Positions 1 to 64,000 of a DNA stretch of 64,000 bases are shown here, one piece after another. Position 1 is the stretch's first letter, and each line of letters opens with the position of its first letter. The position numbers and the translations under genes were made by a program. The stretch comes from Carpediemonas membranifera BICM (taxonomy: Eukaryota > Protista > Fornicata). The DNA is taken from contig JAHDYR010000011.1 of the NCBI GenBank assembly GCA_019828565.1, positions 1 to 64,000 of the forward strand. Reading direction: 5' to 3'. The notes under the pieces were generated by a model. That model was not told the DNA's origin and made no database searches. It saw only the letters and a list, made by a program, of their open reading frames with translations.

Positions 1-300
1 GATCACATCAAACGTGTGTCAAATCCGGCAAATCGGTGCGATTAAAAAAGGGCAGGGAAGCGACCCATAAGGCGTACTTATACCGCTCTGCCACGTGATC
101 TCAACCTCTCATTCCCAATTTCGTGCAATGTTGCTTTTTTCTGCAGCAGAGTTTGAAAGTTTGATACTGCGCATGCGTATTGCCCAGGTATAGCCAAGTA
201 CTACCATACCACTTTGAAGATCCAGCTCCGGCTCATCGTCGAGTTCATTTTTTCTTGCAACCGTAGATTGTATCACAACTTTTTGAGGTCGAAGATAATC

Positions 301-2400
301 TAGGGATGTTGACAGTATGTTACATCGACGATATTATTGTCTTCGGCAGCGACGAGGCCGAGAATATCTCTATGAACCTCGAAAGAGTCCTGGACCGTGC
401 GCGTAAGGTCAAGCTCCAGCTCAATCGCGAAGTACCAGTTCGGCGGGCAGGGAAGTCGAGTTCTTAGGTTGGGTTGTCGTGATGGGCGGGTGAGCATCGC
501 ACCCAGCCGTGTAGACGACATCGCAAATCTCCGAGATGCCGACATCCATCAAGGGCATGCAGGGCCTAGTAGGATTCCTCAACTATTTCCGGGATCACAT
601 CCCCCATTTTGCGGAAATCGGACACCCGTTAATCGAAGCTATGTCCGGTCACACAAGTCTCGGCCTGACCGCCCAGCAGGAGGCCCTCGATAAGCTCAAG
701 CAGAGCCTTACCTCCGCTGACGCCCTAGCAATTTTCGACGCCACGGAAGGAGCATTCTATAATGACCGACGCCTCGGGAGTGGGGTACGGCGCAGTCCTA
801 TTGCAAGAGGGCAAGCCTGTCTGTTACATGTCGAAGGCCTTCAACGCCACACAGTCTCGTTGGTCAACGATTGAGAGGAGGCGTACGCCATTGTGGCGGC
901 CTTGCAGCGCTGGCGCAAGTTCACTTGCCTGGGGACCCTTTCTCCATACTCACTGACCACCGAAACCTTACCTTCATGTACCGTAGCATCAACCCGAAAG
1001 TCAGGAGGTGGGCCGATGCCATTTCCGACTTGGACTTTGAGATTAAGCACGTCGCCGGCCTGGACAATGGAGCCGCCGTGCAGATGGTCTGTCCGTGTGT
1101 TTACTATGTTCACTTTCCGCAAAGCTGCGACCGATGATATTGAAGAAGCACACACCACCGCCGGCGCCCATCTATCTCGACGCCTAACGACCGAGAAGCT
1201 TAGAGCCGAAGGGTTGTCGGTGTCGAGAGCCGCAGTCGACCAGGTGATTGCAGCTTGCCCGGTGTGCCAAGTCCTCTCGAGGGCCCACGTCGATACACCG
1301 GATGGTCTGCATACCGCCGTTGATGAACCGTTTAAGCGAGTAGCCATCGGCACCTTGCTTAGGTCCGTTCAAGTCGCAGTTCCGCACATCTCCGTCATCA
1401 TAGATATGTGTAGTAGGTGGACCGAGTTGGTTCCAGTTACAGGTACGACTGCGCAAGCCGCAGTTACGGCGTTCGTTAATAACTGGGTCTTACGCTATGG
1501 CTGCCCCGAGGTCACCCACAGACTGACGGCGGGCCCGAGTTTAACAATCAGCTCATGAAGTCCCTGGCCGACGAGATGGGTTTCCACACCCATGTTGCGA
1601 CTCCACATCACCCGCAATCTAATGGCATCGTCGAACGGGCCAACAGTGGAGTTCTCAAAATCTTGAAGGCCAGAAAGTTCCATTTCCGGGACGCGGACTG
1701 GGTCAAGCACTTACCTGTCGCACTAATTTATCAGTCAATTCGACGCGGGATACCCACTCACCTCTCACCATCCGAGATCATACTGAGGTGTCAACATCAG
1801 GATCCCAGAACGAGATCATCATCTGCACCCACTGACTAGCGCCAGAATACAGGACGAGATCGCTGGCAGCTGGCCAAAACCATCCCAGCTGGCTTGAGGG
1901 TAGAATTCCAGGCAGTGAGAGAGGACGCTCTCGCAAACGCCGCATCGTCACGTCAGAGTTACTGGTAGCCGGTTCGTGTTGTTGGTCAGAGTACCCGCAG
2001 CCAGACCTCCCAACAAGCTGATGCCCGGGATGGCCGAGGGGCCCATGCGACGGGTCAGTGCGGTTAAGAAAGATGGCGTGACGGTCGCCTATGAAGTTCA
2101 GGACCTCAACCAGGGGAAGCCAAGGCAAGATATTGAAGGTCGACGCCTCGCGCGTACGCAGATTTAACCCTGGCAATCTATCCGAGCGAGATCAAGGACT
2201 TGGCCGCCACGGCGGAGCGATGAGTGGGAAGTGGACCGTATTTCCAAATCGCGGGAACGGAACACGAACCAAACGCGAAATACCGCGTTCACTGGTCTGG
2301 TTTCGAGGACGAGGAGGCGACATGGCAGGATTGGGACTCCGTCCAAGGACCTGGGAAGCGTGAGATGTATATTTGAAGTCTGACCAAGCCAAAGCTGGAC
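301..2400 (+). pseudogene. Degenerate Ty3/Gypsy (chromovirus-like) pol fragment: RT C-terminal part, RNase H, integrase, chromodomain remnant
   Basis: YIDDIIVFG at ~321-347; GFLNYFRDHIPHF; TDASGVGYGAVLLQEGKPV (RNase H); TDHRNL; CPVCQ; HPQSNGIVERAN (integrase). Spread over several frames with frameshifts. Similar to the intact element at 11668-15657. Confidence 0.9.
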
Positions 2401-3766
2401 GGTCTATAAATCTTCACCACATCTAATCGCTCCGGCGTCAAGTCATCGGGTATTCATCGTGCGGAAACTCCTCGGTATCGGTCAGCTCGACCAACCAAGA
2501 CGCGTCAGCGTGGCGCTCAAGATCGTGCTCAGCAAGATAGTCGCGCACACAACGGAGCGAGACCGGAGATCGGCGTTCAGCCAGACGATGCTGAGGCTGA
2601 GTAACCCTCATGCTGGAGTATGAGGCGAGGTCCAGGTCCACAGAAAAGATCGTTTGAGGAATTCATGACGGACAACACACGTCACGGTGTAGTAACGGTC
2701 CGGGTCCGAGACCTGAATAGGCTCCCAGTGGACCTCGTCACCGATCGCAGGCAGGTGACCCTCGCGACACAGCTCGTCGACCAGGGTCGCCCAGAAGGCG
2801 CTGGGAGCTGAGATGCAGCGGCTGATCCCGAAGAGTGCCACTCCGGGAAGCAATCGGGCGAGAGAAAGAAAGAAATTTACATGGTGCTTGGATTCTGACC
2901 CCGGACTGAGCTTGTTTCCCGTTGTCTTGGAGCTGAGTGCCCCGGGGTACTGCCTATTTCCCGTGGCAAACTGGTCAGCAGCGTTTGCCTTGGGCTTTCG
3001 GTGCTACTGTCTCCGCGGAAAGCCGATTCCAATCGCCCCAGAGGCCCTGCGGCCATCTCCGTGCAAATATGCTTTCCTGTCTCCCTGAAAGTCCGGCAAC
3101 TATCCGGGGAGCCTGGGGGTCTGTCCTCGGGGCATTGACAGGCAGGATCGTCCTGCAGGACCTTGACTATGACACTCCTTGCTTCCCTGCAGTCCTTGTA
3201 GAGCCGTTCAGCCACGGCACCCTCTCGTCTGTCCGGTTCCCCAATTCCATGCCCCCTCGACTCTGTTAAGAAGCCTACCCGAAGGCGGGGGAAAGTGACT
3301 AAGTCCATGCTGTCTACCCCGGTTAGGTGGCGTGGGTCAGCGGCAGCCCCAGGCACTAGGCCTGGTTGTCCTGTTACCCCTTACAACATTTCGCTTGCAC
3401 TACATGTCCTTGGTTTCCCATGTCGTTAACAAGGGCGGCAGGGGCACCTGTGCCCCTCCGACCCCCGTGGCCAGTCCCTGCAGTTTCCTTGGGGTCCCAA
3501 CGAGTGGTGCAACCATATGAATATGGATTTCCTTGACCTTATCCTTGCTCTGTCCTTGTTGCATGTCCTTTCTTTCCATAATTCTGGTCTGTCCTTCCCT
3601 GTTATTTCCTTGCAGTCGTTCCTTCCCTTGCTTTGGTTCCTGGCTACCGGGATACGTGGGGCCTTTCCTCACTGATCCCAGGAGCTTAGCACCAGCGAGG
3701 GTGGTCCATGGCTGATTCCTTGTCCATCCCTTCCCGGTCCTGGAGTCAGGGGTTCATGACATGCTT

Positions 3767-6700
3767 CTATTCCACCTTGAAGCTGTTGTAAACCTTTGCC
3801 AGTTCCCGTAGTCCTGCCGTGAGGCCTTCCCAAATGTCCTCCGAGCCCCATATTATTAGTTGCTGTAATTCTAGGATGGGTCTTTCCTGGTACCATTCGC
3901 CCTGGGGGCCCTGCCTTACTTCCAAGTCCTTAGTTTTGTGCTTCGCTGCTGTCCACAGCTTTGTCCAAGCTTCTCCCCTGTCTACTGCCGGGCATTCACA
4001 GATTATGTGCGCAGCCGATCCTAGCCTCTGGCCCTCTGCCCACTCCCTGATCATTTCCTGCTTCCTTGCTGGTCCTGGCTTTTCCCTAATGATCCTGTAG
4101 AACAGGCTCACCTCCGACTCCTCCGAGCATAGGGGGCATAGTCTGCTAATTTCTCTCTTCAGGTCAGCGCCTTGGGCCAGCTCTGTGATGGCTCTCATAG
4201 GGCCCTCCCCTCTCTCTGCCGACGATGGGGATGGGCTGACATTGGCTGCAATGGATACAATTCTCTTCCATTCCGCCCTGCTTTGCCCCTTCCCAGCCTT
4301 TCGGTCTACCGTAGGCTTACCTTGCAGACACTTGCTTAATTTCCTTGTCCCCATGATTTCCATTAGTCCTAGTGCCGTACGGCTTTTGCACCGCTTCATC
4401 CACCCCCTCCCTGATCGTTTCCATGCCATAATCCAGTAGCGCTGGTTTAGGGGCTCCCTCTCTGGTGCCCTCCAGTAGATGCTGCACTCTCTCCCCTAGC
4501 TTCCCACATAACCGTGCCCTCGCCCCCATTCTCTGTTTCTGACTGGTATATCCTGGTCCCTGTAGTTGACTATCCTTTTGACTGCCAGCCATTCCATGTG
4601 TGCCTGGAGGTCCACCCATCCATTCATCAGCCTCATGGCTGCGCCCCCTCCCGGTCCTGTTCCTGCCATGATTCCCTGCCAGTCATTCCAGATCCTTCTA
4701 CCTCCCGGTGCGTTCCCCCACACCTCGACTCCGAAGAGGATCCTGGGCCATATATATATTTCCAGTAGTAGCCTGCTCGCTAGTGCTGGCATGTTTGCCC
4801 TGGTCCACCCTGCCCATCTCACCAGTCTCTTGTACCTTTCGCTCTGCTCCTGTTTCCGCCTTATGCAGGCCGACATAGGGTCCTTCCCACTTGCGATCCA
4901 TAATCCCAGGTATCTCGCCTCCTTCTCTGGCAGTAGTGTTACCCCCTCGATCCTGACTAGGGCTGTTCTGTCCACGCTAATCATTACATTCTTCTGGGCG
5001 TTCACCCTCATTTCATGCTCTCTGATTATGTCCACCATTATGTTGGCGACCATCTGGCTATGCTCCGGTTTGCTCCCTGTGACCGCAGTGTCATCCACAA
5101 ACATGGTAAGTGCTGCCGGTAGTCGGTCGCTGAGGTGGCTCGTGGTCCTTGGCGGTTCTCTGATGTCGTACCGTTCTCCCTTGATTTTTCTTTTCTGGCC
5201 AGGTGGGGCCAGTTAGCCATGAACAGCACAAACAGTGTCGGTGCCAGGACGCACCCTTGCTTAACTCCCCTGTTGGTTCTTTCCCATGCCTTTGCCCCCT
5301 TGACTGATATCCAGGTTTCCTTTATTGTGCCTTGAATTGCCCTGATCAAGTGCTCCTCCACCCCCATACCCTGTAGCTTATCCATGAGAATGTCCCTTGG
5401 TACCGTGTCATATGCCTTCTCGATGTCCAGAAAGATTGACGTGGTCTCACCCCCTCCTGGTGCCGCTGCACAATGTACTGTATCTGCTGGATGACGTCCC
5501 TGTCTGACTGGAAACCAGCCTGTTCTCTTGGTATGAACCTTTTCGTTGCTGCTTCCAGACGTATCTTGAGCAATCTACCATAGACCCTGTACAGCAGTGG
5601 TGTCAAGGATATTGGTCTATATGATTCCGGCTTGACCCTTGGCTTCCCTGTCTTGTGTATGGCCGACACTGTGGCATACTTCCATGCTTTGGGTACGTCG
5701 CCCTCCCTGTAGACCCTGTTGATGAGCCTCGTCACTTCCCTAAGGCCTTTCTCATCCAGCTCTCTCAGCATGTCTCCAGATGTGAGGTCAGGCCCTGGTG
5801 CGGTGTCCCTCCTGATCCTTTTGATTGCGGCTTTGACCTCGCTTTCCTTGAACTCATTTCCGTCCCTGCCCCTCCATGTCTTCCAGGTGGGTTCCCTGCC
5901 TCTGCTGACTCTAGCATACTGTTGCAAGAGGATCTCGCTGATGGCCGCCTTGTCCGTGGTTATCACTCCGTCCTTGAGGAGGCTCTCCGGCATTCCCTTG
6001 TATTGGTTGTCACACCACCACCTTCTGATGGCAGCTTCCACTGAGGCCCTTGAGGCCCTATACCCCCTTTTTGCACTTCTGCTGATGTCGGCCACCCATT
6101 TGGCCCTGCGCTCTCCCCAGTATTTCTCCAGCTCCTCTTTCATCCTTTCCTTCCTGGTCCTGTTGCCTATTTCTGTCCATGGGGTTCGCTGGAGTTCGCT
6201 CCACACTCCGTTCCCGAACACTTTGTCCCTTGCCTTTGCTCCCCTGTTGTTCACTGGGTCGCCCATGCATGCTCTTATAGTCTCTTCCCATTGGTCCGAG
6301 CTCTTGATCCTGTTCAGCTTTGAGACTGTGACTGGCCCCTCCTTCTTTTTCATGGGCCAGGTGTGCACCTCGGGTATGGCCAGAGCCACGTCTCGCTCAC
6401 TTCTGCCATAGTACCGTTGTTCCTTCCATGCTAGTGTGATTCCATTGTGTGCTGAGCCCCATACCCCGACCTTCTGAGACTCTACCACCTCAATCTCCGC
6501 CCCCTGGATTCCTGGTGTTGTCACTGCAAAGTCCGGGGTTGATGTTCCTGATGTGAGCGTCCCAGACTTGGGTATGATGGCTTTGAGCCTGTGCTTCTCC
6601 ATCATATCCTTCCACCGGGTGGATCTTTCCATCTGGCCTGGGTCGATGTTCCAGTCTCCCATAATTATGGCCTCCATGCTCCCTTTCATGTCCATGATCT

Positions 6701-7215
6701 TCTGTATAGTGTCCCTGAATCCATCCTTCTCCTGCTTGCTGTGGCCGGATGGAGGGCCATACACGTTGATGACTAGTATGTCCCTGCCGGTTCTCATTAT
6801 GCTGGCTTGCACTCTTCCCGATAGGCTGTCCGTTATGCCGATGTCCCACTTTGCAGTTGCGTGTGGGCTCACTATCGTGCCGATGCCTTCCCTTGTTCCC
6901 TTCCATCTTGGCGCAGGTTCGTCATTGCCTGCTATGCCTAGTTGTCGGTTGATGCGGTGCTGACTTTTTGACATCCGCCTTTCGTTTTTCGTTGGCTAAG
7001 ACCAGGTCCTCTTCCGTCTCCCTCCCTGCTAGTGCGTAGTCAAGGTCCATGAAGCAATGAACCCTCGTATTCGCCGTTCTCCATGTCTCTTGTATGAGTA
7101 CTGCCTCTATGTCCTTCAACCTTAGCTGAATCGCCGTTGCCATAGACGCCGTGAAGTCCTTTCCTCTTCCTATGTGTCCCTCTGTGTTCAGACTAAGTAT
7201 CTTGTAGGTTACCAT
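3767..7215 (-). pseudogene. LINE ORF2 (apurinic endonuclease, reverse transcriptase, zinc knuckle), broken by ~4 frameshifts
   Basis: ORFs 7215-6922, 6974-5346, 5385-5038, 5104-4496 and 4429-3767 carry consecutive APE, RT and CCHC motifs. Confidence 0.9.
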
Positions 7216-7546
7216 TGCCTTTGTCCTGTTTCCTTATCCTGCGAATTCCCAGAATTTGGGAGCCCCAGCTTCCCGCTCCTCTCCTGCTATCCTTGTCCTA
7301 ACAAGGGGCCTAGATGCCGGTCTCGGTGACCCTTGTCAGGCCAACCTTGTTACCACCTGGTGACCTTCCATTCTTCGGGCAGGGTACTTAGGAGGGGGAC
7401 GATATGACGTGACCCCCCTTTGGCTGCCGCTACAGCCTACCGGCAGTGCATTTCAGCTAATGCCGGGCCCTGGGTGGGAGCCAGGGCTTGTGAATTATAA
7501 AGAAAATGTTGCTTGTTCCTTGAAAGAATACTGCTTTACCATGTCC

Positions 7547-10500
7547 TTACTCCTCCTCCGTGGACTCCCCACTGCTGCTGCAGCTGTCCTCGGCCTGACT
7601 CACTTGCTGTCCTTGTAGACTCTGCATTACCGTGATGAACTGGGTCATCAGGTCCATGGGTGAGATCTGCTTGGCCTTCTTAGCCTTCTTGTGCTTGTGC
7701 CGGGGGATCGTGGGCTTCTCCTTGCTGGGCTTAGTCGCGACGCCGGAGAGCACCAACCTTCCGTGGCCTTGCTCTTGCATGAGTCGGGCAGCCTTGAGCG
7801 CTGAGATCTCTTGTTGCGCCTCTGCCAACTGCTTTCGGAGCCGCAGCTTCTCCGAGTCCATGCCGGTTGCCTGTCTGCTTCCAGACTCCCAGTCCATGTC
7901 CTCTTCGTGCCTGCTTCTCTTTCCGCTGTCCGAGTCCATGGTCCTACTCGTGCTGCCCTCCTTGCGCTTGAGCGTCGTGGAGGAAGAGTGATCCTTGCTG
8001 TTGTCCATGCCTCCCTCTGAGCCTCTACCGGCCCAGGTGTTCCCGCTGAACGAGCCTCTCATCTGCGTTCCCGTGTTGTCCTGTCTCTCCCTGTCGTCTC
8101 CTCCGTGGTTACGATCCGAGGTCCTGTTCATGTTACCAGCTCTGTCGCCGGTTCTGTCGTCAGCTCTGACACCAGCTCTACCGCCGGCTCCGTGTCCTAC
8201 CCTTCTGTCCTCTTCCCTGTCTCCATGCTGGTCGTGATGTCCTTGATCCGCGTCCTGGCCGAAGTGCCTGCCCACCATCCTGGTGCTAATCCGCCTCGCC
8301 TTTTCCTCCAGGCCGTTGTCGAAGAACCTACTTTGGTATGGCTGTTCGGACTTTCCGTCGATGGTGGGGACATACGTGATGCCTGGGACATTGACTGTGT
8401 TGGCTCTGGGCTCGTCCTGGATAGCTGCCGAGACTAGTCTGGCCCCTTCCTTGCGCATGCGGCTTAGGATGGTCCCAGCCTCGCTGACCCTGACCATGCC
8501 CCAGTCTCTCGGGATGAAGCTCGCCCCTAGGGTGATCCTACCCCTGTTCCTGGGGGGCCTTGACGTTGACTATGACCTTCTCATAGTCCCTGAGGCTCTC
8601 TGCTAGGTCGTCGCAGCCCCAGACTCCTTGATGAGCCGTAGCCTCCTTCGAGGGCCACCACTCGTATAGCATGGCCATGGTTATGATGTCCTCCTCCCTT
8701 GCTGCCCCTAGGCCCTTCCTGACGCGTACCATGCGGAGCTGGTTAGCCGTGGCTCTTTCCATGATGGTCCATAGCGGGCTTCTCTCCAGTACACCTTCGT
8801 TGTCCATGATTGTGAGGGGGCCAGTAAGATGCCCTTCATGCCCAACAGAACCTCCCCGAACCCGAAGCCGATGCCGAAGCGGTGTCCGTTGTCCGGGACT
8901 ACGAGGATCCTGTCGCCGACTTCCCCTGCTGACGTCCCTTGCGTCCCCGATCGGGTACGTGCCGAAGATCTCAAAGGTGTCCCTCCTTGTCGCGAATTCC
9001 GGGCCTCCCATGATATCCATGCCCGGCTCCGCCTTCCCGACTGCTTCCATGGTCTTGTCGAGTGCCTTACCCATGTAGTGGTAGACGTCTGGGGTGCTCA
9101 TCCTCTCCCTTGCATAGGGCCCTGATCCTGGCTGTGAAGACTACTGTATCCGCCAACCCACAGTGGTAGCAACCCGCGGTGTGTCTGTGGTACGGACAGA
9201 CTCCCTTGGGCTCGCTCCTGTTCTGCCATCCATTTGACCATGTTGTTACTGCTTCCAGGTAGTTGGCCTTGTCGAGGTTGTCCCTGAGGTTTTGGCCAGC
9301 CTCCTCCTTGCCGTTGTTCTCCAGGATCTCTGGTAGCTTCTTCTCGTCCACCAGCCTAGCTTGGAAGAATTCCCTGGTTCCTTGCTCCAGTCCATTTGTG
9401 GGGTTCGTGAGGAGGAAGCTTTCCATCTCCACCCCCTTTGCATACATGATTATCTTCCAACCCTCCGACCTTTCGATCCTTGCCAGCTGAGCCGCCAGGC
9501 GGTTGGCCCAGTCCCTGAAAGTATGTATGTGCTTCTCATACTCGATCGGCGGCCGCCCCGTCCCGACCTCCACGAAGGTGGCCGGCGGCAGCCCCGTCAC
9601 TGCCCATGCCGTGTACCTCGCTTGGTCCATGCTTGCTGCCGGTATGTCCTGGTAATACAGGCCATGCCCGTGTCCAAGAATGTCCCCAGTGCTGAGGTCA
9701 AAGAGTACGATCCCGCCCTCAACCGGGATGGCAGGGATCCCTGCCTTCTTGACGCCAGGGTCTGCGCACTCGAAGTCGATGGCTCCGATCACCAGTCGTT
9801 TCTCCTTGTCCTTTCTAGGCATCCTCGGCGGCTGGCTGCTGACCTTGTTTGAGTCGACCTCCTCGTCCTGGTCGATCTTGCCTTGGTTGGCCCCGACCAT
9901 GTCCTTGTTCACTTCCAGGAGGCTGTCGTCGAGGCTTCTTCTGCCGGGCATGGTGGCCTGCTGGCGTCGTTCCTCCTTGTCCTTGACATGTTGCTCCTCG
10001 TCTCCGTCGATGACCGTGCTAGCGGACGACCTGTCCAGATCGGCATGTTCGTCCCTATTGCTGCGGACCGAGGTGGCCTTGAGCACTTCCAGCCTCACCT
10101 TCCGGAACGGCGGCTCGTTGCTAAGGGGGTCTCCTCCCCTTCGCCCAGGATATTGGTTCTGCCCTTCAGGTAGATCCCTGACTTGTTCCATGCTGCCTGC
10201 CATATGGCCGGGGCCTCCGGTGCCTGAAGCCTGAGGATGTCCCTAGCCTCCTCCATGAAGCGGCTGATGGACCATGCTGACGTGTCGCTTAGCTCTAGGA
10301 TGACCCTGTACTTGCCGTCCTCTTGCTCGTAGGCCACTCTGGTGACCGGGCCTTGGTTTGCCGGATCCCATACCTTGTCGTAAGGCACGCCTTCTACGGC
10401 CTCGTCTCCATGAGCCCCTGATACCAGTATGAACGACCCTTCGGCCTTCTTGACGCTGTCCCTGTCTACATCCCATTCGATGGGCCCATCTTCCTTCGGC

Positions 10501-11051
10501 TTGAGGATCGCCGTCTCGATGTCCTTCTCAGATGGCCATCTTGCCATGCCAGTGAAGCCCGCTTTCAGCGTCTTGGGCTCCAGTGCCTGTGCCATGTCCT
10601 TTGCTTCCTCGTCTCTGGGGTTGAGCGCCTCTGTGAGCATGTAGAAAAGGTCGCGGAGGCCGTGGATGCCGCATGGGTTCCTGAGGATGATGTCCTTGTT
10701 GTCAGTGACGCCGGTTGCGAAGAGGATGCGTCTGGCGTTCATGATTACTTCCTTGCGTCCTTTGGAGTTCGCATTGAGCGACTTTCCTGTGAACTTGCCT
10801 GTTCTACGAAGAAGTAGAGTCCTTGAATCGTTCCTTTCAGCGAGAAAGCTGTCCAGTAGTTCCCTGATGTCCTCCCACTGCTTCTGCGTGGAATCCCTGA
10901 TCCTTGTCGGTATTTCTACCTGCATTGTTGAGTGCAAAATTTCTCCCCTTTTCCTAGTCCATAAACTGGGTCGGAATTTTTGGGTCCGAAAGTCGGGCCA
11001 CATGTACATATCCGGGTGAGGTCTCCGTCCAGGCCTTCCAGTTTCTCCCAT
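7547..11051 (-). pseudogene. LINE ORF1 region, probably one long frameshifted ORF or several ORFs; includes a Maelstrom-like DEDD domain and a C-terminal coiled-coil/basic region
   Basis: Abutting or overlapping minus-strand ORFs 11051-10095, 10203-9067, 9101-8538 and 8497-7547, upstream of ORF2 and with the same purine-rich sense-strand composition; coiled-coil SEKLRLRKQLAEAQQEISALKAA. Confidence 0.65.
9067..10203 (-). CDS. Maelstrom/arenavirus-NP-like DEDDh 3'-5' exonuclease domain protein within the LINE
   Basis: Motifs AIDFEC, IPVEGGIVLFDLSTGDI, AVTGLP and CPYH-x6-HCGLADT; recognised by motif pattern only. Confidence 0.7.
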   Translation of the reverse strand: MAGSMEQVRDLPEGQNQYPGRRGGDPLSNEPPFRKVRLEVLKATSVRSNRDEHADLDRSSASTVIDGDEEQHVKDKEERRQQATMPGRRSLDDSLLEVNKDMVGANQGKIDQDEEVDSNKVSSQPPRMPRKDKEKRLVIGAIDFECADPGVKKAGIPAIPVEGGIVLFDLSTGDILGHGHGLYYQDIPAASMDQARYTAWAVTGLPPATFVEVGTGRPPIEYEKHIHTFRDWANRLAAQLARIERSEGWKIIMYAKGVEMESFLLTNPTNGLEQGTREFFQARLVDEKKLPEILENNGKEEAGQNLRDNLDKANYLEAVTTWSNGWQNRSEPKGVCPYHRHTAGCYHCGLADTVVFTARIRALCKGEDEHPRRLPLHG

Positions 11052-11667
11052 TGTCCATGCTCCGTACTATATAGGCCATTCTTTCAAAAAGGCGCGGTCC
11101 TAAAAATGCGTCGCCCTTTTCTGAGTAGCGGGGCCTTTCTGTGTAGTTGTTGTTGCTTTGTTCGTAGTCTCCTTTTAGCCTCTATCGACGGCCCCTGTTT
11201 CCCTTTTGTGCTGCCCTTCCTTCCTTGTGGTCTTGACAAAACCATGTAGCCGCCGGTGCTAGCACTGGCCCTCGACGGTTGTTTTCCTTTTCCTTGTAAA
11301 CATACGTTCCATGAAGACACTTTGATTCCTTGGTATGGGCGTGGAGCTCCCACTCGCGCCCAGCGGTATGCCCTGATAGCAACCCTTGAATGTTCAGACA
11401 GGAGGCCAAGGCCGCTCCTTCTGAGCTCCATGGGGCACTGCCCTATCCATATAGGCCAGGCCTGTTGGTCCTTGTCCATCCATGATCGAAGTGTTTCCAC
11501 TTTGCTGAAATCATTGGTGAACTGACCGTCGCTCCCCTGGGAGGTTTATACCGATGCGAGTGATTACGGGATTGCCCGGCTGCGCGAGTCTGCTGGTGCG
11601 ATCGACGAAGAATACATTCTGTTGGCTGCCTTACCCTGCCTTTTACAGGTACGTATAAGTGGTAGGC

Positions 11668-14600
11668 TTATGCTTTTCCGAGAAATATATCTAACGCTTC
11701 GCAGTCCTTGACGTTCTCGTAAGGCTCCCAAGTGTCCTCGCATGGCTCATACCCTTTCCAGTGCACGTGGAACTTCCTATTCTTGATCGACTTCTCATTG
11801 GATGAATCGTAAATGCACTCGACAACGTACTCGGCATCAGTGGTCGCTGCCAGGGCCTGTGCTGAGTCGCGTGACAAGTCACCCTCGAAAGACCTCACGC
11901 GCTCGGATGCTACCCTGAACTCCTTACCCGAGTTCACGTCTCTCACATTGTATGCTACCGGTAAGTTGTCGACGATAACCGGGCTCACTAGCTGCATTGG
12001 GCCTCGCCAACCTGCCGCAAGCTTGGAAGGTGGCTTAGTCGGATACTTCACCAGCACCCACTCTGAATCAATAACCGGCGGGGACCCAACCCGGTTGCGC
12101 GCGTCCTCTTGCATGGCTCGGATGCGTGCCGCGGCCATCTGTCTCGCGAGTTTCACCGCCTCGCCATTATCTGCCGGATAGTCCGCGCTGTCATCTTGGC
12201 TCGTGAAGACAATCTCACTCGGCACTCGCATGTCGCTTCCAAAGATAATCTCAGCCGGCGTGAGGTGATGGGCCGCTCTGGGTGTTGAATTAACAATAAA
12301 TTGTGCCACTGGTAAACAGTCGACCCAATCCTCGGTCTGGAGCTCATACTTCCTGGAGCGCAAGATTCGTTCGATTCGAGAGTTCGCCCGCTCTACAATC
12401 CCATTGGACTGCGGGTGATACGGAGTTGTGATATGGGTCGAGAACCCGACTCGACCAGCAAGATCCTCGAACAAACGGTTTGCAAACTGGCGCCCTCCGT
12501 CTGACTGGAGAACTCTAGGCGCCCCGTACCGTAGTAGCCACGTATTCGTAAATGCTCTTACTGCTTCAAGGGCCTTCGTAGTCCGTAGGGGTACCAGCTC
12601 TGTCCACCTTGAGGCCGTGTCAACCATTACCAAGATATAGCTGAAACCGTTGACCTCTGGTAGCGGGCCAATCGTGTCAATCGCTACCTTATCAAACGGA
12701 GTTACACTCGCTGTGTGCAAGTACGACCGCTTGGCGTCCTCTGGCTTCGCCGTGAGCTGACAGACTGGGCACTTGTTAATTACCTCTGCGACTTGGTCAA
12801 TGGGGGCTCGCTTCCCTCTCGCCTTCAACAGCTCGACTGTCGTATAAAGGGGGAGATGGGCTTGACCGTGGAGGTGAGCGTCATGGATCTCATTCTCTGT
12901 CGCGGTCGGGGTCTTGGACGCAGCAAAGACTCTGCTCAATCCATCCGCTGCTCCATTATCTACTCCAGGGACGTGTCGTATTGTGAAGGGGAGGTCTGCG
13001 ATCGATTCATACCACCTTTGGACCTTAGCGTTTGATGAACGGGCCATATAAATGAGATTACGGTGGTCGGTCAGCAGCGTGAAAGGGGTCCAGACCAGGA
13101 AACGGCGCCAGCGTTGAAGCGCAGAGACGATAGCATATGCCTCCTGTTCTATCGTGCTCCATCTTGTCTGTACATCTGTGAACGCCTTCGACATATAACT
13201 GACCGGCTTTCCATCCTGCAGGAGGACACCTCCGATCCCTACGTCCGACGCGTCGGTCATCACCACGTGGCGCTTTGTCACGTCGAAGTGTTGTAAGATG
13301 GGTGCGGAACACAGTAGATCCTTCACCAGGGCCAAGGCTTTGGTCTGCTCTGGGGTGCCTAGCCCAATCTTACCGGCTGCCGCGAGTGCCAATGGTCGCG
13401 TGACCATGGAAAAGTGTGGCACGAAGTCACGGACGAAGTTCAGAAATCCCATGAGTGCCTGGGCCGCCTTTCGGGACTTGGGTAGTTTGAGCTCTTGGAT
13501 GTCATGTACCCGGTCGGCAGCAATACCGTAGCCCTCACCTGAAACTGTCCAGCCAAGGAACTCGACTGTAGACTGGCCGAAATGTGACTTCTCGGCATTG
13601 AGGCGAAGATTCAGTTCATCCGCTCGCTTGAGGACCTTCGTCAGGTTGACGATATACTCTGCCTCTGTTCTTCCGAAGACTACGATGTCATCGATATAAA
13701 TCAGGCAACTGGCTCCTAGTAAATCTGCGAACGCCCGCTCCATCGAGTACTGAAAGTGAGCACCCGCGTTCTTCAAACCAAACGGCATGCCCGTATACTG
13801 GAACTTGCCCCTCGGCGTATTGAACGCCGTGTACTGGCGCGAACGTTCGGACATCTGAATCTGGTGGTACCCTGCCGATAAATCTAGGGTGGCGAACACC
13901 TTGGATGCGCCTAACTTCGCTAAACACGTCTGTATCTCCGGGATAGGGTACTCGAACGGCTCCGTCTCGTCGTTGATCTTACGGAAATCTACGACCATGC
14001 GTGTCTTGTCCGGACCCTTCGGAACCAGGAGCACCGGCGAAGCATATGGGCTGAAAGACTGCTCGACGTACTTCTTCTCGATTAGCTCGGCGAGATGTTG
14101 GTCGAATAAGTGCTCGCGCTGGTATGGGACGTAGTTAGACCGTGACGCGATCACCCTGTCCGACTTGAGCACAAGGTCATATGGTTCTAGATTGCTGAAA
14201 CCTTGCCGGTCGTGGAAACAGTGGTCATAGCGGGCCAATATCCGACTCTGCTTATCGTTCATATCCGCTCGCAAACTGTAGAGTCGTCTCTCAAGACGCT
14301 CGAGTGTCGATGGGAGCTGGGCGTCCTCTTCGATCGACGAGTCGCTCGACCTAGCTCCAACATGTGGAAGAATGCCCCAGTCCACCATGACTGCATAGTT
14401 CAAGAGCATGTCATACTCCATCTCAACTGCATACGCGGTCACCGTCGCCTCGACGCCCTTCGGGGTCATCGGCGACTTGTCCATGATTACTGGGACCTCA
14501 TAGGTCGTGTCTGTCTGGATTCTGCCTCCGGGTGACTTGATGTGTATCGGGCTGGCTAGCTTCGTCGCGTTCAGTCCCGCTTCCTGAGCTGAGGCGGGGT

Positions 14601-15657
14601 TAACGAGCGGGATGTCCGCACCACAATCGAATAGTATGCGTCCCCATGCGCAGCCGTCCACTGCACCCGATACCACAGGCAATGATGGAGTTGTCTCGCC
14701 AGCCATAGTCCAAACGCGCGCCGGTGTCGAGTAATTGGTGTACTTACGGTCGTTTACAGGAACTGGGCCTGTCGACCGGCAGAACTTGGCCATGTGGCCC
14801 AGCTTTCCACACTTTGCGCACTTGATCTTATCTCTCTTACAGTCCCGGGCGAAGTGACCTTGCTTGCCGCAGTTCTGACACTGCTTACTGGCTCTGTCGG
14901 GCCGTCTCGTATCAGGCTGGAAACTGGAGTGGTTGTACGCGTGCGGTGGCTCAGGAGCTTGGCGTTGGAGGGGAGGCTGGTCAGGTCTTGCCTGTTGACG
15001 TTCTTGGCGGCCCGGACGGGCTCTGCTAGACTTGACGCGGCTTCCAGGATGTGTTAACGACACTGGATGGAGGGATGCGTATGATTCAGAGATGAGACGA
15101 GCTTCCTCGAGCTTCTTGCAGATCATAAGAGAGGTAATGAAGGTCTCATCGAGCGACATTCCTACTACGGCGTCTTTGACCTCCTCGCGGAGGAACTCGT
15201 CCAGGATTCCGTTCAGGAACATCTGGCGGATCGTAGCAGGCGCCAGATCAGGCTTGATGATGCGGTACCTTGTACGGAACTTGTCCAAGTACTGTGTGAA
15301 GCGCCCCGAATGGACGCCCTTCACAGAGAGCTGGAATAGTTGGCGCTGTAGGATAGCTGATTGAGGTTTGATGGCGTCAACGACGGCCTGGAAAGCTAGG
15401 TCTTCCGCTCCGGACTTTTTCATACGGACTTGCGGTGCGCGAAAAATAAGGGAGGATGATGTCTTCTGTCTCCTCGCGCGGCGGTACACCTGCTTAACAT
15501 CAACACCCGATGAACTGCAGAATGTTAGAACTGCAGGGCCTAAGCGCTTAATGAGGCGGCGCTTTCCACCGGCCTGAACATGTCTCGTTAGCTTTTCGTG
15601 AAATGCCAGAATGGCACTAATGCTTGGCTCGTTCACTGACGGGCCGTTTTCAGTCAT
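11668..15657 (-). CDS. Intact Ty3/Gypsy chromovirus Gag-Pol polyprotein (element A)
   Basis: Single 1329-aa ORF with two CCHC knuckles (CQNCGKQGHFARDC, CAKCGKLGHMAKFC), protease FDCGA, RT YIDD, RNase H TDAS...TDHRNL, integrase CPVC / D,D35E (QSDGG, HPQSNGIVER) and chromodomain FHVHWKGYEPCEDTWEP. Confidence 0.97.
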   Translation of the reverse strand: MTENGPSVNEPSISAILAFHEKLTRHVQAGGKRRLIKRLGPAVLTFCSSSGVDVKQVYRRARRQKTSSSLIFRAPQVRMKKSGAEDLAFQAVVDAIKPQSAILQRQLFQLSVKGVHSGRFTQYLDKFRTRYRIIKPDLAPATIRQMFLNGILDEFLREEVKDAVVGMSLDETFITSLMICKKLEEARLISESYASLHPVSLTHPGSRVKSSRARPGRQERQQARPDQPPLQRQAPEPPHAYNHSSFQPDTRRPDRASKQCQNCGKQGHFARDCKRDKIKCAKCGKLGHMAKFCRSTGPVPVNDRKYTNYSTPARVWTMAGETTPSLPVVSGAVDGCAWGRILFDCGADIPLVNPASAQEAGLNATKLASPIHIKSPGGRIQTDTTYEVPVIMDKSPMTPKGVEATVTAYAVEMEYDMLLNYAVMVDWGILPHVGARSSDSSIEEDAQLPSTLERLERRLYSLRADMNDKQSRILARYDHCFHDRQGFSNLEPYDLVLKSDRVIASRSNYVPYQREHLFDQHLAELIEKKYVEQSFSPYASPVLLVPKGPDKTRMVVDFRKINDETEPFEYPIPEIQTCLAKLGASKVFATLDLSAGYHQIQMSERSRQYTAFNTPRGKFQYTGMPFGLKNAGAHFQYSMERAFADLLGASCLIYIDDIVVFGRTEAEYIVNLTKVLKRADELNLRLNAEKSHFGQSTVEFLGWTVSGEGYGIAADRVHDIQELKLPKSRKAAQALMGFLNFVRDFVPHFSMVTRPLALAAAGKIGLGTPEQTKALALVKDLLCSAPILQHFDVTKRHVVMTDASDVGIGGVLLQDGKPVSYMSKAFTDVQTRWSTIEQEAYAIVSALQRWRRFLVWTPFTLLTDHRNLIYMARSSNAKVQRWYESIADLPFTIRHVPGVDNGAADGLSRVFAASKTPTATENEIHDAHLHGQAHLPLYTTVELLKARGKRAPIDQVAEVINKCPVCQLTAKPEDAKRSYLHTASVTPFDKVAIDTIGPLPEVNGFSYILVMVDTASRWTELVPLRTTKALEAVRAFTNTWLLRYGAPRVLQSDGGRQFANRLFEDLAGRVGFSTHITTPYHPQSNGIVERANSRIERILRSRKYELQTEDWVDCLPVAQFIVNSTPRAAHHLTPAEIIFGSDMRVPSEIVFTSQDDSADYPADNGEAVKLARQMAAARIRAMQEDARNRVGSPPVIDSEWVLVKYPTKPPSKLAAGWRGPMQLVSPVIVDNLPVAYNVRDVNSGKEFRVASERVRSFEGDLSRDSAQALAATTDAEYVVECIYDSSNEKSIKNRKFHVHWKGYEPCEDTWEPYENVKDCEALDIFLGKA

Positions 15658-15661
15658 TTGA

Positions 15662-15673
15662 AGTAATATTACT
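15662..15673 (-). promoter_or_regulatory. Palindrome AGTAATATTACT at the PBS position of element A
   Basis: Minus strand reads CCACA GTAATATTAC TTCAA ATG, i.e. an LTR-like end, the palindrome, then the gag start. Confidence 0.7.
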
Positions 15674-15707
15674 GTGGTTTGACTATACCTGTTTTACTGG
15701 GAGAATA

Positions 15708-15733
15708 GACTTCGACACAGGGGTGTCGAAGTC
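15708..15733. promoter_or_regulatory. Inverted repeat GACTTCGACAC-AGGG-GTGTCGAAGTC, candidate promoter element
   Basis: Perfect 11-bp arms ~50 bp upstream of the gag ATG; near-identical motif at 48353-48372 upstream of RPL34. Confidence 0.55.
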
Positions 15734-15769
15734 AATCCATAAATGTTCTTAAATTGTACTGACTGACAC

Positions 15770-16956
15770 CTTCACTCGCCAGTGGGTCGAAGAGTGCCCC
15801 ATATGCCAGAAGGCACGGGAACCGGGGCGTACGAGAGTCCCCTGGAACTCCACGCAGCACAGGCAGCCATTCGAGGTGGTGCAGCTTGATACTATCGGGC
15901 CCCTCCCCCAATCACCGCACGGCAACCAGTACGTTGTCGTAGTCATTGATGCGTTCTCGAAGTACGTGGACGTCTACCCGGTGAAGAGCACCGACGCCCA
16001 GGGGGCGGCCGAGGTGGTCGCCCGCGTGTGTGGTCGATGGGGAGTACCACAGACGATCCAGACTGACCAAGGCTCGCAGTTCCGAAATGAACTCGTCAAC
16101 CAAGTCACGACTCGACTGACCCTCAACCATCGATTCTCCACCGCATATCATCCTGCTAGTAATGGCATAGTGGAGAGAGCCAATGGCACGTTGGTCCGAG
16201 CTCTACGCAAGCTGTTGTTGGAGGCGGAAGACGACCAGTGGGAGCACTGGCTCCCCGGTCGCGCAGCTGGTGATTAACAGCGCGCCACACAGCACGCTAG
16301 GGGGCATGAGCCCACTCCAATGCCTCTTCGGCATCTCACCCGCCGTTCTTAAGTCGGCCGAGCAGTTGGCACCGATGGCGGAGGCTGTCGGGGCCCCGGC
16401 GGATCTGGCAGAGTGGGCACGGGCTCGGCAGGGCTTCAGAGCGGCAGCGGAACAAGCGGTGGGTGAGTATGAACGCCGCCAGGCTGCGAAACAGCCGGCT
16501 GAGTCTCAGTCTAAGGTACGGACTGGCGACCTCTATTTTGTGAGGTGGGCAACGAGACAGACGAAGTTGACTGCTAAGGCCCGTGGACCGATGCAGGCCG
16601 TCGGGCAAGGGGAAAGCCCGAACACCTGGCGCATGAAGGACTTAATCTCGCACAAGGTGGTACTGATCCATGAGGAACGGATAAGCGTGGCTAAGGTCTC
16701 GATGGAGCAAGCGGTGCGCTTAGCGGCACGGGATCATCAGGAATTCGTTGTCGAAAGGATCGTAGGCCACAAGCTCGGTGGTAGGAAGAATCGTTCGGCC
16801 ATCTTGATCGAATGGGCCGGTTTTGAACCAGATGAAGCCACTTGGGAACCGTTGAACGCGGCGAATGCGCAGCTAAGAGCTCTGGACGACTATTTGGACA
16901 CTTTGACATCAGTAAGTAGGAAAAGGCTGGAAGGAACCATCCCGAAGCGCCATTAG
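15770..16956 (+). pseudogene. 3' part of a Ty3/Gypsy chromovirus (element D): integrase and chromodomain
   Basis: CPICQ, QLDTIGPLP, QTDQGSQF, YHPASNGIVER; frameshift near 16255; chromodomain EFVVERIVGH...IEWAGFEPDEATWEP. Confidence 0.92.
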
Positions 16957-17103
16957 GGAAATGTCGACGACGAACTTCGTTGTTGCGGACTCCTCGACGA
17001 TTTATCGACTCCTGGACTATCCGCCGACTTCTGGACGATTACGTCAAGGGTCAGAGATTTGCCCTGGATTTTTTTTTTCTCAGGAGTGAGGATTTATTTT
17101 TTT

Positions 17104-17231
17104 GGGTGGGGAGGGGGTAGTGTGATATATATACATATAATATATATACATATAATTACCCTCTACATATAATCCCCTGATCTCGATACGGTCAATGGCC
17201 GTCTCGAATCGACACAATTGGTGTCGCCACA
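17104..17231 (+). repeat. Polypurine tract and probable 3' LTR of element D
   Basis: GGGTGGGGAGGGGGTAG followed by TGTGAT at 17121; plausible end ...GCCACA at 17231, but there is no partner LTR to confirm it. Confidence 0.55.
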
Positions 17232-17326
17232 TAAAGCAGTGCACCCTTCACAAGGGGGTTGCCGTCCCGGACACCGGACCACGCATGTCCGAGTAGCTGG
17301 CTCTGGCCATACCAGCAATTCGATCA

Positions 17327-20300
17327 AAGAATAGGAATGTTGCCTATACGCGCACAGGAGGCGGAACCCTGGCCTCCTGATGTTCCAGGACTCTCTGGAG
17401 AAGCCAATTCTGTACGTTTTTCCCTCCTTAGACAGCTCATTGCCGCCGTAGTATCGAAACATGAACAGCGCGTACCAAGAGGCAAGAAACAATACGTGAA
17501 CAACTGTAAGACCTTCTTTTACACGGTAACAAGCATCCCCACGCTAAGATCCATCACATGTGTTTCTGGCCCAACCATAACCGTTCGCTTTTGGTGCGAC
17601 CTCATTTCGGAGTTCGCCATCCTGTTGCATTGCCACTACAACACTTCCAGCATCAAAAAACATGCCAAGAACATTGATACTGCATGCCCACTCATCCACG
17701 CTGTCTTCAAGCAGCTCTTCGTCGATCGCGTCGACATCATCGACGCATTTGATCCCGACACACTTGACTTTGTCGTCGATGATGCCCCCTCCACCACGCA
17801 ACTACCGTCCCCTGAGATCCAACCGCCCAGCAGTCCTGTCCCCATGCTCTCGCCTGCCCCAACATCTCAACCGAGCATCGCAACCCCTGCGCCGCACCTT
17901 GCTGTCCTCCATAACGCCACGACCGACCGTCCCACGCATTCCCACGGTCCTCTTAGTGCCAAAGAAGCCCTGGCTGTTGGCAAACGCAAACCTGCTAAGC
18001 AGGCTCAAGTACGTTTTGCCGATGAGTTTATCGCCCTTCTCAACAGCTACAACGATTCCGAAGAGGACTGCCGAGCAGGTAAGCTGCAAATGATCCTCAG
18101 CTACACACTGACGCTGCACACTCCTACTGCCACCAAAATGCCAACAACAGCAGCCGTTTCCGCGTCCAAGCAGGCCCTCATCATGTGCCAGCGCGGTTTC
18201 TACGCAAAGGCCCTGCAGTGCCTTACCGCCACGCGCGTAGCGCTTGCCGATGACGAAATCGACGCCGCGTTCGCCCGCCTCCTCCCCGTGCCCGCCACCC
18301 CGCTCCACCCTCTGACCGACATTGGTGCGTCACCGACGACGCCCCTGCGCCACATCGAGGTGTCCGCCAACGCCATCAGCACAGTTATCCACCGCACCCG
18401 CTTCGACTCAGCGCCCGGGCCCTCTGGTCTCTCCTTCCTACACCTTAAGACAATGCTGCGCGCCCGCGGCAAGCTCTCCGGATCCCTTGTCCCCCTAATC
18501 CAAGATATTGTCAACGGCGAGCCTTGGACGGCCGCCCTCGCCCACGCCATACTTGTCCCCGTGCCCAAGAATTCCGCAACAGACATCCGCCCCATCGCGA
18601 TTGGCGAGTCCCTCCGCCGCATCGCTGGCCGCATACTTGCCAAGGCCGTCCGCGACCGCCTGGTGAAGGACAAGATTTTCGTTGACCAATATGGCCTCGG
18701 TGAGAAATGTGGCGCCGAGCTCATGATCGCCAAAATGCGCGCCCTCCGCGCCAAAGGACAAACAATCGCTGCCTTTGACCTCACCAACGCATACGGCACG
18801 GTTTCGCGCCCCTATCTCCTCAGAGTTGTTGAAGAATATGCCCCTGTTGCCTCTGGCTATCTCCACACCATGTACGAGAATGGTAACCTACACGCCACCA
18901 CTGGAAGCACCTTCTCCTCCGACGAAGGCATCCAACAAGGCTGTCCCGTCTCTCCACTCGCCTTCTCACTGGCCATGATGCCGATCCTGGCCCAACTACG
19001 CCGTAAGTTCCCTCCCATCACCTGGCTCGCCTACCAGGACGACCTATACGCAATAGGCACCGATTTACCAAGCACTCTGGAGCCCGCTGTTGCCACCGCG
19101 GTCGCAGCAGCGGGAATGACCCTGAACAGCGCCAAGACCATCTGGTCTGGCCCCAGCGAAGACGCCTACCCACTCAAGATCCCCCTGGGTGCAGACAGCT
19201 TCATCCAGGCCAAGTGGCAGGTCCTAGCCAGCAAGGTCAGCAACCGCCTTGCCGCCCTTGATGCCTGGCTGGATGCTGAAGGCCCAAACTCCGCACCATA
19301 CGGCTTTATCATCCTCCGCACGTGTATTCTGCCCATGCTGAACCACTTCATGCGGGCTGTTCCGCCCTCCCATGCCCATCTAGCCGACACTTTCGAGACC
19401 AACCACATATGGCCCACCCTGTCTCGCATCATCGCCGCCCCGGACGAGGCCAGAGCGCACGTCATGTGGCGCGCCGGCCTCGACAGTCACGCAGGCCTCG
19501 GCCTCGCACTCCCAAGCGCAGTATGGCACTCCGCCTACCTCGGCAGCTGCGCTTGCAGACCAAACTGCCAATGAGATAGACCCCTCCGCCTTCGCTGTCC
19601 AGTGCAAGGACTGGCCCAAATCAGTCAAAGAGGTCAAGGACAAGCCCAACCCCCAGCACTACTTAACCAAACTTCTGCGGCAGCAAGCCGCGGCTCAGCT
19701 GGGGGAGCAGCCACTCCCCGACCTTCACCCCCTCATCTTCACGATCCCCTACCCCCTCCATGCCGATGCGGAAGCCGAACTCCCACCTGGTGCCACCTTC
19801 CAGGCCCTTGCCAAGCGCCAGGTCGGCCTGCCTGCCTTCAACACCGGCGACCTGCCCCAATGCCCCATGTGTAGCAAGCCCCACCCTGATACTGAGCATC
19901 TGCTCGGCTGCCAGAACCTCCCGAACGGTCTCCGCAAGCGCCGCCACGACGACATGCGCGATGCCGCTCTCACCCTCCTCCGCCGCGAAGGCGTCCCCGT
20001 CCACAAAGAGCAAAACCTCCGGCTCTTCCCGGCTGTCGAGCTTGTCGACGCACCCATCAACCCGAACGCCGATATCCCTGCCGACCTGCTCATCACCCCG
20101 CCAAACGCCATGCCCACCGTCGTCGACCTGCGCGTCACCAACTACCGGTCGAGTGCGTACTCGGACAAGACACGCCATTACCGTGACTACCGCGTGACGG
20201 TCCTCCCAGCCATCTCGTCAATCTACGGCGAGACGGCCGTTACGAAGACCAGCGGCGCGAAGAAGGAGCGCCCCTGCTGGATCGCATCGCTCGCCGGCAT

Positions 20301-20564
20301 CTGCGGCCTGTCCGAAGGCGCGACCGCCACCCTTCGCCGCGATGTCGCCCTCGCCCACTGGAACGGCAACGTTGCAGTCTGGGCCTCGATTCCCTTCCCA
20401 CGCTCATAACCGACACTGGCTCCAACTCCGATCGGGTTTCACACTGCACCACCCAGCCACACACTGCCCGCGCCCAAGCCCGCCACACACGCGTCACCTG
20501 ACGCCGAGAGTGGTTCCGAATTCTCGCGCCAGGGCGCTCGGATTCTCCCCCACCGTCCCATGTA
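17327..20564 (+). mobile_element. CRE-like RLE non-LTR retrotransposon inserted at the 5' end of tRNA-Asp; ORF from ATG 17337 with ~2 frameshifts near 19560-19800
   Basis: RT motifs SAPGPSG, IRPIAIGE, FDLTNAY, GIQQGCPVSP, YQDD, GLGL; C-terminal CPMC...EHLLGC, RHD and ADLL...VDLRV. Flanked by the direct repeat AATTCGATCA (17317-17326, 20565-20574). Confidence 0.9.
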
Positions 20565-20567
20565 AAT

Positions 20568-20640
20568 TCGATCATAGTATAGGTGGTTAGTATATCGCGC
20601 TGTCACCGCGGAGACCCGGGTTCAAGTCCCGGTGATCGAG
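20568..20640 (+). tRNA. tRNA-Asp (GTC)
   Basis: Acceptor stem TCGATCA/TGATCGA plus discriminator G; D-arm; anticodon arm TCGCG-CTGTCAC-CGCGG; T-loop GGTTCAAGTCC; TTTT terminator follows. Confidence 0.95.
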
Positions 20641-20662
20641 CTTTTACAACAAAATGTTTGCC

Positions 20663-23600
20663 GCTAGCTCTCCTAGCCGCCAGCTAGCTGTCCTAGCCTC
20701 TAGACATACTTGCTCTACCCAACGGGGATATCCCACCGGCAACGAGCATAGTGGAATGGCTTGCAGGCACGCTTGCGAGCCCAAACCGACCGTCTCCTCG
20801 AGAGACCGCGTCAAAGAATGTCTGTTGTGGCTTACATCTGCCGTTGTAACGCGTGTCAGCCCCACCCTACCTAGCTCTCCCAGCCACTAGCTCCCGTCAG
20901 AGATTTAAAGTGGTGGTTGGAGAAGGATGGAGGCCAGGTGTCCCTGGACCCCCGGGTGTGTGCGGACCCCGTTGCCCATATATCTCAGCATGCTTTTCGT
21001 GGAGGCCCACGTCCCCATGGACAGGAGGACTTCGGTACTCGTGTGGGCTACCGCCAACTCCGTGGTGGCGCCCTTGCGGAATGAGTGCCACGAAATGTCG
21101 GTGCCGTACGCCTGGTGGATCCAGTGGCGAAGGGTTGACGCCGGTAGCGGCTTCGATAGTGAAATACCACCGGTTGAGGTGATCGCCCGCCAGATGAGGT
21201 CGTCGTCGCGGCGCGTTGCCGTGGGGACCCATGCCTTCAGGGCCCTTGCTGGGTTAAAGCGGGCCCACGATTGGTTTGGTACCAGCTTGCGGACGCCTGT
21301 GGCAGTCTTAGTTCTCGCGAACAGAAGGAGGGCATTGCCATCAGCGTCGAACTCGACGTCTCTTCGTCTGAGCCCAAAGATCTCTGCGCCTCTACTCACG
21401 GTGATAAAGCAGAGAGCAGAAAAGAGGGCGGCCTGGAAGGCTTGGGGTGACTTCCGATGTCTGTCTATGACCTTGCGGACTCTCGCGGACGTGACAGGCT
21501 TCGCACCCCCGGTCAGGCCTTCTACAGAGGCGACGTTCCGGGCGGCGGCGATTATCTGCTTGGCAGCGGTCGGGGGGCGCCAGTCAGACACGAGTGGGGC
21601 GGCCTCGCAAATCCAGTAGCCTTTCCTGTGTATCGACTGTGGGCCCGACGTGGTACCCTCGGTCAGAAGGAACTCTTTGAGCTGTTGCGCGTGTGAGTGG
21701 CTCGCGTTGCGGGATTGGAGGAATTTGGCGACCCAGCCCGCTGCTGTGCGGCGCGACGATTCGTTTCTGAAATGTGATAGTCGGTCGTCAGCGAGGAGGG
21801 CTTGGAACGGGTCCTCAGGATAAGCGCCACGAAGCGGATCTTGCCCTTGTCTGTCGCTGTCCAGGCTAGCTCGGACTGCAGGAGGTGTTTCGCCTGGACT
21901 CTGAGGTACAACTTGAGGGGTGTCAAACGTTTGATGGCTCGGACCTCGGGCGAGTTGAGGTCCGGGCACAGGACTATCGCCGCTGATCTCCAGTGTCGAG
22001 GGTTCCCAGTCTGGGTCGAGGCGCGTATTGTCTGGAGGCGACGACACGTCACTCCAAGAAGGGCTATAGGAGGAGCTATATAAATCCTGACTCCCCTCCA
22101 GTCCATCTGGAAGCCGTTGTCGTGGATTGACCAGGCTATTTCTGCAAAGCCTGGTAAGGCCAGAACCTTGTCGGGGCGTGCTGTGACGTCGATCTCGACC
22201 GGCCCCCACTTGCGCATGATGGTTTCCAAGACTTCTCGGGGTGACGACCAGTCGAGCTTGGCGAACCTGGAGAGCCTGTCCGCCTGGACATTCAGGTGTC
22301 CGGCAATATGGAAGCAGTGGACGTCGAGGCGCTTGGTTTCTGCCGTGTTGTAGATGTCCTGTAGGATCTGGTGTGCGGCTGGGGGAGGTTCGGCGATCCC
22401 CGTCTGTTTACCCAGCTGATGGCAGCTGAGTTGTCGGCAAAGACTGTGAGAGAGGAGCGTGACTCCTGCTGGGGCACGAGATTGATCGCCTGAGCGATCG
22501 CGAAGAGCTCCTTGACGCCAATGTGTTCCCCCTTGAGATGAGGGGGGGAAGGCACCCTGTGATGCCGCTCCCTTCTCCCCATTGAACAGGCATGCTCCCC
22601 AGCCGGACGTTGATGCGTCTGAGGTGACAGAAATCTGGAGCGTATCGCGTATTTCCCAGTCCGCTCTTGCTTCGGCGAACCTCTTGGGTGGGCGATCGCG
22701 GAGGAGGACTTGCCACGCCGCCAGCTGCCTGCGGATTTGGCTGGAGAGGTGGACGGTCTCCGTCGTAGGGGTGGCCTGCAGTGGTCTGAGTGCGAGGCGG
22801 GCGAACTGTGTGGTCCCTGCGAAGAATGACAGACGGCCTAGGAGCTTCTGCCAGTCTGAAGCTGTGATGGACCCGACCCGGAGGGCCTTGGAGATCGTGG
22901 CCGTGTAGGCCTCGGCCTTGTCTTTTGAGATTCTTAGGGACTCGCTTGCGGTGTCTATGTGGACACCTAGGTAGTCTACCTGCTAGGTCGGCGTGAGGAC
23001 GCACTTGTTGAGGCCCGGTATCGCCCCCAGCGATAGCATGAGGTCGATGATCTGCGGGGTGACCGAAGCTAGGTACGATGGGGAGGCATGGGACACTAAG
23101 AAGTCGTCGAGATAGACCGCGATGGTCACCCCGAACCTGTGTGCGATGATCTTTGCAAGCTGTATGGTCGTGCTCTGGAACACGTACGGCGCCGCTGTCC
23201 ATCCGAAGCCGAGTGTGTTGTACCTGAATGCGCGGCCGTCCGGTAGGACCACGCCTAGGAGGGGGGAGTCTCGCGAGGCGACGCCAAGTTGGTGGTATCC
23301 CGATGCTAGGTCTATCTTGATCATGTAGTCGTTCTTGTGCAGATTGCGGACCGCCCGTCTGATGCCGAACAGACGAAACACCCTCAGCTCTGCTGTCAAC
23401 TCGTTCAGGGCTCGGAGGTCGTGCACGGGGCGGACATCGTCTTTGCCCTTCGACACCGCGAACAGGGGTGCGCTGTGACGCAGTTCGTCTATCGGGCACG
23501 GGGAGAGGACGCCCTTGGCGACTAGCTCTTCGATCTTCGGGAGTAGGCGGGGGTCCACTCGCCTTTGCGGTTCTGGTGGAGGGGGCGCAGAGGTGAGGTG

Positions 23601-24386
23601 GATAGGGACGCCATCCCGCAGCCAGCTTACTACCTCGGGGGAGGCACCGAGTCTTGCCCACACCGGCCACTTTTTGTTCATTGACGGGAACTGAACATCT
23701 GTGGCAAGGGCTACTTCTTGTGCTTCTTGTGAAACCCCCCTTTGTTCTGGGGCTGGTCCTTTCTCTTACCCTTGGCTCTGGCTTTGGCTGCGCAGTAGGA
23801 GATGGCACGGGGGTTTTGGTCTGGGACGTGTTGAACAAGTCGAGAAACAGTTCGCAGGTTGCGTCCGACCAGTTGTCGTCCTTGAGGTCCAGAAGGGTAC
23901 GGCGTGCTTGGAGTTCCACCAGGAGTCTTGCTTTGAGCGGCTCGTCGTCGAGGGCGTTGACGATCACCATCACGCGGCGAAGCCACTTTGCTTCCGCCTT
24001 AAGTGGTCTCTTTGTCGGAAGCTCGCCGTATGCATCCATCTCTGCCAGTGTTTGGTCAATATCCGCTTCATCTTGTTCAGGGAAGAAATCAATTTGAGAT
24101 TCCTTCGGCGGCTCGGTCTCGGGCGGCGGAGGAGGCGGATTAAGCTTTGCAAGCTGTTGCGAGATGGTAGCGATTGAGGCTTCTAGGTTATTGAGCCTCG
24201 TTGCCGTCGGATCTGGATGTTCCGAATTTTCTACCATTCTGCCCGCATAAACTGCGCGGCTCGCCTGGTCGGCGCATCACCATGCCGGAGCGAGGCGATC
24301 TCATTGCCCTCCGCTCACGGCCCGTTACCCGAGGTAACCTGTCAGCGCGATGTAACGCCAGGCTAGCTATCCTAGCCTCATGACAT
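20663..24386 (-). mobile_element. Tyrosine-recombinase retrotransposon (DIRS/PAT-like) with short split direct repeats
   Basis: Gag-like ORF from 24237; RT (IDLASGYHQ, FGW, YLDD) with a premature stop at 22983; RNase H (SDAST, KEL, DNS); Dam-like methylase (IDVTA...DW...YIAPP); YR ORF. Repeats A1 24356-24386 / A2 20678-20707 and B1 20871-20885 / B2 20664-20678. Confidence 0.92.
20905..22209 (-). CDS. Tyrosine recombinase of the DIRS/PAT-like element (start uncertain)
   Basis: Catalytic motifs SRGAEI, RTKT, HSFRKG, GTW, RYMG. Confidence 0.9.
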   Translation of the reverse strand: MGAGRDRRHSTPRQGSGLTRLCRNSLVNPRQRLPDGLEGSQDLYSSSYSPSWSDVSSPPDNTRLDPDWEPSTLEISGDSPVPGPQLARGPSHQTFDTPQVVPQSPGETPPAVRASLDSDRQGQDPLRGAYPEDPFQALLADDRLSHFRNESSRRTAAGWVAKFLQSRNASHSHAQQLKEFLLTEGTTSGPQSIHRKGYWICEAAPLVSDWRPPTAAKQIIAAARNVASVEGLTGGAKPVTSARVRKVIDRHRKSPQAFQAALFSALCFITVSRGAEIFGLRRRDVEFDADGNALLLFARTKTATGVRKLVPNQSWARFNPARALKAWVPTATRRDDDLIWRAITSTGGISLSKPLPASTLRHWIHQAYGTDISWHSFRKGATTELAVAHTSTEVLLSMGTWASTKSMLRYMGNGVRTHPGVQGHLASILLQPPL

Positions 24387-24489
24387 TCTTTTCATTAACC
24401 GGGGGCGCTTAATTTACACAATGTTAACGAGGAAGCTAGTGTAAGTTAAACGTGAAGTCCTCTCCGCTTACCGAGGGAGAAGGAGTATA

Positions 24490-24670
24490 CCAGTCGTAAC
24501 TGGTACCGTGCCGTCGGATCCGGCGGATCCGAACCTTGCGCCATTCTGTCCGCATAAACTGCGTGACTCGCCTGACCGGCGAAACACCTTTTGCCCGGAG
24601 TGAGGCTATCGCATCGCCCTCCGCTCCGGGCCCGTTACCCGAGGTAACCTTACTGACGATGTAGCGCCAC
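24490..24670 (-). mobile_element. Diverged 5' leader and gag start fragment of a related YR retrotransposon
   Basis: 24541-24650 aligns with 24234-24340 (CCATTCTG.CCGCATAAACTGCG...GGCCCGTTACCCGAGGTAACCT). Confidence 0.8.
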
Positions 24671-25019
24671 CATATTTGCCATATTTCATGGCCAACTAAC
24701 ATGTGTTCTTAATCCAAAGGTGCTCACTCACTCCAGAAGCGTTCGGAAACCTTTTTTCATCATCTGATTAGGCATCGGGAGTGCGGCCACAAACTCAAGT
24801 GACGGAACGAATTCGGTTGGAGTACTCAGATAATAGGTCCAAAATCAACAATAACAGCTCCCAAAACGGCTTCGTTCAGGAGTTATGGCGAATTCTTTCA
24901 GAACGAGTCCTTCGTCGTTAGAACTTCGTGGATCATGGCATCAGCGGCTCTAGCCTGCTTCGATGAACGCAATTTTAGTAGTTGTATGTCTTTTCACGGC
25001 GAATCACTCGCCTCGTGGG

Positions 25020-25298
25020 CTATTGAAGTAGTCGCTCGGTGGTGCGACGAACAAAGGTTACATCTGTCCTTATCGCCTGTCCGATGTAAGCGCGGAGACT
25101 CCGGACCTCCCGCCATGTCCCCATGGCAAGAAGAGCCACAAGGGGTGTACCAGAGACTGCAAGCTCGGACGCAGCGCCCTTTCGAAAGGAGTGCCATCCT
25201 GACCCTCGACCAAAGACCTGCTGAACATCGCGGAGTAGTCCCGTGGCAGAGCGCTCGCGCTTCCTGCTGTACGCTCGGCTGCTAATCACCTCTCTCCA
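25020..25298 (-). pseudogene. C-terminal tyrosine recombinase fragment of a further YR element
   Basis: GWHSFRKGAASELAVSGTPLVALLAMGTW...RAYIG. Confidence 0.85.
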
Positions 25299-27091
25299 AA
25301 GACGGAACGTCTACTCCAGCTCGCGAGGTACCCAGCAATGCTGGACACCTTTGTCGCCTCCTCTCGCCGTCCCCCTAGGTCCGCCCCCAACCGGGCCCGC
25401 ACCCGCAGGAGCAAGCGTGCACTACTTCAAGCCAAGAGTGGCTACTTGGCAAGAGCAGTCAATACGCTCATGTGCCCTGAGCAGTCCAATTCGGACGAGG
25501 AGGTCGACCGCGAGTTGGCGGAGCTGCAAGCACACCCCTCCCCTGATGGCCTCGAGGCTTTCTCTTGGTCAGACGTGCCAGCGGCCCCGTTATCGTCTAT
25601 CACCATCTCCCGAAAGACCCTCAAGAAGAAAGCTCTTGGGTCCCTCCCCGCCGACAAGGCTCCCGGACCCACCGGCCTGAGCTTCCTCCACCTGAGGGTA
25701 GCCTACAAGATCATGCGCAAGGAGCTCGTCGCAGCTCTCTTGCCGATCGTGCAGGCGATCATCGATGGTGACAATAACTACGCAATCTTCAGCCACAGCA
25801 TCTTAGTACCCATCCCGAAGAAGAACGGCAAGCTCCGTCCGGTAGCAATGGGAGAAGCCCTGCGCCGCATCGCGGCCAAGGCTGCTGCCGAAACTGTCCT
25901 GCCGAAGCTCCGCGAGGAGGTCTTCGTTGACCAGTTTGGGTTGGGAGAGAGCTGTGGTCTGGAGCGCATGGTCGCCATCACCAGCCGTCACTTCGACGAC
26001 GGTGGTACGGTCCTATCCCTGGACCTGTCGAACGCGTACAATACCCTGAGCCGGGACTTCCTGCTGAGATGTGTCAGCACCTACTGTCCCGCCCTGGTTG
26101 ACTACGTGAAGGGGCAGTACTCTTCGTCGCTGCTCCTCTCCACGTCGGGAGTCGTCCTTCGTTCAGAGGAAGGGGTTCAGCAGGGTGACCCGCTGTCTCC
26201 GCTTGCTGCCTTCGTGTCCGCGACTAAGTTCTGTCCAATCTGTGCCCTGAAGTCAGTAACCAATGCGGCATCAGGCCAGTTGAACGTCGGAGCTGACCCC
26301 CGCCACGTGTTGGCCACCCCAGAGCATATGGTAACATGCAAATGCCTTCACGGAGGAGCCAAGACCACCGCCAGGCACGACACGATCGTCGAGAGTCTCT
26401 TCTCGGAGCTCTCAAACAACGGTGTCCCTGCCAGGAAGGAGTTCTGGCTCCGCCACTCCTCCCGTTACACGAAAGACCCCGACACAACGCACAGAGACGC
26501 CCGAGTTGACGTCTTCGCGTTCAACGACCGCGGCACGAACCCTACTGCCATCGATGTTGTGGTCTCGAACGAGTACCACGACACGGCTCGGAAGAAGCGT
26601 GAGCGGTACGCCCCGTGGAATGTTGATGTGATCCCGGCCGTAGTGTCCCTCGATGGGCGCTGCGGTAGGCGCTCAGAGATGGGCGGCCACGTGGTGACGG
26701 CAAACGGTTGGATGAAGGAGTTCACCGCTTTGATGAGCGGCAAGAACGCAACACGTGTTCATGAACGTGTTTTCGCAGCAATTTGGAGAGGAAACTGCCT
26801 CGTTGCCCGTGATTGGACTGAAGAAGCACGGCACGCGGTCGCTGTGCTTGCATCGCATGGCTACAACGCCTTTTGCGATGACTAATTGATATTGATTTCT
26901 TTTTCAGCGCTACTTTCCGTATTCGTTGCTTTCTAAGCGAAATTCCCGCATTCGGTGTCGAAGTGCCGAAAATCTGCAACGCGCACTTTTAGGCCCAACG
27001 CCTCGTATCGCCCCCACACCACCCCGAGCGTGCCCACGAGCGACCACGACGTCGAACGAGCCCTCCGTGTGCTTCTCCGTAACGCTGACCG
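25299..27091 (+). mobile_element. 5'-truncated, internally deleted copy of the tRNA-Leu-associated RLE element
   Basis: Near-identical to 31748-34491 except for a 951-bp in-frame deletion at a GCTT microhomology (26201-26204). Confidence 0.95.
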
Positions 27092-30000
27092 GAGCACCAC
27101 TCGAGCCCATTGGCACCCGGGGTGCTGAGACGCCCGAGAGGGCGCACGGAAACGTGCAGTTTATGGCATCAGAATTTCGAATGCCCGAAGGCACATCGGG
27201 CACGTCCGCAGAACCTCCTGTATCCCAGGAAGAGTTCCGAAAGTTTACCAACAACGTAACTGCCACATTGGAGTTCATGAAAACGAAGATGGAGAACATC
27301 GAGGAAAGATCCATCCAGAGGGAGGTAGAACAAGAAGAGTACGAGCTAGAAACCGATGAGCAAGCAACCCAGGGAACCTTCCAAGGCTTTCCGTCCTTCT
27401 TGTTCGATTTGGAGCTCCCCAAGAGGTACGGGCCCCGCGACGAAGCCAAGTTCCTACGCGAGATCATGCGTCTCCTGACGACCGCGGACCCGCACTCACT
27501 CGACGTGAACGATCTACTGCTCCGTCTCCTGAGCCGGTTCAAGGTCCTTCTCCTCAAGGACGACTACGACGACAACGTCTGTGACTACGCCACTGCAGCC
27601 CTGCGAGCCACGCCCCCGAAGTCTGAGATGGAGATCGAGACGATCCTCGCTAAGGCCAAGACTAAGGGCAAGCGTAAGCGTCGGAATTTTCAGGAGCAGG
27701 GCTCCAGCAGCGTCGGCCGCCGGGCCCGCTCCTAATATTCCCATCAACCCGTTCGCGATGGCGGGTGTGGGAACAATTCAGGGTAGCTCCAGCAGTAGTA
27801 GCGCGGGTACGAGACGGAATCCCCGTCGAGATCACAGCGCCTCCACCACCGGCAGCCCCACAGAGGACCATCGACCCGAGGATACTTCCGAAGCTCGAAT
27901 CAATGACACAACAAGGAATCATCGAGCCGACGCCCCTCAGTCAGCTCAAGCACAGCGCCCCGCTGTTTGCTGTCCCCAAGGGGGAAGACATAAGAGTGAT
28001 CCACGACCTGAGGCGGCTGAACACGGTCACACGCGAACGCCGCTCCTTCCGTCTGTTCGGCATACGTCGTGCCATCAACACACTCTCCAGCCAGGCCTGG
28101 ATGGCCAAGATAGACCTAAGATCCGGCTACTCACAGCTGGCCATCAGAGACTCGGACAAACCGCTCCTGGGCATCGCTCTGCCCGACGGTCGGGCGTTCC
28201 AATACCGCACGCTAGGCTTCGGTTGGACCGCCGCGCCTTATTTCTTCCAGTCCGCTATGGTCCAGGTAGCAAAGGTCATCGCCCTCCGCCACAAGGTAAT
28301 CGTCAACGTCTACCTCGACGACTTCTTACTGTCAGCCGACAGCAGAGACCACCTCAGCAAGGAAATACCCAAGATCATCAAGACGATGGAGGCACTGGGC
28401 CTCATCCCGTCGCTGGAGAAGTGCATCTTAACACCGTGCCAGTGCATAGAATTCCTTGGCCTGCTCCTGAACACCACGTCCAACACCATCCGTCTCCCCG
28501 CCGACAAGGCCAAGAGGTACGCAGAGGCCCTATCAGAAGCACTCGTCAAGAAGCGCATCCGCGCGAAAGACTGGGCGAAGATCGTAGGCAAGCTCTCCTT
28601 CTTCGCCACCTCTGCAAGACGGGCTACCCTGAAGCTCCGCACGCTCCCCTCTGCCACGGAGAACTGGGTCGACATCCACCCCTACACAGCAGACCTCAAG
28701 GAGTGGCTGCAGCTCCTGGCCGTCCGACCAACCCGCTCCTTCGCCGAGTTGAAGAACCTATGGTCTCAGGACCAGCAACTAGAGCTGATTATTTCCACAG
28801 ATGCGTCGGGCACAGGCTGGGGAGCCCAGTGGACCAACACGTCCGCGAACTCCCACGGTTCTTTCAAGGGCGCACTGGCGGAACAATCTATCAACGTGAA
28901 GGAGCTCGCCGCAGTCCTCTTTGGCTCACGCATCATACCAGCACAGGACTCAGAGCGCAATCTCACGGTCTTCTCAGACAACAGCTCGTGCGTCGCCTGG
29001 ATCAACAAGGAGGGCAGCTCAAAGGCCCCCCCGATGGCGCTACAGACACTCAGGATACTCTACAAGGAGATGGAACGCAAGAAGCTCCTCATACACGCTC
29101 GACACACCCCAGGCCACCTCAATCTCGCCGCAGACCGACTGTCACGCGGGTTGTCCACCCCACCCCACGTGCTGGAGACAATTCTCGAGACTTGGGGCCC
29201 CGTCGACGTGGACGCTACAGCACACCCAGACCGCACTCTACGCCTCCCAGGGTTTACCATCGAACACTGGCCGGACGGCCTGTTCAGGGACTGGCGCGGA
29301 CACCGCGTTTATGCCGCGCCACACCCGTCCCCGATGACCTTGGGACGGACATGGCAGACCCTCCTACCGATCTTAACGACCCCGACTACATCCCCTCCGA
29401 ACTCGTGGACCTCAGCATGCTTCCTCGTCGTGCCAGACATTACGAGCCCCGAACTCCAACAACTCAAGGCGCACGCGACATGCAAGATTCCCTTCTCAGT
29501 ACCGAAAGACGACTTCGCATCAGAGGACCAACAACTCCTAGACCGTCTCTCCAGGCCAAACGGGACCATCCGCTTCATAGCTCTCGCCTTCAGGACACGT
29601 TCTCCAGAATCCTGCAGCACCCAATACTGTCTCACATGCGCCGAGACGAGTCCAAGCGCTCAGTAGCCGGATGGATTACAGCATTCCTTGAGTACCGCGA
29701 CCCACACGAGGACGACACCGATGAGTACCGAGCCTTCCTGGAGGACGAGGCCGAGTATAATGCACCAGCCACGGTCGATCGAAAGGGATACTGGATCGAG
29801 AAGGCCGCCCCACTCTTTTCCGACTGGACCCCCAGCACCTACTGTCCACAAATCAGAAGAGGCATAGCAGACAACGCCAACACCACCGGCATGACAGGCG
29901 GGTCAGCCCCAGTCACAAGGGAGGACATGATCAGGGCCATCAAGTCCAGGAACAGCGACATCGCGACGTACCAAGCGACACTATTCGCCGCGATTGCTTA

Positions 30001-30681
30001 CCTGACCGTGAGCCGCGGAGCTGAAATCTTCAACCTGACGAGCGCTGACATCGTGTTCAAGACAAACGGGCCCAGCTGCTCCTTGGTCGCACAAAGACGC
30101 TTGCAAAGGTCACTAAGTCACTACCCAACACCCTACTAGGCCCATTCAACCCAGCGCTGGCCCTGAAGAGATGGGTACGAGGCTTGAACCTTCCACCGGA
30201 CGCCTGCATCTGGCGCGCGATCACATCCTCATCGAAGGTCAGCCGTAAGACCCCGTGCACAATGCGACGTATGCGAGAGGAGCTACGCACAGTCTTCCAC
30301 GACAACAGGATTGGCCTACACAGCTTCCGCAAGGGAGCGGCTTCCGAACTGGCACTAGCAGGCACACCGATAGAGACCTTACTCCAACTCGGAACCTGGG
30401 CTAACGGCAACTCTCTCCGGCCTTACATCGGGGAGGCTATCCGCAACCACCCTCGTCAAACCCGACAAACTGCAAACACCCTGTTCCCATTCTAACACCA
30501 TAAACCATCGCACCGGAGGCCGTCAAGGAGACGCCCGGTCCAGCCGAAAGCAGCAAGGAGCTGCTGGCACTTGAGGCAGGCATGGAGCCGCCATACTCCA
30601 CTGTAATTACTCTACTTACCTCAGATCTGCGGACGGTGTTCCCCTTTGGGAGTATGAGTTAGGTGGCTAGCCTAGTCTAGC
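27092..30681 (+). mobile_element. Tyrosine-recombinase retrotransposon (DIRS/PAT-like), second family
   Basis: ORF1 27163-27735; RT-RNase H-methylase ORF 27765-29666; YR ~29350-30495 with a frameshift near 30070 (SRGAEI, HSFRKG, GTW, PYIG). Removing it restores a junction identical to 34484-34520. Confidence 0.92.
27765..29666 (+). CDS. DIRS-type RT, RNase H and Dam-like methyltransferase domain polyprotein
   Basis: IDLRSGYSQ, LGFGW, YLDD, TDASGTGWG, KEL, SDN, LAADRLSR, then WGPVDVDATA...DWRGHRVYAAP. Confidence 0.9.
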   Translation: MWEQFRVAPAVVARVRDGIPVEITAPPPPAAPQRTIDPRILPKLESMTQQGIIEPTPLSQLKHSAPLFAVPKGEDIRVIHDLRRLNTVTRERRSFRLFGIRRAINTLSSQAWMAKIDLRSGYSQLAIRDSDKPLLGIALPDGRAFQYRTLGFGWTAAPYFFQSAMVQVAKVIALRHKVIVNVYLDDFLLSADSRDHLSKEIPKIIKTMEALGLIPSLEKCILTPCQCIEFLGLLLNTTSNTIRLPADKAKRYAEALSEALVKKRIRAKDWAKIVGKLSFFATSARRATLKLRTLPSATENWVDIHPYTADLKEWLQLLAVRPTRSFAELKNLWSQDQQLELIISTDASGTGWGAQWTNTSANSHGSFKGALAEQSINVKELAAVLFGSRIIPAQDSERNLTVFSDNSSCVAWINKEGSSKAPPMALQTLRILYKEMERKKLLIHARHTPGHLNLAADRLSRGLSTPPHVLETILETWGPVDVDATAHPDRTLRLPGFTIEHWPDGLFRDWRGHRVYAAPHPSPMTLGRTWQTLLPILTTPTTSPPNSWTSACFLVVPDITSPELQQLKAHATCKIPFSVPKDDFASEDQQLLDRLSRPNGTIRFIALAFRTRSPESCSTQYCLTCAETSPSAQ

Positions 30682-30710
30682 ATTCGTCAATAAACATATG
30701 TGCGAAGTGG
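30682..30710. repeat. 29-bp direct repeat (second copy 34492-34520) containing the last 12 nt of tRNA-Leu
   Basis: ATTCGTCAATAAACATATGTGCGAAGTGG flanks the intact RLE element on both sides. Confidence 0.95.
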
Positions 30711-30727
30711 ATTAACGGAACATCACG

Positions 30728-41639: not shown

Positions 41640-41788
41640 CTACAATGCTCGATCGTGTCCTGCAAATGCTTCATGGCCAGACCTCGACCTGTTTGAGGGA
41701 CGTCGCCTCATCATGCTTACTGCCCAAGCTCAGCTAAATGTCGCATTTACTATACAATGGGCCGTTACATAAGGTACATATATACACA

Positions 41789-44700
41789 CTATTCCTCCCC
41801 TTCCTCTTGAAGCAGCTCAGACAGATACGTCATCAACAGAGACTTAGCCCCCATCCCGTCTCTCGGGATCATCTTCAGCAGGCCATGGACCATCTCCTCG
41901 TCATGCTGCAGAGCCTTAAATATTCTTCTAAAGACAAATCTGTAAGCGAGCACGAGAATGATCAAAATTCCAGCAACAAGAGGCAGATTCGACATCTGAT
42001 GAATGAGCGCTGCCAGCGTTATGAACTGGTAATACGAGTCGAGCTCGGCCCACAACACAGTCGCCATTGGGCGATGGAGTTCCAACATTGTCTGGAATCC
42101 AATGTTATCAAAGCCACCGGGAGCGATGCATGAAGAGCCACCAGCATCGGGCGATAGGGTGTTTGCTGTGTCAACGAACAGAGCAATCATTGAGTCAAGA
42201 CTTGTGTCCGACACGTAGGTGCAGTTGTCACAGTTGTCAGCGGAGGTAGAGGCACGAAGCATGTTTGTCAAGTGAAGGAGGGGGTCGTTGGTAGAGTCAA
42301 GGTCGTCGTGTAAGGCCTGGAAGTCGGCCACGGAAGCTTCAAATATTGTAAAGAAGCGGGCGGCGTGCTGGGCCTCAGATGCGATGGGAACGACCACGCT
42401 CATCGCTGAGAAGAAGTCGATGAGTCTCTGAGCACTCTGGGCGATCGTCTCGGACTGGTGGACGATAAAGTAGCCGGCACTTGACTCGATCGTGAGGAGA
42501 CCGAAGAGAGCTCCGATCACCAAGAGAGAGAGCGTCGCGATGCGGTAATACCTGTTAGTTCGAGCCATGTTGGCACGCTGCTTGATGATGTTCGGCCGGC
42601 CAGGTGGCTTGGGCGCCGCGATCCGGACAGTCGTCAGGAATATCATCGCAAGCACAAGGGCCGCGGCTGAAGTAGAGGCGGCGACACCAGCGGCGACGAG
42701 GTAGAGGCGGTAGAGCTCGTCGTCGATGACCCCGGAGTAGTACGTTGTTGTCGCCGCTTGAACCGTGCCGAGTGAAGCATCGAATTTTTTCACGAGATAA
42801 TCAAAATATTCGTCAAATATGATATATCTCGAGATCTTCTGCTGCTCATCAGATGAGAGGCCGGCGTCGGCAGCAGGCGTGGAGTACAAATGGGGCCGGT
42901 CATACGTGGCCGTTGGCATCTCAGCCTCATCATCATCAAAGCTGTAATCATACCCGTGGAGATTCGCCACTATCGAATCAGATACGTCCCAGGCCCATAG
43001 CCCAAGCTGCAGACTGACCTGCTGGATGTGCTGCATGGCGTAGAACACGTCGTAAGCAGCCTGAGCGGCCTCCACAGCAACCCCCACCTCTCGTGTCTTA
43101 ACCACCAGGTTCTCTGGAGCTGAACATGCGCCGAGTTCTGTGCTGTACTGGAAAGCGTAAATGATGGAGCCGAACTGAGAGAACACGCGGGCGTCCCTGA
43201 GTAGCTCGCGGTGGTGCTGGGAAAGGCAAGAGACGAGCCCGAGGATCGCGTCGCGGCTGTCGTTTGTGGTGGAAATAGTCATGGTTTCGGCGAGCAGGCC
43301 GACTGCGAACGTGATAGCCGCGCCTGTCGCAGCGAGCACGACTGCGAGAAGGACAGCGAGCACGGAAAACCCGAGAATCGCGGGCTTACGAGCTTCTTTC
43401 TTCCTCGCGGGCGACGAGTTCGGACTCATGTCACTTAGGATCGACCCCACCTGGGACGCCGACGGTCCAAGTGTATCTGCGGAGGTCGTAATAGATGCGT
43501 CGCCAGTCGGGTCGCTGATGACAGGTCTCTGGGTCAAGTGGGGAAAGGCGAAGTCGGCAATGGTGTGGCCCTGAGAGCAAGTAAATATATGTTGCTGGAC
43601 TGTAAGTCTGTACGAGTCGATGATCCGGAGAGTGTACTCGAGAAGGAGGGCTACACCCGCCGCGACGACTAGGAGAGCGACAGCGCAGATAAAGCAGAGG
43701 AGGCTGATAGCCGCGCCGAGGCCGACGTACAGCTGGGTGGATTCTAGACTACTTGCGTCAGAGATGCCGTCAGAAGAGAGGGTGTCGCGCATATCAGTCA
43801 TCGCATCCTGGGCGGCCGTCTTCTGGTCCCAATACGACGGGTCAGACATGATGACTCGAGCCAGAGTCAACATGGTGTCAGGTGACAAAGCACTGTCATT
43901 TGCGGTCGAAGTGTACATCCCGTGTAAGAACTGGTCCGTGCTCCTCTGACTCTCGTACTCGGCGACCTCGAGAGGGTACCTCGTCTCAGTGGAGTAGTCG
44001 TACTGGAAGCCGACAGACTGGCATTGTACGGCGCTGGTCAGGTCGGACGAGGCCATGTCGACCAGCTTGAGGGCTACTCGCTCCTGGTATGCAATCTGGT
44101 CGATTGTAGTCTTCGACTGGGCGATTGTTTGGAGTGCGAACGTGGGAAGGCCGTATTCCGAGAGTTCGATGACGACATCATCCTTCATTCTCCCGTCGAC
44201 GACTGAATAGTATTCGTCGAACGCAGAAATGTCAGCGGTGTGAGCAAACGTGAAAGCCGCCCACGTCTGGGTGTCGCAGAGTGCAACGAAGTCGTCTAGG
44301 GCCAGCCTGGTGGTAGCTACCTCCTCGTAAGTCTCAGTTATGGTTGGGGTAAGTATCACGTAAATACCGAGCAGCACGAGTGTTCCAAGCAGCGTGAGGG
44401 CGGCAGACACAGTGGCGCCGATGATGACGACCCACATGTACTGAAGCTTAACCCTTCTGCTGAGATACGCTGCCTGCAACTTCCTCGCCTCACCCTCCAG
44501 GGCAAGAATGAAGTCGGCCTCCGCGCTGTTCGGCTCAATACGGCTATCCCTGGTCCGGCTCGACGTGTCGGGCGTGCTCACCGCGAGCCGTTCGACTGAG
44601 TCAATCAGCTTGGCCTGGAACATGTTGGTGTCAGCAACCTCTTCCGAGTCAGTGTCCTCGGTGTTGTCTGACACTGAAGCATCGTCCTCGTCGGCAAAAC

Positions 44701-47503
44701 GGGTGCGCTGCTTCTGGGTGGGCAAGTCGTCGAGTTCCGTGGTCTCTGAGGCGAAGTGGGAGTCATCAACGTGCTCGCTGAACGTGATGGCGCGGCGTTG
44801 CGGCATTTGGATTCGGCGTACTTTCTTGCCTTTGCTGACCGTTACACGCACCATCTGATCCACAACAGCACGCGATATGTGCAAAAAGAGGTTGATATTC
44901 TCAGTCTGCTTGCGGATTACAGTCCTGAACGCACGACGCAGCAGGAAGAACTGGAGAGAGATAATGATGACAATTACAATCACCAGCAGCGCCGCATCCA
45001 TCCCAAGCGAGAGCTTGGCGATAAAGTCCAGCGATCCTCTCGCTTGCCGGGCAGAGAACAACGCCGCCGCCAGGAAGTTTGTGACCGAGTTATCTCTGAT
45101 GTACGCCAAGTCGGTGTCAGTGGCAGCGTTGTTCTTCATCCGTTCAAATCGGACAGCCATACTGGATAAATACTCGGCCAAGCTGGTCGTGCTTTGAGTG
45201 GGAACCAGCGGCGTGTCGGCACCGTACTCCGTGCTGAAGCTTGCTCGGGAATGCATGACTGTGTAGATGGAGTCAAACATGGTGGACATGATCACATTGC
45301 TCGTAGCAGTCTTGATGTCATCTGAGTCTGAGCGAAGTGTTGATACAATGGAGGCAAACTCGTCACTTAGTTCAGTGCTACTGTATCTTGCCCATTCTGA
45401 GACAATCTCGGGGTGGGTCGACTGCATCTCAATCAGTGTGGCAAGTGAAGATCCTTCGACCGCTCCAGCTCCAGTAGTACACGCGAGATACGTCAAATCA
45501 ATCAACTCGCCAAGTAAAAACGACCTAGCCTGGAAGATGGCTGTGGACGAAATAAACACGAGACCCAGGATCACCAGCAGAATCTGGACCGATACCCTGA
45601 GTCTCATGATGGTCGAGTGATTCTGCATCGATCCTGATGATCTCAACGCTGTTAGAATGGACGTCTCGCCAAGCTGCACCGACGCGAGTGAGGATTGGCG
45701 CGACTTGGAGCCTGAGGACTCAGAGGCATCGCTCGACTCATCCTTTCGTTTCCTCTGGACAATTTCATCCGCGATGTTGTAAAGCACCTTGGCCCTCGCT
45801 CCGTCCTGGCGTACGTTCTCAATGAACTCAGCGTATGTTCGAATCAGGGAGTCACGCTCGGGGAATGATTTGATCAAATGGACGTAGAGCTCGTCGGCCT
45901 GGCCCACGTGTCGGAAAATCTCGTTGCTGATCGAAAGAAGGCTGTTCACATCGGGGTTGGGGCAGTCGAGCGCCTGCCAGAAGCGGTGGATGGCGCGCTT
46001 GGCATGCTGCGTCTCCTCACGCGCCCGCTGCTGCTTCTTGTTCAGTCCGGCAAGAGTCTCGGAGTCGATCCCGGAGTCATGACGACGGCGGATGTTGTTC
46101 AGATCGGCTTGGACCGCTTGGAAGAGAGAAGCAGTGATTGGACCAAGCGGTTGAATCATATCTCGCTCAATCATGGTGTGGATCCTAATAGATTCGCGTA
46201 CGGCCACCTCGATATTCGCGGCGACCGACATTGCGAATTGGACCAAAACCAGCCGATCTCTGGCTGTCAGGTACTTCTCAGAACAAAGGAAGCGCATCGT
46301 GCTGCTGATAGATGAGAGTAGCGCGAAGTTATGCTCGAACTTTGCCTCGTTCTTGTTCTCTAACGAGAGCATTTCCAGCCTGTCAGACGAATGGCGCATG
46401 GAAGCAGAGTACAGCTTACGGAGGGCTACAGCGGAAAATACGTAGAGATAGAAGTCCAGGGCCGCGGTTCGTGGCACCAGAACTGGCGGGGTTGTCTCTG
46501 AGATATTCAAATCAGCTCTTGACTTCAGGATCGACTTGGTAGTGTTTGCTGGGGTGCCGGCCTCCTCAGTGTCGTCGAGAGCAGAAGCGTTGACGAGCAC
46601 AGCGCGGAGGCGGAGGTGGAGCATGGCTAGCTTGGCCAGACAGAAAGCAGCCGAGCAGAATACGGCGACTAGGATGACTGGGACCACGAGGACGGTGCTG
46701 TGGATGGGGACCAGGGCAAGCACGCCGGCCACTAGGTACATGGTTACGTGGGTAGCCCATACGGTGGGGTGGCCGTGCGATGGGGCGACGAAGTGGATGA
46801 TGCCCATGGCAAGAGCGAAGCCTGCCACAATGAGGCGGGCCATAATCGCAACAAATGGGGTAGAGCTGGACATGAGGCTGAAGCAGCGTGTCGTAGCGAG
46901 TATGGTGAATGATACAAGGATGATTGGCTCAGCGACGACCCAGTGTGTTGGGAGTTGGAGGCGAAGGATGCTGAGATCAGTCACCCCGAAAGAAAAGTGG
47001 GTGAGGGCGTCCAATACAGCGAGGGCGACTATGCCGGCCAGGAGCATGCCGCAGAATATGCGGAATACAACAACCGTGGTTACTGAGTAGCCAAGAGAGT
47101 CGAGGACGTTTGCAAGGTCGGACCCGCTGCTTGGATCGTCGAGGATGAAGACCGCGGAGAGTATCTGGACAATGGGGATGATGAGGATGCCGCAGAAGTA
47201 CCGCATGGCGATGGATAGGACGGTTAGGCGGCTGTGGTGTTGGATGGAACGAAGCACTACAAACTCCAGAAAAACGTCGGCTAGGATCACGAGAGTGCAA
47301 CAGATCGCAACAACCAGGGCTATTTCGATCATTGTATCGGAAAGAAAAACGCCATAGCCACTGGGAAGCAGGTAACGGCTCGTGGTGTCGGGTAACGCAA
47401 CCGAGATAAGCTGAAGGGAAATGAGAAGTAGGCTGAAGGGGAAATTTGCGTACTTGGATGCGGATAACCTAGTAGAACCGATGAAAAACGAAAGCTTCTC
47501 CAT
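41789..47503 (-). CDS. Large multi-pass membrane protein, TmcB/TmcC-like
   Basis: 1904-aa ORF with an N-terminal multi-TM bundle, the TPR-like FWQAL...YVHLIKSFP...YAEFIENV...A segment typical of this protist family, and repeated TM-flanked extracellular domains. Confidence 0.75.
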   Translation of the reverse strand: MEKLSFFIGSTRLSASKYANFPFSLLLISLQLISVALPDTTSRYLLPSGYGVFLSDTMIEIALVVAICCTLVILADVFLEFVVLRSIQHHSRLTVLSIAMRYFCGILIIPIVQILSAVFILDDPSSGSDLANVLDSLGYSVTTVVVFRIFCGMLLAGIVALAVLDALTHFSFGVTDLSILRLQLPTHWVVAEPIILVSFTILATTRCFSLMSSSTPFVAIMARLIVAGFALAMGIIHFVAPSHGHPTVWATHVTMYLVAGVLALVPIHSTVLVVPVILVAVFCSAAFCLAKLAMLHLRLRAVLVNASALDDTEEAGTPANTTKSILKSRADLNISETTPPVLVPRTAALDFYLYVFSAVALRKLYSASMRHSSDRLEMLSLENKNEAKFEHNFALLSSISSTMRFLCSEKYLTARDRLVLVQFAMSVAANIEVAVRESIRIHTMIERDMIQPLGPITASLFQAVQADLNNIRRRHDSGIDSETLAGLNKKQQRAREETQHAKRAIHRFWQALDCPNPDVNSLLSISNEIFRHVGQADELYVHLIKSFPERDSLIRTYAEFIENVRQDGARAKVLYNIADEIVQRKRKDESSDASESSGSKSRQSSLASVQLGETSILTALRSSGSMQNHSTIMRLRVSVQILLVILGLVFISSTAIFQARSFLLGELIDLTYLACTTGAGAVEGSSLATLIEMQSTHPEIVSEWARYSSTELSDEFASIVSTLRSDSDDIKTATSNVIMSTMFDSIYTVMHSRASFSTEYGADTPLVPTQSTTSLAEYLSSMAVRFERMKNNAATDTDLAYIRDNSVTNFLAAALFSARQARGSLDFIAKLSLGMDAALLVIVIVIIISLQFFLLRRAFRTVIRKQTENINLFLHISRAVVDQMVRVTVSKGKKVRRIQMPQRRAITFSEHVDDSHFASETTELDDLPTQKQRTRFADEDDASVSDNTEDTDSEEVADTNMFQAKLIDSVERLAVSTPDTSSRTRDSRIEPNSAEADFILALEGEARKLQAAYLSRRVKLQYMWVVIIGATVSAALTLLGTLVLLGIYVILTPTITETYEEVATTRLALDDFVALCDTQTWAAFTFAHTADISAFDEYYSVVDGRMKDDVVIELSEYGLPTFALQTIAQSKTTIDQIAYQERVALKLVDMASSDLTSAVQCQSVGFQYDYSTETRYPLEVAEYESQRSTDQFLHGMYTSTANDSALSPDTMLTLARVIMSDPSYWDQKTAAQDAMTDMRDTLSSDGISDASSLESTQLYVGLGAAISLLCFICAVALLVVAAGVALLLEYTLRIIDSYRLTVQQHIFTCSQGHTIADFAFPHLTQRPVISDPTGDASITTSADTLGPSASQVGSILSDMSPNSSPARKKEARKPAILGFSVLAVLLAVVLAATGAAITFAVGLLAETMTISTTNDSRDAILGLVSCLSQHHRELLRDARVFSQFGSIIYAFQYSTELGACSAPENLVVKTREVGVAVEAAQAAYDVFYAMQHIQQVSLQLGLWAWDVSDSIVANLHGYDYSFDDDEAEMPTATYDRPHLYSTPAADAGLSSDEQQKISRYIIFDEYFDYLVKKFDASLGTVQAATTTYYSGVIDDELYRLYLVAAGVAASTSAAALVLAMIFLTTVRIAAPKPPGRPNIIKQRANMARTNRYYRIATLSLLVIGALFGLLTIESSAGYFIVHQSETIAQSAQRLIDFFSAMSVVVPIASEAQHAARFFTIFEASVADFQALHDDLDSTNDPLLHLTNMLRASTSADNCDNCTYVSDTSLDSMIALFVDTANTLSPDAGGSSCIAPGGFDNIGFQTMLELHRPMATVLWAELDSYYQFITLAALIHQMSNLPLVAGILIILVLAYRFVFRRIFKALQHDEEMVHGLLKMIPRDGMGAKSLLMTYLSELLQEEGEE

Positions 47504-47898
47504 CGGCTAGCCCACTTGCGTTAACACTAAAATGCGAAAAGTGTGAAACCTGCCGTACATCGTCGGTTCACAGATGCCTGATGGCCAGTGATTGCAGTAG
47601 GTCGTCTGAACGCTGTGCAGCACAAAAATTGGGCCAGGCACATTATCGAGATTTCTGCCCAATGCCCACCGAATCGGAGAAGAAAATGGCGACTTTTGTG
47701 ACGCTGTGTACTCTGCCGTTCTCTGCCGCTGCTGCTTGTATTTATGGCGGCCATTCTCGAACGTTGTACAGATCACGAGATTAGCCAACCAAGCCTTCAG
47801 TTGTCGAAACCTCGGTCCAAGACAACCCTTCTCTTCATAAATACTTGCCGCTGTCAAGCACGAATCCTTTATAGTTCTCTCCGAACCTTTATACTCAC

Positions 47899-48334
47899 TT
47901 AAGCGCGCTTGGTCTGCTTCTTGGAAGCCTTGGCCTCAGCGGCGGCGTGGGCCTTAGCCTGAGCCTTGGCAACGCGAGCCTCCTCGCACAGGAAAGCACG
48001 GACGATGCGGTCGCGGACGGCACGGTGAGAAAGGTGGCCACCATAGACACGGGTAACGGTCTTGCTGCTCTTGGAAGCGGTGTGGAGCTGAGCGGGGCGC
48101 ATGACGGGGAGCTAGATAAGTAGAAGTGTGTAGAAGACGTACGCCGTTAAGGATCATGCCAGTGACGGGGCAACGAGTGGCACGGGTGTGCTTCTTAAGG
48201 TGGCCAGCAACATAACGGCCACCGGGGGTGCGGCGAACACGGATCTTGTTGCCTTTGGTGTTATAGCTGCACTGGCGTCTAAATAAGCATCATTTGAAGG
48301 CTACAAACCTGTAGACAACACGCGCGTCGGACAT
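47899..48334 (-). CDS. RPL34: 60S ribosomal protein eL34, introns at 48279-48308 and 48112-48142
   Basis: Spliced product MSDARVVYRRQCSYNTKGNKIRVRRTPGGR...LNGLPVMRP...TVTRVYGGHLSHRAVRDRIVRAFLCEE; GT-AG introns of 30 and 31 nt. Confidence 0.95.
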
Positions 48335-48352
48335 CGGGCTCGGCTTCACAAA

Positions 48353-48372
48353 TTCGACACAAGGGTGTCGAA
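48353..48372. promoter_or_regulatory. Inverted repeat TTCGACAC-AAGG-GTGTCGAA just upstream of RPL34
   Basis: 18 bp upstream of the ATG; same motif at 15711-15730. Confidence 0.55.
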
Positions 48373-49935
48373 ATCAATCAAATTTGATTGGCCCTCTGGC
48401 TAGACAATAATAGGGGATATATCCGGGGTGGCCCCTGATAGTTGCCGACAGTCTATATGCATTATCTCGCTTTCGAGTGTTTTGGAAGCACGCGGCTGGA
48501 ATAAATGAGAGAGAAGACATGGGTCATGCCATCACTCATCATCGGACAAAACGCCCACACAAGGATATATATGGCGCAAAGTTGGTTTATGCGACGCTCA
48601 ACTCATCGTAGTCTCGTCATTCGCCTTGCGATGATCGCCCAAAAGATGCATGGTAGGTGTCTGCTAAGGCAAGATGAGGCACGTTACGGCGTTTAGAACA
48701 CTCAATTTATACTTCTGAGACCTGTACAACAGGAAAAGACGAACATCTACTCGTCATCCACGAGTTCCGACTCGAGAGCAGTCGAGTCGCATTAGACAGG
48801 TTCGCCATTGAGAGCTAACCTCGCCATTCTCCTACCAGGTCCAAACTTAATGCAATATGCCTTAAACAGTCTCCATGGATACTTTTGTGCATAGGATGAT
48901 AGTTCAGCGCAGACTGGGGTGAGTGCGTCTTGTCCAGAGTGAAAGTTGGGCTGGGTAAAGATTTGAGCATCTCAATTATCTCTTTGGTCGAGTAGTCGAG
49001 CGTAGTGTGAATCAATCAGTTCATTGAAATGGTCGGCTTGGTTCGTCAAGGTCACGGGCCTGCCTGTCTCGCAGCCTCGACCGCAGATCGGTCTGAAGAT
49101 CCTGGGCCTTAGAACAGAGCCCCAGTAACTCGCAGACCATCCCATGCACGGTGATCTGCTCCCCGCCCAGAACCCGGTGCACTATATTCTGTCCAGGCCG
49201 ACGGGCTTCGGGCTGGACATGTTTGATACGGGCCTCCGGGACAAGGGGTTTGAGAAATAACATTCTCTGCTGTTTGGTTGGCCACGTCTCACAGTTAAGG
49301 TAGCCAGAGATCGAGAAGCACCTCGACAGATTGATGCCTCAGCTCCTGGACTTGGATAATTGTACTACATCAAACTGCACTTCGATACAAGGTGTATGTA
49401 AATTTCTACGGATCTGTAGGTGATGAAGGGCCGAAGAAACTGGGGATTTCTTCTCGGCCTCAAAGTAGGCCTTCAATAATCAATCAAACGTAGCTCAAAC
49501 AACGAGACCGCACTTATGTGGGACAGGAAATGCTATGAACACACTCTCGTGCTCCTTATCTCATAGTATTGCCGGACGCGATTCTTCAGTCATCGTGAGT
49601 CAGTGCAGTTTTAAGAAATCATCATCATCTGCGCCCTACTCAGCCAAAGATTGCGTTAGTACACGCGGCAGGCAATCAAAGTCATGGTATGAACCCAGTT
49701 CGACTTCGCCCCAGGTATTGCCCCTGAGGGTTTGAGGCGCCAACTCGAGTTCAATTTCGACCGGGTCTAGCATGGTATTAGGTGTAACTAGAGTCTGGGG
49801 ATGTACATGAACATACTGCTAGCGTGTCCTGACTGTTTATGGCATTCTTACACTGGTCGGGGTGAGCTGGGCATGGAGAGGTGGAAGGGTGTGGGGAGTC
49901 CGGTGGTCTTTCTGATTCTCGGGACGAGTTTCGAG

Positions 49936-50250
49936 TCATAAACTTATCATATGCCATACTCGGCATATTCGTGGGCGTGGGAGACGCTTTACAAGTGTGC
50001 ACTTTAGATGGCGCTGGGCCTCAATGAGGTCGCCATCTTTAATTCCCAGTTCATAGGCGAATCGATCGCCATAAAGCGTGAAAGTGGTGTTCTTGTTAGT
50101 GTTGGTCTTCTTGCAGAATGCATCAATTACTTTCTTCACGGGAGCGCTTTCGCGAATATTGAAGTGCAGTTCGTTGTCTGTTAGTCCGCGAACCCTAACC
50201 TGAATCTTCTTGCCATCCTTGGCAGCAGAATCCTGTCGGTTTTCTTCCAT
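49936..50250 (-). CDS. SUMO-like ubiquitin-fold protein, divergent or pseudogene
   Basis: KIQVRVRG...ELHFNIR...VKKVIDAFCKK...FTLYGDR...ELGIKDGDLIEA; no C-terminal diglycine. Confidence 0.6.
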   Translation of the reverse strand: MEENRQDSAAKDGKKIQVRVRGLTDNELHFNIRESAPVKKVIDAFCKKTNTNKNTTFTLYGDRFAYELGIKDGDLIEAQRHLKCTLVKRLPRPRICRVWHMISL

Positions 50251-50497
50251 CAAAATTCTTGTTCCTGCATGGAGTCAGTGCAGTTTTAACTGTTCCATTT
50301 ATGAGCCAACTCACGAAAAGGGTAAGGAGCGGGTTGGGTGCAGTTTCAACCAACCATTTACATTCATGACTCTTTTAAGCATATCAGTTTAACGCGCTCA
50401 TATGAGCAAACCTCGAAATGCTGCACACAAGTCCTTTCCATGCACTCAACCGCCATGCAGCACGGAACATCATATTTAAAACAACAACAGCAGTACT

Positions 50498-51416
50498 CTA
50501 GCACACGCAGGTCGACGTGTGGATGCCAAAGTAGTGAGTGTGGCAGTGTACTGCAAACTCAGGGTGCTTGAGCCAGTTGGCCTTCGTGTTGCTGCAGGTC
50601 GGGTCCTCGCCAGATCCATCGCATGTCCGGAAGTCAGTAAAGGCCTCATTGTACCAGATCTCACGGGGTGAGTGGTGGTAGTGCCCGACCATGTGCTTCT
50701 CAGCAGGTACGTGGCTATGTAAATGAAGGATTGAGTAGTACAAACGGGACAAGGTCAGCGTAGTGGACAACGCGGTAGTGGTAGTCGACTGTCCGGTCAA
50801 CTAGGTTCTTGAAGGCGCTATCGCCCACACGAGGCTCGCCGAACGTGTAAGTACCGAGGGGAAGGGAGTGGCTCACGACGCCTGACGTGCGGAGGTCCAC
50901 AGCGCACAGAGTAGCCATCGCACCGCCAAGGGAGTGGCCGGTGACGTGCACGTTGGTGATGCCGCCCTTGTGGATGAGCTGGGAGACCTCCTGGTGGATC
51001 TCGTTTCGGACTGATTTGTATGCCTTGGCAAATCCGCGGTGCACCTTAGTGTCAGGCCACTCGTGGTACGTCTCCTGCCAGGCCTCGAAGTTCTCTACCC
51101 AGTTAATCGTGTCCTCAGTGCCGCGGAAGGCAATGTGGAGCGTCTTGCCGTTGGCAGTGGACTCCGTGAGAATGGCAAGGAAGATGTCGGTGTGCTTGTT
51201 CACGATGTAGTGATGGTAATCGATATCATGCAGTCTCTTGCACGTAGGGCAAGTCCAGTTGTCGATCTCAGATGCCTTCCCGCAATATGCGACGCATGAA
51301 AGCTCCATTGAGTGGCGCGCAAGCTCAGGAGAGTAGGAAGCATCAAGGTCACTGGAATTGATGTTGTAAGCGAATGCAAGTGCTGCGAAAAGAGTCAAAA
51401 CAGCTAAAACACGCAT
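50498..51416 (-). CDS. Secreted class 3 lipase, intron at 50715-50745
   Basis: Signal peptide, IAFRGT, VHRGF, GHSLGGA, YTFGEPRVG, RVVHYADLVP|HVP, HTHYFG. Confidence 0.93.
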
Positions 51417-51886
51417 CGGAAGGTGGAGAATATCGTTGGCAAACTATCTGACAACTGAGGAAAGTAGGACTGAGCAATCTGCAGAATCCAAAATCTGATA
51501 GCGTAGTTACGAGATTGTATCTGAGAAGACATAGTCAATGACCACTATGACCTTCATGTGCTCATATCCGGACCCATTCGGCCCAGGTCCTGATCAAATA
51601 TTGCGGGGTCTGCTGCATGCGACCCTGGATAGAATATTGGCATAGTGGTTGACTCAGATATATTGCTCGCACTGATCCCTTCACTGCTATCTGTCTCAAG
51701 CAGTTGTTGATTGTAAGTAGTAAGTAGTTGGTTCGGATGGACGGAAGGGAATACTCGCCTCAGCGCCATGGAAAAGTGCAATTGCTGGCCGCTTGCCAAG
51801 GCAGACGCTGCTTGACCCAAGCCGTGCTCGCGACTCGGCGACTGACGGAACGAATTGACTGCGCATCACAACGAAGGCATTCAGGG

Positions 51887-53644
51887 ATGCCTGTGACGTT
51901 TTCCGATCCCAAATGCATAGAACAGTCCATTGTTGTTGCATATCAGTTCTCGTTGGTTGCATCGGCTCATATTCCCGACGATATCAGCTCTTTGCTTCTC
52001 CAAGCGTACTCCGAGCACTTTGATGAGTACATGCCCACTTTTCCTGATATGGCAGGACCTATAGCTGATTCTCCCGAGGAATCACGTCGGCATCTTCTTT
52101 CCTTGCTCGCTAAAATTCCAGCGCTCCATCGCTCAGGCCAAGAGTGCATCGACTGCGCCCGTTCAATCCTCGCGGAGCTGCCACAGCCCAGGAAGAGCGT
52201 CGAGCCCGTGGAAAATGAGTCTATTCCGCTGGCACTGCACACCCTCCTCCAGGGAACGCTGTGGGCCGTGATGATGGCGGGCGGCGCCAACCCAGACCTC
52301 GCTGTCGACGATGAGAACGACGTTTCCTCTGAATACTCCGAGGATTGGTCCGACATCTCCCACTCTAACGCTGACTACGGCCACGGCCACGATGACCCTG
52401 CCTCCACCGACCAGCGGGACATACCCACACCCGAGCCTGCCGATGTCCAGGTGGATGGGGCCGTCACAGAGCCCAGCACATACGAGGAGGCTGTATTCCG
52501 GCTCCCCCTGCCCGACACCCGTCCCTGGTGGTTCCTCTGCAAACAAGTGTTCCAGTCCCTCGAGGCGGCTGAGGCTGAGGGTGACGTGCTACTTACAGAG
52601 GACGAGCAGCTTTGTGTCTGCCGCACATTTCGCCAGCGGTCTTTTATCCACCTCGCTGACGAGGCCGACCCAGTTTTTTATTTCTTGCGGGTTCCCCCGG
52701 TGGACAGAGTTTTCTCAGTCACCGGCATGACATTTATAATTGTAACTCTCGCGGGTACATACGGGGTTGGGGCTAATGAGGTCGACGAGCTTGGCATGAC
52801 TGGCGATTTCATCCCAAACCCAACCCGCCTCACCTTCCCCGCCTGCCCCATGGTCGCCGAGCACGAGGCCAGCCTGCCCCCCTGGGAGAAACATCGGCTA
52901 GTGGCCACGGTGGCGCTCTCAGAATACTGTACTTTCATCCTCACTCCTGTATGTCTGATCGTCGCCGGGGCCGACATTCAATGGTACACGGGTCCGGTAG
53001 AAGACGACTGCGTCTTCAACCCCGTGCCAATTCCACTTAACTCAAAGATTGAGTCAATCGTATCTCGAGATTTCCTGTTGATGCTTTCAATTTTGCGAAT
53101 GAGTTCGAAAGGACACCCTCACCATCGAATACTGATCAGTGGTGACAACGAACATGGCCAGCTGGCGCTAGGACACCAGAATGAGATGACTGGCCTCGTC
53201 ATGCTGCCGTTCAGGGCCCAAACTGTGATAGCTCAGGCCGAGTTCAATGTATTTGTTACATCCAGACATGTAATGTTCTCCGGACTAGTACCAGAGTTTA
53301 TTGAGCGGTCCGGCTTCCTTCCCGGCCATCCTGCCGGTACTGTTTGCTCAACAGCCACTCCGCTAACCTTCCCCGTCCAAATTCGGGGATTTATGTGTTA
53401 TGGCGAGTATATGTGCCTTATAACTGATGCCGAGACTACCCTATGTATTGAGCGTGGTACACAGCGGTACACACTCCCCTTTGAGGCAATTGCCGCCTCA
53501 TTCACCACTGGTCGGTTCTTCAGGAACATGTCGGGCGGATGGTTCGTTATCGTTGGGGTAGAGGACGGTGAGCCGTTGCTGGAACCGTGCCGCCGGCCTC
53601 CCTTTGCTTGTGCGGTCGTTCCTGTCGTCACGGAGGCCGGGTAA
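51887..53644 (+). CDS. Hypothetical protein with degenerate RCC1-like beta-propeller region (start uncertain)
   Basis: Long ORF with GDNEHGQLALG and GANEVDELGM motifs resembling RCC1 repeats. Confidence 0.6.
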   Translation: MPVTFSDPKCIEQSIVVAYQFSLVASAHIPDDISSLLLQAYSEHFDEYMPTFPDMAGPIADSPEESRRHLLSLLAKIPALHRSGQECIDCARSILAELPQPRKSVEPVENESIPLALHTLLQGTLWAVMMAGGANPDLAVDDENDVSSEYSEDWSDISHSNADYGHGHDDPASTDQRDIPTPEPADVQVDGAVTEPSTYEEAVFRLPLPDTRPWWFLCKQVFQSLEAAEAEGDVLLTEDEQLCVCRTFRQRSFIHLADEADPVFYFLRVPPVDRVFSVTGMTFIIVTLAGTYGVGANEVDELGMTGDFIPNPTRLTFPACPMVAEHEASLPPWEKHRLVATVALSEYCTFILTPVCLIVAGADIQWYTGPVEDDCVFNPVPIPLNSKIESIVSRDFLLMLSILRMSSKGHPHHRILISGDNEHGQLALGHQNEMTGLVMLPFRAQTVIAQAEFNVFVTSRHVMFSGLVPEFIERSGFLPGHPAGTVCSTATPLTFPVQIRGFMCYGEYMCLITDAETTLCIERGTQRYTLPFEAIAASFTTGRFFRNMSGGWFVIVGVEDGEPLLEPCRRPPFACAVVPVVTEAG

Positions 53645-53824
53645 ACTGCTCATGGGCCTTGAACCTTGGATATAGGCTCAGTCAGACTGGGAGTTGAAGG
53701 AATGGCTTAAGCCTCTATTTATGCCGTTGGTTGGTGTCAAAGATGGTCAACGGGGGTCAATTTTTCTCAAAATTGGCATTTTCGACAAGTAGGCTCCACG
53801 ATCTGACAGTGAAGATTCGGCAAG

Positions 53825-54628
53825 ATGCAGCCAAAACCACGAACAACGGCAGAATTAGCATTATTTCTGTCGCAAAATCACACTGCATCCGAGATTGCTG
53901 GAATGCTTTCGATGCGGAAGCGGGATGTCAAACAGCTTCTCCGATGTGCACAACAGGAGGAAAATATCCAGTATCTGAACGTAGTGATCCCTCAACCAGC
54001 TCTTGTGGATAAGAAGAAGCGTCCTCCAGCAAAAGTGGCTCCTATAGTATCTTTTGAGAATGCGCCAGAATACCGCAACAGATACGGCGTGCTGATTGAC
54101 TCTGCGCGGAGTCAGCTGACACACGATGAGTCTCTGCAGATCCTAGACGAGCTCGAGTCCATCCCGCCCTCTGCAGAGAACAGCTTCGTTGCTTACTCGC
54201 ACCGCACCCCGCGCGGTGGCTCTTTCGCTCCGGCCATTAACGAAGGGGCTGGGTCTCAGTCGTTCTCGGAGTATGCAGACGACGAGTACTCGGACAAGGG
54301 GTCGATCTCCGCCTCGTCTGATGAGGAGAGTGCCAGTGAGTTTGACAGGGACAGCCGCAGAAGACAAGACTCGCCCGAGTCGTCCTTTGACATGTCCAAG
54401 GTCACTTTCGAGCACGTTGAGGCTGCCCCGTCGATGCTGTTGACTGTTCCAGAGTCTAACAATGACCGTAGCCGCGCTAGCACTGGGCGATCGGCAGGTA
54501 AGACTGTCACCCTCAACGGGGTCTGGTCGGTCAAGCAGATTCCGACGTGGCGGTGGGATCTTCGGATACGAGCGAAGATCAACAGATTCGTGAAGAAAGT
54601 AGTTGACAAGCTGCTCGGATTGGACTAG
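53825..54628 (+). CDS. Hypothetical protein with a possible N-terminal helix-turn-helix and an acidic Ser-rich region
   Basis: 267-aa ATG ORF filling the intergenic space; TASEIAGMLSMRKRDVKQLL is HTH-like. Confidence 0.6.
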   Translation: MQPKPRTTAELALFLSQNHTASEIAGMLSMRKRDVKQLLRCAQQEENIQYLNVVIPQPALVDKKKRPPAKVAPIVSFENAPEYRNRYGVLIDSARSQLTHDESLQILDELESIPPSAENSFVAYSHRTPRGGSFAPAINEGAGSQSFSEYADDEYSDKGSISASSDEESASEFDRDSRRRQDSPESSFDMSKVTFEHVEAAPSMLLTVPESNNDRSRASTGRSAGKTVTLNGVWSVKQIPTWRWDLRIRAKINRFVKKVVDKLLGLD

Positions 54629-54714
54629 GCCCTGCCCCATTGTTTGCTTAGCTTCTTATTCGTCTGTTGGACGACGATATGTGTCATAAAGACCGAAACA
54701 CTGTTTATTCTTGC

Positions 54715-57700
54715 CTACAACAGAACGATCTTCACAAGCTTGGCAACATCGATGCCAACACCGAACACATTCTCTGATTCAACATCGTCAATGAGGTCGA
54801 TAACGTCATCAGCAATGTCGACACCGTGGATGACAATCTTGACAAGCTTCTCCCACCATGACAGTGAGGCGCCTGAGATCTCGGCAGCGAGCTTGAGAAT
54901 CAACTCAGCAATCTCCTCGACGTCGCAGTCGCTGATGAGCTTCTCCATCTGATCCATCGCCTGTGCGAGGTCGTGGACGCAGTCCTTGTAGCCATGGCTC
55001 CTGAGTGCTCTGTACGCTTCCATAAAGTCGTTCCAGACAACCTCGCCGTCGTGCTTGCACTGGTGGACGTTGGGCAGGATCATGTTGAGGCCCTGGACGG
55101 CGCCGCTGAGGAGGAGGCACCACTTATCGTCCTCGCAGTGGGTGTCGAGGTCGGACTTGACAATAGACATGATCGAGCCGAGGGTCTGGCCGAAGGCGGC
55201 GTAGTCACCAGACTTGAAGCTGGTGGAGGCAAGTTGGAGGTCCTCGAAGATGTTGATGCCAGCGACGAGGATCTTGAGGTCACCAGTGATACCTTCAGTC
55301 TTGCCGAGCTTGAAGAGCTTGGCGAAGTTGTTGAGGTCGTCCTCGAGGTGGGGGATGAGGCAGGTCTTGGTGGCGGAGGCGACGTCCTCGAGGCCGAGGT
55401 TGAATGCCTTGAAGGCGGCGTCCCACTTCTCTTCCTCGATGTACTTGACGCCCTGCTCGAACGCGGTCATGGCCTGCTCGAGGGTCGAGGCGCAGGGAGC
55501 GAAGTCAATGATAGCCTCGCTGACCGCAGAGAGAATTCCCTCAGCGAACTTGCAGCCGCGGGAGGTGCAGCCGATGGAACGGAGAGCAGAGACGACGTTG
55601 CCGATGTTCTTGCCCATGTCAGTGATGTCGCCCTTCTCGTACGACTTGTAGGCGTCGTCGATGTCGTCAAAGAGGTCGAGGCCGCCAACGAGGATCTTGA
55701 CGATGCCCTCAGCCTCGGAGACCTTGGAGCCCTTGATGTGAGAGGCCTCCTGGTCGAAGAGCTCGGCGAGCTGGGTCAGGTGGCAGGCAGAGACGCCCTG
55801 GGAGATCTCATGGAGGCCGTTGCCGAAGTCATCGATGGTGCGGGACCAGTGGCCGGCCTTGGCAGAGGCGATACCGTCCTCAAAGGCGTTGAATGCGGAG
55901 TCGAAGTCAGACTCGCACGTCTCGAGGTCGGGCAGGACGATGTTGAGGGCCTGGAGGAGGCCGACGACGAGCTGGCAGCCCTCGGACTTGCAGGAGGCTC
56001 CGCGGATCTGGGAGAGGAAGTCACCGATAGCCAGACCGGCACCGGCGAAGTCGTGGTTGGCGAGGTCCTCAGAGGCCTTGTAGACATCGTCGTAGATGTC
56101 GACGCCCTTGACAATGAGCTTGGCGTACTTGCCGATGCCAGAGACGTCCGCCTTGGTGAGGTGGGACGCCTCTGTCTGGATCAGCTGGGCGAGCTCGGGC
56201 AGTTCGCAGTCCTGGACGGCAGCACCGAACTTGTCGAGGCCGGTGGCGACGTCCTGGATGCCAGTAGCGATGTGGCCGCCAGTGATGGTGGTGAAGCCGG
56301 TCTTGATGTCGTCGTAGCCGTCCTCGAGGTCCTTAGAGCACTTGGATAGGTCGGGGAAAAAGATGTTGGCGCCCTCGAGGATACCCTCGATGACGATGCA
56401 AGCCTCGGAAGTGCAAGAAGAGGCGCGGAGCTCAGCAACGATTGTACCGCAAAGAGTGCCGAACTTGACGTAGTCGTGTGCATCAAGGGCCTTGACAGCG
56501 TCGTAGATGTAGTTAGCAAGGTCGACATCGTTGACAATAACCTTGACGTCGTCGGAGAGCACGTGAATGTCAGCGCCAAAGATCTGCTGGGCCTCAGTGA
56601 CGATGAGCTTGGACAGATCGATGAAACCGCAGTCGTTGGCAGCGTTGCCGAGGGTACGGAGGCCCGTGCCGAACGCGGAGACGGCCTCCTGGTACTGGGA
56701 GCGGTCCCAGAGGGCGGCGGCGTTGTGGAGCTGGGTGCCGGCCTTCTCGATGTCGCCAACGCACGGGGTGAGGTCCTTAGCGATAAAGTCGAGCACGCGG
56801 AGGACACCGGCGGCGGTCTGGCAGGCGGTAGTGGAGCACTTGATGAGGGGCAGGAGGTATCCGACAAGGGTGGCGACGTCGGAGGCAAAGGCGTCAGTGG
56901 CGCCGGCCTCCCAGTCCTGGTGCATCTTCTCGAGGGTATGGGCGATGTTCTGGCCGTCAATGTAGAGCTCGACGCCCTTGTTGACGTCAACAGAGGCAGT
57001 CTTGAGGAGAGCGGCGAACTGGGTGAAGACCTGGTCGAGATCGCCCAGATCACAGTCAGAGATGCCGGTGGCGATCTCGTCGAAGGCCGTGGCGAGGTAC
57101 TTGGCGGCGTTCTCGTAGTCGTGCTTCTTCCAGGCAGCCGAGAAGGTCTCAAACTGCTTGTAAATGGTCAGGCCGTCGTTGAGGCATGTCTCAACCTCAG
57201 CAGCGGTAGCGGCGGTCTCCTGGACGATCTTGTTGAGGGTCTTCAGGACGTCCTGGACCTGCTTGCAGGTGTTGTTGGTGCAAGTGATGAGCTGGAGGAG
57301 GTAGCCGGTCAGGGTGGAGAAGTCGGCGGCAAAGTCCTTGATGTCGTCGTTAGTCCAATCCTGCTCGAGCTTCTCGACCACGGCGAAAATGTTCTTGCCG
57401 TCCACATAGATGGCAACGCCCTCCTTGAGGTCAACGGAAGCAGTCTTGAGGACAGCAGCGATCTGAGTGAAGATCTGATCAACGTCCTTGAGGTCGCAGT
57501 CGGAGATGGTCGTGGAAAGGGTGGTGAACACGTGAGCGAGGTCGGTGGCGGCGTTCTGGTAGTCCTTGGACTTCCAGGCATCAGCGAAGGTTACGAAATG
57601 ATCGTAGACATTGTCAATGTCCTGAACGCATGTCTTGATCGACTCGGAAGCACCAAAGTCGGTCAGAACCTTCTCGAGAGCCGCCGTGATCTTGTCGGCA

Positions 57701-57801
57701 TCGATAGCACCGATCCTGCCGGTGTCAATGCCAGATTTCTGGGCGAATACGTTAACAACGAGAACTGCTGCCAAAATAAACAAGGCAAACGCGATTCTCA
57801 T
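54715..57801 (-). CDS. Secreted protein made of seven ~140-aa cysteine-patterned helical repeats
   Basis: Signal peptide MRIAFALFILAAVLVVNVFA; repeated C-x2-D...DC...I-x-VxGxDI units; strong C/G-ending codon bias. Confidence 0.85.
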   Translation of the reverse strand: MRIAFALFILAAVLVVNVFAQKSGIDTGRIGAIDADKITAALEKVLTDFGASESIKTCVQDIDNVYDHFVTFADAWKSKDYQNAATDLAHVFTTLSTTISDCDLKDVDQIFTQIAAVLKTASVDLKEGVAIYVDGKNIFAVVEKLEQDWTNDDIKDFAADFSTLTGYLLQLITCTNNTCKQVQDVLKTLNKIVQETAATAAEVETCLNDGLTIYKQFETFSAAWKKHDYENAAKYLATAFDEIATGISDCDLGDLDQVFTQFAALLKTASVDVNKGVELYIDGQNIAHTLEKMHQDWEAGATDAFASDVATLVGYLLPLIKCSTTACQTAAGVLRVLDFIAKDLTPCVGDIEKAGTQLHNAAALWDRSQYQEAVSAFGTGLRTLGNAANDCGFIDLSKLIVTEAQQIFGADIHVLSDDVKVIVNDVDLANYIYDAVKALDAHDYVKFGTLCGTIVAELRASSCTSEACIVIEGILEGANIFFPDLSKCSKDLEDGYDDIKTGFTTITGGHIATGIQDVATGLDKFGAAVQDCELPELAQLIQTEASHLTKADVSGIGKYAKLIVKGVDIYDDVYKASEDLANHDFAGAGLAIGDFLSQIRGASCKSEGCQLVVGLLQALNIVLPDLETCESDFDSAFNAFEDGIASAKAGHWSRTIDDFGNGLHEISQGVSACHLTQLAELFDQEASHIKGSKVSEAEGIVKILVGGLDLFDDIDDAYKSYEKGDITDMGKNIGNVVSALRSIGCTSRGCKFAEGILSAVSEAIIDFAPCASTLEQAMTAFEQGVKYIEEEKWDAAFKAFNLGLEDVASATKTCLIPHLEDDLNNFAKLFKLGKTEGITGDLKILVAGINIFEDLQLASTSFKSGDYAAFGQTLGSIMSIVKSDLDTHCEDDKWCLLLSGAVQGLNMILPNVHQCKHDGEVVWNDFMEAYRALRSHGYKDCVHDLAQAMDQMEKLISDCDVEEIAELILKLAAEISGASLSWWEKLVKIVIHGVDIADDVIDLIDDVESENVFGVGIDVAKLVKIVLL

Positions 57802-57982
57802 TGTAATATCGTCGGAAAGATTGTGGATAGGATAAACTGCGAAAGAAATAATTTGACTCGATCAAACAGACCCGATGCAGAAACGACCCGCCTATACTAG
57901 AGGCGGACCCTGAAAGTCATCCCAAGTTTTGATTTTATTTCGATCTCCTCATCGAATGATCAAATAATTACGACCGAGTTGA

Positions 57983-59485
57983 TCACATGACGCTCATGGA
58001 CGCCGTATACGGGTCTAGCATCAGCCCGCCCCTGGTCCTGACGTTGAAGAACGACTTGAGGTCCTTCTTCGGCGCCTTTCTCAGCCCCGCCCCCAGGTCT
58101 AGGGGCAGGCTGTCCGGGGTCATCATCCGGGGCTGCTTCTGGGCCCCAAACAGCGACCAGACCCTGATAGTCCCGTCACTGCTGCCCGAGGCGACCCTCT
58201 TGCCGTCAGACCCGAGGAACATGACCCGACCCCCGTGGGTGGCGACCACCCCCACCTGCTTGATGGCCGATGGGCCCTGGAATATGTCGAACTCCCATCG
58301 AGTCACGCTGTTCGACGAGAAACCGTGGCCGACACACAGAGCGTTCGTCCGCTCGGACCAGGCGATGGAGCAGAGCTGGGAGCGGGTGGCGACCTCGGCC
58401 AGCATCGCTCCAGTCCGGACGTCCCAGATCCGCAGCTTGCCGTCAGACGACCCGCCGCCTGTGGCAAGGTAGTGGGGCGAAGCATGTGACCATGCAAAGG
58501 CCTTCACCGCAGCCTTGTGGCCGACCAGCTTGACCGGCTCGGCCTGGGGCGTGACGTGGGGCGACCTCCACACAAACACTCGGGCGTCGTTCCCCCCCGT
58601 GGCCAGATAGGACCCGTCCTCCGACCACCGGACGCCACACACCTCGGCGTCGTGTGCGCGGGCCTCGTGAAGGAGGATATCCGAAGTCATCAGGTCGCTG
58701 GCGTTCACTAGACGCTTGGTCATGCGGGCGGCTAGGACAATCATGCGATTAACATTGAACGTAAATACAACTCCTCGACGGGTGCCCACCGAGAGGACCT
58801 TGGAGCACGGTCTGAAGCTGAGCGAGGGGATGCGGCCGCAATTGAGCTGGGTGCGGAAGAGGAGTGTGTGGGTCGACACGCTGAGCAGGCATAGGGTCGA
58901 CAGGGACGTCGCCACGGCAATGTACTGGCCGTCCTTGCTCGCTGCGACTGCCGTGACTGCCTCGAGTCGCCTGTGGTGGGGCGGGGGGACGCTGGGGAGG
59001 AGGCGGATGGCGACCTTGCTCAGCCCGTCCTCAGACAGCACGGTGACGCACTGGTCGTGGCCGATGACGAAGTTGCCCGCCGCCCAGTCGACGACGTTCA
59101 AGTAGTAGTCATCCACAATCGTCAGGTTCCTGAACGTGCTCGTCGCCGTCACGTTGTCTGCGCCCTGGGCGGCCATGCCCACCGTGGTGAGTGGGTGGCG
59201 GGGGTTCTGGGGGACTTGCAGCGTCCTTGCTCGTATGGTTGTGTTAAGAGAAGTAGGGCTGTTGGCGTCTTCGAGGCCGGCGATTGATTGGATGAGCGAG
59301 GCTTCATAGGAAGGAAGCTCGGCGCCGTCAGTTTCTTCATTGCGTGCAAAGGAAGCTATTGGAGTGTAAGATTGGCGAATCGTCTTTGTTAATGGCGCTC
59401 GAGGAGAATTAAAGGATGAGAGGTTTGATATCATGAGTTTGGATGGGCGCTGCGATTGAGAAAACCTTAAGCTAGCATGGAACAT
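57983..59485 (-). CDS. CDC20/Fizzy-family WD40 APC/C co-activator
   Basis: DDYYLNVVDW, HDAEVCGVRWS...LATGGND, HKAAVKAFAW, LATGGGSSDG, SQLCSIAW, HGF. Confidence 0.88.
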   Translation of the reverse strand: MFHASLRFSQSQRPSKLMISNLSSFNSPRAPLTKTIRQSYTPIASFARNEETDGAELPSYEASLIQSIAGLEDANSPTSLNTTIRARTLQVPQNPRHPLTTVGMAAQGADNVTATSTFRNLTIVDDYYLNVVDWAAGNFVIGHDQCVTVLSEDGLSKVAIRLLPSVPPPHHRRLEAVTAVAASKDGQYIAVATSLSTLCLLSVSTHTLLFRTQLNCGRIPSLSFRPCSKVLSVGTRRGVVFTFNVNRMIVLAARMTKRLVNASDLMTSDILLHEARAHDAEVCGVRWSEDGSYLATGGNDARVFVWRSPHVTPQAEPVKLVGHKAAVKAFAWSHASPHYLATGGGSSDGKLRIWDVRTGAMLAEVATRSQLCSIAWSERTNALCVGHGFSSNSVTRWEFDIFQGPSAIKQVGVVATHGGRVMFLGSDGKRVASGSSDGTIRVWSLFGAQKQPRMMTPDSLPLDLGAGLRKAPKKDLKSFFNVRTRGGLMLDPYTASMSVM

Positions 59486-59878
59486 TGCTTACAGCGCATG
59501 GACGAAATTGTTCAAGATCAGCGAAGAAAGAAAGTCTGGCCAAATATCCGAGATATGACGGAATCCAGGGTCGACTCCAGCAAGGCTGGGGGCGCTGAGC
59601 CTGACAATCACATACTGAAGCTTTCGCTACCCTCGGATCCTCCGTTTGTGCGCTTTGACCAATCAGGAAGTGCAGCTTATGTCACGACTTGCTCATCGTC
59701 TGTTCGTGGCTCAACAGCAACATACCCATGGCATATGGCTCTAGAGATGCCATGGGGGTGTGCTATTCCTGGCATGTCATGAGCCCTCGTGCTATTTTTC
59801 AACACGAAATTCGCAGCCAAAAATAAATTATTGCCAGCCTCAACCTCTATATAATGTTTATGACGTGAAATATACAGT

Positions 59879-62875
59879 CTACAGCTTGGGCAGACCCGAC
59901 TTGCCCAGGGACGGCGGCAGCACCGGCTTCTGGATTGGCGGCAGCACGAGCTTCCCGGACCCCTCACCGGTCGTGGAATGAACCGGGGGCGGCCGCACAA
60001 CCACGTCGGAGGGCACTGGGACGTTCAACACAGGCCGCTCGATGAACTCGGACCTGTCCTCAGAAATGTCCAGAGGCACAGTGTGCATGTTAAGGTCAAG
60101 GTCATCGGCGGTGAGGAGGTCGGCGTTACCGTCAGCCTCGGCCCCAGCGTCAGTGTCGGCCTCGGCATCGTTGGGGATCAGAGGCATCTTGACGACCATA
60201 GCACGCTGCTTCTTCTGCTTTGCATCACCCTCCGTCGGCTTCTTCTTCTTCTTGGTCTTGCGATCGATGAATCTCGCGGCACAGCAGGTGGAGAGGCAGT
60301 GGGCCATGCTCATCAGCGCCAGGCCGACCAGCAGCAGGAACAAGACGTTGCTCCAGCCGCGGCTCGTCTCGCACAGGCCATCGCTGACGATTCCGGCGAC
60401 GTCGCCAACAACTGAGCATTCTGAGGCCTGGTCAGCGGCGACAGAGACATTGGACATGCGAATGGTGATGACGCCCAGCGCCGTCTCGAGGTTGTTGGTA
60501 ATGACGTCGGACATGCCCTGGGTGTCAATGACTTCAAGCGAGTTGTTGAGCTCGGCGATGGCGTCAATGAGGTCGGGCCGGAGGTTGTCGTTGACATCGT
60601 TGATCTGATTGTCAAGAGAAGTCAAAGTGGTCAACATATCAACGAGAATAGCGTCGATATCAATCTGAACTTGGTCGATCAGTCCTCTGATATCACTAAG
60701 ATCTTTGAGTCCATCAACTCCGTTTCGCAGGTTAGTCGTATCCGGCGGTGCAGTGCTGCCCTCGATACAAGCAACGTACGCCTCTGAATACGCCAGGTTA
60801 GTCAGTTCATCGTCAGCCCAACTCAGCGCGAAGGAATCGTAGTCTGATTTCTCAGCGGAGCAAGCTGTACAGAAGTCTTCCGCGTTACAGTTGTCAGAGT
60901 AGTAAGCGGCCACCAGAGTCTGGAAGTCAGAGATTGCATCATTAGCTGAGCCAGCTGGGGTGTCCCATCCGAAGTTCGTGGGATCTGCAACATCGGTCCG
61001 TGATCCTGTAACATTTGCTTGGACCGTAGATATGTCTAGACCGCTAGAGCTCATGTCAATGCTCGTTTGGGAGGTCGCGTCCGACTGCATGTTCTGGATA
61101 TCAGTCACGACCTCGTCGATTGACGCGTTCAGCTGCTTGACGATCTCTGCGTTGACCCCGAAAGATTCGAGGAACTGCGTCTCGTTGAAGGTCCGGAAGT
61201 AGTCGGCGAATGTCGCGCTGTCCGCGAGAGAAGGAATCGTGCCGCTGGTCGAAATAAAGTCGGACAGCAAGTCGGTGATCTTCTGCTCAACGTTAACAGT
61301 CGAGAGGTACGCCGGGTTGAAGATGGTCGAGACGGACGCGTCGCTGCAAGTCATCATGTCGGCAATCTTGACCGCGTCGATAGAAATCGTCGTATCTATG
61401 CCGGCGTACTCGTTGATGAGGTCAGACAGGCCCTGCATGCCGATCAGGCCGGAGAAGAGGTCGGCCGTCCACATCTTGCCGTTGTTGCAAGTCAGCGAGG
61501 CCACCTTCAGCGCAGGGACGGAGCCGGCGACAGCGATAATGAGCACGCCCGTTATGAGGAAGACGCAGCACGACTGTATGTTCATGCACCACGTGCACTT
61601 GCAGCCGCCGAGCAGCCCGCCCGAGCAGCAGGCGGAGATGCAGCAGACGGCCGCCAGCAGGAGGATGCCGAGGACGACCGCGGTCACGACGATGCCAGGC
61701 CCAGTCACCGCCTCGGGCGTCCCGAAGATAGTAAGCGTGGCATCGACAACGAACGAAGGGACTCCGAGGCCGACAAGTTGCTGACCCAGTCCGGCTGGCG
61801 TCTCAGTCGCGAGCCACGCCAGCGAACCGAGCGTGTTCGTCGTGCGGTTGAGCGCGGTGCCGAGGCCGAGCGAGATGAGGACGCTGGCCGCCTCGATGTG
61901 TCGGATCTTGCTCTTCTCCTCGACGACGTCGGTGACGTTCTGCCGGACTGTCGTCAGGTCGAGCGAGTTGATGGTGTCATAGACAGTGTTCAGTGGCGCG
62001 TGCAGGTCGGTGCCGATGCCGGGTGAGTAAACTGGCGAGTCGAAGCCGGTCGACGTGATTGCGGCCACGTCCGTCTTGAAAGTATCGATAGTGTTAGACA
62101 GCTCGGTCAGGTTCGTCTCGAGATAGACGATGGTGTCGTTGAGGTCGACTACGGCGGTCGACACGCCAGTCAGGTTCGAGGCAACATAGTCCATGCACTG
62201 GAACTGAGGGGCGAGCACGTTGATGGCGTCGGTCGGTTTGATGTACCGAAGCGCGTCGGACGCCTCAGGCAGCAGCTGGATCGTGCGCACCATGCCGTCG
62301 ATGTTGTCGAGCACCGAGCTCTTGGCCGACACAGCGACACCGTACGGGCGCGTTGAGAGAGCGTACTGCGTGCTCGCCACGAGCCACAGCAGGGTGCCGG
62401 CGATAATTATCATGCAGGCACCGACAGCGCAGCCCGAACAGCACTGGCACTGCCAGATGAGGGCGAGGACCGGGTTGGGGAAGCGGGGACGGGGCAACTT
62501 GGGGAGCGTGAAGCACTCGATGCAGCACGCCGCGCAGCACAAGATGAAGATCAATGCGATGGCAATGAGGAGGCAGACAGCCAGCCAGACGGCGAAGGAG
62601 GGCACGTTGTTCAGGTCCGAGAGCGAGGTCTCGGGTCTGGGGCTGTAGAGGAACGAGGTGGAGTCCGTGACGGTGTAGTCCGGGATCTTAGAGTACACGG
62701 TAGAGTTAGTGAGGTTGAAGGCGTTATCCAAGAACCATCCCTTCAGGTCGTAGCTCAACAAATTGATATTTTGCATCGAAGAAAAGAGCGTGTCGTCCAA
62801 TAATGTGTTCAGTGATGAGAACACACTATCAGCGCTCACGGCAGCAACAAGAACTGCCAGTATTGCAAGCCACAT
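59879..62875 (-). CDS. Prominin-like five-TM glycoprotein
   Basis: Signal peptide, Cys-rich TM1-TM2 and TM3-TM4 hairpins, two large extracellular helical loops with N-glycosylation sites, TM5 and a basic cytoplasmic tail. Confidence 0.7.
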   Translation of the reverse strand: MWLAILAVLVAAVSADSVFSSLNTLLDDTLFSSMQNINLLSYDLKGWFLDNAFNLTNSTVYSKIPDYTVTDSTSFLYSPRPETSLSDLNNVPSFAVWLAVCLLIAIALIFILCCAACCIECFTLPKLPRPRFPNPVLALIWQCQCCSGCAVGACMIIIAGTLLWLVASTQYALSTRPYGVAVSAKSSVLDNIDGMVRTIQLLPEASDALRYIKPTDAINVLAPQFQCMDYVASNLTGVSTAVVDLNDTIVYLETNLTELSNTIDTFKTDVAAITSTGFDSPVYSPGIGTDLHAPLNTVYDTINSLDLTTVRQNVTDVVEEKSKIRHIEAASVLISLGLGTALNRTTNTLGSLAWLATETPAGLGQQLVGLGVPSFVVDATLTIFGTPEAVTGPGIVVTAVVLGILLLAAVCCISACCSGGLLGGCKCTWCMNIQSCCVFLITGVLIIAVAGSVPALKVASLTCNNGKMWTADLFSGLIGMQGLSDLINEYAGIDTTISIDAVKIADMMTCSDASVSTIFNPAYLSTVNVEQKITDLLSDFISTSGTIPSLADSATFADYFRTFNETQFLESFGVNAEIVKQLNASIDEVVTDIQNMQSDATSQTSIDMSSSGLDISTVQANVTGSRTDVADPTNFGWDTPAGSANDAISDFQTLVAAYYSDNCNAEDFCTACSAEKSDYDSFALSWADDELTNLAYSEAYVACIEGSTAPPDTTNLRNGVDGLKDLSDIRGLIDQVQIDIDAILVDMLTTLTSLDNQINDVNDNLRPDLIDAIAELNNSLEVIDTQGMSDVITNNLETALGVITIRMSNVSVAADQASECSVVGDVAGIVSDGLCETSRGWSNVLFLLLVGLALMSMAHCLSTCCAARFIDRKTKKKKKPTEGDAKQKKQRAMVVKMPLIPNDAEADTDAGAEADGNADLLTADDLDLNMHTVPLDISEDRSEFIERPVLNVPVPSDVVVRPPPVHSTTGEGSGKLVLPPIQKPVLPPSLGKSGLPKL

Positions 62876-63134
62876 GGTTCAAATTTTTGACGGTGACGTT
62901 CTTACCGACTCTTAGAGAGATACGCGGCCAAATATATATTTCGGTGTGTTGTGATGATTCGAGCGTATATGACCTGTTGCGTGGCTCTAAGGTCAGAAAC
63001 ACAGCACTTTCACCACTGGTCAATTGTTTTCATAACTGAGACAACGGAGCAGGCCCCACTGAAATACCACCTTTCCAGTCATTGAAGCGGTATTTAAGAT
63101 GCTCAGACGGCGTCAGCACTAGCGCAGGGTTATC

Positions 63135-64000
63135 ATGCTCGAGTCGAAAAGTGAACCTGAGAAGATGCGAGTGGTATGATCGCAGCCGCTATTTGTTACA
63201 CAGGCATTCGCCTTGTTGGAAAAGAAGCTGAATTCTTCTCTCTATCGCCGCTTGGAAGAATATGCTGCCTCCACTGATAATCTTTCGACAGCTCCCTTCT
63301 CGGCCGACGAATCCGAGCCCAAATTCGATGTGATAGTGCAAAAGGTCAGCGATTGGATAGCTCGTGGAGAAGATGACCGCGTTTCAGCTGTGAAGAACCG
63401 CGCTATCCGCGACAAAGCCCCCATCATCGACCCCATCTCGACGAGCGAGACCATGATGTCCAGAGCAACCGTAGCGCGCCTAGTCGACCAAGCACTCGAC
63501 CACTGTGCAGTGAAGGCACCAGAGTGGCGCCTGGTCGAGACAGAGGCCGACCGCGATGCCCTTTCCGACTCAGTGCGGTGGATCCTCAAGCCCGAGCTGG
63601 CCTGTGGCCTGGACAACAGCCACACGCTCTACATCACACAGAAGGGCGACCGTACGGCGATCAACTCTGCCCCACTGCCGTTCATCGCCCAGCGCATGGT
63701 AGCCCACAGAAACGCTGTCCACAAGGTCTACTACATCCAGGGCCACTGGTCCGAGTCCGCTCGGTCATCAATTGATGGGATGAATGGATCATTCGACAGC
63801 CAGGCCCATGCCAGGAGCAGCGAGGCTGTGTCCACCGAGGCCCTGCCCGCTGAGGCCATACAGGCCGCGGGCGACTCGCTTTCGAAGACGCTTGGGCTAT
63901 CGCTCTTCGGGTTTGATGTCCTGGTGGACGCTGTCGACTCTAGGCTGTACGTGGTGGACGTGAACTACTTTCCGTCGTTCAGTAACATGCCCGACTTCCC
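63135..64000 (+). CDS. ITPK1: Inositol-tetrakisphosphate 1-kinase (ATP-grasp), intron at 63174-63203, runs off the window
   Basis: FDVIVQKVSD, PIIDP, KPELACG...SH, HKVYYI, LGLSLFGFDVL, YVVDVNYFPSF. Confidence 0.88.

Follow-up and report, generated by a model that had tools for sequence, protein, structure and literature searches.

Among the known systems closest to the domain reported here are Maelstrom (Mael) and the exonuclease of the arenavirus nucleoprotein (NP), which are the only carriers of a Glu-Cys-His-Cys (ECHC) zinc tetrad named in the accessible part of a review (PMC7968707). In Bombyx Mael the zinc is held by E137, which lies on strand 2, together with C290, H293 and C302, and an arginine (R306) occupies the position of the last Asp (PMC4408791). 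According to the accessible text of the same source, Entamoeba MAEL, which has both the DEDD and the ECHC residues, is an active exoribonuclease that degrades ssRNA, and animal MAEL has lost the catalytic residues and binds ssRNA without catalysis (PMC4408791). The MAEL signature EHHCHC includes two further conserved His, as far as the available excerpt describes it (PMC2628886). The arenaviral ExoN shares the ECHC residues and suppresses innate sensing (PMC7968707). In the arenaviruses Lassa and LCMV this DEDDh and ECHC nuclease is fused to a protein that coats RNA, an arrangement which is also expected of the LINE ORF1 protein.

Among mobile elements, bdelloid rotifers carry a DEDDy exonuclease as ORF3 of the Juno and Vesta LTR retrotransposons and of Athena/Terminon elements (PMC5408684; PMC6431247, both in their accessible parts), and a Cys-His-Cys motif has been noted in two of these ORFs (PMC5408684). 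Rotifer ORF3 is likewise a retroelement-encoded 3'-5' exonuclease with intact residues and is also of DEED type (PMC5408684), but it is a DEDDy (RNase D-like) enzyme encoded by a separate ORF of LTR or Penelope-like elements, whereas the domain described here is of DEDDh type and lies within the ORF1 of a LINE. The SGNH esterase in ORF1 of CR1, L2 and RTEX is another captured enzyme of APE LINEs, although a lipid-related hydrolase and no nuclease (PMC5408684). P and piggyBac DNA transposons also have a DEDDh accessory nuclease; their hosts are, however, DNA transposons, and the available excerpt of the source makes no mention of a zinc tetrad (PMC3627910). Vertebrate host DEDDh enzymes have been described to restrict LINEs (PMC10123124), and telomeric LINEs of Drosophila have captured short fragments of piRNA genes which serve as counter-defence RNA decoys and not as working enzymes (PMC13534243; PMC7785250). 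The accessible part of a 2026 preprint on methyltransferases in retrotransposons does not mention exonucleases (10.64898/2026.05.21.726589). A literature search, with Repbase, subscription journals and supplements outside its range, returned no paper that describes a LINE ORF1 with a DEDDh or Maelstrom-like domain; this agrees with the preliminary description of the locus, which did not recognise it as a standard LINE domain, and its occurrence in this setting is apparently undescribed.

In this work we analysed a stretch of 64,000 nucleotides of the Carpediemonas membranifera genome (hereafter the window), which contains an APE-type LINE of approximately 8.7 kb (Table 1). Downstream of ORF1 and on the same strand Pfam identifies an APE endonuclease (PF14529, E 1.2e-6) and a reverse transcriptase (PF00078, E 8.5e-14), and the best match of ORF2 among PDB sequences is LINE-1 ORF2p (E 2.8e-11); no RNase H family was matched in ORF2 by Pfam. 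Within the 64 kb a defined 3' tail, a 5'-truncated copy and the lack of an LTR agree with a LINE, and the main element (end at 2863) and the truncated copy at 34954-35185 terminate with the identical base and the same tail. No convincing target-site duplication was found around the element. The copy in the window sits within a cluster of nested retroelements. An Rfam search gave matches at chance level only, and a shared RNA structure of three inter-ORF spacers was unsupported, with a positive covariation term in the consensus fold. The nearest proteins are hypothetical proteins of C. membranifera, one of which is 98-99% identical. Between them the homologues cover positions 10925 to about 7590, and the ORF1 so delimited has about 1,100 residues, the nuclease occupying a central position. 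The preliminary description had placed the nuclease in the ORF1 region of an APE LINE, and the APE and RT domains downstream bear this out, but the frame concerned (10242-9067) represents only the central part of an ORF1 that is broken by frameshifts and begins at 10925.

Table 1. Features of the LINE and of its ORF1 nuclease domain in the window (residues are numbered on protein P0001, frame 9810-9070 (-), start at 9810).
Feature	Position	Strand	Remarks
5' region	10926..11667	(-)	5' end between ~11525 and the stop codon of the neighbouring gypsy ORF
ORF1, ~1,100 aa	7547..10925	(-)	From homologue tiling
ORF1 domain order			N-terminal domain; linker (acidic, low complexity); nuclease; a further conserved domain; disordered stretch; coiled coil (predicted)
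ORF1 1-base frameshifts, ~5	near 10120, 9110, 8923, 8830, 8545
DEDDh-fold nuclease domain with Maelstrom-type zinc tetrad (predicted), inside ORF1	9106..9801	(-)
Exo I, D12-x-E14	9769..9777	(-)	Model strand 5-17
E31, predicted zinc ligand, strand 2	9718..9720	(-)	Equivalence to Bombyx Mael E137 inferred
E130, predicted Exo II acid, helix after strand 118-124	9421..9423	(-)	Assigned by position in the model
C205-x2-H208-x7-H216-C217-x3-D221	9148..9198	(-)	Zinc ligands C205/H208/C217 predicted
Inter-ORF spacer, ~330 bases	7216..7546	(-)
ORF2: APE endonuclease, RT, C-terminal Cys/His motif	3767..7215	(-)
ORF2 frameshifts	6965, 5449, 5189/5191, near 4497
3' UTR	2863..3766	(-)	Terminates in a short (TTTC)n tail, without poly(A)
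5'-truncated copy of the same LINE family	34954..35185	(-)	235 bases, 91% identical

The window copy carries approximately ten frameshifts, with ORF1 and ORF2 interrupted about five times each. The published draft genome of C. membranifera is described as built from Nanopore and Illumina reads (PMC8516963, accessible part). All of the breaks which were inspected lie in or beside homopolymer runs. Short-read contigs (X1) show single-base differences from the window at 6965, 5449, 5191, 5189 and 8923; the four short-read indels in ORF2 merge its pieces into a single frame of 911 residues, and the one at 8923 shifts the reading into the frame used by the homologues. The homologue P0002 reads uninterrupted across the break near 10120. 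Given these homopolymer sites, the short-read corrections and the read-through of P0002, the frameshifts are likely to be assembly errors, or else intact sister copies exist. An X1 contig is identical to the window over 9213-9380, and a contig from a different study (X2) is identical over 9650-9800, so that the support for motif I reaches beyond this assembly.

The motifs originally noted at this locus, IDFEC, PVEGGIVLFDLSTG, AVTGLP and CPYH...HCGLAD, were all recovered in one frame, 9810-9070 (-), the gap between CPYH and HCGLAD being seven residues instead of six. Over all six frames of the window C-x2-H-x7-H-C-x3-D is matched a single time, and 30 base shuffles gave no match. Exo III (H216-x4-D221) is interleaved with the predicted zinc ligands C205, H208 and C217, and at the Exo II position a Glu replaces the Asp. 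The predicted catalytic set, composed of D12, E14, E130, H216 and D221, is complete, and judging from the sequence E31, C205, H208 and C217 probably form a zinc tetrad of the Maelstrom type. The spacing of the C/H/C residues and of the last position in Bombyx Mael (x2/x8/x3) is identical to that of C205, H208, C217 and D221, and the strand-2 Glu of Bombyx, E137, is paralleled by E31.

The conservation and distribution of the domain were addressed by homology searches. A HMMER search gave 14 matches at E<=0.001, of which 13 are true homologues; the remaining one, P0015 (a Micromonospora repeat protein, E 4e-4), was discarded as a chance match. Together with cluster members and two further matches these make up a set of 20 homologues with part or the whole of the domain, from which P0021, a family member that ends ahead of the domain, was excluded. 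The family takes in fourteen C. membranifera gene models, P0021 among them, on nine contigs that differ in length, plus seven other proteins. A search of metagenome contigs and viral contigs with P0001 yielded no locus. Among the homologues covering each site, D12 is kept in 13 of 14 and E14 in all 14 (P0016, with a non-homologous start, is omitted from both counts), E31 in 14 of 15 and E130 in 15 of 16; C205, H208, C217 and D221 are present in each of the 14 proteins with the C-terminal motif, and H216 in 13 of them. The losses of catalytic residues are a change of D12 to Y in P0004 and of H216 to L in P0009; P0012 is without the C-terminal motif, and the sequence of P0002 is cut short. Seven full domains that have diverged to 22-69% pairwise identity share 27 invariant positions out of 230, including eight of the nine key residues, and the five catalytic positions are all retained in six of the seven. 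The DxE and H...D residues which had appeared to be retained in the window copy are thus both present (D12, E14, H216, D221) and conserved in the family. Because this residue set is conserved we predict that the domain is a two-metal exonuclease which is probably active.

The advised check whether other copies of the LINE carry the segment in frame had a positive outcome: the domain is found in frame in the ORF1 of many family members (P0004, P0018, P0022, P0005, P0006, P0008 and P0011 in addition to the window) and is almost certainly no unrelated insertion. Locus L001, on a contig of another assembly, has an uninterrupted ORF1 of 1129 aa with all nine key residues, and locus L002, on a second contig of that kind, has a single frameshift in a C run within the domain. 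In both, an APE ORF2 begins 300-400 bases 3' of ORF1; linkage to APE was observed at these two loci and in the window, three loci only. For L001 against L002 the domain shows a dN/dS of about 0.26, compared with 0.32-0.36 for other parts of ORF1, a small contrast from one pair with dS near 1; the domain is under purifying selection. The nuclease (12 rows) and the ORF1 domain that follows it (10 rows) gave trees, unrooted and with a long-branch warning, that each set the C. membranifera proteins apart from the others and join P0008 with P0011, a pattern consistent with the domain having been inherited along with the rest of ORF1. Taken together, the DEDDh domain is almost certainly an integral part of ORF1. 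A coiled coil is predicted near the ORF1 end, where the matches to coiled-coil profiles are weak. The conserved domain downstream of the nuclease gave a poor model (P0007, mean pLDDT 48.5) and an empty fold search at E<=0.001, which leaves its fold uninformed.

An AlphaFold model built with a 13-sequence alignment has a mean pLDDT of 78 and a pTM of 0.77, with weak regions at residues 69-83, which are poorly resolved, and 201-220 (pLDDT 61-63). The structural check that had been advised for this domain did return DEDD-type matches, Maelstrom included: Foldseek against the PDB gave 65 matches at E<=0.001 (best E 2e-5, prob 1.0), and the 32 of these that were listed are all DEDD-type exonuclease folds, with ERI1 first, Drosophila Mael (4ybg) showing the top query TM-score (0.52) and Bombyx MAEL also present. 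In a wide VIA structure search the DinG exonuclease reached Z 12.2, ERI1 11.8 and three MAEL chains 11.1-11.3; the MAEL chains produced the longest alignments among the 50 matches listed (184-194 residues, no other exceeding 182). Over two fold searches the DEDDh structures match with Z 11-12.5, rmsd 3.4-4.3 and 154-194 aligned residues, and both agree that DinG, ERI1, Orn and RNase T equal or exceed Maelstrom (Z 11.3-12.5). Differences in Z within 1 unit count as ties; the searches therefore establish the class of fold with certainty, but not the family. The arenavirus NPs score below Maelstrom (Z 9.0 for Lassa and 8.8 for LCMV in the wide search, versus 11.1-11.8). Viral fold matches are phage and giant-virus exonucleases, with a Catovirus exonuclease second (TM 0.51/0.56). 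In the ESM Atlas the top matches (0.94-0.95) are unnamed bacterial and archaeal clusters and a Nucleocytoviricota exonuclease cluster; RNase T and Rv2179c-like clusters are also listed, as is, at rank 14, a weak arenavirus match (0.92, 140 shared features); no Maelstrom cluster is among the Atlas matches listed.

At the level of sequence no nuclease family was matched in Pfam, PHROGs, NCBIfam or PDB sequences, and for Maelstrom itself nothing appeared at E<=1 in Pfam or at E<=10 in PDB sequences. No HMG box was detected in the LINE protein, unlike in Maelstrom, and within the LINE family, considered in its own alignment and not residue by residue against Mael, there is no invariant His between E31 and C205. 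With protist MAEL (Entamoeba EHI_192630) the domain has in common the DEDDh fold, the E-C-H-C residues and the retention of the catalytic residues; it differs from both protist and animal MAEL in being encoded by a retrotransposon and not by the host, and in the Glu at Exo II. As no match was obtained at the level of sequence and the structural ranking ends in a tie, we file the domain as Maelstrom-like, a predicted likeness, and not as a member of Maelstrom. The Maelstrom and arenavirus-NP likeness proposed in the preliminary description consequently stands as regards the DEDDh fold and the Maelstrom-spaced E-C-H-C residues; the NP match is weaker, Maelstrom ties with other DEDDh folds, and no sequence match supports it.

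LINE ORF1 proteins coat their own RNA, and an unrestricted ssRNA nuclease would therefore be harmful, so that the enzyme is likely to be selective. Our preferred reading, to which we assign a probability of roughly 0.45, is that the ORF1 domain works as a Maelstrom-type 3'-5' RNA exonuclease, catalytically active and stabilised by zinc, and shields the element by breaking down dsRNA or small RNA that would set off silencing. D12, E14, E130 and D221 would hold two metal ions with H216 as the general base, and E31, C205, H208 and C217 would bind zinc. The ORF1 protein would multimerise through its C-terminal coiled coil and coat the LINE RNA, and the nuclease would ride with this ribonucleoprotein, like the arenavirus nucleoprotein exonuclease, its presumed target being the double-stranded or small RNA that triggers silencing. 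Similarity of ORF1 to the NP core domain was not found by Pfam. The removal of dsRNA or small RNA as a counter-silencing activity is suggested by analogy to the arenavirus NP (PMC7968707), and the capture of silencing-gene fragments by Drosophila LINEs counts in its favour (PMC13534243). Counted against the preferred reading are the tie of Maelstrom with other DEDDh folds, the missing sequence-level match to a nuclease, the Atlas matches listed without a Maelstrom cluster, the Glu at Exo II, the exceptions P0004, P0009 and P0012, the small dN/dS contrast from a single pair and the APE linkage at three loci only. No paper on RNAi in C. membranifera was found in the literature search, and that counter-silencing is the main role of the domain is a tentative view, at somewhat less than even odds.

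Processing of the element's own 3' ends or replication intermediates, although doubtful when taken by itself, is nearly as likely as counter-silencing. An active nuclease would here trim the 3' end of the LINE RNA to (UUUC)n, or cut away flaps of RNA or DNA that arise in target-primed reverse transcription. The common end base and short repeat of both window copies, which are without poly(A), and the failure to detect an RNase H in ORF2 both favour such a role, yet many LINE clades have short-repeat ends and no RNase H and do without a domain of this kind, and an enzyme for an integration step would be more simply placed in ORF2. The 3'-end trimmers ERI1 and RNase T are among the top structural neighbours, and a replication role has likewise been proposed for the rotifer DEDDy ORFs (PMC5408684, accessible part).

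A further alternative concerns origin and is compatible with either a counter-silencing or a replication role: the domain could be a generic DEDDh exonuclease acquired from a prokaryote or a giant virus, whose Maelstrom-like zinc site is convergent or derives from an unnamed wider family. The structural tie with many DEDDh families is in keeping with this, as are the bacterial, archaeal and Nucleocytoviricota clusters at the top of the Atlas matches and the high rank of the Catovirus exonuclease. We nevertheless consider such an origin less likely than not, in view of the exact C/H/C/D spacing and strand-2 Glu shared with Bombyx Mael, of the longest structural alignments among the 50 matches listed being those with Mael, and of Mael and arenavirus NP being the only ECHC carriers named in the accessible part of the review (PMC7968707).

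It is improbable that the domain, like animal Maelstrom, binds RNA without catalysis and stands in for the RRM or zinc knuckle found in ordinary ORF1 proteins. No RRM or CCHC family was matched by Pfam in the ORF1 homologues, animal MAEL provides a precedent for ssRNA binding without catalysis (PMC4408791), and one catalytic residue is missing from P0004 and another from P0009; against this, the catalytic positions are intact in nearly all of the diverged full domains (six of seven), whereas animal Mael lost them on becoming a binder (PMC4408791). The idea of one decayed LINE copy with an unrelated insert or a piece of a host gene, for which only the frameshifts and the nested retroelement cluster speak, has a negligible chance of being correct, being contradicted by the homologue searches, the in-frame domains in the proteins listed above, the L001 and L002 loci, the agreement of the two trees on the main splits and the short-read indels that reunite the four ORF2 pieces.

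One conceivable but rather unlikely history behind the preferred counter-silencing reading is that a host defence factor against transposons, the active ancestral form of the Maelstrom nuclease, was captured by a LINE lineage and, joined to its RNA-coating protein, came to suppress silencing, so that the design of the arenavirus NP was arrived at independently. Few enzymes are known from LINE ORF1 proteins; the nuclease adds to them and gives the combination of DEDDh fold and ECHC residues a third setting, beside Maelstrom and the arenavirus nucleoprotein. As a domain of 230 residues with a full predicted catalytic set, which makes for easy expression, it offers a test of what an ancestral active MAEL nuclease cuts, and of whether retrotransposons carry genes for proteins that suppress RNA silencing. 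Pfam misses the domain and its proteins are annotated as hypothetical, so further cases elsewhere may go unnoticed. If the capture of Maelstrom is true, the DEDDh and ECHC nuclease family would have a reservoir, and perhaps one of its sources, in mobile elements.

The P0007 protein, a piece of ORF1 of the LINE, is named 'Splicing factor U2AF' in the source annotation; this name is probably wrong and was prompted by the Arg/Asp-rich region of the protein. Within ORF2, window positions 5191-5420 are matched at 80% identity by a reverse transcriptase (RT) relative on a contig of sequencing run X1; this contig has a depth about 8 times that of other X1 contigs, and its differences from the window lie mostly three bases apart. 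In sequence this relative reads as a sister LINE family which is more abundant.

The spacer between the two ORFs was compared in the window and in L001 and L002, two contigs of another assembly which carry the same ORF1 upstream of an APE ORF2. Directly behind the ORF1 stop all three elements have GGTAAAG followed by a pyrimidine tract, an arrangement which, by its sequence, resembles an intron. Folding of the window spacer gave z = -1.93, and covariation over the three spacers gave no support for a shared structure.

The 5' region of the LINE contains a basic open frame with no Pfam match and no clear counterpart in L001 or L002, and it immediately adjoins an unbroken gypsy/chromovirus polyprotein with zinc knuckle, protease, RT, RNase H, integrase and chromodomain; no 3' LTR of this element was seen at the junction. 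Further retroelements follow (see table), among them three non-LTR elements of apparent restriction-like-endonuclease type. In the shortest of these, positions 25299-27091 are a 99.5% identical copy of the 1189-aa element and have lost an internal part. The terminal repeats of the second gypsy-like element are unusually short for LTRs. Beyond the retroelement cluster the window appears, from ORF reading, to hold host genes.

Features of the window and of the two compared contigs
Feature	Position	Strand	Basis
Inter-ORF spacer, window	7216-7546	-	three elements compared
Inter-ORF spacer, L001	5231-5600		three elements compared
Inter-ORF spacer, L002	4633-5000		three elements compared
Basic open frame, 153 codons	11084-11545	-	ORF reading
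Gypsy/chromovirus polyprotein, 1341 aa	11668-15693	-	Pfam scan
Non-LTR, apparent restriction-like-endonuclease type	17235-20409	+	motif reading; RT match in Pfam scan
DIRS-like tyrosine-recombinase retrotransposon, apparent	20905-24276	-	ORF reading; ORFs overlap
Non-LTR, apparent restriction-like-endonuclease type	25239-27091	+	motif reading
DIRS-like tyrosine-recombinase retrotransposon, apparent	26896-30139	+	ORF reading; ORFs overlap
Non-LTR, apparent restriction-like-endonuclease type	30716-34285	+	motif reading; unbroken 1189-aa ORF
Gypsy-like element	35281-39105	+	identical 119-base direct repeats at both ends
Membrane protein, 1905 codons	within 41789-62878		impression from ORF reading
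Internally repeated protein, 1048 codons, signal-peptide-like start	within 41789-62878		impression from ORF reading
WD40 protein, Cdc20-like	within 41789-62878		impression from ORF reading

When P0001, the window protein holding the nuclease domain, was compared with the ESM Atlas, the best clusters (0.94-0.95) carried no name and had lengths of 229-248 aa. The matching clusters were bacterial (136 members), archaeal (455) and from Nucleocytoviricota (65), and these are possible relatives or donors of the LINE nuclease domain.
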